Shown here: in pieces, positions 1 to 64,000 of the stretch
Layout: the number at the start of each line of letters is the position of its first letter
How positions within the stretch are numbered: the stretch's first letter is position 1
Virus record (IMG/VR): IMGVR_UViG_2767802057_000001
Span: 3,839 to 67,838 of that record
Strand: one strand, 5' to 3'
Length of the DNA stretch: 64,000 nt
Origin: a virus
Taxonomy: Duplodnaviria > Caudoviricetes
The notes under the pieces: model-generated
What the model was told of the DNA's origin: nothing
The model's database searches: none
What the model saw: only the letters and a program-made list of their open reading frames with translations
Position numbers and translations under genes: made by a program

Positions 1-2
1 GC

Positions 3-392
3 AGGAATCGTGCGGGGCGGGTGGTAGGCGATCTCCTCGTACTCCTGCCGCCCGTACTCGTCGTGCCGGGTGTCGTAGACGGTCGTCTCCTGGCAGGCGC
101 GACAGCGGAACGCCCGGAAGCGGCGGATCTTCCTACCGCGCTCGGAGCGCCGTCGGGGCTCGACAGCGGGGAGCGCGAATCCGAACGTGAGCATCAGCGG
201 CCCAGGGTGGCCGCAGGTGGTGCAGCCGGTGTCGAGGTTGGAGCACAGACTGACGATGCCTTCCTCCCATAGCCGCCAGTCGATGTGCTGCCCGTCGTGT
301 TCTTCGGGTAGGGCGGGGATGACGGGCTGGGCGGCGAGCTGAGCTTCCAGCTCAGCGATGCGGGCTCGGAGTTGCGCCTCGGTGTCGGACAT
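3..392 (-). CDS. Zinc-ribbon hypothetical protein, runs off the window start (partial)
   Basis: Not in ORF track; ATG at 392 after GAAGGGG RBS; MSDTEAQLRARIAELEAQ...CTTCGH...CRACQE, open to position 1. Confidence 0.7.
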   Translation of the reverse strand, partial: MSDTEAQLRARIAELEAQLAAQPVIPALPEEHDGQHIDWRLWEEGIVSLCSNLDTGCTTCGHPGPLMLTFGFALPAVEPRRRSERGRKIRRFRAFRCRACQETTVYDTRHDEYGRQEYEEIAYHPPRTIP

Positions 393-495
393 AAGTCCCC
401 CTTCGGAGGGTGGTCAAGGGGCTCCCATCCTACCGTTTCTGACCGTCTATAAGTCAGGTTATGGGGGGTTAGAGTGCGCTCGCAGGAATGCGAAG

Positions 496-521
496 CGCCC
501 CACCGTCGAAGCGGTGGGGCG
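496..521. terminator. GC hairpin, probable end of late/lysis transcript
   Basis: CGCCCCACCG-tcgaag-CGGTGGGGCG perfect 10-bp stem downstream of 642..2354. Confidence 0.65.
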
Positions 522-641
522 TCATTCACGCGCCGTCGGTGTCGTCGGTCCAGTCGCGGTCCGGGTAACGCGGCTCGAGGAATGGGCGCGGTGACAACCA
601 GAATGGGTGGGGCTGTTCTTCGCTCACGGGCTCGGCCGGCA

Positions 642-2354
642 TCAGCTCACTCCGTACCACTGGGAAGCCCAGCCCGTATTGATCAGGGTCGTGGTCTGCT
701 GCGTGAGGTCAAGGCTCGCGGGCAGGCTCGTCTGGCCGGACAGCATGTTGCTGTAGCGCAGGTTCGGCGCGGTCAGGTTCGCGTTCACGGAGATGCCGGC
801 GCTCGAGCTCTTGAAGGTGAAGACGTTGGTGGACCAGCTGCCGTTGAGGAGCATGGCGATGTAGTAGGCGCCGGGCGGCGCGCTGAAAGACGCGGTCAGC
901 GGCAGCGCGATCGCCTTCGCATTCGAGGCGTTGACGAACGTCGCCGACAGGTCCGCGGTGCTGCCCCTGAGCGTCCCCGCCTGGTCGTACACGCCGAGGT
1001 AGCAGTTGGTGAGGGTGGCGCCCGTGTCGACGCCGGCCAGGCCGAGCCAGATGCTGGACCAGGTGATGGTCTTCCGCAGCAGGATCTTCGTGAGCGTGAT
1101 GCGGCCCGCGACGCCCGCCGCGGACTGGGCGGTGACGTGTCCCGCCTCGTTCGGGTCGTAGGTCCAGGCGAGCAGCCCCTGGTCGCTGGGGTAGTTGCCC
1201 GGGTAGTCGAGGTTGATGCCGGACGCGGACGGGCCGGGCCCGGAGACCTTGACGACTTCGAGGGTGCTTCCGGCCTTGAGGGTGACGGGGCTGGCGTTGG
1301 AGGTCTGCTGCGCCCACCGCAGCCGCAACTGGCCCGGCGTGGCGCCGGTGACGACGACGCCGTGGGGCAGGACCATCAGCCCGGCCAGCGTGGCGGATGA
1401 CGCCATCACACCCACGTCAGAGGTGCTGCCGAACTGCCTCGCCGCCATCTTGATCTGGGCGCTGCCATCCGGGACGGTCGTGCCCAGCGTGCCCGCCACC
1501 GGCGACCAGCCGCCGGACGCACCGGTCGGCGCGGTGAACGTGATCGTGGCGTCGGCAGTCTCGGGGCCGTCGTACAGCAGCATGGCCCGGAACCGGTAGA
1601 CGCTGTTCGCCTCGAGCGACGCGAACAGATGCTGATCGTCCGCGACCGTGGTAGTCGCCGTGCGGGACTCGTCCGCCGTCTTCACCTTGAGCTGGGTGAG
1701 CGCGGACAGCGCGGCGATCTGCGTATCCGTATAGGCGCGATCCCCATGCGGATCCGTGGCCGCGGCGTGCGTGGACACCTTGGACATCGCACCCGACTGG
1801 GTTTCGAGGACGGCCGTGTCTGCGATGCCGTGGACGCTCGTGGTGACCGCCGCGTGCGCCGCTACCTTCGCCACGGCACCTGCCGTGGTCTCCAGCAGCG
1901 CCGTGTCCGTGATGCCGTGAACGTCGGTCGTGTCAGCGTTGTGGGCGGCGACCGCAGCAGCAGCGGTACCAGCGGCATCCACGCCGGTCTCGATACCAGC
2001 GCTGGATTCCACCGGCGCCAGTGATGCGAGGGCAACGGTTCCAGCGGAGGCGGGCAGGCTGATGTTGTAGGCCCGGCCTGGCGCTCCCGTGAACTCCTCG
2101 TCCACTCGGTACGTCCAGCCGGACGGGGAGAACCCTTCAGCGTCGATGGCAAGGAGCGTCTCGGTGAACTCGCCGGACGCGCCAAGGGCCACGTTGACGG
2201 GGCCGAGCGCGATGACGCCGTGCTCGGCAGACACGACCCGGGACACCGACGGCGTGAACCGAAGCGTTCCCTGCCGGGGCTCGCCGTCGAGAGTGCGGTA
2301 GCCGGTGGCCCCAGCCGTGACCGTGACCGTCTGAACGCCAGGCGGGAAGGGCAT
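642..2354 (-). CDS. Tail fibre/spike-like structural protein
   Basis: N-terminal beta-rich adaptor typical of actinophage fibres (GTLRFTPS...WTYRVDEEF), ~30-aa tandem AAH..T..VHGI.DTA.LET repeats, two beta-rich C-terminal domains. Confidence 0.6.
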   Translation of the reverse strand: MPFPPGVQTVTVTAGATGYRTLDGEPRQGTLRFTPSVSRVVSAEHGVIALGPVNVALGASGEFTETLLAIDAEGFSPSGWTYRVDEEFTGAPGRAYNISLPASAGTVALASLAPVESSAGIETGVDAAGTAAAAVAAHNADTTDVHGITDTALLETTAGAVAKVAAHAAVTTSVHGIADTAVLETQSGAMSKVSTHAAATDPHGDRAYTDTQIAALSALTQLKVKTADESRTATTTVADDQHLFASLEANSVYRFRAMLLYDGPETADATITFTAPTGASGGWSPVAGTLGTTVPDGSAQIKMAARQFGSTSDVGVMASSATLAGLMVLPHGVVVTGATPGQLRLRWAQQTSNASPVTLKAGSTLEVVKVSGPGPSASGINLDYPGNYPSDQGLLAWTYDPNEAGHVTAQSAAGVAGRITLTKILLRKTITWSSIWLGLAGVDTGATLTNCYLGVYDQAGTLRGSTADLSATFVNASNAKAIALPLTASFSAPPGAYYIAMLLNGSWSTNVFTFKSSSAGISVNANLTAPNLRYSNMLSGQTSLPASLDLTQQTTTLINTGWASQWYGVS

Positions 2355-2363
2355 CTGCGTCTC

Positions 2364-3038
2364 CTATACGTACTGCCTGCGCTGCGGGTCGAGGGCGCCC
2401 GACGACAACACGCCATTGCCCTTGTTCGGGCTGGGGTCCGGCGCCCCGTCCCGGCGGCAGACCAGCGCGTCGGGGTCATATGAGGGAGCCTGCAAGCTGT
2501 AGCCATCCGGGCAGGTCTGGCCGTCCTTGCCGTCCCGCCCGTCTTTCCCGTCCTGCCCCGCGGGTCCGGCCGGCCCCTGAGGGCCTGCGGGTCCCGACGG
2601 TCCGCTGGGACCAGCCGGGCCGGGCGCTCCAGTGGCTCCGGGCGAGCCGACCGCGCCTGGCTGCCCGTTCCTGCCGTTCCTTCCCGGCTCCCCGGACGGC
2701 CCCGGTGAGCCCGTCGCGCCCGGCGGTCCCGGAGGTCCAGGGATTGGTACCGGCACCTCGGCGCGCGCTGGAAGGTCCTTTACGGCGTTCGTCGGATCGG
2801 GGGCCGCTGGCGTCTCCCCCTTCGCCTGTACCTGTGCTCGCAGTGCCCGAACGTCCCCGGCCAGCGTGGCGACGGCGTTGCCGCGAAGGTCTGCCTCGGT
2901 GGCGAGTTGGTCGGCGCGATTGGCTTCGGCCTGGACCCGCACATAGACGAGAAGCACGGCGCCGCCGAGGAAGAGGAGCGCGGCAGCGATCCACAGCAGG
3001 TGTCGGCTGCGGTACAGGGCGTGCTGGGCGCGCGTCAT
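2364..3038 (-). CDS. Membrane-anchored collagen-like protein (lysis cassette accessory)
   Basis: N-terminal TM helix, coiled coil, uninterrupted Gly-X-Y run ([16 protein letters not shown]...[10 protein letters not shown]), C-terminal Cys pair. Confidence 0.8.
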
Positions 3039-3301
3039 GCGTCACCCCCGAGCTGCTGTACCAGCAGTTTCAGGCGCGTGACTTCCGCCCGCTCCGTGGC
3101 CAGCTCCAGGCGTGCCTGAGCCAGCTCAGCGCGCAGCTCCTTACGCTCTTCCTGAAGCTGGTCAGTCAGCGAGTTGTATCCGGTCAATGCTGTGCCCTCC
3201 CGCTGCGCGCGGTTGGCGCCCCTGGTGCCGTACATGGCAGCCAGCCCGGCCACGGGTCCGCCGATGAGAGCAGCTATCGCCGTGACCATGGCGGCGTCCA
3301 T
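3035..3301 (-). CDS. Small membrane protein with coiled coil (lysis accessory)
   Basis: Hydrophobic N-terminus then heptad-rich [16 protein letters not shown]; 4-bp overlap with next gene. Confidence 0.7.
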
Positions 3302-3335
3302 GAGGCGCCCTTCCGGTCGCGCATATCTGGCAGGG

Positions 3336-3701
3336 TCAGACGCTTCGCGGCGGCTCGGCCGCGGCCGGCGCGGACGGGCTGGCCGGGGTCACCTGGCCGC
3401 GGGTCAGCAGAGTGAGCCCGGCGAGGATCACGGTGTTGATGGCGCCGACGGTCTCCTGGCTGACGTCGTAGCCGAACGCAGCGACGAGGACGGCGCCGGC
3501 GGCGACGACCGCGGTGAACGCCTGCGGAGCGATGGGCCGAGTCATGGCGGCGGCGATGGCGCCGAGGATCGCGGACACGCAGGCAACGACCGCTCCCGAC
3601 TGCTCGGCCGTCAGGCTGGTGATGCCCAGAGAGACGACGAGGCCGAGGATCGCGGACAGCGTATTGAGGACGACGACCGGCTCTCTACCGAAGATCTTCA
3701 T
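3336..3701 (-). CDS. Holin-like multi-pass membrane protein
   Basis: MKIFGREPVVVL..., about four hydrophobic segments, directly after endolysin. Confidence 0.7.
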   Translation of the reverse strand: MKIFGREPVVVLNTLSAILGLVVSLGITSLTAEQSGAVVACVSAILGAIAAAMTRPIAPQAFTAVVAAGAVLVAAFGYDVSQETVGAINTVILAGLTLLTRGQVTPASPSAPAAAEPPRSV

Positions 3702-3703
3702 GG

Positions 3704-4576
3704 TCAGGCTCCCTGGGTTCCGGTGATGTCGACGTCGACCTTGACGACGGCTTCGGCGATCGCCGTCTGCACGGCGGCGACCACGGTTGCCGTGTCGACG
3801 TCCTTGCCGAGCTGCCCGGCGAGCGCCTTGATCGCGGCGGTCTGGGCGGTGAGCTGGGTGTTCAGGTTGTTCAGGATCGCCCAGGCGTCCTGCTTGCCCC
3901 TGCCCTTGTAGCCCCACGTGCCGAACTGCACGAGACTACGGATCTCCTTCAGTTCCTGCGCCTGCTCGGGGGTCATGTCGTCCTCCACGTTGCTCGGGAA
4001 CGCCGGCCAGCTGCCGGGGTCTTGGTGGTCGTTTTCGGGGACGTGGGCGTGCGCGTACCAGCCGGCGGCCTTCTCCCAGATGGCCTCGCTGCGGTGCGCC
4101 GTGAAGTCGAAGGGGCGGCCCATCGGCCAGACGTCGGGTACGCCCCAGCTCTTGACCCAGGCGTGCAGTTCGTCCCAGCCCTTGCAGGGGGTGTCGGCGA
4201 GCTTCGGCCAGACCTTGCCGTCCGGGGTGCGGCAGTACGGGAAGAACAGGGCCTCGATCTGGATAACGACGGAGCCTGCCCGGTTCGTCCTAGTTCCGCC
4301 GGACGCGTCGACGAGGGACTTGGAGCGGGAGTTGGCGGGCACGAACTGCGCGATGCGGCCGGTCCACGGGTCCCACAGGAGGTGCGGGGCGACTGCCTTG
4401 CCGCTGCCAGAGAAGTAGCTGCGCAGGCTCGCGAAGCTGACCAGGTCGGCAGGCTTGGCCGCGGTCGCGTTCCGGTCCCACGTGATGTGCGCGATCGCCT
4501 TCGCTGGACCGCCGTCGGTCGGCGCGTGGTCCCCGATGTCGAGGCGCTCGGCGCCCGGCATCCACAGGTCGGGCAT
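3704..4576 (-). CDS. Endolysin, N-acetylmuramoyl-L-alanine amidase type
   Basis: MPDLWMPGA...AIAHITWD...PHLLWDP...IQIEA...AHAHVPENDHQDPG: amidase_2-like Zn ligands; precedes holin. Confidence 0.85.
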   Translation of the reverse strand: MPDLWMPGAERLDIGDHAPTDGGPAKAIAHITWDRNATAAKPADLVSFASLRSYFSGSGKAVAPHLLWDPWTGRIAQFVPANSRSKSLVDASGGTRTNRAGSVVIQIEALFFPYCRTPDGKVWPKLADTPCKGWDELHAWVKSWGVPDVWPMGRPFDFTAHRSEAIWEKAAGWYAHAHVPENDHQDPGSWPAFPSNVEDDMTPEQAQELKEIRSLVQFGTWGYKGRGKQDAWAILNNLNTQLTAQTAAIKALAGQLGKDVDTATVVAAVQTAIAEAVVKVDVDITGTQGA

Positions 4577-4578
4577 GA

Positions 4579-5415
4579 TCAGACTCCTGTCACCTGGTTG
4601 TCGAGCGCCCACGCCTGCATCAGCCCGTCGATCTGTCGGGCGAGAACAGCCGCCTGAACCAGTCGAGGATCCGCAGAAGGAGTGGGCGACGGAGGAGGGG
4701 TGGGCGCCGGTGCGGTGGCCCAGGCGGGGACGGTGACGTCGCCCTGCTGAGAGAGGAGCCACTGGACGTCGGCCTGCGTGAGCCAGGCGGAGCCGCGGAT
4801 GCCCCAGCTGTCGCCCCAGCTGTTGTCGAGGCGGAAGGCGAGCCGCTCGGCGTCGTATGCGCTGATGACGTACTCGTGGCCGCCGGCTACTTCGCTGCTG
4901 CGGTCGACGACGACGTGCCCGGTCGCGGCGTCGACGTCGAACATCGAGTTGAGCCAGACGGTGCCGACCATGACGGGCCCGGACTGCAGGGCCGACTTGA
5001 GGGCGTTGAGGCTGAACGCGTGTGTGTAGCCGGCGGCGAGCCCGAGCTGCTTCAGTGCCTTGGCGGCTCCGAGGCCGGATGAGCCGGTGTCGTCGGGCGG
5101 GTAGGTGCCCTGGATGTTGTCGAGTTGGGTGGCGAGTTCGTACACCTTCACGGCGAGGTTCTCGTCGACGGGCAGGACGCTGCCGTCGATGGACACCGAG
5201 GTGAGGCCGGTGCGGGCCGCGCTGTCGGTGGCGAGCAGGCCTGCGGCTGCGTTGCCGGTGCAGCTGCCGAGGTTGCCCTGGTCGTAGATCGGTGCGCGGC
5301 GGGTCCAGTCGACGGACTTGATGGCCGTCTTGGGGAGGACGCCGTGGGCGTAGGCGAGGGATCGCGGGTCGTGTTCGACGTGCCGGCCGAGGCCTCTGCC
5401 GTGGTGTGTGGCCAT
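4579..5415 (-). CDS. Papain-family (C1) cysteine peptidase
   Basis: [12 protein letters not shown] (Gln/Cys), GGHEY (His), [10 protein letters not shown] (Asn) in the correct order. Confidence 0.9.
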
Positions 5416-5439
5416 GTGGTTCCCCTCAGGATCACTTCT

Positions 5440-5488
5440 CCTTCGAATCGTAGCCTGAACCACGCCAGTAACCTACGAATCACAGGTA
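5440..5488 (-). promoter_or_regulatory. Putative late promoter and regulator site for the lysis cassette
   Basis: CCTTCGAATCGTAG (5440-5453) identical to 31680-31693; minus strand reads TAGGTT-17bp-TACGAT; 5468-5488 matches 29447-29467 at 18/21. Confidence 0.65.
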
Positions 5489-5520
5489 CGCTGTAGTCAG
5501 GTTCTTGCTCAGGGACCGGT

Positions 5521-5555
5521 GGCAGGGGCGTGTCCGTGCGGGTCGCGCCCCTGCC
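5521..5555. other. Hairpin in leader of plus-strand operon
   Basis: GGCAGGGGCG / CGCCCCTGCC perfect 10-bp stem, followed by three CCCGCAC copies (5561, 5571, 5584) and AGGAG RBS. Confidence 0.5.
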
Positions 5556-5603
5556 TCAAACCCGCACCCACCCGCACACGCAACCCGCACAGGAGTTCCG
5601 CTC

Positions 5604-5711
5604 ATGAAGGTCATCTGCGCGGCTCTTTCAGCCGTGTTCGCGTTCGTCGTTCTCGCGCAGCCCGTCGAGGCGCGCATCGACTACAGCCCGGCCGCCTGGA
5701 GCAGCCGATGA
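5604..5711 (+). CDS. Small hydrophobic peptide
   Basis: AGGAG RBS; MKVICAALSAVFAFVVLAQP signal-peptide-like; ATGA overlap with next gene. Confidence 0.5.
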   Translation: MKVICAALSAVFAFVVLAQPVEARIDYSPAAWSSR

Positions 5712-6112
5712 ACGCCCCCTGCCAGCGGCCCGAATGCGGCGGCCAGGTGCACATCGACGGGTGGGGCAATCCGATCCGGTGCCCGCGCGCGCCGCAGAGC
5801 GCCCGGCCTCCCAAGCAGTGCCCGCACTGCGATCAGGGCGTGACAGTGCCAGCCGATCAACTGGACATCCACATCGCCGAGGCACACGCCGAACTGCCGC
5901 CCTGCAGCGCCTCCATCAGTAATGCGGCCACGGACAACTTCACCGTCCGGTGCGCCTTCCGCACTGGGCACCGCGACGACTACGGCGACCACCACGCCAG
6001 CCGGTACGACGAGCGCATCGGCCGCTACCGCTGGAGCGACGCCGCAATGGGCGCCGTTCCGCACCAGCCAGCACCGGACACCATCCGCGCCCTCGACCGG
6101 GAGACGCCGTGA
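5708..6112 (+). CDS. Cys/His-rich (zinc-finger-like) hypothetical protein
   Basis: CQRPEC, CPHC..HIAEAH, C..C.FRTGH motifs; coupled overlaps on both sides. Confidence 0.65.
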   Translation: MNAPCQRPECGGQVHIDGWGNPIRCPRAPQSARPPKQCPHCDQGVTVPADQLDIHIAEAHAELPPCSASISNAATDNFTVRCAFRTGHRDDYGDHHASRYDERIGRYRWSDAAMGAVPHQPAPDTIRALDRETP

Positions 6113-6417
6113 CCGAGCCGACCCACCTCACCCGCGAGCAGCTTGACCCGCTCGTCGCCGCCATCTACCGGCGGCAAGCGGCAGCAGACGCAGGGGCCAG
6201 CCTGACCCTTCCACCGCTCCCCCCGTGCCCAGCCTGCAAGCAGACACCGACACAGCTACTTACGCGCGACGACCAGCCCATCACCGACCGGACGCTCATC
6301 ATGTTCAAGCCCTGCGGCCACCTATTCGCCGCCAACAACGAGGACGTCTACGAGGCCGCCCTCTCCCCGCGCCTCCATGCCGAGTGCCCGTTGCCCGACA
6401 TCGACCACAGGAGCTGA
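6109..6417 (+). CDS. Zinc-ribbon hypothetical protein
   Basis: GTGA overlap; CPAC...PCGH motif. Confidence 0.6.
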   Translation: MTEPTHLTREQLDPLVAAIYRRQAAADAGASLTLPPLPPCPACKQTPTQLLTRDDQPITDRTLIMFKPCGHLFAANNEDVYEAALSPRLHAECPLPDIDHRS

Positions 6418-6420
6418 GCG

Positions 6421-6570
6421 ATGAACACCGCCGTCACCATCACGCTGATCATCGCCGTGTTCCTCCTCAGCAGCCTCCTCATCACCGCCGTCCGCGACGT
6501 CGCCCAGGCCAAGCACAACCCCACACGCTGCCCCAACTGCGGCCACACCAGCAAGGAGAAGCACGAATGA
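6421..6570 (+). CDS. Small membrane protein with CxxC
   Basis: AGGAG RBS; TM helix then CPNCGH; ATGA overlap with epimerase. Confidence 0.6.
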   Translation: MNTAVTITLIIAVFLLSSLLITAVRDVAQAKHNPTRCPNCGHTSKEKHE

Positions 6571-7520
6571 AGACCCTCGTGACCGGCGGCGCCGGCTTCA
6601 TCGGCAGCTGGATCCGCCGCGAACTCCTCGCGCGCGGCCACCAGGTGCTCGTCCTCGACCACCAGGACCGTCGCCAGCAGCTCGCCGACGGCGAGGAGTT
6701 CTTCCTCGGCGACGTCCGCGACCACGTCGCCGTGACCGAGGCCGCCGCGCACGTCGACGGGATCATCCACCTCGCCGCCGTCCTCGGCACGCAGGAGACC
6801 ATCCACAACCCGCGGCCCAGCGCGGAGACCAACATCCTCGGCAGCCTGAACGTCTTCGAGGCCGCCGCCCAGTACAACCTCCCCACCGTCTACGCCGGAG
6901 TCGGCAACCACGCCATGCGGCTGATCGGCACCGGCTGCTACACCATCACCAAGAGCGCTGCTGAAGACCTCGCGCGTATGTACAACCTGTACCGGGACGG
7001 GGGCCGGATCACGATCGTCCGCCCCGTCAACGCCTATGGGCCCGGGCAGAGCGTCGCCGCCCCTTACGGCACCAGCAAGGTCAGGAAAATCGCGCCATCG
7101 TTCATTTGCCGCGCGCTGACCGGCGCGGACATCGAGGTGTACGGGGACGGCACCCAGATCAGCGACTGCGTTTACGTCGAGGACGTCGCCCACGCGTTCG
7201 TCACCGCGCTCGAGCACACCACCGTCAACGAGCCGACCGCGCGGCCGGTCGAGGTCGGGCCCCTCGTCTCCCGGACCGTGAACGACGTCGCCCGGCTCGT
7301 CGCCGAGCAGGCCGCCATCATCACCGGCCGCGAGCCCGTCGGCATCAAGCACCTGCCCATGCGCCCCGGCGAGGTCCCCAACGCGGTGGTCTCCTCGGAC
7401 ACGCAGACGCTGCAGCAGATCGGCATCACCGCCGCCGACTTCGTCAGCTTGGAGGACGGCATCCGGCGGACCGTCGACTACTACGCCAACCACTGGCTGC
7501 CCAGCTACCTGGCCGCCTGA
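6567..7520 (+). CDS. NAD-dependent NDP-sugar epimerase/dehydratase (extended SDR)
   Basis: VTGGAGFIGS Rossmann motif, IIHLAA, YTITK (YxxxK), RPVNAYGPG, VYGDGTQISDCVYVEDVA. Confidence 0.92.
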   Translation: MKTLVTGGAGFIGSWIRRELLARGHQVLVLDHQDRRQQLADGEEFFLGDVRDHVAVTEAAAHVDGIIHLAAVLGTQETIHNPRPSAETNILGSLNVFEAAAQYNLPTVYAGVGNHAMRLIGTGCYTITKSAAEDLARMYNLYRDGGRITIVRPVNAYGPGQSVAAPYGTSKVRKIAPSFICRALTGADIEVYGDGTQISDCVYVEDVAHAFVTALEHTTVNEPTARPVEVGPLVSRTVNDVARLVAEQAAIITGREPVGIKHLPMRPGEVPNAVVSSDTQTLQQIGITAADFVSLEDGIRRTVDYYANHWLPSYLAA

Positions 7521-7537
7521 GACTCAAGGAGGCGGCC

Positions 7538-7885
7538 GTGGCCCGCTTGCAGATCCTCCAACTCCCCGAAGGGGCCGGCGACGACCGGCCGCCGTTCATC
7601 CTCGTCATCGACCAGGTCCCCACCGACGAGACGGAGTTCGACGCCCTCCGCCGCGACCTCGGAACCGCGGAAGACCTCGTCGACCGTATCGGCGCCCGCG
7701 CGGTCCTCGTCTTCGAAGACACCATCGACATCCCCGCCAACGACCTCTCCGCCTACAGCAGCGACGGTGAGACCGCCGTCGGCACGGTCCGTCTCCAGGT
7801 CGAAGGAGACTTCGAGCGGTTCCGTGAGCAGGTCCAGGACGAGGTCCGGAAGGCTCAGGCTCAGTTGCGGAACGGTGTGGCCTGA
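7538..7885 (+). CDS. Hypothetical protein
   Basis: AAGGAGG RBS before GTG; phage-like codon use; acidic. Confidence 0.7.
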   Translation: MARLQILQLPEGAGDDRPPFILVIDQVPTDETEFDALRRDLGTAEDLVDRIGARAVLVFEDTIDIPANDLSAYSSDGETAVGTVRLQVEGDFERFREQVQDEVRKAQAQLRNGVA

Positions 7886-7886
7886 C

Positions 7887-8903
7887 GTGCGCGTCCACTT
7901 CTGGTCGGCCGACTCGGCAGGTTCCTCGTTCTATCGGGCGTACCTGCCGGGGATGAGCCTGCAGTGGCTCGGCCATACCGTCTCCGTCGGCATGCGGCTC
8001 CCGCAGGACTGGCCGGCCGCAGACGTCGTCGTCGGCTGCCGGGTCGCGCAGCGTGACCCGTCGCTGATGTGGCGGAAGCTGAAAGACGAGGGGAAGCGGC
8101 TCGTCCTAGACCTGGATGACGACTACTTCCACATCGACCCCAGCAACGCGCACGCCCGCCAGGTCTGGGACACGGAGATGCTGGGCCGTCTCGTCCACAA
8201 CATGCAGGTCGCGGACCTGGTCACCTGCTGCTCCGAGCCGCTCGCCGCCGTGCTCCGCGACTACGCCGAGGACGTGCGGGTCATCCCGAACGGTCTGCCC
8301 GCCCAGTACCTGGGCCAGCCTCGGGACTACACGGCAGCTGACCGGCCGCTGTTCGTCGGCTGGGCCGGCACGTCGTCCACGGTCGCCGAGCTCCCCGAGG
8401 CGGTGCGCGCCCTGAACCGGATCTCGCAGTACCCGCGCCCGGGCGGTGGGGTGCAGGTGCGGATCGTCGGGATCAGCCCCGAGCACGCCATGAGCCTGGG
8501 GTTGCGGGGCCGGCGGATCGGTGCGCTGGGCTGGGTGGAGCGGATGGAGCACTACCTGCACGCGGTCGCCGAGTGGGACGTGTGGTGCGCTCCGTACCGG
8601 GACACGCAGTTCAACAGGTCGAAGTACCCGACGAAGTTCCTCGAGGCGTCGATCCTGGGGATCCCGTTGATCGCGTCGGACATCGAGCCGTACCGGCGGG
8701 TGATCCGGCATGGGGAGAACGGGTTTCTGGTCCGCTACGAGCACGAGTGGGGCAAGCACCTCAAGCAGTTGGCGGACGATCCGGGGCTGCGGCAGCGGAT
8801 CGGGATGGCCGCGCGCGCGGAGGCATCGGGGTCGATCCTTCAGGCCATCAACGTCCAGTGGGACGCTGTCCTCACCCCGGCGAGTGAGAGGACAGCGGCA
8901 TGA
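7887..8903 (+). CDS. GT-B fold glycosyltransferase (GT4-like)
   Basis: VLDLDDDYF, VIPNGL, VGWAGT, APYRDTQFNRSKYPTKFLEASILGIPLIASD, HGENGFLV donor-binding signature. Confidence 0.88.
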   Translation: MRVHFWSADSAGSSFYRAYLPGMSLQWLGHTVSVGMRLPQDWPAADVVVGCRVAQRDPSLMWRKLKDEGKRLVLDLDDDYFHIDPSNAHARQVWDTEMLGRLVHNMQVADLVTCCSEPLAAVLRDYAEDVRVIPNGLPAQYLGQPRDYTAADRPLFVGWAGTSSTVAELPEAVRALNRISQYPRPGGGVQVRIVGISPEHAMSLGLRGRRIGALGWVERMEHYLHAVAEWDVWCAPYRDTQFNRSKYPTKFLEASILGIPLIASDIEPYRRVIRHGENGFLVRYEHEWGKHLKQLADDPGLRQRIGMAARAEASGSILQAINVQWDAVLTPASERTAA

Positions 8904-9421
8904 GCGACCTGGTGGAGTTCCTGCGGGCACGGCTGGACGAGGACGAGCAGGTCGCGCGGGACGCCGCGGCGAAGGCGGCAGCCACCTTGGCGGGAGTTGC
9001 CGCCAAGGAAGGTGTGTGGAAGCCGCCGTACACCGACGTTGGGCCAACGTGGACCTTTGACTACGACCACGTTTTCGTGACCTGCGATCGGCCCGGGCAG
9101 CCGCGTCTGGCGATGCTTGCGGACTGCGGGTCCGGCGCCTTCAGGTTGACGCCGCACATCGCACGCCATGACCCGGCCCGCGTCCTCGCTGAGGTTGAGG
9201 CGAAGCGGGACTTGCTAGAAGCGCTCATCAACGAAGGCCATGCGGCGCTGCGCCCCGGCGGTTCCACGGAGGTCTACTGTGGCGCCGACTACGGGACGGG
9301 CGACCCATGTGACTGTGGCCGCAATGAACGTCTGAGCCGGTACCTGCGCCTCCTCGCCAAGCCCTACGCCGACCATCCCGACTACCGCGCGAAATGGCGC
9401 GCAGAACAGGACACCCCATGA
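8900..9421 (+). CDS. DUF6221-like actinophage protein
   Basis: LVEFLRARLDEDE...HIARHDPARVLAEVEAKR...LRLLAKPYADHPDY pattern. Confidence 0.75.
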   Translation: MSDLVEFLRARLDEDEQVARDAAAKAAATLAGVAAKEGVWKPPYTDVGPTWTFDYDHVFVTCDRPGQPRLAMLADCGSGAFRLTPHIARHDPARVLAEVEAKRDLLEALINEGHAALRPGGSTEVYCGADYGTGDPCDCGRNERLSRYLRLLAKPYADHPDYRAKWRAEQDTP

Positions 9422-10281
9422 TCGACGGCCGCCGCGTGATCGCCTGGACGCCCTACGGCAGGCGCCGCACCTACAGCATCCTGGCCCGCTACCTGCAGCG
9501 GGACGTCGAACGCGGCCTGGTCGACGAGGTGTGGGCGTTCATGAACACCGACCCGGTCGGCCAAGAGGACGACATCGCCTACGCGCACGAGCTCGATGCG
9601 CAGCACGACTGGTTCAAGCTGAAGCACCGGCCCGAGGGTGTCCACCTGGGGCACCTGCCGAAGCAGCGGTACACGGGCCTGGCGTACCGGTACATGACCG
9701 ACCCCAACACGATCTATGTGCGGCTTGACGACGACGTCGTGTACATCCACGAGGACGCGATCGAGAACCTGGTGCGAGCCCGCATCGAGATGCCAGCGCC
9801 GGTCGCCGTGTTCCCGATCATCATCAACAACGCGATCTGCAGCCACTTCCTGCAGCTGTGCGGGAAGATCCCGATGGAGTGGGGCGAGGTCAAGGCGTAC
9901 TGCATGGACCCCACCGGCTGGGCGAACGGCCCGTTCGCCGTGCGTCTGCACGAGATGCTCCTCGATCACGTCGAGGCTGGCACGGTCCGTGAGCTGTTCC
10001 TCTATCAGGACTTTCCCCTGCAGCCCGGCACGCAGTTCTCCGTGTCATGCTTCGCCTCGCGCGGCGAGGACTACGCGGCACTCCCCCAGCCCGGCGTCCT
10101 CGTGCCTGACGAGGAGGAGAGCTTCCACACGATCCACCAGCCGGTAGCGAAGGGAGTGCCGAACATCCTCCGCGGGGACGCCCTGGTCTCACACTGGTCG
10201 TTCTTCCCGCAGCACCCGTTCCTCAACAACACCGGTCTCCTGGAGCGATACCGGGAGCTTGCCGAGAAGGTGGTGGCGTGA
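9418..10281 (+). CDS. GT-A fold glycosyltransferase-like protein
   Basis: N-terminal VIAWTPYGR strand, IYVRLDDDVVYI DxD motif; ATGA-coupled within sugar operon. Confidence 0.7.
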   Translation: MIDGRRVIAWTPYGRRRTYSILARYLQRDVERGLVDEVWAFMNTDPVGQEDDIAYAHELDAQHDWFKLKHRPEGVHLGHLPKQRYTGLAYRYMTDPNTIYVRLDDDVVYIHEDAIENLVRARIEMPAPVAVFPIIINNAICSHFLQLCGKIPMEWGEVKAYCMDPTGWANGPFAVRLHEMLLDHVEAGTVRELFLYQDFPLQPGTQFSVSCFASRGEDYAALPQPGVLVPDEEESFHTIHQPVAKGVPNILRGDALVSHWSFFPQHPFLNNTGLLERYRELAEKVVA

Positions 10282-10478
10282 TGGGCCAGCAGATCAGTGT
10301 CGAGACGGCGTTCCCTGTCTTCCGGCAGCGGTGCGCAGAGCTCGCCGATGAGAACCTGCTGCTCCGCGCGCAGGTCAACGAGCTCGAGGCCCGCGTCGCG
10401 CAGCTGGAGAAGGAGCAGCAGGCGGAGGCCGGCGACCCGCCTCCGCCTGCCGGTCTGCTGCCCGACGGGCCGCTGTAG
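10278..10478 (+). CDS. Small coiled-coil protein
   Basis: Heptad LADENLLLRAQVNELEARVAQLE; overlaps GT-A stop. Confidence 0.65.
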   Translation: MMGQQISVETAFPVFRQRCAELADENLLLRAQVNELEARVAQLEKEQQAEAGDPPPPAGLLPDGPL

Positions 10479-10688
10479 CTACATGTCGGTGTTGGTCACG
10501 GCCATCTCGTATTTGGTGGCGGTCAGGCTGGTGATGTCGTCACGGTTGGAGAGGGCGGCCTTCACGCCGTCAACGATCGCCTGCTGGTCGACGCCGTAGA
10601 ACTCCTCTTCGATCCGGATCGTCACGGTGGCGGTCGAATCATTCACGGTGCGGGCGCGGACCTCGATGTACGGGTACTCGTATGCCAT
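10479..10688 (-). CDS. Small protein at end of tail module
   Basis: MAYEYPYIEVRART...; AGGGAG RBS; follows fibre gene. Confidence 0.6.
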   Translation of the reverse strand: MAYEYPYIEVRARTVNDSTATVTIRIEEEFYGVDQQAIVDGVKAALSNRDDITSLTATKYEMAVTNTDM

Positions 10689-10698
10689 GCGTGTCTCC

Positions 10699-11670
10699 CT
10701 ACGCTTCTCGGTACCAGCCTTGGATGGTGATCGTGCCGCCGGCCTTGAGGTCGGCGCCGAGGATGTTGTTTTCGCCGTCGCCGTCGGAGTCGTCGACGCG
10801 CATGCGGTCGGATGTGGCGCCGACTCCGCCGGGGTACCAGACGGCTTCGCCGCCGCGGATGGTGCCGCCTGCTGTGCCGCCGACGCCGATCGTCTCGGCG
10901 TGGATGGTGAGGGCTTGGCGCGTGGATCGGTCGGGGTTTGACGGGAGGTCGACGGCGACGCCGTTGGTGCCGGACCCGGCCGCGTTGACGACAAGGTAGA
11001 TGCAGACGAAGACGACCTTGCCCAGCTTCCAGTAGTAGCCGGTTCTGGTCGTCCACGTGGCTGTACCGCCGTTGCCGACGGCAGGGGTGTAGGTGGTCCA
11101 TGCGGTGGAGCCCACGGTGATGCCCATGCCTACGACGAGGGCGTCGTCCGTCTTCAGCGTGTTGACGCCGGACCGGTAGAGGTTGGTGTCGCGGGCGGCG
11201 GTGCCGTCGCCCCACAGGATGGTGCCGTCACCGGTGACGCTCCACCGGTCGAGTGCGTCGCTGGGGGTTTTGGCTCGCCATGCGGTGGTGCTGGTAGTTG
11301 CTGCGACGGAGGCGCCGGAGGAGCCGCTGACGGTGAAACCGCCGTTGAGGTTGGCGGCCCCGGCGACGGCGAGGGTGCTGCCGAGGGTGAGCGGGCCGCC
11401 GAAAGTGCCGGCGCTGTTGGGTATCTCCACCCAGCTGCCGCTTGCGGGGCTGCTCCCGTTGGAGTAGTAGGTGCGGTTCGTGTCTGATTCGGCGATCGGC
11501 TTGCCCGGGTACGGCGACGACGGGCGGGTCGATGAGGTGACGATCTGGAAGCCGACGGCAGTATCGATTTTGTCGAGGTTCTGGCCGATGTCCTGCGTGT
11601 AGTTGACCAGTTCGGACCCGTCCGACTTGGATTTGTACAGGCCGAGCCTGGTGGTGGACGGATCAGGCAT
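10699..11670 (-). CDS. Tail fibre / receptor-binding protein
   Basis: Gly/Ser/Thr-rich beta repeats, RDTNLYRSGVNTLKTDD motif, C-terminal GYYWKLGKVVFV head domain. Confidence 0.7.
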   Translation of the reverse strand: MPDPSTTRLGLYKSKSDGSELVNYTQDIGQNLDKIDTAVGFQIVTSSTRPSSPYPGKPIAESDTNRTYYSNGSSPASGSWVEIPNSAGTFGGPLTLGSTLAVAGAANLNGGFTVSGSSGASVAATTSTTAWRAKTPSDALDRWSVTGDGTILWGDGTAARDTNLYRSGVNTLKTDDALVVGMGITVGSTAWTTYTPAVGNGGTATWTTRTGYYWKLGKVVFVCIYLVVNAAGSGTNGVAVDLPSNPDRSTRQALTIHAETIGVGGTAGGTIRGGEAVWYPGGVGATSDRMRVDDSDGDGENNILGADLKAGGTITIQGWYREA

Positions 11671-12244
11671 GGTGTTCTCCCCTCGTCGCCCTGGCCAGTT
11701 CCTGGGCTTCGGTCTTGGTCAGCTGGCCTCGCATGGCCCGGCGGTGCAGGTTGACGGTGCGCGCCCGTGCGGCGACCCCTGCTGCCGTGACGCCGTGCTC
11801 GGCGCGGATGACGTCCAGTGGGTCGCGGCCCTTGGCTGGTGGTCGCACACGACCGCGGGTCTGCTTGGCGTGCTCCACCCTGGCCAGGTGCGCGTCCCGG
11901 GCCTGCTCGATCGTGGGCGCGTTGAACAGGTCGGTGGGAACCATGTCGCCCTTCCGGGCTGTGCCGGAGTTCATGAGGGCGGGTGAGAGCATGCCCTGCC
12001 GGGCCGCCGCGTCCTGGGTTCCAGGGCCGCCCGGAGCGTGCACGAACTGCTCGTGCAGCACGATATCCAGCAGGCCCTCGACGTCACCGGGGTCGAGCCC
12101 GTACTCGGCGGCCCGCTGCTCGAGGGTGTACTTGGGGAAGACGTAGGCGTGCTTCGACCCGTCGGGGCGGGCCATGAGGATGGCCCAGCACTCGGTGTGC
12201 GGGGTAGGCCAGTAGGTGTCGACGCTTTCGACGGTGTAGTCCAC
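11663..12244 (-). CDS. Hypothetical protein within tail module
   Basis: Coupled between minor tail genes. Confidence 0.7.
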   Translation of the reverse strand: MDYTVESVDTYWPTPHTECWAILMARPDGSKHAYVFPKYTLEQRAAEYGLDPGDVEGLLDIVLHEQFVHAPGGPGTQDAAARQGMLSPALMNSGTARKGDMVPTDLFNAPTIEQARDAHLARVEHAKQTRGRVRPPAKGRDPLDVIRAEHGVTAAGVAARARTVNLHRRAMRGQLTKTEAQELARATRGEHHA

Positions 12245-12255
12245 GGCTCCTCCTC

Positions 12256-15168
12256 TCAGACTCGGAAAGACCAGAAGTAGACGGCGCCTGCACCGGACAG
12301 CGCGGGGCTGATTGTCAGGGTGAACCCGGTGGTGGAGTTCGCGCTGAGGCAGTCGGAGTGGGTGACGTCGTCCTCAACAGTGCAGATGATCCTGCTGTTC
12401 GAGGCACGGGTTGTGCCGTAGCCGACCGCGAGGGACGTGGTGGAGGAGAACGCGACCCGGCCCATCATCAGGCCCTGATTCGCTCCCTGGTCGGCGTAGT
12501 CCCACCAGCGGCCGAAGTGGCTGGTGTGGCCGCTGCTGTCGAGAACCAGGCTGTTGTTGGCTGATGTTCCGTTGTCGAATCCGATCCAAGCCTGGCCCTG
12601 GTCCGCAACGACGACGCCTCCGCCGGTCGGCATTGAAACGGTTGCCTTGCTCACATCGGCATAGAAGCGCCCCCCGTCCACTCCGCCCTGATTGAATCCG
12701 GCGAAGTAGGCGCCTGGGTATGCCCACACGTAGCCTCCGCGGCGGCTCTGGTCGTCGGCTCGGATTACGGCGAACTCAGCGTTTTCGGTGTTGAGGTAGA
12801 CACGGGAGATGACCTGGACGCCGCTGCCGTCGTCGTACTGCGACGAGTTCATGCCGAGGCTGACGGCCGCGCCGGTCGAGAGCGCGTTGACATAGCCGAA
12901 GTTGGCACCCGTGTCGGGGTACCAGCGGATCTCAGGGAGTAGAGCGCCCGTCGGGTTGATTTCAACGCGTTTGCCTGCTGTGCCGGACTTGAGTTGTCCG
13001 ACGATCGTCGCTGAGCCGTCGGCCGCGGCAACGTTCACCGTCTGCGTGCCAGCGGAGTTGTAGGCGAGGAGGCCTGCGGAGCTGAGCTCGACCCGGGGCC
13101 CGGTGGTGGCGGTTTTGATGCTGGCGCCGACGATCCAGTCCGCGTTGATCGTCCCGGCGGTGACCTTGGAGACGGTGAGGTCGGAGATGTGGGCGTCGTC
13201 GATGAGCAGCGCGGTCGCCGTCGCCGCATCGGACGGGCCGCTCTTGTTGCCTGCCTTGTCGACGGCGATGACTCGGACGTAGCGGGTTGTGGTCTCCTCC
13301 ACCTGCACCGTGAACACCACAGGGATCTGCGCCTGGATCATCCCGGCGTTGGCTGGCGCTTTCCCCTTCAGGGTGGTGGCGGTCGGGGTGAACGTCGGCT
13401 CGTAGGAGACGTGGATCTCGAGGTGGTCGAGGTCGGCCTCGAGGTTGTAGGTGCCGCCACTGGACCGGCCGAGGGTGTGCGTGATCTGCACGGCGATCCG
13501 GGAGCCGGCCACCGACGGCGGGGCGGGCGTGCTGGGCGGGATGTTGTCCGAGGTCGCCACGAACGTCGTGGTCGACGACCATGCGCCCTTGTTGCCGGTC
13601 GTGTCGACACCGCGGATCTGCACGTCGTAGCCGATGCCCGGCGAGAGGTCGAGGAGCTCGGCGGTGGTGTGGTCCCAGGGGACCGACATGTACTGCCACT
13701 GTGTGGACGGCGCGGCGAAAGGCTGCTGCCAGATCTGCATGTCCTGCCAGCGGATCTGGGAGACGGCCGCCCACGTGGACGGGTAGATCATGTCGGTGTC
13801 GATGGCCCAGCGGACGTCGTAGTGGTCGCCGTCCAGCACGGTGGAACCATCCGTGTTCAGCGGGGCGTTCCAGGAGAGGATGACGCGGGCCCGGGTGAAG
13901 CCGCGGGAGTCCAGGTAGGCGGCCCCCTTGAACGGCTGGATGAACACCGGCACGCCCGGCGTGCTGGTGTCGCTGTTGGGGCGGGAGCCGACGGGTTCGG
14001 TGCCTGCGTTGGTGAGCTGCCGGGAGAAGTCACCAACGGTCACCGTGGACGTGGCGTCGGTCTCCCATTCGATGTACTGGGTGAGGTCGAGCCAGGCCCC
14101 GTTCACGTCCCGGTAGGCGACCGTGTACTGATCAGTGATCGACCAGTTGGCCTCCGTGACCTGCAACTTGATGGGGTTGATCCGCATGCCACGGAATGCG
14201 ATCTCCGTGGTGGTGTCGACGAGCCCGGCATCGGGGTTGTACACCCACACCCGGTCTCCGACCTGGAAGGTTCCGTGGATGTCGTAGTCCGCCGTGGACA
14301 GGGTCAGGGCGTTCCGGGTCGACGTGAACTGGCTGAGCGCGAGTTGGGCGCGCGTGCCGGCGTTCCCGGACGCCGTGTCCGACTCGGAGACGAGCCTCGT
14401 CAGCTTGAGCGGGTGGCCGTGGATGTCCTTGTAGGGGGTCGCCGGGAAGATGTCCGCCGTGCCCGTCGCGATGCTGGTGCCCTCCCCCTCGGCGAGGAGG
14501 ACGACGCGCGTGCTGTAGTCCTCAACGTCCCGGGTGACGTCCATGGAGCCGGGCAGCGCCCGCATCGCCATGTCCTCTCCGGCACCGTTCGCGAGGATCA
14601 CGCAGGTCGGATTCACCACGAACAGGTTCGCGTCCGGGCCGGCGTCGAGGGTGCCGTTGCCGTTGACCCGCCAGGAGACGGGGACGCTGGTGGTGGACAT
14701 GGTGTCGCACACGTAGGTGATCGCGGTGCGGGGGGATTCGTAGCGGTGGCTGCCGGTGTACTGCCCGGCGACGCTGTAGATCGTGCCTGCGGTGACCGCG
14801 CCGGACGCCGGGAGCAGCATGTTGATGGCGGTAGCGAAGCTGGCTGAAGCGGGGGCGATGGTGTTCTCGTAGACGTCGCCTTTGCCGTCCTCGTCGCCCA
14901 GCCACATGGCCATGCCGACCCCGCCGATCGACAGATCGTCCTGGGGGGCGCTGGTGCGGCCGTCGTCACCGATCGTCCGGGTGCGGAGCACGCCGACGTA
15001 GCGGGCCGCGGTGAGCAGGTTGTCGCCGTACTGCAGCGGATCCAACCGCCCGGGGATGATCGCGACGTGGCCGAAGTAGTCGAGCCGGTCCAACACGTCA
15101 CGGGGGGTGCCCGGTACGAGTTTGACCTCCCACGAGCCGAGGGCTTTGAGGACTTCCTGGACAGCCAC
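12256..15168 (-). CDS. Large minor tail protein with fibronectin-III-like domains (hub/central fibre)
   Basis: LSWNAP...YDVQIRGVDTTGNKGAWS and YVRVIAVDKAGNKSGPS FN3-type motifs; second gene after tape measure. Confidence 0.8.
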   Translation of the reverse strand: MAVQEVLKALGSWEVKLVPGTPRDVLDRLDYFGHVAIIPGRLDPLQYGDNLLTAARYVGVLRTRTIGDDGRTSAPQDDLSIGGVGMAMWLGDEDGKGDVYENTIAPASASFATAINMLLPASGAVTAGTIYSVAGQYTGSHRYESPRTAITYVCDTMSTTSVPVSWRVNGNGTLDAGPDANLFVVNPTCVILANGAGEDMAMRALPGSMDVTRDVEDYSTRVVLLAEGEGTSIATGTADIFPATPYKDIHGHPLKLTRLVSESDTASGNAGTRAQLALSQFTSTRNALTLSTADYDIHGTFQVGDRVWVYNPDAGLVDTTTEIAFRGMRINPIKLQVTEANWSITDQYTVAYRDVNGAWLDLTQYIEWETDATSTVTVGDFSRQLTNAGTEPVGSRPNSDTSTPGVPVFIQPFKGAAYLDSRGFTRARVILSWNAPLNTDGSTVLDGDHYDVRWAIDTDMIYPSTWAAVSQIRWQDMQIWQQPFAAPSTQWQYMSVPWDHTTAELLDLSPGIGYDVQIRGVDTTGNKGAWSSTTTFVATSDNIPPSTPAPPSVAGSRIAVQITHTLGRSSGGTYNLEADLDHLEIHVSYEPTFTPTATTLKGKAPANAGMIQAQIPVVFTVQVEETTTRYVRVIAVDKAGNKSGPSDAATATALLIDDAHISDLTVSKVTAGTINADWIVGASIKTATTGPRVELSSAGLLAYNSAGTQTVNVAAADGSATIVGQLKSGTAGKRVEINPTGALLPEIRWYPDTGANFGYVNALSTGAAVSLGMNSSQYDDGSGVQVISRVYLNTENAEFAVIRADDQSRRGGYVWAYPGAYFAGFNQGGVDGGRFYADVSKATVSMPTGGGVVVADQGQAWIGFDNGTSANNSLVLDSSGHTSHFGRWWDYADQGANQGLMMGRVAFSSTTSLAVGYGTTRASNSRIICTVEDDVTHSDCLSANSTTGFTLTISPALSGAGAVYFWSFRV

Positions 15169-15171
15169 CCG

Positions 15172-16380
15172 CTACCTCCGCACCCCGTAGACGGCCTCTG
15201 GCATGCACGCGATGTACTGATTCCGCAGGTCCGTCGCAGCATCGCCGGAGACCGGGGAGCCGCCGCCGGCTACGACTCCGATCCAGAAGTCCATGGCTGT
15301 TGTGGTCGCCTTGGTGACGCCGCCGTTCGTGTGTGCGGTGAAGGTGCGGGCGGAGCCGACGGCGAACCGGTTGCCGTCGGCGTCGTTGCCGGTGGCGGTG
15401 ACGTACCCCGACGCGGCAAAGCTGGTGTTCGTCTCCAGGGTGCTGCGGTACGCGGCGAGCGTGGCGGAGGTGCCGACCTGCAGGTAGCCCTCGACGAACC
15501 TGCTGCCGCGGCGCAGCGTGAGGTCGAGGGTGGCTCGGCCGGGGGTGAGGCCCTTGACCAGGCGGAGGATCACCATCTCCGGGTCGTTGCGGAGCAGCGT
15601 CGCCCCATCCCAGGAGGTGATCGACGACGCGGAGCCGGCCACCGAGACGTTCCACAGTTTGGAGTGGTAGGCGCCGCCCGTGTAGGCCTGCACGTCCAGG
15701 GTGGCCGACGCTGACGTGGTGACGTTGACGAGGCCGTTCGACAGGGCCCAGCCGGTCGCGGCGAGCGGGACGTCGACGCCGTACACCTCCTGCCCGCCAG
15801 TCGTCGTGCACCGGACCCGGCCCGCCAGGTAGGAGGTGGGCAGGCAGCCCCAGCGCGGGCTGATGTTCGCGGGGACGCCGCGGTAGACGGTGATCGTGCC
15901 GTCGGCGCTGGCGCGTGTCATGAGGCTGGGGTTGGTGGCGCCGGTGTAGTAGCTGTAGTGGCCGATCGGCGGGGCATGCCAGCGCTCCCCCGACAGAGAG
16001 AAGTCATTGAGGCGGACAGCCCCGGTGAGGCGGCTTTGCAGGTCGGTCTCCGAGTCTGAGCCGACCCGCTCCAGGGAGACTTTCCAATCGGCGGTCACCC
16101 GCTCGGTCCGGTGCTCGGTGTACGTCGACGAGGCCGACTTCACCGCGTAGTAGCCGTTCCGCTCCGGCTTGTCCGTCCACGTGACAGGGATGACCTGGCC
16201 CGGGATCAAGCTGTTGATGCCGTCGTGCCGGGCGATCACCTGCGCGCGAGTCAGCGGTGGAAAGCTCTCCTGCCCGTCGAGGTCGAGGGTGCGGTCGTCG
16301 CCGCCGGACTCCGTCGTGTCGAACGTCTCCCGTAGCGGGATACGGCCGAGCTGGACGTCACCCCATCCGTACAGGCTCAC
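15172..16380 (-). CDS. Minor tail protein (distal-tail position)
   Basis: Immediately downstream of and overlapping tape measure gene. Confidence 0.7.
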   Translation of the reverse strand: MSLYGWGDVQLGRIPLRETFDTTESGGDDRTLDLDGQESFPPLTRAQVIARHDGINSLIPGQVIPVTWTDKPERNGYYAVKSASSTYTEHRTERVTADWKVSLERVGSDSETDLQSRLTGAVRLNDFSLSGERWHAPPIGHYSYYTGATNPSLMTRASADGTITVYRGVPANISPRWGCLPTSYLAGRVRCTTTGGQEVYGVDVPLAATGWALSNGLVNVTTSASATLDVQAYTGGAYHSKLWNVSVAGSASSITSWDGATLLRNDPEMVILRLVKGLTPGRATLDLTLRRGSRFVEGYLQVGTSATLAAYRSTLETNTSFAASGYVTATGNDADGNRFAVGSARTFTAHTNGGVTKATTTAMDFWIGVVAGGGSPVSGDAATDLRNQYIACMPEAVYGVRR

Positions 16381-19300
16381 CTGGCACGCTCCCTATCGAA
16401 CTTGCGGAGGGCTTCCTTCATCTCGGCGACCAGGGCGTTCGCGGCGGCGCGGCGCGCGGTCGGGCTGGAGAAGTCGAACGTTCCGCTGACGGTGATGTTC
16501 TCGATCGTGATGCTGCCGCCGCCGTGGCTGCCGCTGACGAGCTGCTCGAACATCGCCGTCTGCTGGGCATCCAAGACGCGCTCCGGGCGGCGGGTGGCGT
16601 TGACGGCCATTGTCGCGCCAGGCTGGAGCAAGCCGCCGCTGTCGTACTTCGCGGCCGGCGCGAAGCCCCACTGCGACGTGAACATCGGGTCGTTGTAGCC
16701 GCGGGCCGTCTTGCCGTAGTGGACACCCCGACCGCCGGACGACTCGAAATTCACCCCGGCCAGGGTGCCCGCGGTGTGCCCGACACCGGCGTTTGTGACC
16801 CCGATCATGAACGGGGACTTCAGGTTCCGCACCCACCCGCTGGGCCCGCTGTTGCCAACGAACGCGCCGGTCGCCCACCGCCGGTGCGGGCGCTCCCCAC
16901 GGATCACGGACTCGATCGCCGACATGAAGCCCGAGCAGTCCCACGACGGGTTGCCGTTGCCAGCCCACTGGTAGGGCAGGCCGCTCTGGGACTTGGCCCA
17001 CGCGAGCGCCCGCTGCACGGCAGGCCCGCCGACGGCCTTCTTGTCCTCGGCACCGAGGAACGACAGCATGCTGTCCAGCGCCTTGTTCGACAGGCCCTTC
17101 AGGAGACTGCCGACGCCACCCCCCGGGATGGCGTTGATCAACGGCCGCACGAGCGAGCTGATCGCCTTCTGCGCGGCCGCCTTGAGTCCGCCGATGACGA
17201 GGTCTTTGGCGAAGTCGAGGGCACCGCCGATGGCGCCGCTGATACCGGAGGTGACGCTGCCGACGATGCCGCCGATCCCGAAGTGCTGCGCGCCAGCCTG
17301 CTCACGCTGGCGTTCCTGCTGCCGGGTGGGGTTGCCGCCGGTCTTGGTGGGGCGGTCCTGCCCGAGCATGGCGTCGATGCCCCGGTGACCACCGAGCTGG
17401 GCGACCTGCTGCTTGGACAGGATCCGCTCGCCCGGGGTGAGCATGGCCGGCACGGTGTCGCTGTTGCCGCTGCCCGGCACGACGCCACCCTTGTTGAAGC
17501 CCAGCGAGATCGCGGGCAGCGTCAGCTTGCTGGAGACCCTCCCGGCGATGGTGTTCCACATCTTGCGGATGCCGTCGTTGTACACGTGGGACACGACCCA
17601 CTTTACGGGGGCGCTGATCTTCGATTTGACGCCGTCCCAGACGGTGCCGAGCGCGTCTCGCAGTCGGGAGAACGCGGACTGCATGCCGCTCTTGAAGCTG
17701 TTGATCTTCCCGTTGATCGTCGAGAAGATCGACGACACCTTGCTGCTGACGCTGTTCCACAGCCCCGACCACGTGCTGCTGATCGCCGTGCGGAGGCTGG
17801 AAACACTGGACTTCACCCAGTTCCACGCCCCGGACACGGCCGACTTCAGGCCGCCCCAGAACGAGTCCCACTTCGAGCGGACATTGCTCCACAGGCTGTT
17901 CCACGTGTTCACGATCCAGTTCTTCAAGTCCGTGAACAGCTGCTTCGTCTTCGTCCACAGCCCTGTGAACCACGAGATGATCGCGTTGACGAGGTCGGGG
18001 ATGATCGAGTGGCCGACCAGCTTGTCGTACAGCATCTGGAACTTGTCGACGATCCAGTCGACGGCCGCGGTGACGCCGTCCACGAATTTGGTGATCCACC
18101 CGATCACCGTGTTGATCACTGGGATCAGTACGCTCATCGCACCCGTCAGCACGGTCGCCATGAGCTGCGCAAGGCCAACGATCAGCGGCATCAGCGGTGT
18201 GATGACATGCAGCGCCAGATTCAGCAGCGCCACGGCGAGCTGGGCGATCGGCGGGATCAGCGGCAGGATCGCCGCCGCCAACTGCGGCAGGATCGGCGCC
18301 AGGCCAGCGAACAGCTGGGCCACGACCCCGACGATCGGCATCAGTGCCTGCAGCACCGGCTGCAGCGAGGTGGCCACGGCCTGCACCAGCATGACGACGA
18401 CCTTCAGCACCGCGTCGATGTACGGCCGCAGGCTGTTGAAGAAGATCGTCGCCAGCTGCGCCACGAGCTGAATCACCGGTGTCAGGGCCTTGGCCAGGTC
18501 ACCGATGATCGGGGCGAGCGCCACCATGATGCCGAGCAGCGGATTGAACCGCAGCAGCAGCGTCCCGATCAGCGGCAGTAGCGGGCCCGCGTTCGTCAGC
18601 AGGCCCGCGATGGCGTCCGCGATCGGCGCGATCGCCGGCAGGACAGCCTGCAGCGTCGTACCGATAACCCCCGCTAGCGTTCCGGCGATCTTACTGATGG
18701 CGCCGAACACCGAAGTGAGGGCCTGCTGCACGCCCGGCAGGGCGGTGACCCGGTTGAGCTCCGCGAATACCGCACCGAGCGTGCCCAACGCGTCGCCGCC
18801 GCCCTGCGCCGCGGCCCGCATGATGTTGCCGACGGTGCCGAACACGTCGCCGAAGAACTTGCCGAACTGCTTGGCGACCTCGATGCCATGGTTGATGGCG
18901 TCCTCGAGCGCCCCCGACTTGAACGCGTCGCCGAGCCGCTTCGAGATACGGTCCGCCGCCTGGCCTGCGGCGGTCGTCAGACGGGCGAACGCGGGACTGG
19001 CGGCGATGGAGATCTGCGTGAGCCCGGTGATGAACTGGCCGGGGAAACGCGACAGAGGCCGTAGCCCGTTGTTGAGGCCGTCGAACAGCTGCCGGAGCTG
19101 CCCGGTCTTTCCCAGCTGGATTACGGCATTGGCTGCGTTCACGGCCATGGTGTTGAGCACGGTGGCCGTGCCCACGAGTCCGGCGCGCAGCGAGGGGATG
19201 ATCGCCGTGGACAGCTGTGTGAACTTCTGCCCGAGTCCGGCGAAGAGGGCGTTCTGCACGTCGAGCTTCAGTGACCGCCAGGCCTCACGCTGGGCCAGCA

Positions 19301-21014
19301 CCGCATTCACGAACGCCTGAGCGTTCGGGGCGAGCCGCGCCATCGCGTCGCCGAGCTTGTTCGTTGCCAGCGCGCCCGCTGTCTGCGCGTCGGCAAGCGC
19401 CTGCGCTGCCTCGCGGGCGGCCTCCTGGGCGTCGGCGATCTGCCGGGCCCCATCAGTGGCTGCCTTCGCCGCCGCGGCCTGTGCGTCCGCCACGTCGCGC
19501 TGAGCCTTCGCGATCCGCTGCGCCCCGTCTTCCTGCGTGCGTGCGGCCTCGATCTCCGCATCCGTGAGGGCCTGGGTCTTGTCGGAGACCTGCTGGTTAG
19601 CGTCGACGATGTCCTGCTTGGCCTTGACTACCTTGTCGGAGCCTTCGACGCCCGCCTTGTTCGCCTGGTCGGTCTGCTCCTGCAGGCGCTTGGTCTCCGT
19701 CTGCTGCTCTTGCAGAGCCTGCTTGGCTTTGTCGTAGTTGAGCTGGGCCTGGTCGATCTCCTCTTGCGTGGCCGCGGCACCCTTGGCCTTGACCGCGGCC
19801 AGTTCTTTCTCCGCGTCCTGCAGGTCCAGGACTTTCTGCCGCTGGTCGAGCTGGGCGTCCGCGAGCCGGTTGTTGAGGTCTTCGAGCTCCTGGGCGGCCT
19901 CCTTGCGGGCGTCGTTCAGATCCTCCTGCGCCTTACGTGCCGCGCGCTGCGCGTCCGCGAGGTCCCGCTCCGCTGACGCCACGGACTCCGCGGCCCGGCG
20001 GTTCGCATCCGACACGTCCTCAACGGTGTTCTTCAGGGCGAGTTGGGCATCCTGAATGTCCCGGGCGGCTTTCACCCTGGCCTCTGCGGCGTTGACCTCG
20101 GCGTCCTTCACCGCCTGCGTGGCCTTGGCCAGCGACCGCTGCGCCGACTCCACCTTGCGAGTCGCCGACTCCGCGGACGCCGCGGACTTCGCGGCCGGCG
20201 CGAACGCAGCCTTGAACGCGTCACCGATCCCAGACGTGCCGATCTTGATTGCGGCGAACGCACTGGCCAGCGACAGCACAGCGGGCGCGGCGAGCGCCGC
20301 GGCCGGGCCCATCGCGGCGATCGACTGCCCGAGGGAGGCGATCGTCGGCAGTGCTGCTACCGCAATTGCCGCGAGCCGGGCGATCGTCGACGACAGCACG
20401 CCTGCGCCTGCACCACCGCCCCCGCCGACCCTGGACAGGATGGACAGCGCGGACCGGTCGACGTCGAGGCGGACGTTGACGCGCCGGTCGCGGGTCAGGG
20501 TGTCGATACGGGCCCGGGCGGCGGCCGTGTCAGCGTCCGCCTGCACCGTCATCCGCCTGCGCCGCGTCAGGACCGCCAGTGAATCAGCGGCCACCCGCGT
20601 ATCGACGTCGATGCCGATACGGACGGTGCGTCGCTGGGTCAGGTTGCGGATCTCATCAGCGGCCACCCGCGTGTCCACTGCCGCGCGGATGTTGAGGGTG
20701 CGGTCTGCGGTGAGCCGGTCCAGTTGCGTCTTGACCCGGTTGTAGGCGGCGTCGGAGATTTTCGGGCTGACGGTGACGTCGACGTCCTTCAGGCGCAGCC
20801 GCTGCAGGGCGGTCTCGTCGAGGTCGAGCTTGACTTTCAGCAGCCGTTCACGGGTGAGCCGGTCGAGTTTGGCGAGGGCGTCCTTGTCGTCGAGGTCGAC
20901 GCCGACCTTGACCTGGGTGCGCTTGGACTTGAGGCGGTCCATGGCCCGGTCGTAGTTGGACTCGTCGGCCGTGACCTCGACGTACCCCTCGGCGATGCGG
21001 AACGCCCCGGCCAT
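16377..21014 (-). CDS. Tape measure protein with C-terminal NlpC/P60-like domain
   Basis: 1545 aa; Ala/Gln coiled coils, periodic W/F repeats, LPYQWAGNG...DCSGFMS...GHTAG. Confidence 0.93.
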   Translation of the reverse strand: MAGAFRIAEGYVEVTADESNYDRAMDRLKSKRTQVKVGVDLDDKDALAKLDRLTRERLLKVKLDLDETALQRLRLKDVDVTVSPKISDAAYNRVKTQLDRLTADRTLNIRAAVDTRVAADEIRNLTQRRTVRIGIDVDTRVAADSLAVLTRRRRMTVQADADTAAARARIDTLTRDRRVNVRLDVDRSALSILSRVGGGGGAGAGVLSSTIARLAAIAVAALPTIASLGQSIAAMGPAAALAAPAVLSLASAFAAIKIGTSGIGDAFKAAFAPAAKSAASAESATRKVESAQRSLAKATQAVKDAEVNAAEARVKAARDIQDAQLALKNTVEDVSDANRRAAESVASAERDLADAQRAARKAQEDLNDARKEAAQELEDLNNRLADAQLDQRQKVLDLQDAEKELAAVKAKGAAATQEEIDQAQLNYDKAKQALQEQQTETKRLQEQTDQANKAGVEGSDKVVKAKQDIVDANQQVSDKTQALTDAEIEAARTQEDGAQRIAKAQRDVADAQAAAAKAATDGARQIADAQEAAREAAQALADAQTAGALATNKLGDAMARLAPNAQAFVNAVLAQREAWRSLKLDVQNALFAGLGQKFTQLSTAIIPSLRAGLVGTATVLNTMAVNAANAVIQLGKTGQLRQLFDGLNNGLRPLSRFPGQFITGLTQISIAASPAFARLTTAAGQAADRISKRLGDAFKSGALEDAINHGIEVAKQFGKFFGDVFGTVGNIMRAAAQGGGDALGTLGAVFAELNRVTALPGVQQALTSVFGAISKIAGTLAGVIGTTLQAVLPAIAPIADAIAGLLTNAGPLLPLIGTLLLRFNPLLGIMVALAPIIGDLAKALTPVIQLVAQLATIFFNSLRPYIDAVLKVVVMLVQAVATSLQPVLQALMPIVGVVAQLFAGLAPILPQLAAAILPLIPPIAQLAVALLNLALHVITPLMPLIVGLAQLMATVLTGAMSVLIPVINTVIGWITKFVDGVTAAVDWIVDKFQMLYDKLVGHSIIPDLVNAIISWFTGLWTKTKQLFTDLKNWIVNTWNSLWSNVRSKWDSFWGGLKSAVSGAWNWVKSSVSSLRTAISSTWSGLWNSVSSKVSSIFSTINGKINSFKSGMQSAFSRLRDALGTVWDGVKSKISAPVKWVVSHVYNDGIRKMWNTIAGRVSSKLTLPAISLGFNKGGVVPGSGNSDTVPAMLTPGERILSKQQVAQLGGHRGIDAMLGQDRPTKTGGNPTRQQERQREQAGAQHFGIGGIVGSVTSGISGAIGGALDFAKDLVIGGLKAAAQKAISSLVRPLINAIPGGGVGSLLKGLSNKALDSMLSFLGAEDKKAVGGPAVQRALAWAKSQSGLPYQWAGNGNPSWDCSGFMSAIESVIRGERPHRRWATGAFVGNSGPSGWVRNLKSPFMIGVTNAGVGHTAGTLAGVNFESSGGRGVHYGKTARGYNDPMFTSQWGFAPAAKYDSGGLLQPGATMAVNATRRPERVLDAQQTAMFEQLVSGSHGGGSITIENITVSGTFDFSSPTARRAAANALVAEMKEALRKFDRERAR

Positions 21015-21428
21015 CTACCCTCCCTGTGCCACGCTCACGAGCCCCGGGAATTGGGCCCGGAACTGGGTCAGCGAGACCTCGCTGACCTCGTTGGTGCCGC
21101 GCCCGGCGGGGGCGGCGGTGCTGCTCGTGCGGGTTGGGGTGGGGCGGCTCGGTTCCCGCTCCTCACGCTCGGCTTCAACGCGGGCCGCCATCACGCCCGT
21201 GTAGGCGGTCAGCCGGTGCGCCAGCGCGAAGTAGCGGCGGGCGCTGATCTCGACTTGCTCAAGGTCGATGCCGTAGATCGCGAGGAAGTCGGCGTCCAGG
21301 TCGTCCTGGTGGTCGAGGACCCAGACGAGTTCCTCGACCCGTTCGACGATGGCCTGCGCGCACTCGGGTTCCCGGATCTGCTCGAGCGCCCGGATCCACG
21401 CGGCGCCGTCGTCTACTTCGCTTTTCCC
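21015..21428 (-). CDS. Tail assembly chaperone, -1 frameshift extension
   Basis: Open -1 frame from the slippery site to the tape measure start. Confidence 0.75.
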   Translation of the reverse strand, partial: GKSEVDDGAAWIRALEQIREPECAQAIVERVEELVWVLDHQDDLDADFLAIYGIDLEQVEISARRYFALAHRLTAYTGVMAARVEAEREEREPSRPTPTRTSSTAAPAGRGTNEVSEVSLTQFRAQFPGLVSVAQGG

Positions 21429-21817
21429 CCTTGCTGCTTCCGGCCGAGGGCGAGGTCGAGGACCTTGTTGATGATCCACTCCATCTGGTCCTCGTCCAGC
21501 GCCTTCGACTGCTCCAGCGCCTCGTAGGCGTCCTCGCCCAGGACCCGGATCAGGAGCGGTGCGGTGGCCAGCTCGCGGCCGTGCTCGCGGGCCTCCCGCA
21601 GGAACTGCAACGCAACGCCCGGGGGGATCTGCTTGGGGATCGTGTACTCGTCGTCGCCGATGTAGAAGAGCGGGACCCGCTCCTCCACGACGTCGTCGTT
21701 GGCAGCGATCCGCAGCGGCTCGAAGTCCAGCGCGTCGGTGCCGTTGTCGGGCTTGGCCACGGCGCGCTTGCGGGCCGCGGCGGCCTGGCGGGTACGGGCG
21801 GGGGTGGTGGATGCCAT
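21413..21817 (-). CDS. Tail assembly chaperone
   Basis: Between major tail and tape measure genes; ends GGG GGA AAA GCG AAG TAG. Confidence 0.85.
   Translation of the reverse strand: MASTTPARTRQAAAARKRAVAKPDNGTDALDFEPLRIAANDDVVEERVPLFYIGDDEYTIPKQIPPGVALQFLREAREHGRELATAPLLIRVLGEDAYEALEQSKALDEDQMEWIINKVLDLALGRKQQGGKAK
21422..21428 (-). other. Programmed -1 frameshift heptamer G GGA AAA
   Basis: X XXY YYZ in frame, two codons before the stop; -1 frame open for about 135 codons. Confidence 0.8.
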
Positions 21818-21855
21818 GGGTGGTGCTCCTCGCTACGGACAGGAACGGACGTCGG

Positions 21856-22416
21856 TCAGCTGGTCTGGTCGACGATGTGGAAGGGGGTGACGGACGCCGA
21901 GACGTAGTGGCCCGAGAACTTCGCGGGGATCAGCGTCTGCTTGTCCTTCGTGTACGCGAGCTCCACCGAGTCGGTGTTGAGCATGCGGCGGCCGATGATC
22001 CGACGCCGGAACTGGTTCGGGGCGTACCCGTCGAGGATCAGCGCGAAGTAGTTCGGCTGCGTGGCGGAGCTGGTCACGTTGGGATCGAACGACTTGAAGC
22101 CCGCACCGGAGGCGGAGGTGCCGCCGTTGAGGACCAGGCTCAGGTTCTCCAGGGTGGCCTCGGCGAGGGAGGTCTCGATGGTGAAGTCCTGCTTGGTCAG
22201 GCGGGACCCGACGCGGAGGGTGATCTGGTCGACCTCCAGCTCCGAGTAGGTCTGGTCGACGCTGAGCTTGACGCCGTCCTGGGTGCCGCCCAGGTCCGTC
22301 CAGGTGGACGCGGCCGGAGTGGTGTTGATCGCGGTGTCGGTCGGCTCGGTCGCGCCGACCGCTCCCGAGTAGAGGGACGCCGGGCCCTGGATCAGGTTCG
22401 TGGTGGTCACCGACAT
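21856..22416 (-). CDS. Major tail (tube) protein
   Basis: WTDLGGTQDGVKL...IETSLAEATLENL pattern; position upstream of chaperone. Confidence 0.88.
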   Translation of the reverse strand: MSVTTTNLIQGPASLYSGAVGATEPTDTAINTTPAASTWTDLGGTQDGVKLSVDQTYSELEVDQITLRVGSRLTKQDFTIETSLAEATLENLSLVLNGGTSASGAGFKSFDPNVTSSATQPNYFALILDGYAPNQFRRRIIGRRMLNTDSVELAYTKDKQTLIPAKFSGHYVSASVTPFHIVDQTS

Positions 22417-22419
22417 GGG

Positions 22420-22611
22420 TCAGCTCTCCTTGCTTCCGGCCGCGCCGGACGTCTTCTTCGCGGGGGTGGCCGGGGCCGCGGTCGCGGACGGCACGGTCTC
22501 GGTGGCGGTCTCCTCGACGAGGAGGCCCTGCCGCTGCAGGTCCAGGTACTCGGCGTCGTCGACCTCGATGGTCTGGTCGGGGCGCATGGTGGTGCGGACG
22601 GTCCGCGTCAT
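22420..22611 (-). CDS. Small virion-module protein
   Basis: MTRTVRTTMRPDQTIEVDDAEYLDL; coupled overlap. Confidence 0.65.
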   Translation of the reverse strand: MTRTVRTTMRPDQTIEVDDAEYLDLQRQGLLVEETATETVPSATAAPATPAKKTSGAAGSKES

Positions 22612-22838
22612 CGGTAGGCCTCTCTCCGGATCGGGAAGCGGTGGTGGCTGAAGTGCGGGTGGAAGCGCAGCTCGATGGTCTGCTCGGGCGGGATGCTCGG
22701 CGGGCACGGCACGAACCGGATCGGCCCGGCCAGCAGGAACTCCAGCTCCGCTCGGTCGTTGTGGACCAGCACGCGGCCGTTCCAGGACAGGAGTTGCCCG
22801 TGCGGGGTGTCCTCCTGGATGGCCCACATCCGGCTCAT
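22608..22838 (-). CDS. Hypothetical protein
   Basis: ATGA overlaps both sides. Confidence 0.6.
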   Translation of the reverse strand: MSRMWAIQEDTPHGQLLSWNGRVLVHNDRAELEFLLAGPIRFVPCPPSIPPEQTIELRFHPHFSHHRFPIRREAYR

Positions 22839-23284
22839 GACGGAACCTCCACCCATGCGATGACCAGGCCGGGAATGCTGTAGCGGGCGTAGGACGATGG
22901 GTCGTCCGGGACGCGTCGGTGCTCGCCGGTGGTGTACGCGGACAACACCCGGGCCTGCGGATAGCCGGGCGGCAGCGTGACGACCTGCGGGATCGCCGGA
23001 TGGTCGTAGCAGGCGGCCTGGATCGCCTCCGCCAGCGCGGCGGCCTTGTTCCACGGCGGCTTCTGGCTCTGGGGGTTGTTCGCCCAGCAGTCCACGCCAA
23101 TGGCGGGCTCACGCAGCGGCACGTACAGGTTCGGGGTACCGCCGACGGTGGTGATCGTGCAGAACCCGGACGCCGCCCAAGACTCGTTGTCCTTGGGCAG
23201 GGTGGTGGCCACGCGGTCGCCGACCACGGTCTTCAGCCAGGCCGTGGCAACCAGCTCGGGGGTGGGGCGGAGGCGGAGGGTCAT
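22835..23284 (-). CDS. Tail terminator-like protein
   Basis: Position and size in head-tail joining block. Confidence 0.65.
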   Translation of the reverse strand: MTLRLRPTPELVATAWLKTVVGDRVATTLPKDNESWAASGFCTITTVGGTPNLYVPLREPAIGVDCWANNPQSQKPPWNKAAALAEAIQAACYDHPAIPQVVTLPPGYPQARVLSAYTTGEHRRVPDDPSSYARYSIPGLVIAWVEVPS

Positions 23285-23652
23285 GGTGTCCTCCGCTGGA
23301 ACAGGGCCGGCCGCAGGTAGGGCATCGGCGGCGTGCCGGGATGGTTGACGCGGGCCACGGGGTGGTCGGCGCCAGGCCAGTACAGGGCCTTCTTGTTCTT
23401 CGGGGTGATGACGTGCGCGGCGGTGCCGAGTTCGACGTCGGTGGCGTAGTTGCAGTCGAGGGAGCCGACGCGGAGCACCTTGTCGTGGGTTTCGGAGCGG
23501 AGGGAGTCGTGAAGGCGGCCGGTGCGCTTGTGCACGTAGTTCCGGGCGTCACCGAGGATGGCCGGGCCGATGGTGCCGTCGAGCCAGTCGTTGATGGCTG
23601 CGTCGACGTGCGTGCGCGCGGAAGGGTCGATCCGCATGCTGGATCGCACCAT
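23281..23652 (-). CDS. HK97 gp10-like tail completion protein
   Basis: RTGRLHDSL...YATDVELGT...HPGTPPMPYLRPAL. Confidence 0.8.
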   Translation of the reverse strand: MVRSSMRIDPSARTHVDAAINDWLDGTIGPAILGDARNYVHKRTGRLHDSLRSETHDKVLRVGSLDCNYATDVELGTAAHVITPKNKKALYWPGADHPVARVNHPGTPPMPYLRPALFQRRTP

Positions 23653-23721
23653 GGCCGCCTCCTCTCCGAAGGTGGTCGTTCGGTGGCCTGCCCGGTCTCC
23701 CCGGGCGTGCGGCCTGTGCTG

Positions 23722-24054
23722 TTAGGTGGTGCGCCGCAGATCCAGACGGAGGTCCGGTGTGACTGCGGGGTTCGCCATCGAGGAGACGGCGTCGACGGTG
23801 TAGATCGCGCCGGTGCGCTCGTCCTTGATGCGGTCCTGGTCGGTGACGTCCGTGCCGGCCGCGACGCGGGCAACCGCGTAGCGGACGATGCGGGGCGTCG
23901 GGTCGTCGCGGGTGGTAACCCGCCTGGTCTGTTCGGTCAGCGCGGCCGGGATACCGGTGTACTTCGGGGTGTCGGTGTCGGCTTCGTCGCCCCAGGCGTC
24001 GGTGGTGGTGCCGCGCAGGACGGCGAGGGTGGTGGTGGCGATGGCGATCGGCAT
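23722..24054 (-). CDS. Head closure (stopper)-like protein
   Basis: Beta-rich, TDVTDQDRIKD..YTVDAV; position. Confidence 0.65.
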   Translation of the reverse strand: MPIAIATTTLAVLRGTTTDAWGDEADTDTPKYTGIPAALTEQTRRVTTRDDPTPRIVRYAVARVAAGTDVTDQDRIKDERTGAIYTVDAVSSMANPAVTPDLRLDLRRTT

Positions 24055-24500
24055 CACGGCCCCCCGGTGTACGGGGCCCAGACGAGGTGTTCGTCGGAGC
24101 CGTCCGACAGGGCGTCGCCGACGATCGGTCCAGCGCCCTCGATGGCGGAGCGGATGTGGACGGTCCTCGACCGCATCCACGACACCCGGTTCAGAGCACG
24201 TCTGGCCATGGGTGCGAGGACCAGGCCGTCACCCTGCAGCGTGGTGGAGACCTGGTCTTGCTGGATCTGCGTGGCATCCAGCCGCGTCTCCAGCCCGAAC
24301 TGGCCTGCGATCCACGCGGCTTGGTAGGCGACGGCCTGGCCCAGCCAGTAGAGGTCCCGCGTCCGCATCCGAGTCTCGTCGCCCCAGATGCGGTTGCTGA
24401 AGACCTGGATTGCGGCCTGCGCCTGGGCAAGCTGCTGGTCCGTCACCGACACCCCAGTGGCGTCGATGACGTCCTGCGCGGTGCACCAGGCGTTGACCAT
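24054..24500 (-). CDS. Head-tail adaptor
   Basis: WCTAQDVIDATG start; helical; position. Confidence 0.7.
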   Translation of the reverse strand: MVNAWCTAQDVIDATGVSVTDQQLAQAQAAIQVFSNRIWGDETRMRTRDLYWLGQAVAYQAAWIAGQFGLETRLDATQIQQDQVSTTLQGDGLVLAPMARRALNRVSWMRSRTVHIRSAIEGAGPIVGDALSDGSDEHLVWAPYTGGP

Positions 24501-24501
24501 G

Positions 24502-24921
24502 TCAGCCCTCGCTCTTGCTCTTGCTGGTGTCGCCGTCGATGACGTCCCGCGGGGTCGTGGTGTCCTCGGGTCGGTCGTCGACGGAGGCGGGCACGGTGTC
24601 CACCGAGTAGGTGAGGATCAGGGAGAGGCCGTCGGGGTGCTCCTCCTGCCCGTCGAAGGAGACCTTGCCGCGCGGGTGCAGGCCGCGCTGGATCGCCTCG
24701 TTGACGACGCCGGCACGGTTGGCCTCGTGCTGGTAGTCCTCGCCGGTCCACCGCGCAGCCTGGACGACGAACTCCTTGACGTGGCGGGTGCCCTTGGCGC
24801 CGTCGGCAGACCGCTCGTCGACTTCGGCGGCGGGCGCGCCGGCCTTCGCGGGGAACTGCCGCTGGCGGACCTGCTGCTGGCCCTCACCGCTCTTGCTGCT
24901 GGTCTTTCTCGTTGCTGCCAC
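24502..24921 (-). CDS. Hypothetical head-associated protein
   Basis: Directly after major capsid gene and terminator; GGAGGTGAG RBS. Confidence 0.65.
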   Translation of the reverse strand: MAATRKTSSKSGEGQQQVRQRQFPAKAGAPAAEVDERSADGAKGTRHVKEFVVQAARWTGEDYQHEANRAGVVNEAIQRGLHPRGKVSFDGQEEHPDGLSLILTYSVDTVPASVDDRPEDTTTPRDVIDGDTSKSKSEG

Positions 24922-24941
24922 GGCTCACCTCCCTGCCGGTG

Positions 24942-24974
24942 GCCGTACCGCCCGGAGCCGTCGGGCGGTACGGC
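24942..24974 (-). terminator. Hairpin after major capsid gene
   Basis: GCCGTACCGCCCG / CGGGCGGTACGGC perfect 13-bp stem. Confidence 0.7.
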
Positions 24975-24985
24975 GGGTGGGGTGG

Positions 24986-25900
24986 TTAGCCGACGAGGAT
25001 GGCCGCGCCGTTGGGGTGGCCGTAGGCCCAGCCGCGACGGGCGCGCATCTTCAGGATCGACTCGTCAGTGAGGGCGGACAGTCCGTCTCGGCCGTCGATG
25101 AACACGGATTCGGGGCCGGAGCGGATACCGAGGAGCATGAGCTCCGGGTTGACGAACGCCATGAGCGGCCGACCCGCCGGTGCGGAGGTCGCGGTGGCGG
25201 ACAGCTTCGCCCCGAGGGACCAGCGGACCGGGACACCGAAGACGGTGTCGGGGGTGCCGGCGCCGTTCTCGTTGAAGATCGGCCGCTGCTGGCCGTCGAC
25301 GACGCCGCGCAGGGACTTACGGAACGCGGGGTGGGCGATGGCGACCATGTTGCCGGGGTCGAAGTAGTCGCCGGACTCGACGTTGCCGATGGCGGTGGAG
25401 AACTCGCCGTAGGTGGGGACGCCCGCGGAGGCGGCGGTGGTGATGTTCGCGCCGCCGGTGTAGCCGAGGGTGGCGTCCGTCGTGTTCAGCAGCTGGTAGA
25501 GGCTGGTGAAGGGGACGGTGGTGCCGTTGGAGGCTGCCGACACCGCGAGCGACGCGTTGTCGATCATCTTGGCGTAGGACTTGCCCCAGCCCATCATCTT
25601 CGACTCGATGATGTTGGCGACCGAGTCGTCGATGTCCTCCTCGGCGATGCGAACGGCCTTGCCGAACTTGATCGCGGACAGGAGCACCTCGTCGTTCAGC
25701 GAGGTGTCCTCGCCGTAGGTGCCGCCCTTCGCGACGACGTCCACGCCCATCCCGGCGGTCCGGGGGACGTGCTTGGTGTCGGAGCCCATGGGGATGCGGG
25801 AGGCGAGCGCCTCGACGGCGGAGATCTGGGTGATGGACTGGACGACTCGCGAGGTTTCCCACTCTTCGGGGATCCACGCTTCCATCGTGTTGCGTGCCAC
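24986..25900 (-). CDS. Major capsid protein (HK97 fold)
   Basis: AWIPEEWETSRVV, KFGKAVRIAEEDIDDS, PDTVFGVPV, LKMRARRGW. Confidence 0.92.
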   Translation of the reverse strand: MARNTMEAWIPEEWETSRVVQSITQISAVEALASRIPMGSDTKHVPRTAGMGVDVVAKGGTYGEDTSLNDEVLLSAIKFGKAVRIAEEDIDDSVANIIESKMMGWGKSYAKMIDNASLAVSAASNGTTVPFTSLYQLLNTTDATLGYTGGANITTAASAGVPTYGEFSTAIGNVESGDYFDPGNMVAIAHPAFRKSLRGVVDGQQRPIFNENGAGTPDTVFGVPVRWSLGAKLSATATSAPAGRPLMAFVNPELMLLGIRSGPESVFIDGRDGLSALTDESILKMRARRGWAYGHPNGAAILVG

Positions 25901-26028
25901 GGTGGCCCTCCTGCGGGCGGCGTGATGGGGAAGCTGTCGGCTCGGGCCCCATCACGGGCGCCTACAAGCGGGCGGTGGCTGCTCCGATCACCGGAGTATT
26001 CACCTGATGCTGAATATACCTTGTGTGG

Positions 26029-26817
26029 TCAAGCCCTGCCCAGGATCCGCTGCGCGTGCAGCTCCGCCGTCGACTTGGGCTTCTCCTGGGCCGGGGGACG
26101 GGGTGCCCCCGTCGGCCTGGCCTTCGGCTTGCGCGCGGGGGCGGAGAACAGCTCGGGGTAGTCGCGGCGCAGTTCGTCGACCGCCGCTTCCAGCCCGGAC
26201 ACGGTGCCGTCGTCGTCGATGTCGAGCGACTCGGTGTCCACCAGCTTCATCAGCCGCTTGAGTCGGGACTCGCCCTTCTCCCGCGAGGACTGCGCCTCGG
26301 GGTCCTTCTCGTCCTGGAGGAATGCCAGGGCGCCGGCCTCGACGAGCGCGCCACGGACGGCGGTCCGCACGAGCGGGGTCCGGTACCGCTTCTCGCCCTC
26401 TTCGCGGGCTTCCCGCAAGGCTTTCTCGTGCTCGGTCTCGTCGCCGCGGGCCTTCTCCTCCAGCTCCTTGTTGCGGAGCCGGTGCCGCTTGGCGTCGTCG
26501 TTGGCCTTCTTCAGCGCGGCCTGCGTGCGCGCCCACTCGTCCTTCGACGGCGGCTTGTAGTCGTCTGGCTCGGTCTTCTTGGTGGGCGGCTTGGGCTTCG
26601 GCTTGTCCTCCGGCTCCGGCTCGTCGTCCTCGACGGGATCCGGCTCGTCTTCCGGGTCGTCGTCGACTTCGACTTCGATGTCCGGCTCGTCGTCGGTCTC
26701 GGCGCCGCCGGCTATGACGTAGATCGGGCGGCCGTCGGCGCGGCGGCCGAGGATCGTTCCGGGCGGCACGCTGATGCCCAGGGGCTGGTCGGTGGTCTGG
26801 TTGGTGTGGATGCCCAT
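26029..26817 (-). CDS. Capsid scaffolding protein
   Basis: Acidic N-terminal tract, coiled coil, LRRDYPELF; precedes capsid gene. Confidence 0.8.
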   Translation of the reverse strand: MGIHTNQTTDQPLGISVPPGTILGRRADGRPIYVIAGGAETDDEPDIEVEVDDDPEDEPDPVEDDEPEPEDKPKPKPPTKKTEPDDYKPPSKDEWARTQAALKKANDDAKRHRLRNKELEEKARGDETEHEKALREAREEGEKRYRTPLVRTAVRGALVEAGALAFLQDEKDPEAQSSREKGESRLKRLMKLVDTESLDIDDDGTVSGLEAAVDELRRDYPELFSAPARKPKARPTGAPRPPAQEKPKSTAELHAQRILGRA

Positions 26818-26871
26818 CGTGTTCTCCTCCATCGCGGGGGCTGGCGGCGACCCATCGGCGGGCGCCGTGGT

Positions 26872-27888
26872 CTATGCGGCGGCCAGGAACCGGCCGGTGC
26901 GGATTGCGGTGCGGGCACGGGCCTCTACCGCAGGCAAAAGATCGTCGATGGTGCGCAGCAGCTCACGGGCAGCCCGCAGGCGTGCGGCACGAGACTCCGA
27001 CGGACGGCCGATGCCGTAGCCGATGGAGCGGTGCGCCTCCCGCTGCAGCGCGAGCGGGAACGGCACGCCCTGCGTGGTCCAGGCGGGATCCCACGGCACC
27101 GTGCGGCAGCGGCAGTGCGGGTGCAGCGGCGGGCCGTCCACGCCCGGCCGCCGACCGACGCGCTGCCGGGGATCCCACGAGAGTCCGCCGGGGAACGGCT
27201 CGCCGGGCTTCGCGGTGCGGCCGGTGTAAGCGAGGCAGCGCACACACGCATCCGCCTCCGCCACCCACAGGCGCAGCGGCGCGGTCGCCCGGACGACAGC
27301 GTCAAGGCCCTCATGCACCGCGGTGTTGATGACCCAGGCGATGTGCGCGCGGACCGCGGGCAGGGCGGCGCGGGCGGCACCGAGCCCAGCCAGCACGTGC
27401 GACCAGCGGGTCACCCGGTCCGGGTGCAGCAGGTGCAGCGCCCGGTCGCGGCGCTCGACCACCAGGGCCCGGACCCGCCGCGCCTCATCACGAAGGACCT
27501 GGCCGACGGACGGCACACGAGGCTCCCGACGGCGGCGGCCGGACGCGGCACGCACGAACTCCGCCCCCTGCCGCACCCCCATCGCGACAGCCGGGCCGAG
27601 ACCGCCCTCCAGGATCCCGGGCGCGCGGCCAGCGAGGTCGTCCAGCAGGCGGCGGACCGCCGCCCTGGCCGCGGCAATGATCCGGCGCAGCACCTCACCA
27701 GGCGCCGCAGGCTGGTTGGGGCCACCGAACGCGCTGGTCCATGCGGTCAGGGTGCGGCGGAACAGATCCTCAAACACCCGGTCACTACCAGGCAGCGCCC
27801 GGCTGGCGAGCTGGTCCTCCAGGTCGATGACCTCGCCCGTGTGGTCGTCCTGGACGAGGCGGGCCAGGCGGTCGCTGTTGTACGCCAT
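26872..27888 (-). CDS. MuF/gp7-like minor head protein
   Basis: ADACVRC...PPLHPHCRC motif; follows portal. Confidence 0.8.
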   Translation of the reverse strand: MAYNSDRLARLVQDDHTGEVIDLEDQLASRALPGSDRVFEDLFRRTLTAWTSAFGGPNQPAAPGEVLRRIIAAARAAVRRLLDDLAGRAPGILEGGLGPAVAMGVRQGAEFVRAASGRRRREPRVPSVGQVLRDEARRVRALVVERRDRALHLLHPDRVTRWSHVLAGLGAARAALPAVRAHIAWVINTAVHEGLDAVVRATAPLRLWVAEADACVRCLAYTGRTAKPGEPFPGGLSWDPRQRVGRRPGVDGPPLHPHCRCRTVPWDPAWTTQGVPFPLALQREAHRSIGYGIGRPSESRAARLRAARELLRTIDDLLPAVEARARTAIRTGRFLAAA

Positions 27889-29414
27889 CAGCCCTCCTCC
27901 TGCGTGTCGGCGAGGACTTCGAGGTCGTCGATCGCTCCGGCCATCAGTGCGCTGGCCTGGTCGTTGGTGATGACGCCAAGCGCCGCCGCGGAGCCGAGCT
28001 TCTGCGCGGAGTCGGCGAGGGCAGCGAGGATGTCGACACGGCGCTGCAACTCGGCGTCGTCGACCCCGGCGAGCCAGGTATCGACCTGCTCGGCCCGATA
28101 GCCGGCCTCTACCAGGGCCTGCCGGCGGGGCACACCCGCGCGGATCTTTGCCTCGACGGTCTGCCAGCCCTCGGCATCGTCGATGGTCTCGGCCGGTTTC
28201 CAGTGCACGGTGACGACCGGGTCTTCGGCACCGAGGCGGCGCAGAGCGAAGGTGAACGCCTCACGCAGGGTGGCGCCGTAGGACAGCTGCCGGTTGCCTA
28301 CCTTCTTGGTGAACGGGGCGTCCTGCGCGCGCACGGACTGTCCGGACGGCTGTTCCCCGGACGGGTCGAACAGGTGCAGCGGTGTGGTGGTGATCTGTGC
28401 CATGGCCCGCACGTTGAACATGATCGGGTCGAGGAACACCTGCGGGTTCGCCGCATCGAACTGGCCGACGGCTTTGAAGCCGCGCAACAGCATCAGTTCA
28501 CCGGGCCCGGCCTTGAGAGAGCTGTCGTCGCCGGAGTCTGACGGCCCGAGGCCCTTCTCGGGCAGCGGCCAGTCGTCGTCGGCGAAGTCCCCCGGCTCCA
28601 GTTCCGAGGTGTCGGTGTTGGCGGCCTCGGTGAGCGCGTACCGCTGCGGGAACCCCTGGTAGTCGACCGTGCCCATGTGGGTGGCCTGCAACTTGGTGAT
28701 CGCGTTCTGCGGGCCGTAGGCGCCGTAGTGCTCGGGCACGCCGTAGGGCCGGTCGGTGCGGAAATGGTAGACGGGCTGCTCACCCCAGTCGTGCTCGATC
28801 ACCCACGACTCTGGGTCCTCCTCGTCAGCAGGCCAGTGCAGCCAGTCGGCGGGTTTGCTGCCGTCGGAGTTCTTGGCTGTCGTCCACCGTTCGGTGCGGT
28901 CGTCGTAGAGCAGCTCAGCGCGCTGGTAGGGGCCGTCGCACCACCGTTTGATCGTGAACCGTTTGCGGCGCGGGTTTTCCTCGTCGTAGATCACCCGGAC
29001 GGTCTGGGGGGAGTTGTAGAACATCTCGACCCGGATCACGTTGCCGCGTTCGTCCTCGACAGGGAGGACCATCAGGTAGGCGTCGCCGTACTCGCCGGCC
29101 CGGCGGAACAGGTCGGGCATCTCCAGGTCGAGCTGGTTGTCTTGCCAGATCTTCGAGATCAGGTTGGTGGTGGCGTCGTCCTGTCCGGTGATCCCTGCGA
29201 TCTCCAGGCGGTCAGTGACGGCGTCGACGGCGGTTTTGGCGAAGTTGAGGTCGAAGTCGATGTCGTGGGCCATGAGGGCGCGGCGCAGGCGGACGCTGGT
29301 GAAGACTTCGGGGACCTTGCCGTCGTAGTACATGGCGGCATGGTCATAGTCGGGGCGGGCGTCCTTCAGCTCTTCGATGCCGTACATGAGGTCGTCGAGC
29401 GACTCGTCATCCAA
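27888..29414 (-). CDS. Portal protein (SPP1 gp6-like)
   Basis: YYDGK, LNFAKTAVD, IWQDNQLD, YGDAYLMV; TTG start after AAGGAGG. Confidence 0.9.
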   Translation of the reverse strand: MDDESLDDLMYGIEELKDARPDYDHAAMYYDGKVPEVFTSVRLRRALMAHDIDFDLNFAKTAVDAVTDRLEIAGITGQDDATTNLISKIWQDNQLDLEMPDLFRRAGEYGDAYLMVLPVEDERGNVIRVEMFYNSPQTVRVIYDEENPRRKRFTIKRWCDGPYQRAELLYDDRTERWTTAKNSDGSKPADWLHWPADEEDPESWVIEHDWGEQPVYHFRTDRPYGVPEHYGAYGPQNAITKLQATHMGTVDYQGFPQRYALTEAANTDTSELEPGDFADDDWPLPEKGLGPSDSGDDSSLKAGPGELMLLRGFKAVGQFDAANPQVFLDPIMFNVRAMAQITTTPLHLFDPSGEQPSGQSVRAQDAPFTKKVGNRQLSYGATLREAFTFALRRLGAEDPVVTVHWKPAETIDDAEGWQTVEAKIRAGVPRRQALVEAGYRAEQVDTWLAGVDDAELQRRVDILAALADSAQKLGSAAALGVITNDQASALMAGAIDDLEVLADTQEEG

Positions 29415-29446
29415 TGCGACCTCCTTCGCCACGGCAAGCATACGCT

Positions 29447-29486
29447 GTCACCTTCGAATCAAAGGTAACTTGCTGTCGCAGCCTTA
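29447..29486 (-). promoter_or_regulatory. Late-motif copy upstream of portal
   Basis: GTCACCTTCGAATCAAAGGTAAC near-palindrome; minus strand TAAGGC-17bp-TTTGAT-TCGAAGG. Confidence 0.55.
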
Positions 29487-31006
29487 GAAACTTGCCTCGG
29501 CTTGCTCGGGATGAACCGGCGCACCGCGCTCCCCACCGCGTCCACAAGGTCATCGTGTGGGGCCTTCGGGAAGGCGCACATCTGCTCCTCCAACTCCCGC
29601 AACCGGCGCGCGTGCAGCACCCGGCCGCGCTGGTAGTGGCCAAGCACGCCCTCGGCCCGCACGACCTTCGGCTCCGACTGCGAGACGGTCTTCACCCGCA
29701 CTGGCATGTGGTGGAACACGGCCTGCCAGACGTCCTGCCCCTGGTTGACCTCCAGGAGGATCAGCCCGATCCGCGGCCACTCGTCCAGCAGCGCCAGCAC
29801 CCGCTCCCGCAGCTGCTCGCCGGGCGGGATCTTCACTGCGAGCGCCTCGTGCACGGTGCAGCGGCGGGCCTGCGCCGACCAGGAGACCACCGCCAGCCCC
29901 GTGAAGTCGCTGCCCTTCTTCGCGGTCACCGCCGGGTCGATCGACAGCATCATGTGCGTGATCGGGTCCGCACCCTCCGGGCCCGGGTAGCGGAAGTCGT
30001 CCGGCGTCCACAGCGCACCGTCCGCGCCCATGGGGTCGTTGGCGTAGTTCTTCGCGAACGAGCGGGTGTGTTCGATGCTCTTGAGGTAGGTGAGCGGCCA
30101 CTTCGCCGGCCACACGCTGCGCTCGTAGCCGCCCACGGTCTTGATGATCGGCGGCGTGTAGTGGGCGGCGAACCCTTCCTCGGCGATCCAGGGGGCGGTC
30201 TCGACGGCGCGGGCGTGCTTGACGAGCTGGTGGACGATGCTGCCCGGCATGGTCACCGTCCCGGAGATCACCACGCGGGCGTACACGTTCAGCGGGAGGA
30301 TCGCGTCGACGAGGGTGGTGCGCCGTTTCCGGGCCAGGTCAAGGGAGTAGGAAGACTCGTCTGGTTCGATGTCGTCACACAGGATGAGGTCGGGCCGGCG
30401 CTCGCCGACCTTCATGCCGAGGTTCGAGGAGTCGATGCCGCGCGCGGCAAACACGAACCCGTTGTCCGCGATGAACATGCTCTGGGTGTCGGCGACGTTC
30501 GACCCGGACGGCCGCTTCGCCGGGGAGCAGAGATCCTTGAAGTCGCGCCGCAACAGCTCGTTGCCGTCGATCTCCTTCTTGAACGACGAGAGATGCGTCT
30601 CTGCCTGGGTGGCCGACGCGGCGAACGCTGCGGCGAACCGGACGTGACCGTGCGCGGCAGCCCACATCGGCAGGATCAGAAACCACCACGTGGACTTGCC
30701 CATATTGCGTGGGGCGATGTATGCGTCCCGGTTCTCGCCCGGCGCGGTTGGCGGGCGTACCCAGCGCCGGGCGGCGCGGCACCAGTCCAGGTGCGCGTCG
30801 CCGAACGTGATCAGGCCCTCGGCGTCCCGGAGATGGTGCCGCAGGTAGACCAGGGCGAACAGCATCGGGTCCAGGCGGGTGAGGGTGCGTCGGCCTTCCG
30901 GGTCGGCGAGGAGCCGGGCGTCGAACTGGGCGAGGTAGGCGTTGAGGTCGAACGACTCGGCGTCCAGGCCCTCGAGGTAGCCGGGCGCGCGGACCGCGGT
31001 CCCCAC
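29459..31006 (-). CDS. terL: Terminase large subunit
   Basis: APRNMGKST Walker A, LILCDDIE Walker B, SIDPA...SDFTG and HDDLVDA nuclease motifs. Confidence 0.93.
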   Translation of the reverse strand: MGTAVRAPGYLEGLDAESFDLNAYLAQFDARLLADPEGRRTLTRLDPMLFALVYLRHHLRDAEGLITFGDAHLDWCRAARRWVRPPTAPGENRDAYIAPRNMGKSTWWFLILPMWAAAHGHVRFAAAFAASATQAETHLSSFKKEIDGNELLRRDFKDLCSPAKRPSGSNVADTQSMFIADNGFVFAARGIDSSNLGMKVGERRPDLILCDDIEPDESSYSLDLARKRRTTLVDAILPLNVYARVVISGTVTMPGSIVHQLVKHARAVETAPWIAEEGFAAHYTPPIIKTVGGYERSVWPAKWPLTYLKSIEHTRSFAKNYANDPMGADGALWTPDDFRYPGPEGADPITHMMLSIDPAVTAKKGSDFTGLAVVSWSAQARRCTVHEALAVKIPPGEQLRERVLALLDEWPRIGLILLEVNQGQDVWQAVFHHMPVRVKTVSQSEPKVVRAEGVLGHYQRGRVLHARRLRELEEQMCAFPKAPHDDLVDAVGSAVRRFIPSKPRQVSKAATASYL

Positions 31007-31007
31007 G

Positions 31008-31640
31008 TCAGGCCTCGCCGTCGCCGCCGTTGACGATCTGCTGCTCCTCCAGCTGCATGGCCGCCCGGGCGTTGCGGAGTATCTCCTGCAGCTCCAGATC
31101 CTGCTGTGTGGTCTCGGTGACGGTGGCGTCGACCTTGACGGGCATGTTGAGGCCGAGGAGGAGGCGGATGGATTCGCTGGTGCGGCGCCGCGATTCCTCG
31201 ATGCGGTTGAGCCGGTCGATGGCGTGGAGGATGAAAGTGTCGTCCTCGACTGGTTCTTCCTCGCCGCTGTCGGGGTTGATCGCTCGAATGACGCGGCCGT
31301 TGCTGACCGTGATGTGCTTCCTGCCCATCACCGCTCGGACGGACTGCTCCATGTTGTGGAGCCGCTCGAGTTGGGCTTCGAGGCGGGCGAGTTCGAGGGC
31401 CCGATATTCGTCGATCTTGGGGTCGACGCGGCGTTCGATCTCCTGCCGGACGAGGTCGCGGGCGGTGGTCGCTGCGATGCGCTGGCCGCCGGTGGGGCCG
31501 TCTGGGTCTGAGGTGAGGGCGTCGATGGCATAGAACGACAGGCCTTGGATGCGGAGGTCGAAGACGATCTCGGCGAGTTGGGCGCGTTCGGCTTTGTTGC
31601 GCCGCTGGTAGGGGATGGGCCCTCCGGTGCCTCCCACCAT
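31008..31640 (-). CDS. terS: Terminase small subunit
   Basis: N-terminal HTH-like and helical region directly upstream of terL. Confidence 0.7.
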   Translation of the reverse strand: MVGGTGGPIPYQRRNKAERAQLAEIVFDLRIQGLSFYAIDALTSDPDGPTGGQRIAATTARDLVRQEIERRVDPKIDEYRALELARLEAQLERLHNMEQSVRAVMGRKHITVSNGRVIRAINPDSGEEEPVEDDTFILHAIDRLNRIEESRRRTSESIRLLLGLNMPVKVDATVTETTQQDLELQEILRNARAAMQLEEQQIVNGGDGEA

Positions 31641-31677
31641 CCTCACCTCCGTTGAATCTTCAGCATTCCATATGCTT

Positions 31678-31715
31678 CACCTTCGAATCGTAGGACATCC
31701 TGCCACTGTCCCCTA
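31678..31715 (-). promoter_or_regulatory. Putative late promoter of packaging/structural operon
   Basis: Minus strand TAGGGG-17bp-TACGAT-TCGAAGGTG; 14-bp identity with 5440-5453. Confidence 0.65.
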
Positions 31716-31748
31716 CTACACCAGGCGGCACAGGGGCACCATGGAGGC

Positions 31749-31943
31749 ATGGCAGCAAAGAAGAAGACGCCGAAGCTCGGCACCGGCAAGAGGTTCGCCG
31801 CCGTCGCCGCATCCGCGGCCAAGTCCGGCGCGAAGAACCCGAAGGCCGTCGCCGCCGCAGTCGGCCGGAAGAAGTTCGGCAACGCCAAGATGGCCAAGAT
31901 GGCGACGGCCGGCCGTAGGCGCACGGCCCGCAAGGGGCGTTGA
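31749..31943 (+). CDS. Small Lys/Arg/Ala-rich protein
   Basis: GGAGG RBS; no acidic residues in 64 aa. Confidence 0.75.
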   Translation: MAAKKKTPKLGTGKRFAAVAASAAKSGAKNPKAVAAAVGRKKFGNAKMAKMATAGRRRTARKGR

Positions 31944-31944
31944 C

Positions 31945-32142
31945 ATGGTCTCGGATCGCGGCGGTCGGTTCGGCTTCGTCTACAAGTCGCGGCAGCGCGT
32001 GTACCGCGCGCTGCGCCGCAAGGGCCTGTCGAAGACCAGGGCCGCGGAGATCTCCAACGCCGGGCGGACGTTCCCCCAGCGGTCGGTGATGGCCAGGAAA
32101 GCGGCAAGGACTCGGCAGGCTCGAGGGCGTAAGCGCCGCTGA
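31945..32142 (+). CDS. Small very basic protein (DUF7218-like pattern)
   Basis: VYRALRRKGLSKTRAAEISNA; starts 1 bp after previous stop. Confidence 0.65.
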   Translation: MVSDRGGRFGFVYKSRQRVYRALRRKGLSKTRAAEISNAGRTFPQRSVMARKAARTRQARGRKRR

Positions 32143-32162
32143 GGCGGCGGGGCGAACGGGCT

Positions 32163-32195
32163 GAGGCCCCGGAGCTGTGAAGCATCCGGGGCCTC
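32163..32195. terminator. Hairpin between convergent genes
   Basis: GAGGCCCCGGA / TCCGGGGCCTC 11-bp stem. Confidence 0.65.
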
Positions 32196-32277
32196 GCTCG
32201 TGCCCGAAGCGAAGAGGGCGCCCTCCCGACTTTCCACGGCCAACAGGCGCCCACCTCACAGAAGGTGCTGCACCAGT

Positions 32278-32922
32278 CTACGGGCAGGTCTCGTCAACCT
32301 TGACTGCGTTCAGGCTGACGGGCTGCCCGTTCAGCTTGGTTCCGGCAGCTGGCGTCTGCGAACACACCTTCCAGTTGGATTCGATCAGCACCATGCGGTC
32401 GTTGCCAGCGGCGTCGTTGACAGTGATCGACGTGCTGGAGTCGAGGGCCTGCCGTGCGGCTTTGACGCCCTTCCCGACGAAGTTGGGCATCGTCCCGCCT
32501 GCCGCGGACGGGGCTTCCTGGTCCTTCGCGGGACAGACCTCGGCGAGCTTGACCGTGCCGAAGTCCAGCTTCGTGTCGGTGGGTTTGCTGCCGCCTGCCT
32601 TGACGTTTTGGGAGCAGACCTTCCAGTCGCGGTCGAGGATCTGCATGCGGGCGCGGCCGGAGGAGTCGTGCGAGGTGAGGTTGTAGAAGCCGGCTGCTTG
32701 TGCTGCGTCTTGGGCTGACTGCAGTCCCATGCCGACGAAGTTGGGGACGGTCTTGGTTTCCGTCTTGGCGTCATCCTTGCTGCTGGTGCTGCTGGTGCTG
32801 ATGGCCGTTGGCTTGGTGCCCGAGTTGGCCGGCTCGTCGTCTCCGCCGTTGATGGCGCTGCCGATGGCGCCGATGACGATGACGCCGCCCACGATGCCGC
32901 CGATGACTTTCCAGTTGGCCAT
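32278..32922 (-). CDS. Membrane-anchored protein with two PASTA domains
   Basis: TM helix, Ser/Thr linker, two VPNFVG...WKVCSQ repeats. Confidence 0.85.
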   Translation of the reverse strand: MANWKVIGGIVGGVIVIGAIGSAINGGDDEPANSGTKPTAISTSSTSSKDDAKTETKTVPNFVGMGLQSAQDAAQAAGFYNLTSHDSSGRARMQILDRDWKVCSQNVKAGGSKPTDTKLDFGTVKLAEVCPAKDQEAPSAAGGTMPNFVGKGVKAARQALDSSTSITVNDAAGNDRMVLIESNWKVCSQTPAAGTKLNGQPVSLNAVKVDETCP

Positions 32923-33030
32923 GATGCCCCCCTTGCGTGTGGTGATGAGCCGCGAGCGTAAGGGGGTGTCGCCTTATGTGGGGGTTGTGTGACGCTGCTG
33001 TGACCAATTTGGGTGATCTGAGACGCGCGT

Positions 33031-33060
33031 GAAGGCCCGCCCCGTACAGGGCGGGCTTTC
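33031..33060. terminator. Hairpin terminator
   Basis: GAAGGCCCGCCC / GGGCGGGCTTTC. Confidence 0.6.
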
Positions 33061-33067
33061 AGCACGG

Positions 33068-33208
33068 TCAGAGGTAGTAGTGGTCGCTGGGGTCGTCGGG
33101 TTCGTCGCCGTAGTCGCGGTCGATGTCCCAGTAGCGGTCGTCGTGCTGGCGGGCTTCGGCGGGGGTTTCCTCCCATACAGGGAGCGGCTGGCCGGGGGTG
33201 GAAGGCAT
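33068..33208 (-). CDS. Small acidic protein
   Basis: GGAGAAC RBS; [14 protein letters not shown]...DDPSDHYYL (not in ORF track). Confidence 0.5.
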
Positions 33209-33224
33209 GGAGTTCTCCGGTCTG

Positions 33225-33566
33225 TCAGGCGGCGAGGGCGAGGCGGGCGGCGGCGAGCTTGTAGGCCGGCTTGCGGGGGCGGTAGGCGACGGCGATGCGG
33301 GCGACCTGGGTGGGGGTGTATCGGCGGCAGTCGTTCCGCATGTGGCGGCCGGCGTGGATGCGGGCCGGGGCGCCGGTGATGCCGAGTTCCTTGGCCTTCT
33401 TGCGGAGGGTGCCGGCGACGGAGCGGGCTTCGCGCGGGGCGAGGCCGGCGGCGAGGCAGTGGCTGGCGAGGGTGCCGGTGCCGCGGCGGGCGATGCGGGC
33501 GGCGGCGTGGGTCTGGCGGGTGCGGGCCTTGAGCTGGGCGCGGCGGGTGCGGTTGGACTGGATCAC
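33225..33566 (-). CDS. Basic hypothetical protein
   Basis: GAAGGGGG RBS, own promoter; Arg/Ala-rich. Confidence 0.7.
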
Positions 33567-33585
33567 GGTTCCCCCTTCGGTCGTT

Positions 33586-33626
33586 CCGTGTGGCTACACA
33601 GTATCCATAACCGTGTGGCTACACAA
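33586..33626 (-). promoter_or_regulatory. Promoter overlapped by two identical operators
   Basis: CCGTGTGGCTACACA at 33586 and 33611 (near-palindromic); minus strand TTGTGT-17bp-TACTGT. Confidence 0.75.
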
Positions 33627-33663
33627 GCTATTCGCCAGAGAAACCCTGTGGGAACATGGCCGC

Positions 33664-33912
33664 ATGACCGACGCCACCGACCACACCTTCGTCACCCGCT
33701 TCCGCATCCCCCGCCGCATGTGGGACGCCTACGGAACCGCCGCCGACCGGCAAGGCGTTGACCGCAGCGCCGACCTCGTCGCCCACGTCCGCGACTTCAT
33801 CCGCACACACGGCAACGAGCAAGAGCTCGCCGAACTTGAGGCCGCCGAGCAGGAACTGGCCGAACGCCGCGCACGCAAGGGCGGCCGACCAAGGAAGACA
33901 CCCACCGCATAA
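33664..33912 (+). CDS. Ribbon-helix-helix regulator with AT-hook-like tail
   Basis: VTRFRIPRRMWDAY beta-helix start, RSADLVAHVRDFI, KGGRPRK; divergent from 33566. Confidence 0.7.
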   Translation: MTDATDHTFVTRFRIPRRMWDAYGTAADRQGVDRSADLVAHVRDFIRTHGNEQELAELEAAEQELAERRARKGGRPRKTPTA

Positions 33913-33970
33913 GCAGTGCGATTCGCCCGTTCCTGCCCCGCTCCCCTGCCGGGCGCGGCAGACTGCGGGT

Positions 33971-34168
33971 ATGGCGATCCGTATCGGCGTGCAGGCAGAC
34001 AGCCGCGAGGAGTGCGTCGAAGCGCTGGCGCGCCTGGTCGAGGCTGGCTACATGCCGGTGATGCTGCCGACGCAGGTCACGGATGACCGGTGGCTCGCCC
34101 GCGCCGTACCCGCACCAACGACGAAGGCCCCGGCCGGGGACGGCCGGGGCTCTGTCGTGTCTGGCTAG
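33971..34168 (+). CDS. Hypothetical protein
   Basis: MAIRIGVQADSREEC; compact ORF. Confidence 0.55.
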   Translation: MAIRIGVQADSREECVEALARLVEAGYMPVMLPTQVTDDRWLARAVPAPTTKAPAGDGRGSVVSG

Positions 34169-34169
34169 C

Positions 34170-34382
34170 TCACCTGGCGGTGTACTGGCGTTCGGCGTCG
34201 GCTATGGCCTGCTCGCGGGTGGTGTGGAGCTGGGACTTGATGAGGGGCCGTCCGGTGGTGGTGTCGCGGATGACGGCCAGCCAGGTCTTGCCGGGGGCCT
34301 GGTATTCGGTCGGGTTGTTGGGGAGCTGGCCGTAGGTTTGGTGGACGTCCCAGGTGTGACCGTTGTCGAGGCTGGTGGGCAT
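34170..34382 (-). CDS. Hypothetical protein
   Basis: GAAAGGA RBS; last gene of transfer operon. Confidence 0.6.
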   Translation of the reverse strand: MPTSLDNGHTWDVHQTYGQLPNNPTEYQAPGKTWLAVIRDTTTGRPLIKSQLHTTREQAIADAERQYTAR

Positions 34383-34400
34383 GGCGTTCCTTTCGGTGGG

Positions 34401-34907
34401 TTAGATGAGTCGTGCGTGGGCGAGTTCGGCGGCGCGGCCGAGGTAGAGCAGCGGTAGCCGCGGGCCGCGCTGGCTGTCGTTCCAGCTGGGGATCGTCTCG
34501 GCGTCGGCGAAGTCCCGGCGGATCGCTTCGAGGAGCACAGCGCAGGCGTCGTCGGCCTGGTCACGGCTGGCAGCCACGGCTCGGATCGCTCCGATGAGGC
34601 AGACGGCCCCGGCTTCGTCCCGCAGCTGCCCGGTGCACCAGCCGCCCTCGAGCCGGGCCTGCGCCTGGTACAGGACTGCGGCGAGCGGAGTCGTGTACGG
34701 GCAGGGCGCGGCCGCCGGGATGATGAGCGGCGGGGCGACGACCTCAGGCAGTGGCTCGGCGGCCGGCAGGTGGGCGGTGTTCACGTCGATGGCGAGGTGG
34801 GCGAGGTAGATCCGCTCGTCCATGACCGCGCCCACCATGGCGAGCCGCGCGTCCAGGTCGAGTTCGACCGGGGTGGCGGTCGTCGTCTTGGTGGGCGCCG
34901 TGGTCAT
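34401..34907 (-). CDS. DUF6197-like protein
   Basis: GWCTGQL...VCLIGAI...IPSWND motif. Confidence 0.65.
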   Translation of the reverse strand: MTTAPTKTTTATPVELDLDARLAMVGAVMDERIYLAHLAIDVNTAHLPAAEPLPEVVAPPLIIPAAAPCPYTTPLAAVLYQAQARLEGGWCTGQLRDEAGAVCLIGAIRAVAASRDQADDACAVLLEAIRRDFADAETIPSWNDSQRGPRLPLLYLGRAAELAHARLI

Positions 34908-35677
34908 GCGGCCTGCTTCTGGGCTTTGCCGCTGCCGGTGCACTCACCGCAGACGACGATGAGCTGCTGCCCGCCGAACGCGCTGTAGATCTTGCCGTTG
35001 CCGGCGCACTGCCAGCACAGGCCCTTGGCTATGGCCTTGCCGACAGGCATGGCCTTGTTCTGCTTGATCCACTGCTCGTCGGTCATGCCGGAGTCGGTGA
35101 CGGTCTTGGATACGGCGGGCGCCTGCTGCGGGGCCGGCTGCGCGACTGCTTCGTTGGCCTGCGCGTACCAGGCGCCGCCAACGGTCTTGCCGCCGTGCTT
35201 CTGCCGCTCGTGGGTGCGGAGCGCCTTGGTGGCCTCGCGTGCGTCGCGGTAGCGGGGCTTCTCCTTCTTGCCGCAGGGGCAGGCCCAGCCGATCAGCCCG
35301 GTGTTCTTGTCGGGCCCGAACCGGCTGGCCTTGTAGACGGCCCAGCGGCTGGCCGTCTGCTTGGTGGGCTTGGCGGGGCAGGGCTTACTGCCGGTGAACT
35401 CGCCGTTCTTGCCCTTGGTGAAGATCTGTCCGTTGCCGTGGCAGGTGGGGCAGCCTTCGTGGGTGGCGCGGAGGATGGCGGCGTCCTTGCGGGAGCGGAC
35501 GGTGTCGCTGTGGGTGTCGAGGTGGGCGGCGACGTGCAGCATGAGTTTTGCGGCGAGCCGGGCGTGCGGCGGGCCGCCCTTGGGGATCTTGACGCGCTTG
35601 GCGGGGTGCTTGCGGGTGCTGGGCTTCCGGCGGGCTTGGGTGGTGGTGCGGCGGGCGGGCTGGCGCTTCGCGGGCAT
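34904..35677 (-). CDS. Basic protein with DnaJ-type CxxCxGxG motifs
   Basis: CPTCHGNG, CWQCAGNG, CGECTGSG; GAGGAG RBS before ATG 35677. Confidence 0.75.
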   Translation of the reverse strand: MPAKRQPARRTTTQARRKPSTRKHPAKRVKIPKGGPPHARLAAKLMLHVAAHLDTHSDTVRSRKDAAILRATHEGCPTCHGNGQIFTKGKNGEFTGSKPCPAKPTKQTASRWAVYKASRFGPDKNTGLIGWACPCGKKEKPRYRDAREATKALRTHERQKHGGKTVGGAWYAQANEAVAQPAPQQAPAVSKTVTDSGMTDEQWIKQNKAMPVGKAIAKGLCWQCAGNGKIYSAFGGQQLIVVCGECTGSGKAQKQAA

Positions 35678-35722
35678 GATCGAGGCTCCTCGGCCGTGCG
35701 TTCGGTTTGTGATGGTTTGCGT

Positions 35723-35878
35723 GCTGCTCGGCTGGTGCTCGCTGGTGCTCCGCTGCAGGTCAGAGCCGCTCAAGGTGGCGCTCGGCGACTGCTCGGGGTT
35801 TCGGCGAGCAGTTGTGCGAGCAGTGGGTTGAGCAGCTCTGACCTGCGGTCGAGCAGTGTCGAGCACCTCGCGAGCAGT
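35723..35878. repeat. clt-like array of 8-bp repeats (candidate TraB recognition sequences)
   Basis: CGAGCAGT at 35805, 35817, 35850, 35871, reverse copy at 35788; variants at 35829, 35860 and (reverse) 35723, 35734, 35744, 35765, 35777; begins 7 bp past traB stop. Confidence 0.8.
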
Positions 35879-35885
35879 GGACTTT

Positions 35886-37889
35886 CTAGGTCAAAGCGGT
35901 CAGCGCTTCGATCTTGTAGCCGCGCGGGTTCTCGAAGCCGTCAATCGCGCCGATCGGCACCGGCGCGCCGACCCCGACGTCCCGGAGCAGCTTCCGCAGC
36001 GTGGCGACAGTGAGGTCGCCGTACAGCTCCGGCTTCAGCGTGATGAGCGCTTCAGCAAGGGCCTCGGTGCGGATCCGGTCCGCGCCCGCATCCGCCATCA
36101 CCTCGATGGCGTCGAACACGACCTGCCGGTCACCGGAGATCAGCTTCTGCTCCGCTCCCCCATCGGCCAGGTGCAGCAGCCCGGCGGCGGCAAGGGTGTC
36201 GCGGTCGAACCACGGTCGGCCAGCATCTATGCGATCGGTGACCGCCTGCTTGATCGCCTCGTTGCTGTGCTCGTTCCAGCCGTACAGCAACGGCCGGTCA
36301 AGGCCAGGGCCCTTGACATAGGACTGGCCGGCATCGTTCTTGATCTGCCTGTTCTGGGCGGGGACGAGCCGGTCGGGGCGGAAGCCCTTGGCGGCGGCGC
36401 CCTGACCGAAGACGATGCGGATGTCGTCCCAGCGGGAAGCGAGCATGACCTGCAGGGTGAAGGTGTCGGCGATCGCGTCACCCATGGCGTCGGACGTGGC
36501 GTCCTGGCCGGCCGCGATCGGGTAGATACCGGACTGCTTACCGAGGCGCAGCAGCTCGATGAACAGCTCCTTCGCCTTCGGACTGAGGTAGATGAACTCG
36601 TCGACGAACGCGAAGATCGCCGGGCGCTCCTTGGTGGCCACCCAGGTGTCGCCCATGCCGAGCCGGTTCCGGACGACGTTGCGGCCCTTGGCCATCTTCA
36701 CCAGGTTCTCCAGCCACTCCTCGCAGGCCTTGTTGCCGCGGATCGGCGGGACGGCCATGACGCCTTCGAACTCGCGGAGCCCGTCCTTGACCGGGTCGAG
36801 GTCGAGGGCGATCGCGTTGTGGCAGGCGGTGATGACCTCGGCCAGGTCACGCAGGACACCGGTGGTCTTGGCAGCACCGGAGACGCCGATGACGAGGATG
36901 CGCAGCCCTTCGAGGACCAGGTCGAGGCCGGAGCCGTCCATGCAGCGGCCGAAGTTGTGGCTGTCGGCGATGTCGAGGCTGTTCGGGGCGTGGACGGCGG
37001 GCTTGGGCATGTCCTCGAACGGGTTGCCGGTGACGAGGCGGAGCACGATGTGCGCGGACTGCTGGGGGTCGGGGTCGATGAGGGTGCCGCCGTGCTTGAG
37101 GTTGAAGTGGACGTCGAGCTGGTCGGCGACGGCGTTGACCTTGCCGGGGGTTGCGCCCTTGAGGATGACGTCGATCTCCCAGAACTTGCCGCGGAAGCCG
37201 AGCGCCCGGATCTGCCGGGCTTCGATCCCTTCCCAGGCGAGCGCGCGGGACACGCAGTCCTCGACCATTCCGGGCGATGTGCACACGGCGAGCGGGAACG
37301 GCTCGTCGCTGTTGGGGTCGTCCTGGTCGGCGATGATCGCCTGCGGTGCGAGCTCGGGCCGGTGGGCACGGTAGCGGCCGTAGGCGGTGATGCCGGCGGC
37401 CAGGGCAAGTCCGGTGCCGGTGGGCGGGATCGCCGCGGCCGGGCCGATGGCCTCCATGTGGGCTTCGGCGACGAGCGCCCACCAGCCAGTCAGGTTGAGG
37501 CCGGCGGTGATGCCTCCGACCCAGCCGAGGAGCTTCCACCGCTTCTTGCGGACTTCGTCGACTTTGTTCCAGTCGCCTTTCTTCTGCATGCCGCCGATGA
37601 CCTCTTGAAGGTCGTGGGCGCGCACGTACCGCCAGCCGAGGAAGCAGACGGCCTTGAGGCCGATACCGAAGTAGCGGGCGGAGAGGCCGGCCGCCCGTCC
37701 GGTCGTGGCGGCCACCACCATCGCCGCGGAGCTGGTCTTCGCGAGGACGGGGGTGTGCGGCTCGTAGGGGACGACGATGCCGGGCGGGATGTCTTCGTCG
37801 GCGAGGTCGTCGGGCACGTGCAGCTCGCCGGGAATGACCTTGGTCAGGTCCCAGTCGTGGGGCAGCTCGGGGTGCGCTTCGGTGGTCAT
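35886..37889 (-). CDS. traB: TraB/TraSA-like FtsK/SpoIIIE conjugative DNA translocase
   Basis: N-terminal TM segments, GVSGAAKT Walker A, IFAFVDEF Walker B, LLRLGKQSGI...AGQ, GQSYV, C-terminal wHTH-sized domain. Confidence 0.85.
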   Translation of the reverse strand: MTTEAHPELPHDWDLTKVIPGELHVPDDLADEDIPPGIVVPYEPHTPVLAKTSSAAMVVAATTGRAAGLSARYFGIGLKAVCFLGWRYVRAHDLQEVIGGMQKKGDWNKVDEVRKKRWKLLGWVGGITAGLNLTGWWALVAEAHMEAIGPAAAIPPTGTGLALAAGITAYGRYRAHRPELAPQAIIADQDDPNSDEPFPLAVCTSPGMVEDCVSRALAWEGIEARQIRALGFRGKFWEIDVILKGATPGKVNAVADQLDVHFNLKHGGTLIDPDPQQSAHIVLRLVTGNPFEDMPKPAVHAPNSLDIADSHNFGRCMDGSGLDLVLEGLRILVIGVSGAAKTTGVLRDLAEVITACHNAIALDLDPVKDGLREFEGVMAVPPIRGNKACEEWLENLVKMAKGRNVVRNRLGMGDTWVATKERPAIFAFVDEFIYLSPKAKELFIELLRLGKQSGIYPIAAGQDATSDAMGDAIADTFTLQVMLASRWDDIRIVFGQGAAAKGFRPDRLVPAQNRQIKNDAGQSYVKGPGLDRPLLYGWNEHSNEAIKQAVTDRIDAGRPWFDRDTLAAAGLLHLADGGAEQKLISGDRQVVFDAIEVMADAGADRIRTEALAEALITLKPELYGDLTVATLRKLLRDVGVGAPVPIGAIDGFENPRGYKIEALTALT

Positions 37890-39238
37890 CACTGGTCCTT
37901 CTTCGCAGCGGCGTTGCGGGCGGTAATGGAGGCCTGACGACGGGCCACGGACACGTACTTCACGTCGCCCTTGGTGCGCACTCCGCGACGCGCGGGAGGG
38001 TTGTAGACGCGGGGCTGCTTGGTACCCGGCACTTGCGAAGCACGCTGCGCGTTCGCGGTCTTGCTGAGGGTGTTGACGGGGGTGCCGGTGAGGGCAGATT
38101 GGACGCGCGCTTCCGCCTTCAGGCGGGAGGTGATGGACTCGATGGACTCGCCCGGGTCGGTGCCCTTGATGTTGCGGTAGGCGCGCTTCCAGACGGCCTC
38201 GTCGTTCGGTGTCGAACCGACCGCGGCGGCGATCTTCACGGCCTCGTGCCACACGTCCGGGAACTCTCGCTGACGATCCTCGGTCAGCTGCCGCAGCTTG
38301 ACCTCTGCGTCCTTCCGTGCGGCCTGCTCCTCGGCGGCGCGACGCTTCTCCTCGGCGGCCTTCCGGGCGGCCTCGGCGCGCTCCGCCTTCCGCTGTGCGC
38401 GACGTTCGCGACGGGACAGCTTGCCATCCAGCTTCCGGATCCGGCCGTGCTCGTGGAGATCCCAGACGCCGGGGCCGGCGATGCTGGCGAATGCCGTACC
38501 GATCGCGGTCGCCGGGTCGAAGGCGTGCATGCCGTGCCAGAGGTTGATGCTCGCGGCGATGAAAGCGAGCAGCCAGGCGATCAGCCGGTAGTGCCAGTGC
38601 GGCCGGTGGTCGTCGACCGCGGCACGGGCACCCTGCAGAACCACCCACGCGCCGCCCTCGAGCATGAACGGCGCGACCAGCAGCCACTTCGCGTGCGGGT
38701 TGTAGAAGGCGGCCATCTGCACCGGCAGGGCGACAACGGCGCAGACGACCGCGAAGCCGAGCGCACACCTCGTCCATACGTTCGCGGTCTTCTGCCGCTT
38801 CTCCACCTGCTCGGCCTCGGCCTGCTGCTGCTCGGCGGCCTGCCGGTCGGATTCCTCGCGGGCGCGGTCGGCGTCCGCCTTGCGCTTCCTGCTCTCGGCG
38901 ATCCGCGCCTCGGACGCGGCCTCGTCCTCGCGAGCCTTCCGCTCCAACTTGTCGTTGTTGAGGCGCAGCCGGCGGGCCTCTTCCTCCGCCTTGGCGCGGA
39001 TGGCGTCGGCCTCGGCCTCGGCGCGCAGGCGCTGCTCCTCGGCCTCGGCCCAGGCTCGGGCGCGGATCGCCTCGGCCTCGGCCTGCGCGATCAGGTCGCT
39101 CTCGGGCTGCGCGTCGTCGGGCGAGGCGGGGATGCTGGGCTCGGTGGCGGGGGTGGCCTCTATGGGCTGCCAGTCCCCCAGCACCTGCAGGGCCTGCGGC
39201 CGGGCGCGGCCGTTCACCTTCGGCGGGCTGGCAGTCAT
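37889..39238 (-). CDS. Spd-like membrane protein (DUF2637-like)
   Basis: Long Ala/Glu coiled coil, four TM helices, second coiled coil; TGATG-coupled to traB. Confidence 0.7.
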   Translation of the reverse strand: MTASPPKVNGRARPQALQVLGDWQPIEATPATEPSIPASPDDAQPESDLIAQAEAEAIRARAWAEAEEQRLRAEAEADAIRAKAEEEARRLRLNNDKLERKAREDEAASEARIAESRKRKADADRAREESDRQAAEQQQAEAEQVEKRQKTANVWTRCALGFAVVCAVVALPVQMAAFYNPHAKWLLVAPFMLEGGAWVVLQGARAAVDDHRPHWHYRLIAWLLAFIAASINLWHGMHAFDPATAIGTAFASIAGPGVWDLHEHGRIRKLDGKLSRRERRAQRKAERAEAARKAAEEKRRAAEEQAARKDAEVKLRQLTEDRQREFPDVWHEAVKIAAAVGSTPNDEAVWKRAYRNIKGTDPGESIESITSRLKAEARVQSALTGTPVNTLSKTANAQRASQVPGTKQPRVYNPPARRGVRTKGDVKYVSVARRQASITARNAAAKKDQ

Positions 39239-39261
39239 GGCTGGTCTGTCCTCTCTGGGTT

Positions 39262-39459
39262 TCAGCCGCGGCGAGCGGCGTGGTGAGCGTGGAGGGTGCT
39301 GATCAGGTGGTCGAGGACGTACATCGCGGCGAGGGCCGCGATGATCGCGCTCAGCAACGGCACCGGACGCGGCGCGTCCAGGGAGGCGGCCACTCGGCCG
39401 ACGGTGATCCCGAACACGAGGGACGGCACGAACGTGGCGACCCAGGCCAGGAAGCACAT
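39262..39459 (-). CDS. Small two-TM membrane protein
   Basis: Two hydrophobic segments in 65 aa. Confidence 0.6.
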   Translation of the reverse strand: MCFLAWVATFVPSLVFGITVGRVAASLDAPRPVPLLSAIIAALAAMYVLDHLISTLHAHHAARRG

Positions 39460-39460
39460 G

Positions 39461-39664
39461 TCACTCCCCCCGCCTGCGCCGGCTGCGCGTGGACCGGTAG
39501 CCGAACGGGCCGGGCAGGTCCATCGAGGTGGTGGTGCGGCCAGTGCTGGACCAGGTCCGCTTCGGCCCGTGCTTGGGGCCGACGGTGATCGACCAGGACT
39601 TGGCGTTCAGGTTCAGGCGGACCCCGGGCAGGATCCGGAACGACCTACGGAACGTGATCGGCAC
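39461..39664 (-). CDS. DUF4236-like small basic protein
   Basis: FRRSFRILPGVRLNLNAKSWSITVG signature. Confidence 0.75.
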   Translation of the reverse strand: MPITFRRSFRILPGVRLNLNAKSWSITVGPKHGPKRTWSSTGRTTTSMDLPGPFGYRSTRSRRRRGE

Positions 39665-39675
39665 TGCGTGTCCTC

Positions 39676-39969
39676 TCAGACGGTCGCGCGGCGGGCGCGG
39701 TGGAATTCGCGGATGAACTCGTCGGTCAGGCCGGAGCCGATGGCCGCCCCGACCGGGCCGATCCCGGTGACGGACGCAGCCCACAGCTCCAGCCAGGCGG
39801 CTCGGGTGGCCAGGTAGTTGATGACGGGACGGGCGGAGCGCACGACGAAGACGAGCGCGCCGAGCCCTGCCATCACCAGCAGGGCCAGAGTCTTCAGCGC
39901 CCACCGGCCCGCCCAGCGGGCCGCAAGCCGCAGCCGACTGGGCTTCGCGGTGATCAGATACGGGCGCAT
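39676..39969 (-). CDS. Small membrane protein
   Basis: GAGG RBS; central TM helix. Confidence 0.65.
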   Translation of the reverse strand: MRPYLITAKPSRLRLAARWAGRWALKTLALLVMAGLGALVFVVRSARPVINYLATRAAWLELWAASVTGIGPVGAAIGSGLTDEFIREFHRARRATV

Positions 39970-40057
39970 GACGACCTCACTCGGGGTCGGAACGGACAGT
40001 GGGGGGTGCCGCCGCGCGAGACGGGGGGTTGGTGGTCGCGCGGCGGCGGTCTCGGGG

Positions 40058-40294
40058 TCAGGCGGCGGCCGGGTAGTCGAAGCCGTCGAGCTCGGAGGCG
40101 AGAGCGGGGTCGCGCTTTACCGCGTCGCGGATCGCCTTCATGCGGGCCAGGTCGCCGGACCGGCGGGCGGCGGCGTAGTCGGCGAACAGGTCGCTGATGC
40201 TGAGCACCTGCAGGTCGGACACGAGGGTCGCGGCGCGGGCCTTCCGGCCGATCTCGGTGGCGCCCAGGTCGGCGGAGAACAGGTACGGGGACAT
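40058..40294 (-). CDS. Hypothetical protein
   Basis: AGAGGA RBS; compact helical ORF. Confidence 0.6.
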   Translation of the reverse strand: MSPYLFSADLGATEIGRKARAATLVSDLQVLSISDLFADYAAARRSGDLARMKAIRDAVKRDPALASELDGFDYPAAA

Positions 40295-40346
40295 GACGGA
40301 TCACGGATCCTCTCTGGATCAAGAAGGGGGTTTGGTAAGCGGCGGG

Positions 40347-40658
40347 TCAGGCAGTAGGGCGGGGCAGAGCGCGGCAGGTCTCGGCGTGGGCTTGAGCCCA
40401 CTCGCGGGCGTCCTTGTCGGCCGCCTCCGGGACGCGCTCCTCACGCTGAGCGGTCAGGCCCCAGACCATCCGGTAGTGGCTGTGCTCGGAGGAGTCCGGG
40501 CAGCCGGTGCAGTTGGCGAGCGTTGCGTAGGGCTCGGGCGGGGTGAGCGCGTTGCACATGTAGGTGATGTCGACGTGAGCGCCGCCGACGGTGAGGTAGC
40601 GGGCGATGACGCCCTCCGGCCAGGCGGTGGGCGCGATGGTGCGGGCGGTAGAAGACAT
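40347..40658 (-). CDS. Hypothetical protein (Cys/His motif)
   Basis: ARYLTVGGAHVDI...CTGC...WAQAHAETCRALP. Confidence 0.7.
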   Translation of the reverse strand: MSSTARTIAPTAWPEGVIARYLTVGGAHVDITYMCNALTPPEPYATLANCTGCPDSSEHSHYRMVWGLTAQREERVPEAADKDAREWAQAHAETCRALPRPTA

Positions 40659-40762
40659 GGCTGATCTCCTCGGTTGGTCATGCCGGGATGGGGTTGGTGG
40701 TGTGCCGCGGGCGCGGGACGGGGGGGGAGTTGTCGGACCGCGCCCGCGGCGGTCGGTGGGGT

Positions 40763-40894
40763 TCAGCGCTTCAGGAGGGCGGCGGCCTGACGGGCGGCCT
40801 CGGCAGCAGCGGCGGCCTGCTTCGCCGCCTCCATGTGCTGCCGGGTGAACTCGGCGAGATCCTTCGCGGCCGCGCCCTGGTCGGCGGGGCTCAC
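40763..40894 (-). CDS. Small helical protein
   Basis: GTGA overlap, GGGAGG RBS. Confidence 0.5.
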   Translation of the reverse strand: MSPADQGAAAKDLAEFTRQHMEAAKQAAAAAEAARQAAALLKR

Positions 40895-41160
40895 GACGCC
40901 TCCCCGGCTACGGCTCGCAGGTGCCGGATCGGCTGCGGGCTGCCCCACTGCCGGTCTTCGATGGCCTCCAGCAGCTGGGTCAGCTGCTCGACGCCGGCCT
41001 CCGACACGGTCAGCTGCCACTGGAAGGTGCCGCCGGGGACACCGTCCACGGTGTGGATCGGCAGGGCCAGGAAGGCGTCGGCGGGGTTGGGGTCGAGGGC
41101 GCGGAGGAGACGGGCGAGACGATGACCGAGGGCCACGGCACGCAGGTCACGCTCGTTCAT
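40891..41160 (-). CDS. Hypothetical protein
   Basis: Coupled overlaps. Confidence 0.6.
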   Translation of the reverse strand: MNERDLRAVALGHRLARLLRALDPNPADAFLALPIHTVDGVPGGTFQWQLTVSEAGVEQLTQLLEAIEDRQWGSPQPIRHLRAVAGEAS

Positions 41161-41357
41161 CGCTGCTCACCGCCGTCGATGACGCGGAGCAGGATGTCGA
41201 CGGCTGCCAGGAGCTTGCCGATCCGGTCGACCTGCCACGCCTTGGCGGCGGTCTCGCCCTCGGGGCAGGCTTCCGGCTCGGTCTCGCGGAGGAGACGGCG
41301 GGCGTAATCGACGTAGGCCCGGTCGGCAGCGTCCAACTCGATACGGGAGGCCATCAC
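41157..41357 (-). CDS. Hypothetical protein
   Basis: Coupled overlaps. Confidence 0.6.
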   Translation of the reverse strand: MMASRIELDAADRAYVDYARRLLRETEPEACPEGETAAKAWQVDRIGKLLAAVDILLRVIDGGEQR

Positions 41358-41629
41358 GCCACCTCGACGATCACGAGGAAGTCGTCGGACGGCAGGTCGA
41401 GGACGACCTCGGCGGCCACGCCCTCGCGGCGCTGCTGAGCGGCGAACTCCTCCGCCGGCCAGGAGCCGCGCGGGTTGCCAGCCGGGATCCGGTGCAGGAT
41501 CTCGCGGGTCGGCTTCGGCGCGGGCGGCGCGGTGCGGACGTAACTGCCGGCCTCGTGGGCGAGGCGGTCGGCCGGGGTCATGCCCTGGCCATCGGCGCTC
41601 ACGGGCGCCTGTACGATCTCGGTAGCCAC
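41354..41629 (-). CDS. Hypothetical protein, first gene of transfer operon
   Basis: AAGGAGA RBS before GTG. Confidence 0.65.
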   Translation of the reverse strand: MATEIVQAPVSADGQGMTPADRLAHEAGSYVRTAPPAPKPTREILHRIPAGNPRGSWPAEEFAAQQRREGVAAEVVLDLPSDDFLVIVEVA

Positions 41630-41748
41630 AGGGTCTCCTTGTCAGAACCTGGTGGTCAGGGCCGGCACGCGAGGTGAGAGTCGCGTTGTCCGGCCCGCTT
41701 TGCTGTTGTCGTCGCTCGCGGACTGGGTCCGGTGAGAGTGAGCGCCGG

Positions 41749-41804
41749 TCTCAAGTTTTCGCTTGAGATGACTCGACCATAGGGCCCTCCGAAGTCGCCG
41801 TCAA
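41749..41804 (-). promoter_or_regulatory. Sigma70/HrdB-type promoter with downstream operator
   Basis: TTGACG(41804-41799)-17bp-TATGGT(41781-41776); inverted repeat TCTCAAG-N6-CTTGAGA at 41749-41768; extra CTTGAGA at 41842. Confidence 0.75.
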
Positions 41805-41877
41805 GCGCATCCGCACCCCAACTCGTCTGCACAAGCCGAACCTTGAGAGTCTGTCCGGAGCCCCCTACCCTCAGGGC

Positions 41878-42117
41878 ATGACTCCCTCGAACTCCGACTT
41901 CACCCAGCTCGCCGAACGCATCAGAGGAATCGACGACCTCGGCGAGCGCTACAGGGAGATCAGGCAAGCCGAGGCGGTGTTCAAGACCCTGGTCCGCACC
42001 CTCCTCCAGGAGGTCGCCCAGGGCCTGAAGGACGAAGGAAAGACCTGGCCAGAGGTCGCGCAGGTCATGGGTGGCGTCACCTACCAGCGCGCCCACCAAA
42101 TCGCTCGCGGTGAATGA
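41878..42117 (+). CDS. Small HTH regulator (candidate Kor-type repressor)
   Basis: GKTWPEVAQVMGGVTYQRAHQIA HTH; divergent from transfer operon. Confidence 0.75.
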   Translation: MTPSNSDFTQLAERIRGIDDLGERYREIRQAEAVFKTLVRTLLQEVAQGLKDEGKTWPEVAQVMGGVTYQRAHQIARGE

Positions 42118-42265
42118 GCAGACCGTCATGGGGCCAGTCTTCGCGCGGGCACGCGCTCAGACCATGAAGCCCCAATGCAGCACCATGCAGTGATCTGCAG
42201 CGGGACATGCAGCCACATGCAGACCCGCCGCAACAAGGCCCACGGAAGCGGCCGAGGAGCCGATA

Positions 42266-42901
42266 GTGGACGGACAGCAGTGGACCGGGCGGAAAGCAGC
42301 CTGGCTCCAGGACGCATTCGAAATGACCCAGGAGGCGTTCGCGGGAAAGCTCGGGGTTTCGGTTCGCAGCGTCGCATCGTGGCGCGCGAACCCAGACATG
42401 ATTCCCCAGCAGGAAACGCAGCGCATCCTGGACACGACTTTAGCGATGGCAGGTGATGCGGTGCGTCGGCGGTTCATCCATTTGTCGCGGACGGCTATAG
42501 CGCAGCCGGAAGTTCAGGCGCTGCGGGTGGCGATCGCCGTGGTTCGCCGCGGAGGTGACGTGCTGCTCGTGTGCAGGCAGGACGGCGAAGACATCGCGTG
42601 GCAGTTCCCGGCCGGCATCGTGAAGCCGGGCGGCTCGGCATCGAAAGTCGCGGTGCGGGAAACCCTGGCTGAGACCGGCGTGCACTGCACGGTCCGCGAG
42701 CATTTGGGTGAACGACTCCATCCCCACACCCACGCAATGTGCGACTACTTCGTTTGCGATTACGTGCATGGCGAGGCGATCAATGGGGACAGCTCGGAGA
42801 ACGTCGCCGTGGCCTGGGCTCCGATAGCGGAGCTCGCCCGCTTCATCCCCACCGACCGCATCTACCCGCCGATCCTCGACGCCCTGGAGGCGACCGTATG
42901 A
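42266..42901 (+). CDS. XRE-HTH fused to degenerate Nudix domain
   Basis: MTQEAFAGKLGVSVRSVASW HTH; Nudix box GIVKPGGSASKVAVRETLAETGV lacks two conserved Glu. Confidence 0.85.
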   Translation: MDGQQWTGRKAAWLQDAFEMTQEAFAGKLGVSVRSVASWRANPDMIPQQETQRILDTTLAMAGDAVRRRFIHLSRTAIAQPEVQALRVAIAVVRRGGDVLLVCRQDGEDIAWQFPAGIVKPGGSASKVAVRETLAETGVHCTVREHLGERLHPHTHAMCDYFVCDYVHGEAINGDSSENVAVAWAPIAELARFIPTDRIYPPILDALEATV

Positions 42902-43305
42902 CCACCGAGACAAAGAAGCCCGACGTCAGCGCCGCCATCATCACGGACGGAGGACGTGTCCTCATGGTGCGGCGCCGCGTGAAGGAGGGCGAGCTCAGCT
43001 GGCAGTTCCCGGCCGGCGGCGTCGAGGACGGGGAGACGGCGGAGCAAGCCGCAGTGCGGGAAACGCTCGAGGAGACCGCCTTGACCGTGAAGGCGGTGAA
43101 GTACATCGGCGACCGGGTTCATCCGAAGACCGGCAAGTTCATGGCCTATACCGCGTGCGAGGTTGTCGACGGCGAGGCCCGGGTCGCGGACGCCGAGGAG
43201 CTGGACCTGGTGGCGTGGGTCGCGCACGACGAGATCCCCGACCTGGTGCCCTACGGCCTTTTCGAGCCGGTGCAGGCTTACCTGGACGACGTGTTGCCGC
43301 ACTGA
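42898..43305 (+). CDS. Nudix hydrolase (MutT/Pif-like)
   Basis: GGVEDGETAEQAAVRETLEETAL Nudix box; ATGA overlap. Confidence 0.9.
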   Translation: MTTETKKPDVSAAIITDGGRVLMVRRRVKEGELSWQFPAGGVEDGETAEQAAVRETLEETALTVKAVKYIGDRVHPKTGKFMAYTACEVVDGEARVADAEELDLVAWVAHDEIPDLVPYGLFEPVQAYLDDVLPH

Positions 43306-43389
43306 CGGTGTGACCTGCAACTCACTCCAAGTAGGGATGGAAATCGTGTCGCCCGAATGAGTGAATAGAGCAGGCCCTGAAACGCGAAC

Positions 43390-43415
43390 GGCCGGGCGGT
43401 GGCGACCGCCCGGCC
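43390..43415. terminator. Hairpin after Nudix pair
   Basis: GGCCGGGCGGT-ggcg-ACCGCCCGGCC perfect 11-bp stem. Confidence 0.65.
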
Positions 43416-43478
43416 AGTTCGACCGGCGAGTGGCGACTCGCCGATCAACACCCAACCCTGCGAAGGATGGAGTTCTCC

Positions 43479-43778
43479 ATGACGGTAGCAGCCCCTGCCC
43501 GCTTAACGCCCGCGACTTTGTCGACAGATCACCTCATGGATACGCCACTCCCCCAGCTGCTCGCCGAGCTCGGCGTGGACGTAACCACCACCTCGCAGAT
43601 CATCGACCCGACGTTCACCGGGGCGACGGCGCTCCGCCCGGACGGGTCGCTGCTGCTGGTCAGGCCCCAGGCGCGGCCGGCCTTGGAGTGGGACATGCTC
43701 GCGAGGGCCATGCTGGGCCGCGCGTTCGGCGTGGCCTTGCCGGACCTGCCGACACCCTACGAGCTGACCGAGGTGTAG
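43479..43778 (+). CDS. Hypothetical protein
   Basis: GGAG RBS; followed by hairpin 43788-43824. Confidence 0.65.
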   Translation: MTVAAPARLTPATLSTDHLMDTPLPQLLAELGVDVTTTSQIIDPTFTGATALRPDGSLLLVRPQARPALEWDMLARAMLGRAFGVALPDLPTPYELTEV

Positions 43779-43934
43779 CGGCTGGCGACAGGCGCCCCTC
43801 TGCTGTGGCAGGTGGGGCGCCTGTTGCTGTCGGCTGGTGACGACCGTCACAGCCTGCCGTAAGTGGCTTGCCGAGCCCTGTCCCCCCACCGGACTCTGAT
43901 GCTCTCAACTCCCGCCGCTGCCGTCGAGGTTGCC

Positions 43935-44261
43935 ATGCAGTGCCCGAGCCCGAAGTGCCAGTCGTCGAACGTTCAGCTCCTGTCCCACTACGTCGATTCG
44001 CTACCGTCCGGGTCGCCGCATCGGACGACCTACGCGCAGCCGGCGGCGGCCGACGGGTCGGTCCTCGCCGCGGTAGGCCTGGCGGTGCTCGGCATGGTCG
44101 CCCTGTTCTCGGGGCAGATCCTGGCGGGCCTGATCGCAGTTGCCGCGGCCATCGTGTGGGGTGCGGCAGTCCACCGGCGGGCGGAGGCTGCGGAGGCGGC
44201 ACGGACGGCGTGGGCGAACAAGCGGATCTGCCTCGCCTGCTCCGAGCAGTGGGTGCCGTAG
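43935..44261 (+). CDS. Membrane protein with split zinc ribbon
   Basis: CPSPKC, two TM helices, CLAC. Confidence 0.7.
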   Translation: MQCPSPKCQSSNVQLLSHYVDSLPSGSPHRTTYAQPAAADGSVLAAVGLAVLGMVALFSGQILAGLIAVAAAIVWGAAVHRRAEAAEAARTAWANKRICLACSEQWVP

Positions 44262-44487
44262 GCAGCTCATCGCCCCGCTGGGGCCGCCCGCGTTGTCCTC
44301 GACTGGAGCAATACCGCCACATCGGGCGTAACAGCTGCTGCAATCCTCTGATCAGGGTCTTAGCGGATCCTCTGGCGGGTATCTAGCTGTGGGGCTTTCA
44401 CTCTCCCGGATGCTGTGACCGTGGGGTGCTTGCGCTGTTGTCAGTGGGTGGTGTTTCACTGTCGGCACCACGAACTGGGGGTTGACT

Positions 44488-44691
44488 ATGACAACTGTGA
44501 TCCATAAGACGCCGGAGCAGTTGCGCAGCCAACGAGACAGGCTGCTCTGCGAGGTCGGCATGTCCTACGAGGAGCTGCGCGACCGGGCCGAGGTGTACAG
44601 CCTGTCGATGGACGAGCTGGACGTGTGGCACACGATCGAGGGCATCGACTACCTTCTCGACGGTGACTGCCGAGGAGACGTCAACGCTTGA
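44488..44691 (+). CDS. Small acidic protein (antitoxin-like position)
   Basis: 67 aa, acidic C-terminus, overlaps next gene by 29 bp. Confidence 0.7.
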   Translation: MTTVIHKTPEQLRSQRDRLLCEVGMSYEELRDRAEVYSLSMDELDVWHTIEGIDYLLDGDCRGDVNA

Positions 44692-45403
44692 CGATCTGGC
44701 GACTACGTTCGCTGATGATCTGACTGCTCTGACGCGGGGTGTCCTTGGGGAGGACACCCCGCGCTTTGCTGCCCTCAATATGGGCCATCGTGTGCGGGTT
44801 TCCCCTATGTCGGCCGATGAGAAGGTTCAGCGGATCCCGGTCTCCGTGAACGGCGAGCCGGTGCTGAGCATCATGGCGCGCTACTACTGCTGCTGGGATG
44901 GCAGCAGCACCTTCATGGCGACTGATCAGGCCGATATCCATGTCCATTACGCTGGGATTTCCGACCCGTTGATCAGGTTTGAGTACGTGCGTCGTAGCAA
45001 GGAACCTCCCGGCGCTCACATCCAGGTGCACGCCCACCGGGATGAGATGGCCTACCTGCTCCGGCTTGCTGATGCCGGGCGTCCCCGCCAGGGCTTCCGG
45101 CAGCGCAAGCTGCCGCGCCTGTCGGAGATGCATCTGCCTGTTGGCGGTCACCGGATGCGGCCGGCGCTTGAGGACGTGCTCCTGTTCCTGAAGCGCGAGT
45201 TCGCCATCGACACGGTTCCTGGATGGCGCGCAGTCATTGATGATCACGTGCAGAACTGGCGGAAGATCCAGTTGATGACGGCCGTAAGGGATGCTCCGGA
45301 GGCCGCTGCCGAGGCGCTGCGCCAGCTCGGTTACAAGGTTGACCCGCCGGTGGTCGTCTCGCCACGGGGAGCGCTGGACGACGTCAAGCTTTACTGGCCG
45401 TGA
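44663..45403 (+). CDS. Hypothetical enzyme-like protein with His motifs
   Basis: IRFEY, HIQVHAH, MHLPVGGHR; more T/A at third positions than flanking phage genes. Confidence 0.75.
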   Translation: MTAEETSTLDDLATTFADDLTALTRGVLGEDTPRFAALNMGHRVRVSPMSADEKVQRIPVSVNGEPVLSIMARYYCCWDGSSTFMATDQADIHVHYAGISDPLIRFEYVRRSKEPPGAHIQVHAHRDEMAYLLRLADAGRPRQGFRQRKLPRLSEMHLPVGGHRMRPALEDVLLFLKREFAIDTVPGWRAVIDDHVQNWRKIQLMTAVRDAPEAAAEALRQLGYKVDPPVVVSPRGALDDVKLYWP

Positions 45404-45458
45404 TGCCAGTAGGCGCGGCAGGAGTCGCACTGGTTGGTGGACTCCTGCCGCTGCCAGG

Positions 45459-45953
45459 TCACGGCTGGTCCCCGGCGTACTTGTCGTTCCAGTGGGCTTT
45501 GTCCTGGGCAGCGGCTTCCCGCACGGTCGGCCCGGTATCGCGGGCGGGTGGGGCGTGGTGGGGGCAGTCGCTGCGTCGCTCCCAGCCGGCGACGTCATCG
45601 ACGGTCTCGTTCGGTCCGCAGTCGCGGGCCGTGCCGCCCCTCCGGGTCCACGGGATGCAGGTGCATTCCTGGCTGCCGAACTGTGCCTCGTTGGCCGGGC
45701 TGGGCTCGTCGGCGGGCGCCGGCTGGTAGAGGGCGGCGCGCCAGCGGGCGACGGTCTTCTCGCTGATCCACCCGGTCTGCAGGCAGGGTTCGCCGGGGTG
45801 TCCCTTGTGGACGAAGTGACGGAGGACTTCGTCGAGGACGCCCGCGAGCTGCTCGGCGCGCTTCCGCTGCTGCTCCCAGTCGTCGGCGGTGGGTGCGGCG
45901 TCGCCTCGACCGCAGGCGGGGCAGTAGCCGGTGATGGAGGGCTGGTCGGTCAT
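45459..45953 (-). CDS. Hypothetical Cys-containing protein
   Basis: AAGGAGA RBS; CPAC and CTC motifs. Confidence 0.6.
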   Translation of the reverse strand: MTDQPSITGYCPACGRGDAAPTADDWEQQRKRAEQLAGVLDEVLRHFVHKGHPGEPCLQTGWISEKTVARWRAALYQPAPADEPSPANEAQFGSQECTCIPWTRRGGTARDCGPNETVDDVAGWERRSDCPHHAPPARDTGPTVREAAAQDKAHWNDKYAGDQP

Positions 45954-46360
45954 GCCGTCTCCTTGCGGTGGTCTTCGAGGCGGGGCACGCCGGCGGTGAG
46001 ATGCTCGGCGCGGTCGGCGGCGGCGAGCAGGGCCATGGCCAGGCGGCGGGCTTCCAGGGGGCTCATGGGGACGAAGTCGAGCTGCCTCTCCCAGTCGTAG
46101 GTCACGTAGGGGTCCGGCTGGGCGACGTAGACGCTCTCGCGGGTCTCCGGGTCGTCGACCGAGCGCACAACCCACAGCGGAGGCCTCATAGCGAAAGGCG
46201 CTTCCTGCGCGACGCGCCACTCGTGTCCGGCCATACCGTGCCCGGGCGGGTTGATGGCGTCGGGCTTGGGGCGCTCGGCGGTGTCGGCAAGGGACACGAG
46301 GTGGGCGAGCTCCCGACGGAGTTGGCCGAGCGTCAGGCCATCACTGTTCGTCTCGCTCAT
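45950..46360 (-). CDS. Hypothetical protein
   Basis: ATGA coupling. Confidence 0.65.
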   Translation of the reverse strand: MSETNSDGLTLGQLRRELAHLVSLADTAERPKPDAINPPGHGMAGHEWRVAQEAPFAMRPPLWVVRSVDDPETRESVYVAQPDPYVTYDWERQLDFVPMSPLEARRLAMALLAAADRAEHLTAGVPRLEDHRKETA

Positions 46361-46659
46361 GCGGCGGTCTCCTGACGGGGGGTGGTGAGTTCGTCGATGC
46401 GGGCTTCGAGCGCCTGGATCACGGCGTCGGCGGCCTCCCGGTGCCGCTGCAGGGCCTGCGTTGTGTCGGTGAGGGTGCGGCGGGTCTTGTCGGCGAGCTG
46501 CTGCTCGGCCCGCACGTACTCGGCGAGGAGTGACGCCTCGGTGGTGGACAGCACGCCGTGGATGGCCCGGTGCAGCAGCACGTCAATGGTGGTTCGGCGC
46601 TGAGCCCGCTCCTGCTGGTTGGCCTTTGGGGCGCGGACGGTGGGGTGCTGGCGCTTCAT
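46357..46659 (-). CDS. Hypothetical coiled-coil protein
   Basis: AAGGAG RBS, TGATG overlap. Confidence 0.6.
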   Translation of the reverse strand: MKRQHPTVRAPKANQQERAQRRTTIDVLLHRAIHGVLSTTEASLLAEYVRAEQQLADKTRRTLTDTTQALQRHREAADAVIQALEARIDELTTPRQETAA

Positions 46660-46817
46660 CAGAGGACTCCTTCCAGGGCGACGTCGACGTCCTCGATCCG
46701 CTGCAGCTCCGAGTCGGGTATCTGCCGGATCAGGTCGAGGTATCCGCCCGGCAGGACGGGGATCGTGTCCGGTTCGGCGGTGTCGCATGGCTCGGGCACG
46801 TACCAGTGGGTGGTCAC
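46659..46817 (-). CDS. Small acidic protein
   Basis: GGGAGG RBS, GTGA overlap (not in ORF track). Confidence 0.5.
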   Translation of the reverse strand: MTTHWYVPEPCDTAEPDTIPVLPGGYLDLIRQIPDSELQRIEDVDVALEGVL

Positions 46818-46993
46818 GGCCGCCTCCCGTCGAGCGGTGGCAGGGGCCGGCCTTCGCGGCGGGCTTTCTCCTCGAGCGCGTCGGCGATCACGCAGGCGGG
46901 GATCAGGCCGCGGAAGCTGAAGAACAGCAGCGCCAGTGCGCGCCGGTTGACGTAGCGGGGCTGCGGGCGGCGCCGCGGCTTCTCAGCGGTCAT
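46814..46993 (-). CDS. Small hypothetical protein
   Basis: ATGA overlap. Confidence 0.5.
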   Translation of the reverse strand: MTAEKPRRRPQPRYVNRRALALLFFSFRGLIPACVIADALEEKARREGRPLPPLDGRRP

Positions 46994-47388
46994 CGGGCAC
47001 CGCCCTGGAACGTCCACCAGCCGTCGTAGCCGGGCGGGATCGCCGGGAAGTTTGCGAGCATCGGGCGCAGGATCGCGAGGTGCTGCTCCTGGACGTCGGG
47101 CACCTCTGCGCCCCAGTAACCCGTGCCGTCCCAGCGGCCGAGGCAGTTGCCGCCATACCGGCCGTCGTCGTGCCGGGCGAGGAACTCCAGCGCATCAGCG
47201 GGTGCGGGCTTCTGGTGGTCCCACAGGGTGCCGATGCAGGCGACGGTCACGCGCTGCTTGCGGCGGAACCAGACGGCGGTCATCCGGCCGTCGAACCAGC
47301 CAGTCTCGGTGTCCTCGCGCAGACGCAGGCTGGACAAGTCGACGGCGTAGGGCTTGCGGGAGATCAGGAATCGGTCTTCGCGGATCAC
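46990..47388 (-). CDS. Hypothetical Trp/Gly-rich protein
   Basis: GAAAGG RBS before GTG. Confidence 0.6.
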   Translation of the reverse strand: MIREDRFLISRKPYAVDLSSLRLREDTETGWFDGRMTAVWFRRKQRVTVACIGTLWDHQKPAPADALEFLARHDDGRYGGNCLGRWDGTGYWGAEVPDVQEQHLAILRPMLANFPAIPPGYDGWWTFQGGAR

Positions 47389-47539
47389 GGTGTTGGGCCT
47401 TTCGGGTGGGCTGGCGCCTGGTGTGGGCGCGGGCGGGGCTGTACGGGCCTGTGCGGCTCTGGGGAGGGGCTGGCGGGGCCTGGAGTCGTCGGGGGCGGCG
47501 ACGGGCGCTACAGCGGGCGCTGAGCGCCCCTCACGGCGG

Positions 47540-47710
47540 TCACGCGGGCGCAGGCCCGGCGGGCTGCCCGCACACGGCCTCATGGGCGGCCAGGTCTTCG
47601 GGCCGGGTCGCGGGGAGTCGGCGGGTACCGCAGCGGCTGCACTCCCAGACGGGGCAGCCGTTCACGTACACCGAGCGGAAGCGGGCGCGGCGGCGGATGC
47701 TGGCGCTCAC
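47540..47710 (-). CDS. Small zinc-finger protein
   Basis: WECSRC...HEAVC; GTGA overlap. Confidence 0.5.
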   Translation of the reverse strand: MSASIRRRARFRSVYVNGCPVWECSRCGTRRLPATRPEDLAAHEAVCGQPAGPAPA

Positions 47711-47979
47711 CGGCCTTCCTCGCTGCCGTCGAAGCCGAGCTGTCCCGGGACCTGCATCACGGGCTCGGGCGGCATCAGCGCGTCGAGGAACGCCTGATGG
47801 GCGATGTCCTCGGCGGCGCAGTAGATCTTGCCGTCGGCGGTCACGGTCCAGCCCTCGCCGCGGGTGCAGTCGCGGGCCTCGGCCAGGTCGCGGAAGTGCG
47901 GGGTGTAGTCGTCGGGCGTGTACTTCTCGCCGCAGACGTCGCAGGCGACGGTGAGGCAGGTGTGAGTCTTGACCGGCAT
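47707..47979 (-). CDS. Small zinc-binding protein
   Basis: CDVCGE...GWTVTADGKIYC; GAAGGAGA RBS. Confidence 0.65.
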   Translation of the reverse strand: MPVKTHTCLTVACDVCGEKYTPDDYTPHFRDLAEARDCTRGEGWTVTADGKIYCAAEDIAHQAFLDALMPPEPVMQVPGQLGFDGSEEGR

Positions 47980-48056
47980 GGTTCTCCTTCGGGGTGTGGT
48001 TGGGTTCGGGGTAGGCAGCCGGCCGCGATAGCCCCGCGGCCGGCTGCCGTGCGCGG

Positions 48057-49025
48057 TCATGCGGCGCCGAAGTCGAGGACGCCTTGCACGAACCGATCCT
48101 TGGCAAGGTCGTGGTACGCCGGGTTGAGGTCGATCCCGACGTACTTCCGGCCGAGCTGGCGGGCCGCGGCTCCGGTCGTGCCCGAGCCACTGAACGGGTC
48201 GAGGACGGTCCCGCCTGGCTTGCAGCCGGCCTTGATACAGCGCAGCGGCAGGTCGATCGGGAACGTCGCGAAATGCGCGGCCGGATAGGGGCGGGTGGGG
48301 ATGTCCCAAACGTCGCCGGGGTTGGATCCGAGGGGGTTCGACGTGCGGTGCAGGGTCGTCGGACCGATTCCGTGGTTCGTTCCTTCAGCGGCGTACCGGT
48401 GATCATGTAGGTGGGCGTTCCGGTCATGCCGGGCGCGCTCCGCCGTGATCGGCAGGCGGACGGCATCAAGGTCGAACCAGTAGTCCTGCTGCTTGGCCAG
48501 TAGGTAGACCTTCTCGTGGCGGCTGGTCAGCCGGTCCTGGGCCTTCTCAGGCATGCCGTTCCGCTTCCACCAGACGTTCTCGTTCCGGAGGATCCATCCG
48601 TCGTCCTGAAGGGCTATGGCGACGCGGGCGGGGATCATCAGGAGGTTCTTCGGCGGCAGTGCCCGGGTGCCGCGGAGGCCCTCGGCGGTGAAGGTTCGAT
48701 CTGCGCGCTGCCCGGTGGCGCCTTGTCGTCCCGCGGATCCGGGCGGGTAGGCGTAGCTGTCGCCGAGGTTGAGCCACAGCGTTCCGTCGTCGGCGAGGAC
48801 GCGCCGCGCTTCGGCGAACAGGGCGCGCATCGTCTCGACGTACTCGGCGGGCGTCGCCTCGAGCCCGTACTGGCCGGGCGTGCCGTAGTCGCGCAGGCCA
48901 AAGTAGGGCGGGCTGGTGACGATGCAGTCGACCGAGCCGTCCGGCAGGGTGCGCAGCTGCTCCAGGGCGTCACCGAGGAGCAGCGTCACCTGCTCGTCCT
49001 GGTAGTAGGCGGGCGGGCTACTCAT
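48057..49025 (-). CDS. DNA N4-cytosine/N6-adenine methyltransferase, beta class
   Basis: IVTSPPY catalytic motif IV before VLDPFSGSGTT motif I. Confidence 0.92.
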   Translation of the reverse strand: MSSPPAYYQDEQVTLLLGDALEQLRTLPDGSVDCIVTSPPYFGLRDYGTPGQYGLEATPAEYVETMRALFAEARRVLADDGTLWLNLGDSYAYPPGSAGRQGATGQRADRTFTAEGLRGTRALPPKNLLMIPARVAIALQDDGWILRNENVWWKRNGMPEKAQDRLTSRHEKVYLLAKQQDYWFDLDAVRLPITAERARHDRNAHLHDHRYAAEGTNHGIGPTTLHRTSNPLGSNPGDVWDIPTRPYPAAHFATFPIDLPLRCIKAGCKPGGTVLDPFSGSGTTGAAARQLGRKYVGIDLNPAYHDLAKDRFVQGVLDFGAA

Positions 49026-49077
49026 GGTCGTCTCCTGTCGGGTGTGGGTTTCGGTTCGGGCGGCCTCCAACACGCCG

Positions 49078-49269
49078 TCACGCGCCCTGCTGGTGGTGCC
49101 ATTCGCCGCAGCGTGGGCAGGCGGCGGGTGTGATCCGGGCGTCGCCGGCGCCGATCGGCAGGGCGGCGAGCGCCAGCCAGCGGGTCGCGTACCGGGGCAG
49201 GCGGGTCGGGCACGGGCGGGGGCGGTTGACGGTGGCGGGCGGGTGGGGCAGCCACCGGCGGCGGGGCAT
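49078..49269 (-). CDS. Small protein with CxxC
   Basis: ACPRCGEWH; TGATG overlap. Confidence 0.5.
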   Translation of the reverse strand: MPRRRWLPHPPATVNRPRPCPTRLPRYATRWLALAALPIGAGDARITPAACPRCGEWHHQQGA

Positions 49270-49541
49270 CAGGCGGCCTCGTCTCGGAGGGCGGCGAGGA
49301 GCCGTTCACGGTTGGCCTGCTGCTGTGCGGGGCTGAGCGGTACGGCGCCGGCGGTGCGGTAGGCGCCGCGTCCGGTGGGCACGGCTTCGGCGTAGATCCG
49401 GCCGAGCTTGTCCGCGGGCGGGAGGCGGAGCGCTTCGCGGACCCTGGCCACGGTGCTGGCGCCGCAGTGCAGCCGGTGGGCGATGGAGGCATTGGTGTGG
49501 CCCTCGCGGATCAGGGCGGCGATGTCGGCACGGACCTTCAC
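49269..49541 (-). CDS. HTH DNA-binding protein
   Basis: GHTNASIAHRLHCGASTVARVR. Confidence 0.7.
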   Translation of the reverse strand: MKVRADIAALIREGHTNASIAHRLHCGASTVARVREALRLPPADKLGRIYAEAVPTGRGAYRTAGAVPLSPAQQQANRERLLAALRDEAA

Positions 49542-49771
49542 GAGTCGACTCCCGTCACGGTGATGGTGAAGCACGAACGGCAGTTGCGGTCCCCGCAGGG
49601 CTGGCCGACTGCGTGTGCGGCACCGATGCGGTCGATCTCGCGGCAGACGTCCGAGTCGTCGCGGATGGCGTCTGCGATGAAGAACGCGAGCTTCCAGGTG
49701 TCGACGTGGCAGTTGATCCGCTGGGCGATCAGGTGGCGGAGTCGGTCATCGGCGGGCGGGTAGGTGCTCAT
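49538..49771 (-). CDS. Hypothetical protein
   Basis: Coupled overlaps; CGDRNCRSC. Confidence 0.55.
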   Translation of the reverse strand: MSTYPPADDRLRHLIAQRINCHVDTWKLAFFIADAIRDDSDVCREIDRIGAAHAVGQPCGDRNCRSCFTITVTGVDS

Positions 49772-50076
49772 GCGGCGGTTTCCTCTGCTTCCTGGTAGCG
49801 GCGGTTGTGGACGGTGGCCCGGGCGCGGCCGTCGTCGTGGCAGGGCGCGGTCGGCGTGACCTGGCATTCGGGGCAGCAGGCGGTGGTCTGCGCCCAGGCG
49901 GAGACCCGCTGCGGGTGCGGCTGGGCGAGGACCGTGTTCCGGGAGCGGACCACGCACGGCCGGTGCGCGGCGGCACCGCAGTGCGGGCACTCGACCGCGC
50001 GGGCCGGATGCTGCTTGGCGCGCAGGCCGTGGCGGATCGACTCCGGCATCGGGGCGGCGGGGCGGCGGGTGGTCAT
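49768..50076 (-). CDS. Zinc-finger protein (two CxxC...C...H units)
   Basis: CPHCGA...C...HPQR and CPECQV...C...HNRR. Confidence 0.75.
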   Translation of the reverse strand: MTTRRPAAPMPESIRHGLRAKQHPARAVECPHCGAAAHRPCVVRSRNTVLAQPHPQRVSAWAQTTACCPECQVTPTAPCHDDGRARATVHNRRYQEAEETAA

Positions 50077-50101
50077 TCGGTCTCCTCGGGTTCGAAGCTG
50101 G

Positions 50102-50863
50102 TCATGACGCCGTCTCGTTGACGATCTCGGCGTCGGGGATCTCCTGGTCTTGCAGTTGCTGGAGGGCGCGGGCGGAGGCGGCCCGGATCCGCTCTTCCTC
50201 GGCGGCCCGCTGCTCGGCTGTCTGCTGCGTCTCCCCGGCGGCCTCGCGGATCCGCGCGGTGTGCGGCTTGGTGAGCGGCCGGCCGAGCGGGAACTTCTTC
50301 GTGGCGTGGCTGGACTTGCAGGGGTGGCCGATCTCCGCTGAGCACATCGGGCAGACGACGCCGAGCGGGCCGGACCGGCGCACCGTGTCGATCAGCTCTG
50401 CGGCCTCGCCGTCCTCGTCGTCGGAGTCGGGCACCGTCCGGTTGCCCTGCCAGCCGCGGGCCTCGAGCTCGGCCATGAACTCCGTCGACGGGCCGCCCTC
50501 GAGCGCCCGGGCGCCGGTGGGGGTGGCTATGCGCCCGGAGGCGATGGCCTGCACCTGGCCGCGGTAGCGGGCGAAGTACTCGCCGACAGTCTCGTCAGGG
50601 ACGGGCTCGTACTGGAAGTTCTCCAGCCGCTCGTTGCGGATCTTCGTGCGGAGGGTGCGGACGTGGTGCGGCAGGATCCACAGCCGCTCGTTCGGGTTCT
50701 GTGGAGGGGTCCGGTAGTACATGGCGACCGCGGCCTTGGCGTCTGCGTCGAGCGGGACGTCCTCGAGGGCGGCGGCCCAAGCCACAGCGGCGGCGGCGGA
50801 CGGGTTGCGGTTGTCGAAGGCGGCGGCGTGGCCGAGGAGTTCGGCGGCCTCGGTCGGGTTCAC
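50102..50863 (-). CDS. Helicase loader/inhibitor-like protein with C-terminal zinc finger
   Basis: AAELLGHAAAFDNR...AWAAAL N-terminus as found downstream of actinophage initiators; CPMC...C...H; GTGA-coupled to initiator. Confidence 0.55.
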   Translation of the reverse strand: MNPTEAAELLGHAAAFDNRNPSAAAAVAWAAALEDVPLDADAKAAVAMYYRTPPQNPNERLWILPHHVRTLRTKIRNERLENFQYEPVPDETVGEYFARYRGQVQAIASGRIATPTGARALEGGPSTEFMAELEARGWQGNRTVPDSDDEDGEAAELIDTVRRSGPLGVVCPMCSAEIGHPCKSSHATKKFPLGRPLTKPHTARIREAAGETQQTAEQRAAEEERIRAASARALQQLQDQEIPDAEIVNETAS

Positions 50864-51711
50864 GCGGAGTCTCCTTGCTCGGCGAGTTGCGCGGCGACAG
50901 CTGCCCAGCCGGCGACCTTCGCGTCGGTGCCGGACAGTTGCTGGCCGGAGGGCAGGGCGATGACGTTGGCGGCGTTGTGCGCCTGGCGGATCTCGGAGAA
51001 GGCGAACTGGAGGGTCCCGGCGCTGACGGGCTTCGAGAGGGAGCCGAGGCGCTCGAGGGCCTGCCACAGCTCGCTGGGGTCTGTCTCGTTGGCGAGAGCG
51101 TCAGCGATGACCTTGCGGACCTGGCGTCGGCTGTAGGAGTTGCCGCGGGCGAAGCGGTTGAGGAAGGCGTCGGTCATCCGGTCTTCGATTGCCCTCTCGT
51201 CCGTCTGCGCGACGGTGGGACTGTCGGACGACTGCCGGGGGGTAGGGGGGTTTCCCTTCCCTTCCCTGTTCCCTTCCTTTCCTTTCCTTTCCTGTGGTGA
51301 GCCCTCACCGAGGTGTGCGTGAGGGCTCAGTGAGTCACTGTTGTGCCTGGTCACAGGGTCGGGAGGGGTCGGATCGCCCTCTTCAGGGGCCGGAAGCTTG
51401 CTGTCCGTCGGACGGTTGATCCTTTGGTGCTCACGCCAGTTCGTGACGGCGATGTACCGCTTCCGATTGAGGGTGTAGCGAGTAATCAGTGAGGACTCAG
51501 TGAGTGCCTTCAGGTCGATCTCGATGTCGGCCGCGGTGCGGTCGTCGAGCGGCCAGACCGCGGCCTTGATGAGGCGGGGGTCGTCGACGCAGCGGCCGGC
51601 GTCGTCGACGTGCGTCCACAAGCCGATGAAGGTGAGCCGCTGCTCCGGCGTGAGGTCAGCGATCGTCAGCGAGGTGAAAAACTCCGGCTTGATCGTCCGG
51701 ATGCGCGCCAT
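50860..51711 (-). CDS. Phage replication initiator (replisome organiser)
   Basis: MARIRTIKPEFF...FIGLWTHVDDAGR, NWREHQRINRP, KGKEGNREGKG linker. Confidence 0.85.
   Translation of the reverse strand: MARIRTIKPEFFTSLTIADLTPEQRLTFIGLWTHVDDAGRCVDDPRLIKAAVWPLDDRTAADIEIDLKALTESSLITRYTLNRKRYIAVTNWREHQRINRPTDSKLPAPEEGDPTPPDPVTRHNSDSLSPHAHLGEGSPQERKGKEGNREGKGNPPTPRQSSDSPTVAQTDERAIEDRMTDAFLNRFARGNSYSRRQVRKVIADALANETDPSELWQALERLGSLSKPVSAGTLQFAFSEIRQAHNAANVIALPSGQQLSGTDAKVAGWAAVAAQLAEQGDSA
51296..51504. repeat. Iteron-like repeats inside initiator gene (candidate origin)
   Basis: TGAG-NN-CTCA at 51298, 51320, 51490; TCAGTGAG at 51327, 51486, 51497; adjacent polypyrimidine tract 51251-51292. Confidence 0.45.
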
Positions 51712-51786
51712 GAGTCGGTCTTCCTTCAGGCGGTGTGGATAGGGGGCGAGGCGGGGCCGCCGCACATGGCGGCCCCGCGGGTTCGA

Positions 51787-52623
51787 CTACTTGGGCTGGG
51801 GGAACTTCTCCGGGTTGGCGCCGCCCGGGGTGAAGCGCAGAAGCCGCAGCTGGCTGCCGTCGCGGTAGGCGTTCCAGGCCTTGATGACGAAGGCGAGGAG
51901 CATGTCCTCGGGCACGCGGCCTGGCTCGTTGCTGATCTCGTAGGCGCGCTTCCGGAGCGTCCAGACAGGGTGGAACTGCTCGAGGTTGGCGCCCGTGCCG
52001 AGCCGGTCGAAGAACCAGTCGGTGTCGTCCTTGTCGATGGCGCTGAACAGCCAGTGCGTGAGTCCGACGACGGAGGAGGGGAGGGCTACCGCCTTGCGCA
52101 GGGAGACGGCGATGCTGGTGGAGTCCTTCAGTTCCGGGTGTTCACCGAGGAAGGTGAGGGTTTCGGCGTTCGTCGGCGGCCGGCTTCCGACGTTGCGGTA
52201 GACGCCCTGCTTCCACATCAGAGCTCGCCGCGTTATGGCGGCCAGCTGGACGGCGTTGGGTACGCCGCGAAGGGTGAGTGCGTCGGCGACCGTGCGCTTG
52301 CGGCCGTCGTCCATCGTTTCCTGCGTGACGATCTCAAGGCCGGTTACGACGAGCATCCGCAGGGTGACGCCAGAGAGGACGATGGCGTGCAGCCGGTGCT
52401 GACCGTCGAGGAGGGTGCCGTCCTTGGCGAACTTGATGGCCTCGCCGTTCTCGGCCCACTTGCCGGCTTCCATGTCGCGGGCGTAGCCGAAGACGGCGTT
52501 CTCCCGAACCTTGCGGTTGTGGGTGTTCTGCTTGAGCCACTTCTCGGCGAGCTTCGGCGTGACCTCGACGACGGTGTACTCGGGCTTCTCCCTGGTGAGT
52601 CCGGGTACGGTGTTCCTAGGCAT
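51787..52623 (-). CDS. ParB/Srx-like N-terminal domain protein
   Basis: VTPKLAEKWL..N.HNR...LLDGQHRLHAI. Confidence 0.8.
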   Translation of the reverse strand: MPRNTVPGLTREKPEYTVVEVTPKLAEKWLKQNTHNRKVRENAVFGYARDMEAGKWAENGEAIKFAKDGTLLDGQHRLHAIVLSGVTLRMLVVTGLEIVTQETMDDGRKRTVADALTLRGVPNAVQLAAITRRALMWKQGVYRNVGSRPPTNAETLTFLGEHPELKDSTSIAVSLRKAVALPSSVVGLTHWLFSAIDKDDTDWFFDRLGTGANLEQFHPVWTLRKRAYEISNEPGRVPEDMLLAFVIKAWNAYRDGSQLRLLRFTPGGANPEKFPQPK

Positions 52624-53351
52624 TACAGCTCCTTTTCGAGGGAGTTGGCGACGTCGGTGAGGGCGTCGCTGATTTTGTGGAGGCTCGTCGCCCACCAGCG
52701 GCGGGCCTCTTCGCTTGCCTCGGCGGCCGGAAGGTTCATGGCGGTGACGAGGCGGGTGGTGTGTTCCAGGGCGCCGAGGAGTTCGGGCACCTGGTGGTGG
52801 GTGTTCTCCCGGTTGCGTGCGAACCGGTCGTCTTCGGTGAGTCGGGCGAGGCGCTCGGCGGCTCGGGTGAGGTCGCGGCCGGCGTCGGTGAACGCCTCGG
52901 GCAGCGGGCGCCGCTTCTGCTTCGGCGGCTCGGGACGGGCGGGTTCGTCGACCAGCTCGGCGTCGACGATCTCCGGCTCGCGGATGACGGTGTACGTCTT
53001 GCCGTCGGTGCCGGTGACCTTCGAGGGCAGGTGTCCAGAATTGGACACCTCGGTGAGTGAGTTGCTCACCGACCCGCGGCTCAGGCCTGTGGCGGACGCG
53101 ATGGCCCGAACGCTCAGACCCGAGTCCCGCAGTGAAGCCACGACTTCCTGCCGCTCCTCACGCGGCAGCCGGAGACGGGTCTCGCCGAATTCGGCGGTGC
53201 AGTAGGCGTCCCAGGTGTCGTAGCCGAGGACCGCCCAGGTACGGCTGGTGTAGGCCTCGCGGATGAGCTGCCAGGTGCCTTCAACGGCGATCTTGATGCG
53301 GTCGGTGAGGGCGCGTGCCTCTTCCTGCGTCGGTAGTGCGATCTCGTTCAC
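52623..53351 (-). CDS. Phage protein with central HTH
   Basis: WAVLGYDTWDAYC; GLSVRAIASATGLSRGSVSN HTH. Confidence 0.75.
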   Translation of the reverse strand: MNEIALPTQEEARALTDRIKIAVEGTWQLIREAYTSRTWAVLGYDTWDAYCTAEFGETRLRLPREERQEVVASLRDSGLSVRAIASATGLSRGSVSNSLTEVSNSGHLPSKVTGTDGKTYTVIREPEIVDAELVDEPARPEPPKQKRRPLPEAFTDAGRDLTRAAERLARLTEDDRFARNRENTHHQVPELLGALEHTTRLVTAMNLPAAEASEEARRWWATSLHKISDALTDVANSLEKEL

Positions 53352-53363
53352 GCGGTCCTCCTT

Positions 53364-53528
53364 TCAGTCCTGTGGGTTGTTGGTGGGGAGGTCGACTTGC
53401 TGGCCGTCGATGTAGTGCCGCCACCAGCCGGGCCGTCCGGGTATCGCGACGGGGGGCCAGTCGGGGGTGGCGGTCACCTCATAGGGCTCCGGTTGGGGCT
53501 CGTCGATGACGAGGCGGAGGTGCCTCAT
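53364..53528 (-). CDS. Small hypothetical protein
   Basis: AGGAG RBS; first gene after promoter. Confidence 0.55.
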   Translation of the reverse strand: MRHLRLVIDEPQPEPYEVTATPDWPPVAIPGRPGWWRHYIDGQQVDLPTNNPQD

Positions 53529-53564
53529 GCGCACTCCTGAGTGGGAAGCGATGTTGCATGAGTG

Positions 53565-53621
53565 AGAATACCGTTCGCGCACGAGATTCGCGACCTCAAT
53601 GCGCGGTCGCGTAGCGCGAAC
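53565..53621. promoter_or_regulatory. Divergent promoter region with nested inverted repeats
   Basis: GTTCGCGC(53573)/GCGCGAAC(53614) and TTCGCGAC/GTCGCGTA; -10 TATTCT on minus strand at 53570-53565. Confidence 0.6.
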
Positions 53622-53648
53622 ACGGAGAGTTGTGCCACCATGTGGGAC

Positions 53649-53852
53649 ATGGACGAGCTGGACGAGAGGATTCAGGCCGCAGCCAAGAAGCGGGCCCGCG
53701 CCGAGAAAGCCTTCAACGACGCCGACGCCGAGCTGCGTGCACTGCTGGTCGAAGGCCGCGCCGCCGGCAAGGGGCCGTCGGCATTGGCCCGCCTGACGGG
53801 CTTCACCCGCGAGTGGGTTGCGAAGATCGCCCCTGCATCCAAGTCGTCCTGA
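53649..53852 (+). CDS. Small HTH regulator
   Basis: GKGPSALARLTGFTREWVAKI. Confidence 0.75.
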   Translation: MDELDERIQAAAKKRARAEKAFNDADAELRALLVEGRAAGKGPSALARLTGFTREWVAKIAPASKSS

Positions 53853-53880
53853 CATCCCCTCCTCCTCTCTGTCTCCTCCG

Positions 53881-53900
53881 GGCCCCGCTGTGGCGGGGCC
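53881..53900. terminator. Hairpin between convergent genes
   Basis: GGCCCCGC-tgtg-GCGGGGCC-TTTGT. Confidence 0.7.
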
Positions 53901-53915
53901 TTTGTCGTGTGCGGG

Positions 53916-55409
53916 CTAGGCGGCGGTGGCTGCGGTGCGGTTGAGGGCGTCCCAGACGCGGGAGCCGACCCACTGGGCGACGTTGCAGCTGACGGCGTTT
54001 CCGGCCTGCATGGTCTGTTCGCCCTTGTTGCCGTGGACGATGTAGTCGCCGGGGAAGCGCTGGGCGAGGAGCTGCTCGCGCGGCTGGATCATCCGGTAGT
54101 GGCAGTCCTCGAGGGCCGGGGCCGGCTCGAGGAGTCCGGCGGAGTCCTTGGTGCCGAGGGTGTGGAGCGGCTGCCCCGTCGTGCGGGTCGCGGCGTTCCG
54201 GTAGGGGATCACCAGCCAGTGGTGGCGGCCCTTGGCGGTGACCGTGTCCACCGGTTCCGACACGGGCGCGGACGTCGCGTTTCGGCGCAGGGTGACGATG
54301 AACGAGTCGTCGGCCTGCGGCGGCGTGAGCAGTGCCTCGAACCCCTTGGGGTTCGCCAGGCGGGTTCGCATCGGCTCCGACGTGCTGGTCGGCTCGGTGT
54401 TCCACGTGCCGCCCGCGGGGACGAGCACCGCGTCGCCGATCTTCACGGTGCGTGCGGCGAGCGGGGCCGCGTCGGCGGGGTAGGCGCGGCCGTCGTGCCC
54501 GCCGTGGTTGACGGTGAGGACCATGCGCTGGCGTCCGAGGAGGTCGAGGCCGGCGCGGATCCGCTTGACGGTGTTGGCTGCGAGGGGCCGCAGCCCGTGG
54601 GTTGGGCGGTCGCCGATACGGACGCCGAGGTTCGACCAGTCGATGATCGAGGCAGCCGGGCGGACGTAGGGTTCGACGATGGCGTGACGGCACTTGCTGT
54701 TGGGGCACCGGTAGTCGTACTGCTGCTTGTACTTGCCAACGGTGCGGCCGTTGCGCCACGACTGGACCGCGAGGATCTGTTCGTCGCACTCGGTGCACCA
54801 GGCGGCGGGCCGCGGCTTGAGATCGGGGAGCGGGATGTCCTTGCGGGTGAAGACGACGTAGATGCGGTCGCGCCACTGTGGGGCGGGCAGGTTGTCACCG
54901 GCGCCGATGTGCGCGGAGGAGGCGGAGACGATCTGGCTGTTGTAGCCGAGCATCTCCATGCCCTTGCGCCACCAGTCGAACAACTCCCAGTCGACGACGA
55001 ATTCGAGGACGTTCTCGCAGAGGATGGCCTTGTAGCGGTGGACTTCGGTGGCTCGGATGACGTCGTAGGCGGTGGCCCTGGTGCGTTCCCAGGCGGCGTC
55101 GGGGACGACGCCGTAGTCCTGGAGGTCGATGCCGATCTGCCCGTGGACGGGCTTGCGCTTGCGTCCGCCTGCGGGGCTGATCTCGGTGCAGATCGGGGAG
55201 GCCCACAGGATGTCGGTCTTGGGCAGGCGCCGCATGTCGTAGTTGTTGATGTCGGCGCACAGGTGGTCGGCGTCGCGGTGGTTCGCGGCGTGGGTTTCGA
55301 TGGCCCGCTGCCAGTGGTTGGCCGCCAGCTTCAGCTCGTACCCGGCGGCTACGAGGCCGGTCGATGAGCCGCCGGCGCCGCAGAAGATGTCGGTAAAGGT
55401 CAGGCTCAT
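53916..55409 (-). CDS. DNA (cytosine-5) methyltransferase
   Basis: DIFCGAGG (I), WASPIC (IV), ENV (VI), QWRDR (VIII), QAGNAV (X). Confidence 0.93.
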   Translation of the reverse strand: MSLTFTDIFCGAGGSSTGLVAAGYELKLAANHWQRAIETHAANHRDADHLCADINNYDMRRLPKTDILWASPICTEISPAGGRKRKPVHGQIGIDLQDYGVVPDAAWERTRATAYDVIRATEVHRYKAILCENVLEFVVDWELFDWWRKGMEMLGYNSQIVSASSAHIGAGDNLPAPQWRDRIYVVFTRKDIPLPDLKPRPAAWCTECDEQILAVQSWRNGRTVGKYKQQYDYRCPNSKCRHAIVEPYVRPAASIIDWSNLGVRIGDRPTHGLRPLAANTVKRIRAGLDLLGRQRMVLTVNHGGHDGRAYPADAAPLAARTVKIGDAVLVPAGGTWNTEPTSTSEPMRTRLANPKGFEALLTPPQADDSFIVTLRRNATSAPVSEPVDTVTAKGRHHWLVIPYRNAATRTTGQPLHTLGTKDSAGLLEPAPALEDCHYRMIQPREQLLAQRFPGDYIVHGNKGEQTMQAGNAVSCNVAQWVGSRVWDALNRTAATAA

Positions 55410-55792
55410 CAGGCGGCTTCCTTCAGGGTCTGCAGTCGTTGGTTGGCGTAGGTGCGGTTGGCGTCGGCGCAGGCGTCGCAGATGGGGGTGTGTTCGCGAA
55501 GGTGGCGCTTGTAGCCGGGGCGGGTGCCGCAGCGGGCGGGCGGGCGCCTCTTGGAGGGGGCGCGGTGGCGGCGGATGTTGCGGAGCTGGGTTTCGTCGAG
55601 GCCTCCCCAGACGCCGCTGTCCATGCGGTTGTCGATGGCCCACTGGGCGCACTGCTCGATGACGGGGCAGGCGCGGCAGATCCGCTTGGCGTCTTCGGCT
55701 TGCAGGCGGGTCTGGTCGGAGTCGCCGACGGGGAAGAACAGCTCGGGGTCTTCGTCGAGGCAGGCCGCGCGGTGGCGCCAGTCGCTGGTCAT
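55409..55792 (-). CDS. whiB: WhiB-family transcription factor with extra C-terminal Cys/His domain
   Basis: AACLDEDPELFFP, CRACPVIEQC, GVWGG; then CGT..GYKRHLR...CDAC. Confidence 0.92.
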   Translation of the reverse strand: MTSDWRHRAACLDEDPELFFPVGDSDQTRLQAEDAKRICRACPVIEQCAQWAIDNRMDSGVWGGLDETQLRNIRRHRAPSKRRPPARCGTRPGYKRHLREHTPICDACADANRTYANQRLQTLKEAA

Positions 55793-56193
55793 GCGGCCAC
55801 CTCCAGGCTGGCGATGGCCTGCCGCCACTTGCGGTCGGCGGTGAGGTGGACGGTGCACAGGCCGCGGCCGGCGCGGGCCTTGCCGCAGCCGTCACGGGTG
55901 CACAGCTGGTCCGGGTCGAGCATTCCGGCCTCGGCTTCCCACTCCCGGACGAGGCGCTCGTAGACGCAGAGGCGGGTGGAGACCGCGGCGCGCGGGATGT
56001 CGTGGCGGCGCAACCACAGGGCCGCCTCGCGGAGTTCGTCCTGGTTCAGCGGGGGCCTGGGGTCTTCGCCGCTGATGGCGCGTTCGACGGCGTACCAGTC
56101 GATGGTCTCGGTGCTGAACTCGTCCTCGGTCGTCGGCGGGACGAAGGTGGGGCGGTGGCCGCGGACTCGGCCGCCCAGGAGCTGCTCGGTCAC
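55789..56193 (-). CDS. HTH-like protein with C-terminal zinc finger
   Basis: IDWYAVERAISG...LREAALWL; CTRDGC...GLCTVH. Confidence 0.65.
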   Translation of the reverse strand: MTEQLLGGRVRGHRPTFVPPTTEDEFSTETIDWYAVERAISGEDPRPPLNQDELREAALWLRRHDIPRAAVSTRLCVYERLVREWEAEAGMLDPDQLCTRDGCGKARAGRGLCTVHLTADRKWRQAIASLEVAA

Positions 56194-56366
56194 GGGGTTT
56201 CCTCCTTCCGGGGCTGGTCGAAGTGGTCGATGACGTGGCGGAGTTCGGGGTGGCGGAGGTAGTCGTCGGCTCGTTGGAGGCCGCGGCGGATGGTGAGCCG
56301 GTCGTGGAGGCGGAGGCCGGCGGCGACGATGGCGATGGCGAGGACGACGGCGACCAGCGGGGTCAT
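56190..56366 (-). CDS. Small membrane protein
   Basis: TM helix; ATGA/GTGA overlaps (not in ORF track). Confidence 0.55.
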   Translation of the reverse strand: MTPLVAVVLAIAIVAAGLRLHDRLTIRRGLQRADDYLRHPELRHVIDHFDQPRKEETP

Positions 56367-56707
56367 GCGGCCCTCCTCGCGGCGGCGGTGCCGCGCCAGG
56401 TGCGGACTCCGCTGTGGTGGGCGGTGGGCCGGTTGCTGCAGGCCCAGCCGGCGGTCCGCACGTAGCCCTCGTCCTTCAGGAGGGTCATCAGCCGGCCCCA
56501 GTGGGCTTGCGGGTTCGGCGGGTCGGGCAGCTGGTGGGCGTCGGCGATCTCGTAGGTGGTGAAGGTGCGGCCGGAAGCGGCGGCGGCTATGAAGGCGGGC
56601 CAGACGATGGCCAGCCAGGTCTCGTAGTCCTCGGCGCGCTGCCGGGTCTTCGTCTTCCGCTGCTCGGGCACGGTGCCGTCGAGGGCGGGCTGCACAGTGG
56701 CGGTCAC
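56363..56707 (-). CDS. Winged-helix-like hypothetical protein
   Basis: FTTYEIAD...HWGRLMTLLKDEGYV. Confidence 0.6.
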   Translation of the reverse strand: MTATVQPALDGTVPEQRKTKTRQRAEDYETWLAIVWPAFIAAAASGRTFTTYEIADAHQLPDPPNPQAHWGRLMTLLKDEGYVRTAGWACSNRPTAHHSGVRTWRGTAAARRAA

Positions 56708-57003
56708 GACGCGGACTCCGTCTGCTCGATGTCCTCGTTGAGTCCGTCCTCGTCGCCGTTGGTCAGCGAGTTCGACAGCCAGGCGGCGAGCTCGTCGGCG
56801 GCGTCCTCGCTGACGTTGCGGGCGACCCACTCGACGGCGGCGGCGAGGTTGTAGGCGTAGCCGGAGCCGAGGACGCAGGCCATGCGCAGGGCCGGGTCTG
56901 CGTTGGCTCCGGCCGCTCCAGTGGCGGGGAAGTAGTCGCGGCTCGCGTCGAGCAAGCCCTGACGGAGGTCGTTTCGGTCGTCGTGGTACGGCAGACGCTG
57001 CAT
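56704..57003 (-). CDS. Hypothetical protein
   Basis: AAGGAAA RBS. Confidence 0.6.
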   Translation of the reverse strand: MQRLPYHDDRNDLRQGLLDASRDYFPATGAAGANADPALRMACVLGSGYAYNLAAAVEWVARNVSEDAADELAAWLSNSLTNGDEDGLNEDIEQTESAS

Positions 57004-57074
57004 GGCGTGGTTTCCTTGTCGGGTTATGGGGCCGCCCGCGATTCGCCCGCGGGCGGCCCTGTCGCGTGTGCGGG

Positions 57075-57935
57075 CTACTTGGTGGGCTGGCCAGCCCACG
57101 GGTCGTCGTCCGGCGGGCCCTGCTTGCGGCCGGCGCCGTTCTTGCTGGTGATCTCGCCGCCGGTGATGCGGGCCTGCGGGAAGGCTTCGTCGAGTGCGAT
57201 CTCGCGGCGCTGGATCGACTTGTGGGTGATGAGCAGCTGGGCGATGTCGGCGCCGTTCCACTGCTCGCGGGGGCGGCCGAGCTTCTGCTCCAGGCGGTCG
57301 GGGTTGATGCCGAGCTGCTGGAACACCTTGACGGCGCCGTCGATGCGCTCGGGCAGGGGCTTGCCGTCGCCCTTGGCGAGGGTCTCCCGGCACAGCTCTT
57401 CGGCTTCGTCGATGAAGAAGTCCGGGATCACCGCGAAGATCGCCTCGCGGAGGCGGCGGGCGCCGTTGTTGGCGTTGTTCTCGTAGATGTCGCGCAGGTC
57501 GATGAGGGCTTCGACCTTGCCCTTGGCGAACTTGGCGTGCGGGACGACGAAGGTGAGGACGTGCCGGGTGTTGGCTTCGACGTCCCACGCCCAGGCCTGC
57601 ATCTCGGACTGGCGGTGGTCGTCGTCACGGCGCATCTCGGAGACGCCGTACTGGATGTTCCCCCACGCCTGGGCAAGCGTCTTGGCGAGGTGGATCGTCG
57701 ATCCCTCGACGGCTCCGCCGGCCCGCGGGAACCGGTAGAAGGCTTTCTCGGCGAGGGCCATGGATCCGCAGGCGGCCTGCATGGCGGCCCGGGAGCGGCC
57801 GACGTCGCGGGGGAACTGGCGGGCCACGTAGATGGCGGCTTGGACTTCTGCGACGGCGCGGGACTGCTCGACTGCGGTGGCCTGGCCGATGCGGTCGGCG
57901 CCCGGCGCTGCGGGCATCTGGGCGGGGAAGCTCAT
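57075..57935 (-). CDS. Probable ssDNA-annealing (RecT-like) recombination protein
   Basis: Coupled directly after RecE-like exonuclease; AVAEVQAA...QFPRD...YRFPRAGGAVEGSTIHLA family motif; function inferred from position. Confidence 0.55.
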   Translation of the reverse strand: MSFPAQMPAAPGADRIGQATAVEQSRAVAEVQAAIYVARQFPRDVGRSRAAMQAACGSMALAEKAFYRFPRAGGAVEGSTIHLAKTLAQAWGNIQYGVSEMRRDDDHRQSEMQAWAWDVEANTRHVLTFVVPHAKFAKGKVEALIDLRDIYENNANNGARRLREAIFAVIPDFFIDEAEELCRETLAKGDGKPLPERIDGAVKVFQQLGINPDRLEQKLGRPREQWNGADIAQLLITHKSIQRREIALDEAFPQARITGGEITSKNGAGRKQGPPDDDPWAGQPTK

Positions 57936-58807
57936 GGGAGGTACAGCTCCTTGTCGCGGGCCTCGGCGTAGCCGGGCAGGGCGAGGTAGTTGGGGTTGTG
58001 GTCGGCGTAGCCGGGCCAGTAGCCGGTGGATGTGCACTCGGCGAAGGTCTCGATGGCGACGCGGTTCTTGGCGCGGCCGATCTCGCGGGAGAAGAACTCA
58101 ATGCCGATCACGTTGATCAGGTAGGGCGGTTTCTTCTCCTGGACGATGAGGAGCATCTCGGCATCCGCTCCGCCGAGGCCGAGGGCTTGTGCGGCCTCCT
58201 CGTACCAGGCGGCCTGGCAGTTGTAGCCGTACTTGGCGATGTCCTTCTGCATCGCGTCTTCGCTGGCGTCGGTGGCGGTCTTGTAGTCGGGGATGATCAG
58301 CCGGCCGGACTGGATGGAAGGCAGCCAGTCGAAGCGGACGCGGCGGCGGATCCCGGTGGGTTCGTCGATCCAGAAGCCGGACTGCTCGGGCGCCCCGTAG
58401 GCGGGGTCGAGAAGTGCGGCGGCGAGGGGGTGCTGGCGGATCGCGGCGGCCATGTCCTTGACCATCTGCATCTCGTGGTCCTTGAGCGGGATTCCTCCGC
58501 GCTCGCGGATCTCGGCGATGTGGGCCTTGGCTTTGCCGGTGTCCCAGCGGGCGCCGGGCACGACCTCGAGGGCGGGTCCGTTGCCGAGGACCAGCTTGTG
58601 GGCGGCGTTGCCGTAGTCGAACGTCTTGGTGGCGGGCTGCGGGTTGTCTTGCTCGTAGCGGAATTTGGCGGGGCAGGACGGCGGCAGGATCTTCCGGGCG
58701 CCGGACGAGGACAGCGAGGTCTTGTCCGCGTGGTACGCCTCGTTCGACAGCTCGGTGTGCAGGCCCAGCGCGGGCGCCTCAGCCGGCGCTTCCACGGCGG
58801 CGGTCAC
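57932..58807 (-). CDS. RecE/exonuclease VIII-like PD-(D/E)xK nuclease (DUF3799-like)
   Basis: YHAD..SLSSSG, GNAAH, PEQSGFW, RFDWL...IPDYKT, YGYNCQAAWY. Confidence 0.88.
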   Translation of the reverse strand: MTAAVEAPAEAPALGLHTELSNEAYHADKTSLSSSGARKILPPSCPAKFRYEQDNPQPATKTFDYGNAAHKLVLGNGPALEVVPGARWDTGKAKAHIAEIRERGGIPLKDHEMQMVKDMAAAIRQHPLAAALLDPAYGAPEQSGFWIDEPTGIRRRVRFDWLPSIQSGRLIIPDYKTATDASEDAMQKDIAKYGYNCQAAWYEEAAQALGLGGADAEMLLIVQEKKPPYLINVIGIEFFSREIGRAKNRVAIETFAECTSTGYWPGYADHNPNYLALPGYAEARDKELYLP

Positions 58808-58896
58808 TGGTCACCGTCCGCGCAGTCTTCGCAGAGGCCGTCCCGGGTGAACGGGCCGTCGGTATTGCCGCACTGGCGGCAGGCGAGGGGGCTCAT
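58804..58896 (-). CDS. Tiny zinc-ribbon peptide
   Basis: CRQCG...LCEDC; TGATG and GTGA overlaps. Confidence 0.5.
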   Translation of the reverse strand: MSPLACRQCGNTDGPFTRDGLCEDCADGDQ

Positions 58897-59183
58897 CAGA
58901 AGGGCACGTTCGGGCTGGAGTCGACGGCCACCGTCTCGCCCTGGGCGATGCGTTGGAGGGTGGCGATTCCTTCCTCGTCGTACTTGGCGAGCAGGATCGC
59001 GCGCCCGTACTCGGGGAACGCGGAGAGGAGCTTGGCTCGGTTGGCCATGTCGGCACGGTCGATGAGCGTGATGAGGGTCTCGGTCCAGTCGCCGGCCGGG
59101 TAGCCGCCGCGGCCGAAGTGCGAGAGGACGTGCGCGGCGACCTCGGCGGGAATGGTGGGGCTGGTGGTGTCTGTGAGGCTCAT
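58896..59183 (-). CDS. Hypothetical protein
   Basis: GAAGGA RBS. Confidence 0.65.
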   Translation of the reverse strand: MSLTDTTSPTIPAEVAAHVLSHFGRGGYPAGDWTETLITLIDRADMANRAKLLSAFPEYGRAILLAKYDEEGIATLQRIAQGETVAVDSSPNVPF

Positions 59184-59351
59184 CGGTCCTTCTTTCGGGA
59201 TGGGTGGTGCCGGGCCCCGCCCTCTCGGGGGATGGGAGGGCGGGGCCTCGGCTGGCCGCGGAGCGCTGGGGGTGGCGCTCGACACGGCCGTCTATGGGGT
59301 TGTGGCTTGGGCGCCGGCCGGGCGGGATCGCGTCTCCGCCCGACCGGCGGG

Positions 59352-59810
59352 TCAGTGGATGCGCCCTGGGTCGGTGACGGGGCCGATGCCGAGCGCCTGC
59401 CAGAGCGGTAGGACGTCGATCGGTGCGGTGGCCTGGTCCTCGATGGCGCTGGTGTCGCGGACCATCGGCGGCACGCTGATCGCGTTGGCGTTCGCTTCGG
59501 CCGCGAGCTCCGGGCCGAACCGGACGCGGAGGGCGGCGAGCTGGTCGCGGAGCACGTCGCGCTGCTCGGTCAACTCGTCGATGTCGGCCTGCTGCTGGAC
59601 GACGATCTCCTCTGCCTCCGCCTGCTTGGCTGCGGTGTCGGCGAGGGCCTGGTCCTTGTCGTGGAGCTGCAGCTGCAGTCCGGCGATGAGGGCGTGGGCT
59701 CCTTCCAGCAGGCCGCGGAGCCGGGCGACTTCGTCGACGGCGCGGTGTCGGCGGGCGGTCCGTTCGGGGCGGAGGTGGCCGAGGCGTATCGGCAGCAGGC
59801 TGACGCTCAC
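59352..59810 (-). CDS. Coiled-coil hypothetical protein
   Basis: Heptad region; GTGA overlap. Confidence 0.65.
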   Translation of the reverse strand: MSVSLLPIRLGHLRPERTARRHRAVDEVARLRGLLEGAHALIAGLQLQLHDKDQALADTAAKQAEAEEIVVQQQADIDELTEQRDVLRDQLAALRVRFGPELAAEANANAISVPPMVRDTSAIEDQATAPIDVLPLWQALGIGPVTDPGRIH

Positions 59811-60037
59811 AGCTCGATTCCTTCGTTGACAGAGCTTTCACAGCGGGTGTTGGCGTCGCCGTCCACGGGGTCGTCGTCGATCTCGATGAGTCCGGCCTCT
59901 ATGGAGGCGATCAGGTCCGGGTCGGTGATCCAGGCGGGTACGGGCCGGCTGGTGAGGCCGAGGCCGGACAGCAGGCCGGGCAGGATCACCGGGTCCGCGG
60001 TGTCGGGCGTCGGCGGCAGGTCGAGGAGATCTGTCAT
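59807..60037 (-). CDS. Small acidic protein
   Basis: TGATG overlap. Confidence 0.55.
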   Translation of the reverse strand: MTDLLDLPPTPDTADPVILPGLLSGLGLTSRPVPAWITDPDLIASIEAGLIEIDDDPVDGDANTRCESSVNEGIEL

Positions 60038-60210
60038 CACGCGACCGCCGCTTCGGGGTCCATGCGGGCGGCGTCGAGGCGCAGCTCGTACTCGCGGACC
60101 TGGCCGGGCGTCCATGCGCGCTCATCCGGGCCGAACTCCCGGTGGGCCTCCGTGTAGACGCGGATGAGGGCGTCTTCCACGATGTCGGCGAGACGGATCG
60201 GGGAAGCCAT
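60037..60210 (-). CDS. Small hypothetical protein
   Basis: TGATG overlaps both sides. Confidence 0.55.
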   Translation of the reverse strand: MASPIRLADIVEDALIRVYTEAHREFGPDERAWTPGQVREYELRLDAARMDPEAAVA

Positions 60211-60536
60211 CACGCCACCGCCGCAAGGAGTGCCAGGTTGGGGCTGTAGCCGACCAACTCGACCTTGGCGTCCGCGATCTCCCCGAAGCCCGACAGGACC
60301 ATGGTGGTGTCGCCGGACTGCAGGTTCCGGCGGACGGCGGCCGGCTCGATGCCGAGGGCCTCCCGCCACGCCTCGAACGCGCGCAGGTCGCCGTGTACGG
60401 ACAGCGTCAGGCGGTCCGGGCTGTGCGGTGACACCTCGACGTGGGGTGCGGGCAGGTTCGGGTGGTCGGCCAGCAGGAGACGAACGAGGGCCAGCGGACG
60501 GGCCAGTTCAGCGAGGCGGGTCACGGCGGCGGTCAT
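60210..60536 (-). CDS. Hypothetical protein
   Basis: GGAGG RBS; ATGA overlap. Confidence 0.65.
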   Translation of the reverse strand: MTAAVTRLAELARPLALVRLLLADHPNLPAPHVEVSPHSPDRLTLSVHGDLRAFEAWREALGIEPAAVRRNLQSGDTTMVLSGFGEIADAKVELVGYSPNLALLAAVA

Positions 60537-61294
60537 GCGGCCACCTCCGCCGGCTTGCGGGCGGCGTCCCACAGGTCGATGCCGCGGCGGATCGCGTAGC
60601 AGGACCACAGGAAGCCAGGTGTGAAGTCCTTCAGCTGCCACTCGTGCCAGTCGGCGAAGTAGTACGGGTACTCGCTGTCGTCGCCCTCGGGGCGGTACGA
60701 GAAGTCGTGCAGCGCGCGGTGGGCCTCCTCCTCGTACTCGATGTTGTAGTCGGCGAAGTCGCTGAAGAAGTGGTCGTGCACTGCCTCGCGGAGCTGTCGG
60801 TTGGCAGTCCGCCACTCCTGGCGGACCTGCCGGGCCAGTTCCTTGCGGATGCCGGGCGTGGTCTTCAGCTCTGCCGGGGTGAAGCCCAGCTTCTGGGCCT
60901 GCGCCGACACTCGGACTTCGAGGTCGTCACGCATCCACTGCGCGATCGTCGTCGCGATCTCCCACTTCAGGAGGTCTGGCTCGTAGCCCTCGATCTCGTC
61001 GCGTCCGGCGCGGACCTTCTGCTCCCAGTAGCCGGGGTTGATCTCCCCAGTGCGGGCTGTACGACGGAAGACTTCGAACATGTCCTCGGTCGCGTCGATG
61101 TCGAAGTGGAACGTCCACCCCGTCTTGACCACCAGGTTGTACGGCCAGGTGATGAGCTGGAAGGCGCCGATGCTGCCGTGCTCGGGGTTCATGAACTTGA
61201 GGTGCCGGTAGAGGCCGTCGTCATGCAGGACGGTCATCTTGTGGCCGGCCGTGTCGCGGGCGAACCGGGCGGCGATCTCCGGGTAGTCGGTCAT
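60533..61294 (-). CDS. Conserved phage hypothetical protein
   Basis: HDDGLYRHLKF...FQLITWPYNL...INPGYWEQK; AAGGAGA RBS. Confidence 0.75.
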   Translation of the reverse strand: MTDYPEIAARFARDTAGHKMTVLHDDGLYRHLKFMNPEHGSIGAFQLITWPYNLVVKTGWTFHFDIDATEDMFEVFRRTARTGEINPGYWEQKVRAGRDEIEGYEPDLLKWEIATTIAQWMRDDLEVRVSAQAQKLGFTPAELKTTPGIRKELARQVRQEWRTANRQLREAVHDHFFSDFADYNIEYEEEAHRALHDFSYRPEGDDSEYPYYFADWHEWQLKDFTPGFLWSCYAIRRGIDLWDAARKPAEVAA

Positions 61295-61578
61295 CGGTTC
61301 GTCTCCTTGGCGGTGCGGGCGCGGCGGTTGTCGGCTTCGCGGGCGGCGATCCACTCGGCGAAGCCCGGGTAGGTGTCGTCGGTCGCGAGGAGTTCGGGGT
61401 GGCGGACGAGGCGGGCGTCGAGCCGGTAGACCAGCTGGTCCTTCGGATCCGTCGCACGCTCGGCGGCCTGGCGGAACTGCAGGGCGGCGATGCGGCGGTC
61501 GCGCTCCTGCCACAGACGCTCGGCCTCGGCCTCGACGACGGGCAGCGGCACGTCCAGGGCGGAGATCGGGCGGGTCAC
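61291..61578 (-). CDS. Hypothetical protein
   Basis: GAGGAGG RBS; overlaps. Confidence 0.6.
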   Translation of the reverse strand: MTRPISALDVPLPVVEAEAERLWQERDRRIAALQFRQAAERATDPKDQLVYRLDARLVRHPELLATDDTYPGFAEWIAAREADNRRARTAKETNR

Positions 61579-62219
61579 CGGGCCGCCTCCTCGTCCTCGC
61601 GCGGAGTGCAGCGGGGCGCGCCGGGGCAGGGGTTGAAGCCGTTGTGCCGGGCGCAGAGCAGCCGCGACGGGTAGTGGCCGCCGTCCTTCAGCGGGTCGAT
61701 CAAGTCGGCGAGCTCGCGGCCGTAGGTGGCGAGCTCCTGCGCGCCCTCAAGCTGCCGCAGGTTCGTGTCGGACCGCTGGTCCTTCGCCGCCTCCTCGACG
61801 GCCCTGTTGCCGATGGCGCGCTGGTAGTTGAGGAGCGTCTCCTCGGTGAGGATCTTCCGCAGGAACCAGTCGACCTCGGCGGGCGTCGCGCGGTACCGGT
61901 TCGGGCGCTTCGCCAGCTCAGCCCGCGCCTCGTCGCGTTCGGCGCGGACCGCGGCCAGCTCGGCGTCCACGGTCGTTCCCGGGTACACGGGGACCGCGCG
62001 GGGGCAGCGCGTCTCTTGGTCCTGCGCCTTCAGGTACGGCCGGTCGACGAAGGTGAGAGCGCTCGTCGTCTCGGGCCGGTGCTGGAAGACGAAACCCTCG
62101 CCCTCGACGAACACCCAGTCGTGGTGGGTGCGGGCGTCGTGGGGCTCATCGGAGTGGTCGCAGTAGTAGCCGACCGGCTTCATCTCGGCTTCGCCTTCGG
62201 GCGTCAGACGGTCGGTCAT
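61575..62219 (-). CDS. Hypothetical protein
   Basis: GGAGG RBS; overlaps. Confidence 0.6.
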   Translation of the reverse strand: MTDRLTPEGEAEMKPVGYYCDHSDEPHDARTHHDWVFVEGEGFVFQHRPETTSALTFVDRPYLKAQDQETRCPRAVPVYPGTTVDAELAAVRAERDEARAELAKRPNRYRATPAEVDWFLRKILTEETLLNYQRAIGNRAVEEAAKDQRSDTNLRQLEGAQELATYGRELADLIDPLKDGGHYPSRLLCARHNGFNPCPGAPRCTPREDEEAAR

Positions 62220-62464
62220 GACAGCACCTCCGTCGCCTGCTCGGGCCGCAGCGGAGAGGCGGCGAGGGTCTTGTCGGCGCGGTGCCACTGGGCGAGGACC
62301 CGCTCACGGGTCGCCATCTGCGCCGGCCGGAACGGCAGACACGGGATCGACAGCCACTCCTCCGCACGGTCCGCATCCGCAGCGGCCTGCACCACGTGCA
62401 CGGGCGCCAGGCGGGCGGAGAACAGGCGGACAGCAGCCGGAGTCGGGATACGCACGGCGGTCAT
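62216..62464 (-). CDS. Hypothetical protein
   Basis: ATGA overlaps. Confidence 0.55.
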   Translation of the reverse strand: MTAVRIPTPAAVRLFSARLAPVHVVQAAADADRAEEWLSIPCLPFRPAQMATRERVLAQWHRADKTLAASPLRPEQATEVLS

Positions 62465-62781
62465 CGCGCACCTGCCTCGACGTCCGCGTTCAGCAGCTCC
62501 ACCAGGTACGCGGCGATCGCCGTGGAGTACGTCTCGATCTGCGGCCACGGGCAGCAGTCGTAGACGCCGTGCTCGTCACGAGCCGGGCCGCCGGGGTAGT
62601 CGGGGATCTCGTGCAGTGCGTTGGTGCGCTCGCCGTTGCAGACGGGGGCGAGACCGGTGAGGGACTCGCTGTCAGTGGCGATCAGCCGCCACTTCGGGTG
62701 TTCGGTGCCCGTGTCCTGCTTGAGGATCTCGGCGGCTGAGGCGCGTGCCCTCATGAGGGCCGGAGTCTGAGATGATGGCAT
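62461..62781 (-). CDS. Hypothetical protein
   Basis: GAAGGG RBS; APVC...H...YDCCP motif. Confidence 0.6.
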   Translation of the reverse strand: MPSSQTPALMRARASAAEILKQDTGTEHPKWRLIATDSESLTGLAPVCNGERTNALHEIPDYPGGPARDEHGVYDCCPWPQIETYSTAIAAYLVELLNADVEAGAR

Positions 62782-62863
62782 TGATCTGCCCTTCTGTTCA
62801 CGGATGGTGTGGGTGGATCGGAGGTCGCCTCGTTGCACCGGGGCGGCCTCTTTGCGTGCCGCG

Positions 62864-63142
62864 TCAGGCGGCGGCGCGGGCCGGCTGGCGGCGGCGGGAG
62901 CGCGACCGGTGGGAGACGGCCGGTCCGATGCGGCTCGCCTCGTAGTAGTCAGCGATGTCCTGGGCGCTGACGCGGATGACGCCGCCCTTGCGCTCCTGGC
63001 TGTAGCCGAGGCGTCCGTCGGCGAGGAGCCGCCGGACGGTACGGACACTGCACTTGAGGATCTGGGCGACCTCGCGTAGGTCGTAGAACCGCGGGGCGCC
63101 GTTGTCCGCCGTGAGGGGGGACGGGGACTGGATGATGTTCAC
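62864..63142 (-). CDS. Excisionase-like HTH (HTH_17/MerR type)
   Basis: FYDLREVAQILKCSVRTVRRLLADGRL...IRVSAQDI. Confidence 0.8.
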   Translation of the reverse strand: MNIIQSPSPLTADNGAPRFYDLREVAQILKCSVRTVRRLLADGRLGYSQERKGGVIRVSAQDIADYYEASRIGPAVSHRSRSRRRQPARAAA

Positions 63143-63143
63143 T

Positions 63144-63389
63144 TCACTTCCTTTCTGGAGGGTCGTCGTGGGGGGCGAGGAGCTCGGTCTGGTTCGCTCT
63201 CAGGGCGGCTCTGAGCCGGACGTAGGTCGCGGGCTTCATGCGGGTGCGGGCACCGCGTTCGAGCTTTCGCAGGTAGCTGGCGGTTATGCCGGCCTTGTCT
63301 GCGAGCTGTTGGACTTCCATCCCCGCGTTCATGCGTTTGGTGCAGATAGCCGTCCCGTCCACCTCGAAGGTGGTTGGGGTTTGTGCCAT
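63144..63389 (-). CDS. Cro-like XRE regulator
   Basis: GMEVQQLADKAGITASYLRKLERG; divergent from repressor. Confidence 0.85.
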   Translation of the reverse strand: MAQTPTTFEVDGTAICTKRMNAGMEVQQLADKAGITASYLRKLERGARTRMKPATYVRLRAALRANQTELLAPHDDPPERK

Positions 63390-63395
63390 GCCCAG

Positions 63396-63480
63396 AAGTT
63401 ACCCCTAGATGACCCTCATGTCTAGCCATAGATGACCCTGCGATGCCACTGGTTGCCATGAGTGCGCCCTAGATGGCCAC
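63396..63480. promoter_or_regulatory. Immunity switch: early promoter and three operator-like repeats
   Basis: Minus strand TAGACA-17bp-TAACTT ending 6 bp before cro ATG; TAGATGACCCT at 63406 and 63429, CCCTAGATGGCC at 63467. Confidence 0.7.
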
Positions 63481-63565
63481 TGACCTGCGCAAATACTGGG
63501 TCTCTTTTGGGCCTAAGTCGCCCCCAGTCCTGGCTGGTCCCCTCCAGTCCTGCCAAGATGAGCGC

Positions 63566-64000
63566 ATGCCCGCGAAGACAGATCACGACCTTGAGGCTCT
63601 GGCGAAGCTCGCCAGGCGACGGCGTGCCGATCTCGGCATCGCCATGAACGACGCCAACGCCAAAGCGGCCGGCGTCTCCAAGGGGACCTGGCAGCGCGTC
63701 GAAAAGGGCCAGCCGATCCGCGAGACCAACTACGTGAAGATTGACGGCCTGCTGCAATGGGCCCCCGGTAGCAGCCTTCGAGTACTCGAGGGCGGGGAGC
63801 CTGTACCGGTGGCGGACATGACGGACGCCGAGGCCGCCGGCATCCAGAAGTCGCCGCTCCCGCGGGAGGCCGTCGACGAGGAAGCGCGGGATGTTGTAAA
63901 GCTGGCGCTCATCGCCACGGCGAAGGGGACGACGGTCGAGGAGATCCGTGAGATGAGCGAGCGGGTAGTGCGCGACCTTCGCGAACGGGGCCTGATCTAG
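63566..64000 (+). CDS. Immunity repressor (XRE HTH)
   Basis: RRRRADLG...AGVSKGTWQRVEKG...IDGLLQWAPGS; TAG at 63998-64000. Confidence 0.8.
   Translation: MPAKTDHDLEALAKLARRRRADLGIAMNDANAKAAGVSKGTWQRVEKGQPIRETNYVKIDGLLQWAPGSSLRVLEGGEPVPVADMTDAEAAGIQKSPLPREAVDEEARDVVKLALIATAKGTTVEEIREMSERVVRDLRERGLI

What the first reader, a model, noticed from the sequence alone, without database searches (positions are those of the whole stretch)
34170..43305. A complete siphophage carrying an AICE-type conjugation system: candidate dual-mode (virion plus hyphal conjugation) element
Seen: between the early genes and the terminase lie a promoter/operator with divergent HTH, an operon of small membrane genes, a Spd-like 4-TM protein coupled to a TraB/FtsK translocase, a clt-like repeat array, and a Nudix pair. 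No RepSA-type initiator, second integrase or flanking direct repeats are visible, so it does not look like an independent AICE insertion. Known: in Streptomyces TraB plus clt suffices to move circular dsDNA between hyphae, and Spd proteins spread it. Plasmid-phages such as pZL12 are reported to carry transfer genes, so there is partial precedent. Inference: a temperate phage with Xis/repressor immunity whose excised circle can also travel cell-to-cell by TraB, bypassing receptors and extracellular defences.
Basis: partly seen in the sequence, partly recalled or inferred. Interest (0 to 1): 0.9.

Follow-up and report, generated by a model that had tools for sequence, protein, structure and literature searches.

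The report
Streptomyces prophage with built-in TraB cassette
An integrated tailed phage of Streptomyces carries, as a conserved part of its own genome, the DNA pump, matching docking repeats and membrane helper that Streptomyces plasmids use to push double-stranded DNA between hyphae. It may therefore also spread without virus particles; this is untested, and plasmid-phages such as pZL12 are a laboratory precedent.

Summary
Between the early genes and the terminase lies a minus-strand operon. It holds an SpdB2 homologue (37889-39238) overlapping the start of an FtsK/TraB-type translocase (35886-37889). A 6+6 mirror array of 8-bp repeats starts 7 bp after the traB stop. A divergent HTH gene and a Nudix pair sit upstream.

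The cassette is not a separate AICE:
- There is no RepSA and no direct repeat above chance flanking it, and its composition matches the rest of the phage.
- The record has one integrase, just left of the window.
- The whole cassette sits at the same place in 14 related loci, including a 62-kb circularly assembled phage genome with different virion genes.

New here: the repeat word changes in concert at all 12 positions between lineages. Only the last ~80 residues of TraB track that change. The motor domain and the neighbouring genes do not. This supports a cognate TraB-clt pair.

Actual capsid-free transfer is inferred, not shown. pZL12 and pFP4 are published plasmid-phages that both conjugate and form virions, and SpdB2 homologues in actinophages were noted in 2015. 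This scan has already flagged at least 14 similar cassettes in other genomes. This case is an integrative variant with a divergent TraB family.

The parts
35886..37889 (-). TraB/FtsK-like dsDNA translocase, 667 aa. N-terminal long helices 55-175, motor about 200-560, C-terminal winged-helix-like domain 586-667.
   Evidence: phrog_12531 E 7e-67. No Pfam hit at 0.01. K341, D430 and E431 are invariant in 57 relatives. Profile hits FtsK 2ius at E 7e-10. AF2 pLDDT 86.5, Foldseek FtsK motor E 2.6e-15, TMt 0.69. 31% identical over 72% of its length to plasmid Tra proteins.
37889..39238 (-). SpdB2 homologue, 449 aa, with a coiled-coil N-terminus and a multi-TM core. Its stop overlaps the traB start (TGATG).
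   Evidence: BLASTP against pSVH1 SpdB2: E 1e-17, 27% over 375 aa. Hits DUF2637/SpdB2 genes on plasmids. No hit in 50,697 deposited phages.
35723..35878 (.). clt-like array: 6 direct plus 6 inverted 8-bp units (word TGCTCG) with a conserved GCAGGTCAGAGC core in each arm. It starts 7 bp after the traB stop.
   Evidence: Conserved in place and architecture in all 14 related loci, with concerted change of the word to TGCTCA, TGCTA or CGTCTA. Only the TraB C-terminus tracks the word. pSVH1's GACCCGGA cluster has the same layout, starting 5 bp after its traB stop.
39676..39969 (-). 97-aa membrane protein, conserved in every related cassette. Candidate Spd partner.
   Evidence: One strong hydrophobic segment. 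51-88% identical in all 14 loci.
39461..39664 (-). DUF4236 small protein.
   Evidence: Pfam PF14020 E 2.8e-16.
39262..39459 (-). 65-aa protein with two hydrophobic segments.
40058..41629 (-). Six small, mostly soluble ORFs at the head of the operon, of unknown function.
   Evidence: GC3-based gene calls. No TM segments. No family hits. Partly conserved in relatives.
41630..41810 (-). Promoter TTGACG-17-TATGGT, inverted repeat TCTCAAG-N6-CTTGAGA at the start site, and a conserved structured leader of about 120 nt.
   Evidence: No Rfam family.
41878..42117 (+). Divergent 79-aa HTH protein, the candidate repressor of the operon.
   Evidence: phrog_686 E 7e-5. Homologues at the same place in L004, L006, L020 and L021.
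42266..42901 (+). Nudix-domain protein. The long ORF has an N-terminal HTH-like stretch and the Nudix box looks partly degenerate.
   Evidence: Pfam NUDIX E 1e-16. Sequence read.
42898..43305 (+). Stand-alone Nudix hydrolase with an intact Nudix box.
   Evidence: Pfam NUDIX E 5e-23. phrog_1198 E 2e-22.
34904..35677 (-). 257-aa protein with four CxxC pairs, directly after the array. Conserved in all cassettes and absent from plasmids.
34401..34907 (-). DUF6197 protein.
   Evidence: Pfam E 5e-17.
10699..31006 (-). Context: virion module (TerL 29459-31006, portal, scaffold, capsid, tape measure 16377-21014, tail genes).
62864..64000 (.). Context: excisionase-type HTH_17, Cro-like HTH, and a divergent repressor-like gene cut by the record end.

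Best explanation
This is a temperate, integrating Streptomyces siphophage. Its own genome includes a plasmid-type double-stranded-DNA transfer and spread cassette.

Proposed mechanism:
1. After the divergent HTH repressor is relieved, the operon is transcribed from its own sigma-70-like promoter.
2. TraB assembles as a membrane-anchored FtsK-like ring.
3. Its C-terminal winged-helix-like domains bind the 12-unit array just downstream of traB (the clt).
4. The motor pumps the excised or replicating circular phage DNA across septal cross-walls, or into a touching hypha. The SpdB2 homologue and the small membrane partners help.
5. The Nudix pair may play the Pif-like role of stopping futile transfer between cells that already carry the element.

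Shown here: the identity of the parts, their integration in the phage lineage, their intactness, and a specific evolutionary link between the TraB C-terminus and the repeats.

Inferred: DNA binding, transfer itself, when it happens, and whether it acts between compartments or between strains.
For: - FtsK-type motor with intact Walker residues.
- SpdB2 homology to the characterised pSVH1 protein.
- Same gene order as pSVH1 and a 46-kb conjugative plasmid.
- The repeat cluster is highly non-random and placed like the pSVH1 clt.
- The array is conserved in 14 loci, and all 12 units switch word together.
- On trees, repeat type needs 1 change for TraB 585-667 (2 of 5000 shuffles do as well). It needs 5 changes for TraB 1-560 (3582 of 5000 shuffles).
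- The Zn-finger, SpdB2 and 97-aa protein trees do not group by repeat type.
- The only 5 positions in TraB that perfectly separate the repeat types are 606, 645, 646, 649 and 653, all in the C-terminal domain.
- dN/dS is 0.31-0.47 and no relative has a broken copy.
- The cassette sits between early genes and terminase in relatives with different virion genes, including a DTR (circular) 62-kb genome.
- Published function of TraB, clt and SpdB2 (PMC4447253) and of tra-bearing plasmid-phages (PMC3583192, PMC4170104).
Against: - No experiment bears on this lineage.
- TraB is only weakly similar to pSVH1 TraB (E 3e-4) and fails Pfam FtsK_SpoIIIE.
- Related FtsK-like genes sit alone, without SpdB2, in 89 lytic BE-cluster phages, where conjugation is unlikely.
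- The C-terminal domain is physically next to the array, so some co-inheritance is expected from linkage alone.
- The winged-helix fold is only weakly supported when the domain is folded alone.
- A 64-kb-plus phage that is lysing its host may have little time to transfer.
Confidence: 0.6

Rival explanations
1. The translocase cassette serves a job inside the infected or lysogenic mycelium that is not transfer of the phage genome to other cells. Examples are interfering with host septation or chromosome segregation during sporulation, or making sure phage DNA is partitioned into spore compartments. This is what is loosely assumed for FtsK-like genes of lytic Streptomyces phages.
For: - FtsK-like homologues (36% identity) occur in 89 lytic BE-cluster phages without SpdB2.
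- Authors link phage FtsK-like genes to host development (PMC13587820).
- An integrated prophage does not obviously need a plasmid pump.
Against: - This does not explain a cis-acting 12-unit array that co-varies with the TraB DNA-binding end.
- It does not explain the SpdB2 partner.
- It does not explain the plasmid-like operon order.
Confidence: 0.2
2. The cassette is an immunity or exclusion device. SpdB2, TraB and the Nudix pair would be kept by the prophage to block incoming plasmids, AICEs or phages, not to export its own DNA.
For: - The Nudix protein Pif gives conjugal immunity in pSAM2 (PMC2440964).
- The cassette lies next to genes on the lysogeny strand.
- A PASTA/Sie-like gene lies nearby.
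Against: - An intact motor and its own cognate array on the phage genome are not needed for exclusion.
- The operon runs with the early-to-late lytic gene train.
Confidence: 0.07
3. An independent AICE or plasmid fragment inserted into the prophage, either still autonomous or decaying.
For: The tra/spd/Nudix gene set is typical of AICEs (PMC2440964).
Against: - No RepSA (weak control).
- Only one integrase in the record, 35 kb away.
- No flanking repeat above chance, and GC and GC3 equal the rest of the phage.
- Same cassette at the same place in 14 loci, including phages with other virion genes.
- No stops or frameshifts, and dN/dS below 0.5.
Confidence: 0.03

Closest known systems
Streptomyces plasmid-phages pZL12/phiZL12 (Zhong et al. 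2010, J Bacteriol 192:3747) and pFP4 (Chen et al. 2012, Plasmid 68:170)
   Same: A tailed-phage genome that also carries a working Streptomyces tra locus. These are described as able to conjugate and also to form infective particles (PMC4170104). pZL12 transfer needs a major tra gene plus two adjacent genes (PMC3583192).
   Different: - Those elements are maintained as roughly 90-kb episomes with ParA/ParB (PMC4487206).
- This element and its relatives have a tyrosine integrase and no ParB.
- Neither original paper nor either sequence could be read here, so homology of the tra genes was not tested.
tra/spd region of S. venezuelae plasmid pSVH1 (TraR, SpdB3, Spd79, SpdB2, Orf108, TraB, clt)
   Same: - Divergent regulator, small genes, SpdB2, TraB, then an 8-bp repeat cluster starting a few bases after the traB stop, with direct and inverted copies.
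- SpdB2 homology at E 1e-17.
   Different: - The regulator is a 79-aa HTH protein, not GntR.
- TraB is only distantly related (E 3e-4).
- The repeat word is different.
- The host replicon is a phage, not a 12.6-kb rolling-circle plasmid.
Tra proteins of pFP1-type and 40-48-kb Streptomyces plasmids (NC_006912.1, NZ_CP108056.1)
   Same: These are the nearest plasmid relatives of the translocase: 31% identity over 72% of its length, including the C-terminus. They have a DUF2637/SpdB2-like gene just upstream.
   Different: They are plasmids with GntR regulators and no virion genes. Their translocase is about 860 aa.
FtsK-like DNA translocase of lytic BE-cluster Streptomyces phages (e.g. Coruscant, NootNoot)
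   Same: Same PHROG family (phrog_12531). 36% identity over the motor domain.
   Different: The gene stands alone among tRNA genes, with no SpdB2. A repeat array was not looked for there.

Membership tests
Streptomyces TraB/Tra conjugative dsDNA translocase | FtsK-type motor domain with Walker A and B | tested here: met
   K341, D430 and E431 invariant. FtsK profile hit E 7e-10. Foldseek FtsK motor E 2.6e-15.
Streptomyces TraB/Tra conjugative dsDNA translocase | Match to Pfam FtsK_SpoIIIE (PF01580), as used in AICE surveys | tested here: not met
   No Pfam hit at E 0.01. Only 3 of 57 family members match. Surveys based on PF01580 (PMC3218068) would miss this gene.
Streptomyces TraB/Tra conjugative dsDNA translocase | N-terminal membrane anchor | tested here: inconclusive
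   The model has long helices at 55-175, but a simple hydropathy scan at threshold 1.5 found no segment there.
Streptomyces TraB/Tra conjugative dsDNA translocase | C-terminal winged-helix DNA-recognition domain | tested here: inconclusive
   The full-length model gives a1-b1-a2-a3-wing at pLDDT about 90. Folded alone, the wing is lost. Foldseek finds nothing significant. VIA-align Z is 4-5.2, mostly to winged-helix domains.
Streptomyces TraB/Tra conjugative dsDNA translocase | Cognate cluster of 8-bp repeats (clt) next to the gene | tested here: met
   Covariation with the C-terminal domain only. Same layout as pSVH1.
Streptomyces TraB/Tra conjugative dsDNA translocase | Sequence homology to a characterised TraB | tested here: inconclusive
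   pSVH1 TraB: E 3e-4 over 198 aa. Clear homology only to uncharacterised plasmid Tra proteins.
Streptomyces TraB/Tra conjugative dsDNA translocase | clt-dependent DNA transfer between hyphae | not testable with these tools
   Needs mating assays.
SpdB2 spread protein | Homology to pSVH1 SpdB2 across the coiled-coil, TM core and C-terminal part | tested here: met
   E 1e-17, 27% over 375 aa.
SpdB2 spread protein | Encoded in an operon with traB | tested here: met
   Its stop overlaps the traB start by one base.
AICE (independent integrative conjugative element) | Own Int + Rep (RepSA/RepAM/Prim-pol) + Tra within att repeats, about 9-25 kb | tested here: not met
   No RepSA (control silent). 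Single integrase 35 kb away. No flanking repeats. Cassette fixed inside phage genomes. RepAM and Prim-pol were not searched.
pZL12/pFP4-type plasmid-phage | Virion genes plus tra locus on one replicon | tested here: met
pZL12/pFP4-type plasmid-phage | Episomal maintenance with ParA/ParB | tested here: not met
   No ParB in this record or above the family cut-off in 5 relatives. Integrases present. ParA was not searched.

The most novel reading that the evidence does not exclude
A widespread lineage of integrating Streptomyces siphophages uses a TraB-clt-SpdB2 machine as a 'movement' system. After excision or during early replication, the phage genome is pumped through cross-walls and into neighbouring hyphae. 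Infection or lysogeny would then spread through a mycelium, or into receptor-less strains, without virions. The specificity of each phage's pump for its own array would be set by a few wing residues of the C-terminal domain.
Probability: 0.45. Interest if true: 0.75.

Novelty: new variant of a known kind. Interest (0 to 1): 0.55.

Why it matters
If the cassette works, these prophages have two routes of spread. Phage host range in Streptomyces would then not be set by receptors alone, and lysogeny could move through a colony or between strains in soil without free particles.

The TraB family here fails the Pfam model used in AICE surveys, so such elements are probably under-counted.

The concerted switch of the repeat word, together with five residues in the TraB C-terminal domain, gives a ready-made, testable specificity code for a dsDNA pump.

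The kind of element is not new, however. pZL12 and pFP4 were shown to do both, and this scan has met similar cassettes at least 14 times.

Tried and rejected
Chromosomal contexts of the more than 120 close homologues could therefore not be surveyed. Only 4 genome loci came from the genome-contig scan.
- Three key papers are not held: Zhong 2010, Vogelmann 2011 and Smith 2013. Their content is cited only through papers that quote them. The pSVH1 word GACCCGGA was recalled from memory and then checked on the plasmid sequence.
- The pZL12 and pFP4 sequences could not be located. A pSVH1-TraB query found no convincing phage homologue.
- Pfam and NCBIfam gave nothing for TraB or SpdB2.
- The TerL family phrog_38 is absent from 9 of 10 related viral records. 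That reflects mosaic virion genes, not absence of terminases.
- The 85-kb plasmid NZ_CP107912.1 was checked as a possible plasmid-phage. It is an ordinary plasmid.
- att sites: no tRNA was found, and the longest left/right shared word is only 16 nt. The record is cut, so the ends remain unknown.
- The RepSA search control rang in no genome, so that negative result is weak.
- The C-terminal domain folded alone lost its wing and gave no significant Foldseek hit.
- The tra leader has no Rfam family.
- A genus sample found close homologues in only 2 of 200 further Streptomyces species genomes.
Full report
**Where the window lies.** The window is bases 3839-67838 of a 67,838-bp IMG/VR provirus record that CheckV rates 78% complete. 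That record was cut from a 138-kb contig (P0001). GC is about 69% and coding density is high, mostly on the minus strand.

**The phage.** Read right to left, the minus-strand gene train contains:
- An immunity region: a repressor-like gene cut by the record end, a Cro-like HTH_31 and an excisionase-type HTH_17.
- Early genes: a PDDEXK exonuclease, C5 and N6/N4 methylases, and a phage replication initiator matching phrog_2149 at E 9e-46.
- The cassette under study.
- A virion module: TerL, portal, scaffold, major capsid and a 1545-aa tape measure.
- Lysis genes.

One tyrosine integrase lies at record bases 2822-3823, just left of the window. This is a temperate siphophage. Its ends and att sites could not be fixed.

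**The cassette.** The 667-aa product of 35886-37889 (-) has no Pfam hit but matches phrog_12531 'FtsK/SpoIIIE-like' at E 7e-67.
- A search of 1.84 billion representative proteins finds only 194 related clusters, so this is a small family.
- In a 57-sequence alignment the Walker A lysine (K341) and Walker B D430/E431 are invariant.
- A profile of that alignment hits FtsK structures at E 7e-10.
- The AlphaFold model (pLDDT 86.5) has long N-terminal helices, a motor whose best Foldseek matches are FtsK motor domains (E 2.6e-15, TMt 0.69), and a C-terminal a1-b1-a2-a3-wing domain.
- Its start codon overlaps the stop of a 449-aa gene (TGATG). That product aligns with the characterised SpdB2 of pSVH1 at E 1e-17 over 375 residues.

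Upstream lie a 65-aa two-TM protein, a DUF4236 protein, a 97-aa membrane protein and six small soluble ORFs.

The operon has a TTGACG-17-TATGGT promoter, an inverted repeat at the start site, and a divergent 79-aa HTH gene. Two Nudix genes follow on the plus strand. In pSAM2 the Nudix protein Pif gives conjugal immunity, and 13 of 20 AICEs carry a Nudix gene (PMC2440964).

**The repeat array.** Seven bases after the traB stop begins a run of 8-bp units.
- Five exact CGAGCAGT copies fall within 91 bp, where about 3.4 are expected in the whole window.
- With degenerate copies the layout is six units in one direction and six mirrored, with a GCAGGTCAGAGC core in each arm.
- As a control I scanned pSVH1. 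Its GACCCGGA word clusters at 8147-8330, starting 5 bp after the traB stop, with six direct and three inverted copies. This is the same layout.

**Integral or inserted?** The evidence points to an integral module.
- There is no RepSA (weak control), no ParB and no second integrase.
- No flanking direct repeat exceeds chance, and GC and GC3 equal the rest of the phage.
- Ten IMG/VR contigs and four Streptomyces genomes carry the translocase at 63-82% identity. The same neighbours surround it: the 97-aa protein, SpdB2, the array and the Zn-finger gene in all or nearly all, and the HTH gene and Nudix pair in only some.
- One contig is a 62,382-bp assembly with a 127-bp terminal repeat, rated 100% complete. 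It has the cassette at the same place, between early genes and the terminase, but has different TerL, portal and capsid genes.
- Four of five checked relatives have integrases, and none has a ParB match above the family cut-off.
- TraB shows dN/dS of 0.31-0.47 and no broken copy.

The cassette therefore belongs to a mosaic lineage of integrating phages and is not a separate AICE.

**Does TraB read the array?**
- Across lineages the repeat word switches at all 12 positions together. It is TGCTCG in nine loci including this one, TGCTCA in four, TGCTA in one and CGTCTA in one. The architecture stays fixed.
- On a tree of TraB residues 585-667, repeat type needs one change, and only 2 of 5000 label shuffles do as well.
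- On a tree of residues 1-560 it needs five changes, matched by 3582 of 5000 shuffles.
- The gene just downstream (Zn-finger), SpdB2 and the 97-aa protein also fail to track repeat type.
- The sequences on both sides of the 'C-terminal domain plus array' unit therefore recombine freely, while the unit stays matched.
- Only five of 667 positions perfectly separate the TGCTCG group from the TGCTCA and TGCTA groups taken together (L012 left out): 606, 645, 646, 649 and 653. All are in the C-terminal domain and four are in the predicted wing.
- Linkage contributes to this pattern, because the domain abuts the array. Even so, the pattern is what a cognate recognition pair predicts.
- The winged-helix assignment itself is only weakly supported.

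**Relatives elsewhere.**
- The nearest plasmid proteins are Tra proteins of pFP1-type and 40-48-kb plasmids, at 31% identity over 72% of the length. In the one inspected, a 46-kb plasmid, a DUF2637/SpdB2-like gene lies just upstream and GntR regulators are divergent.
- Eighty-nine lytic BE-cluster phages carry a 36%-identical FtsK-like gene. In Coruscant it stands alone among tRNA genes.
- No deposited phage has a homologue of this SpdB2.
- In a sample of 200 further Streptomyces species genomes, two had a close homologue.

**What is already known.**
- TraB, clt and the Spd proteins are well studied (PMC4447253).
[quoted passage not shown] - pZL12-like elements carry ParA/ParB (PMC4487206).
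- The original papers were not held.
- This scan has noted at least 14 similar cassettes in other genomes. I read those notes after reaching my own reading, and they agree with it.

**Verdict.** The element is a temperate integrating siphophage with a native TraB-clt-SpdB2 cassette. Capsid-free movement of its DNA is the best explanation (0.6) but is untested. The main rival is a development-related or segregation role for the pump (0.2). The kind of element is known, and this is an integrative variant with a divergent TraB family. Its main added value is the clear covariation between pump and array.

Noticed in passing
window 41630-41750 (-): A leader of about 120 nt for the tra operon is conserved in five loci. 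RNAalifold predicts two stem-loops plus an RBS hairpin, with 7 pairs keeping pairing through double changes. No Rfam family matches. It may be an attenuator or riboregulator.
   Followed up: partly
window 34904-35677 (-): A 257-aa protein with four CxxC pairs sits directly after the array in every related cassette. It has weak hits to Q-like antiterminator PHROGs and DnaJ-type zinc fingers, and no plasmid homologue. It may be the late-gene regulator rather than a transfer protein.
   Followed up: partly
L013-L016 (IMG/VR contig of 62,382 bp): A metagenomic phage genome with a 127-bp terminal repeat, rated 100% complete. It shares the cassette (TraB 82% identical) but has unrelated TerL, portal and capsid genes. 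This is a clear case of module mosaicism.
   Followed up: partly
window 32278-32922 (-): A PASTA-domain protein (Pfam E 9e-12) with a weak superinfection-exclusion PHROG hit lies between the cassette and the terminase.
   Followed up: no
window 48057-49025 and 53916-55409 (-): Two DNA methyltransferases (N6/N4 and C5) lie in the early region, probably for anti-restriction.
   Followed up: no
L023 (Streptomyces phage Coruscant, 73077-74921): In lytic BE-cluster phages the related FtsK-like gene sits alone in a tRNA-rich region near the terminase. Its role there is unknown.
   Followed up: no
window 31008-31640 (-): The 210-aa gene just upstream of TerL has no terminase-small-subunit hit, only a weak 'RNase E' PHROG match.
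   Followed up: no

Follow-up and report, generated by a model that had tools for sequence, protein, structure and literature searches.

A clt-like array of opposed repeats behind a TraB/FtsK-like translocase gene in a Streptomyces siphophage provirus

Results

Layout of the locus

The window analysed here, a stretch of 64,000 nucleotides, comes from a 67.8-kb IMG/VR provirus record whose G+C content is 69%. The phage is a siphophage of Streptomyces, with a terminase large subunit gene at 29462-31006, portal and capsid genes, and a gene of tape-measure size encoding 1545 amino acids; DNA methylases and a PD-(D/E)XK nuclease are encoded further upstream. No near-identical DNA was found in the phage collection. 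Between the early genes and the terminase, with six genes separating it from TerL, lies a 156-bp array of short repeats (35723-35878). It fills the intergenic space between two minus-strand genes, a gene for a TraB/FtsK-like translocase (traB below) and a gene for a 257-aa protein, and ends about 45 nt before the start codon of the latter. The features of the region are as follows.

34904..35677, minus strand: downstream gene, 257 aa, with a basic N-terminus and zinc-ribbon-like CxxC motifs; follows the array in all relatives
35704..35721, minus strand: box conserved as CAAACC-N4-CACAAAC on the gene strand, situated between the array and the following gene's ribosome-binding site
35723..35795, minus strand: traB-distal arm; its six repeats face the other way (CGAGCA-type when read on the gene strand) and lie at 35723, 35734, 35744, 35765, 35777 and 35788
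35753..35766, no strand assigned: conserved core, distal copy, CTGCAGGTCAGAGC on the plus strand; fills the two-turn gap between arm repeats 3 and 4
35796..35804, no strand assigned: centre of symmetry, 9 bp, GGGTTTCGG on the plus strand; this block of columns is poorly conserved in the family alignment
35805..35878, minus strand: traB-proximal arm; its six repeats are ACTGCTCG-type when read on the gene (minus) strand and lie at 35805, 35817, 35829, 35850, 35860 and 35871
35836..35848, no strand assigned: conserved core, proximal copy, CTCTGACCTGCGG on the plus strand; inverted relative to the distal copy
35886..37889, minus strand: TraB/FtsK-like dsDNA translocase gene, 667 aa, called from the GC3 frame plot, homology and a structure model
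37889..39457, minus strand: upstream gene, 522 aa, homologue of the DUF2637 protein encoded ahead of TraB on pFP1-type plasmids
39464-39904, minus strand: DUF4236 gene, conserved upstream of traB
42266-43302, plus strand: pair of neighbouring Nudix-domain genes (Pfam, 1e-16 and 5e-23), beside the transfer block

The stop of the 522-aa gene overlaps the traB start by one base, and its DUF2637-like product matches the plasmid homologue with blastp E-values of 1e-14 to 7e-16. The 257-aa protein displays a weak local similarity to the pFP1 protein encoded at the same position. Nudix proteins are known from the conjugal immunity of AICEs (Pif of pSAM2). A PASTA-domain protein with a weak match to a superinfection-exclusion PHROG is encoded on the minus strand at 32281-32922, between the transfer block and the terminase.

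Architecture of the array

The array consists of twelve helically phased repeats, six facing one way and six the other across the 9-bp centre. Exact copies of the 8-mer CGAGCAGT occur at 35805, 35817, 35850 and 35871 on the plus strand and at 35788 on the minus strand; the whole window holds 15 copies against 3.4 expected, a number reached in none of 100 shuffles. Four of the six repeats in the proximal arm are perfect, the degenerate ones being TGAGCAGC at 35829 and CGAGCACC at 35860. The distal arm is much more degenerate: it retains a single perfect 8-mer (35788), while the repeats at 35723, 35734, 35744, 35765 and 35777 carry one to three mismatches, and the arm is effectively an array of GCTC(G/A) cores. 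When the GAGCA core is counted, the 156 bp contain ten occurrences against 0.45 expected (Poisson P ~6e-11), strictly segregated by strand, with four on the minus strand followed by six on the plus strand; CGCTC variants at 35767 and 35779 bring the count to six and six. The core start-to-start spacings are 11, 10, 21, 12 and 11 on the left and 12, 12, 21, 10 and 11 on the right. These spacings place the repeats on one helical face, and the plan of the array is mirror-symmetric.

At its centre (35788-35812) the array reads ACTGCTCG-N9-CGAGCAGT. The inverted pair 35755-35773 / 35828-35846, 19 bp long with one mismatch, extends in a repeat search to 50-nt arms of 78% complementarity. An earlier note on this DNA had described six opposed 8-mers on each side, this centre, the 19-bp repeat with its one mismatch, and a start 7 bp from the traB stop (TAG, 35886-35888); the core counts, positions and spacings bear the description out, but the distal arm has only one perfect copy.

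Ten copies of CGAGCAGT lie outside 35715-35885, where codon-order shuffles give 3.1 (P 0.003); eight of the ten are on the minus strand. The shorter word CGAGCAG occurs 45 times outside the array against 35 in codon-order shuffles that leave dicodon effects uncorrected (P 0.02), and the non-cognate TGAGCAG is not enriched in the window outside the array. The surplus of CGAGCAGT could represent dispersed clt-like words or a dicodon effect.

The translocase

The 667-aa product matches the FtsK/SpoIIIE-like family phrog_12531 (7e-67), and its family profile matches the FtsK structure 2IUU (E 1e-13). Its AlphaFold2 model has a pLDDT of 88, and the best Foldseek hits are the FtsK motor structures 2IUS/6T8O (E 2e-16), the alignment to 2IUS covering about 415 columns. 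A search with Pfam FtsK_SpoIIIE and NCBIfam returned nothing at E<0.01. Walker A (GVSGAAKT) is located at residue 335 and Walker B (FAFVDE) at residue 426. In the main family, Walker A at 335-342 reads GVSGAAKT or GVSGSAKS, with Ala in place of the usual last P-loop Gly; more distant relatives have a Walker A with GK.

The C-terminal region, approximately residues 586-667, is modelled as a winged helix of the order H1-b1-H2-H3-b2-wing-b3 (pLDDT 87). Nearly all of its top 50 structural neighbours in VIA-align are winged helices (Z 5-6.4), with no specific match to FtsK gamma seen among them, and Foldseek gave no significant match for this small domain. Two N-terminal stretches, 66-84 and approximately 118-170, are moderately to weakly hydrophobic and are candidate membrane segments. 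The protein shares 31% identity with the pFP1-type plasmid translocase over 70% of its length, the C-terminus included. Judged by homology and the structure model, it is an FtsK-family pump, an FtsK-type motor followed by a winged helix.

Relatives and plasmids with the same plan

Relatives at 57-82% identity were collected from nineteen IMG/VR contigs (at first ten), nine Streptomyces/Catenulispora genomes and seventeen metagenome contigs. The homologous gene is followed by an array built in the same way in more than 45 relatives, which include prophages, metagenome contigs and conjugative plasmids, and every relative that extends far enough carries it. The shared plan runs through three repeats, ACCGCAGGTCA(G/C)AGC, three further repeats and a short centre, and then through the mirror image of these elements; next come the CAAACC-N4-CACAAAC box, the ribosome-binding site and a gene homologous to that for the 257-aa protein. 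The distance from the traB stop to the next ATG is 207-209 nt throughout the main family. The CAAACC-N4-CACAAAC box is kept in the main family, in families at 30% identity, and in pFP11 and pZL1.

The conserved block comprises the DUF4236 gene, the DUF2637-like gene, traB, the array and the zinc-ribbon gene. The DUF4236 and DUF2637-like genes are kept upstream of traB in 22 relatives; beyond the zinc-ribbon gene, genes such as the DUF6197 gene at 34404-34943 are present in only one or two. The relatives differ in their terminases and in the genes outside the block, and their TerL genes are unrelated. The block is therefore a separable mobile module within mosaic temperate phages.

The repeat word varies by lineage: CTGCTCG, CTGCTCA, CTGCTA, CCCCTCG and CGTCT are observed among the relatives. 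A scan of IMG/VR with the pair of conserved cores alone returned 34 mirror arrays with at least nine different repeat words, adding CCGGGAC, GTCGTGAC, CCGGAC, CGGTACG, CCGTGAC and GCCTGAC. A TraB-like ORF detectable by BLAST ends 23-60 nt upstream of the array in 24 of the 34, and a long ORF with the same RGY-type tail is found in another four. In the CGTCT/AGACG class (L013, L029, L030, L182, L183) the winged helix cannot be aligned with that of the main family; this class has a single central core, GCAGG(T/C)CAGACG, fused to the first reverse repeat, rather than one core per arm. The lytic BE-cluster phages (NootNoot) carry an FtsK-like gene without a winged-helix homologue and have no array.

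The layout of gene, array and gene is also present in plasmids free of phage genes, namely pFP1, pSLUN2, the NBC_00285 plasmid, pFP11, pZL1 and pSG5. In the first five of these, traB is followed by a gap of about 220 nt containing forward repeats, reverse repeats and the core, and then by the next gene. In pSG5, three forward copies of CCCGGAC and two reverse copies of GTCCGGG flank CCTGACCTGCG. In pIJ101, on the reverse strand beside korB, three G(A/C)AAC direct repeats, GCAGGTCAGAC and an imperfect inverted repeat are found. According to PMC3583192, the minimal pIJ101 clt measures about 54 bp and combines three direct repeats with an imperfect inverted repeat that is essential, and by its match to this description the site with GCAGGTCAGAC would be the tested clt. 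The earlier note had treated mirror symmetry as a departure from plasmid clt loci; this view does not hold, as pFP1, pSLUN2, pFP11, pZL1 and pSG5 share the opposed halves and the core. On sequence comparison, the mirror plan is a property of the known clt kind and no peculiarity of phages.

The repeat word follows residue 645 of the winged helix

Differences in the repeat word are accompanied by differences in the translocase. Loci with CTGCTCG have P or S at residue 645, in the context PV-x-(I/L)G, those with CTGCTCA have T and those with CTGCTA have Q; about 45 loci show no exception. In the 696-column TraB alignment a single column separates the CTGCTCG sequences (n=15) from the CTGCTCA sequences (n=8), and it is the one with P or T at 645. 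The rule extends to relatives at 30-45% identity, where L045 and L117 combine P with CTGCTCG and eight loci combine T with CTGCTCA. Metagenome loci fetched after the rule had been stated obey it as well: P or S is found with CTGCTCG, T with CTGCTCA, and Q, in two distinct sequences, with CTGCTA. A second residue appears in one locus (L019), where R656N (NPNG for NPRG) goes with CCCCTCG. The model puts the two residues in strands b2 and b3, at the wing base. Roughly 20 of the 120 closest homologues have other combinations at 645/656, namely S+N, A+N and A+R (P0003, P0009, P0032, P0081, P0117 and P0119 among them).

The codon for residue 645 lies less than 100 nt from the array. The motor-domain tree requires at least four well-supported changes of motif class, and residues three to four codons away from 645 (A/S, V/A) are imperfectly associated with the word, L026, L034, L041 and L168 carrying GAGSPVP. 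Linkage alone is thus a poor explanation, and hitch-hiking of the 645 codon with the array is unlikely. The DUF2637-like, DUF4236 and zinc-ribbon proteins contain no discriminating column, and a binder other than TraB among these three neighbours was rejected on that ground.

A core shared across unrelated repeat words

The core CTGACCTGCG occurs once in each arm, and these are the only two good copies in the whole window. It is kept in all relatives and in pFP1, pSLUN2, pFP11, pZL1, pSG5 and pIJ101, and it is identical across families with unrelated repeat words and winged helices. At one position the two copies co-vary: among 22 sequences the pair is G-C in nine, C-G in eight and broken in five. 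As the core is constant while the winged helices differ completely, the variable reader of TraB does not explain it, and the core must be there for some other purpose, be it a conserved partner, a structural feature or a point of entry.

The core or its complement is located at 2999, 6887 and 8121 in pIJ101 (L166) and at 4458 in pSG5 (L165), and it is also found in pFP11 (L185), pZL1 (L186) and L003/L162/L163. Outside its clt, pIJ101 contains two exact 12-mers, GCAGGTCAGAGC at 2999 and GCTCTGACCTGC at 8121. A search of the literature text for TGACCTGC or GCAGGTCA together with Streptomyces returned primers only and no description of the motif. The sps palindrome bound by SpdA2 (PMC4170104) was considered as the core and rejected, being a different motif.

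Discussion

A probable recognition locus for the adjacent translocase

TraB is known to bind clt through a winged helix-turn-helix at its C-terminus and plasmid-specific 8-bp repeats (PMC4447253, PMC3583192). The phage array adjoins the 3' end of traB and consists of twelve short element-specific repeats, and co-variation points to the winged helix as the source of their specificity. The adjacent protein, for its part, combines a predicted FtsK-type motor and winged helix with homology to plasmid Tra proteins and a neighbourhood of conjugation type. The array is therefore probably the cognate clt-type recognition locus of the TraB-like, FtsK-family translocase encoded beside it. The earlier note had proposed a cognate TraB loading site, whose halves might load translocases both ways or form a cruciform. 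The part of this proposal that concerns recognition stands, strongly supported by the conservation of the array in more than 45 loci, by its co-variation with residue 645 and by the finding that no neighbouring protein co-varies; for the loading itself we infer binding, one hexamer per arm, opposed translocation and a virion-independent spread of the prophage.

The mechanism we envisage is as follows. Each 7-8-bp repeat (CTGCTCG on the gene strand) would be read by the winged helix of one TraB subunit, with the wing base setting the variable bases: P645 would correspond to the last base, and R656 to the TG two to three bases upstream. An FtsK-type hexamer has six subunits, as many as an arm has phased repeats, and each arm might nucleate one hexamer. 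Since the arms are inverted, the rings would be oppositely oriented, facing opposite ways and pumping both flanking DNA arms, and the circular dsDNA form of the phage or plasmid would pass through hyphal membranes or septa as a loop. A loop-extrusion picture has been drawn for TraB, without a loading mechanism (PMC11571958). This fuller scheme, with a double-hexamer platform around the universal core CTGACCTGCG, reeling of the loop and capsid-free spread of a temperate Streptomyces siphophage family between hyphae, is put forward as a tentative and rather doubtful extension. The degeneracy of the distal arm fits poorly with two equivalent loading sites.

Weighing other functions of the array

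Apart from recognition for transfer, the array might be an operator, bound by the TraB winged helix or by another regulator, that controls the zinc-ribbon gene and those following it or serves in autoregulation of tra, with no transfer origin involved. Its position suits such a role, as it fills the intergenic region to about 45 nt before the downstream start, is followed by the conserved box and the ribosome-binding site, and keeps a fixed distance to the ATG; control of the kil-kor style is moreover typical of tra operons (PMC4447253). The region contains no promoter-like hexamers, however, and twelve phased sites over 156 bp appear excessive for an operator. The same architecture is also found where clt function was mapped, beside tra in pWTY27, and the core recurs in the site taken for the pIJ101 clt. 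An operator without a transfer function is thus unlikely, and the two roles are not mutually exclusive.

Less likely still is a function of the nucleic-acid structure itself, either a hairpin of the traB transcript, which could stabilise its 3' end, serve in processing or attenuate the downstream gene, or a DNA cruciform, with the repeats as by-products of the complementarity between the arms. The array folds far beyond its shuffled versions (DNA, -54 kcal/mol, z -6.9; RNA, -97 kcal/mol, z -9.5), RNAalifold finds 45 pairs in a consensus of 22 sequences, 16 of them with compensatory changes, and recognition of a long inverted repeat by its structure was proposed by the authors of the pWTY27 study, in that case for RepA and iterons (PMC3583192). 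Yet the pairs do not extend beyond repeats and core, all spacers being internal loops in every sequence, and it is the specificity base of each repeat that carries the compensatory changes. The same word appears six times per arm and all twelve copies change together, for which a stem has no need, and these changes track protein residue 645. Twelve sites changing with a protein residue favour recognition by a protein, although a cruciform or hairpin may form. The region lacks a U-tract or terminator consensus, and the only Rfam match, to a plant miRNA hairpin, scores 34 bits and stays below the threshold of 268. An intrinsic terminator or sigma-70 promoter was rejected, with no consensus in the array region, and so was a known RNA family. 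The remaining reading, another DNA transaction of the phage such as a packaging site (pac/cos), an iteron replication origin or a partition centromere, is very improbable. Phased iteron-like repeats with inverted halves do resemble theta-plasmid origins (iterons of pWTY27 and pFP11; PMC3583192) and centromeres, and the location between early genes and terminase would be suitable. The array travels with TraB-like genes rather than terminases, however: the TerL proteins of the relatives are unrelated, six genes lie between array and TerL in the phage itself, pFP1-type plasmids have the array and no packaging genes, and BE-cluster phages, whose FtsK-like gene lacks the winged helix, have no array. 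There is also no adjacent Rep or Par protein, and no neighbouring protein co-varies with the repeats. A packaging site was accordingly rejected.

Comparison with known systems

A cognate clt-type locus of the phage translocase has close counterparts on plasmids. Plasmid clt loci likewise consist of short element-specific repeats beside tra or traB, read by the winged helix of an FtsK-like hexameric pump (PMC4447253, PMC3583192), and in pSG5, pFP11, pFP1 and pZL1, too, traB is followed by forward repeats, a centre and then reverse repeats, with the CTGACCTGCG core in common. Compared with these, the phage array is set in a complete tailed-phage genome and is unusually regular, with six plus six repeats and one core per arm. 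Specificity here seems, from sequence co-variation, to be located at the wing base (645, 656), whereas helix alpha-3 is reported as the specificity element of the pSVH1 TraB (as cited in PMC3583192). A precedent for the phage setting is pZL12, cited as a Streptomyces plasmid-phage with transfer functions (Zhong et al. 2010, J Bacteriol 192:3747, in PMC3583192 and PMC4487206); going by its description, on which this comparison is based, it is an autonomous plasmid that has ParAB, whereas the record studied here is classed as a provirus.

The chromosomal systems FtsK-KOPS and SpoIIIE-SRS also pair a hexameric motor with a winged helix that reads an oriented 8-bp word for loading and direction, and the opposed polarity around the array centre recalls KOPS converging on dif. 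KOPS are dispersed chromosome-wide, whereas the repeats here form one packed array, with the cognate word mildly enriched elsewhere. A further parallel for inverted sites is SV40 large T antigen, for which inverted GAGGC pentamers assemble two hexameric rings in opposite orientation. This is an analogy only, as T antigen is an unrelated protein and a helicase at a replication origin rather than a dsDNA pump, and double hexamers at the phage array are conjectural.

The type of site, clt, is already known; what the array adds is its setting in a tailed phage and the single-residue code. How TraB finds its plasmid and how a ring pump moves circular dsDNA are only partly understood, and the accessible literature gives the clt plan only as 'direct and/or inverted repeats'. 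The natural variants of the wing (P, T or Q; R or N) track single-base changes in twelve sites and provide a testable recognition code. The opposed six-repeat arms and the core, found from pIJ101 to the phages, suggest a common ground plan of clt. The module is present in many mosaic prophages, which hints that a second, capsid-free way of spreading may be open to the tailed phages of mycelial bacteria.
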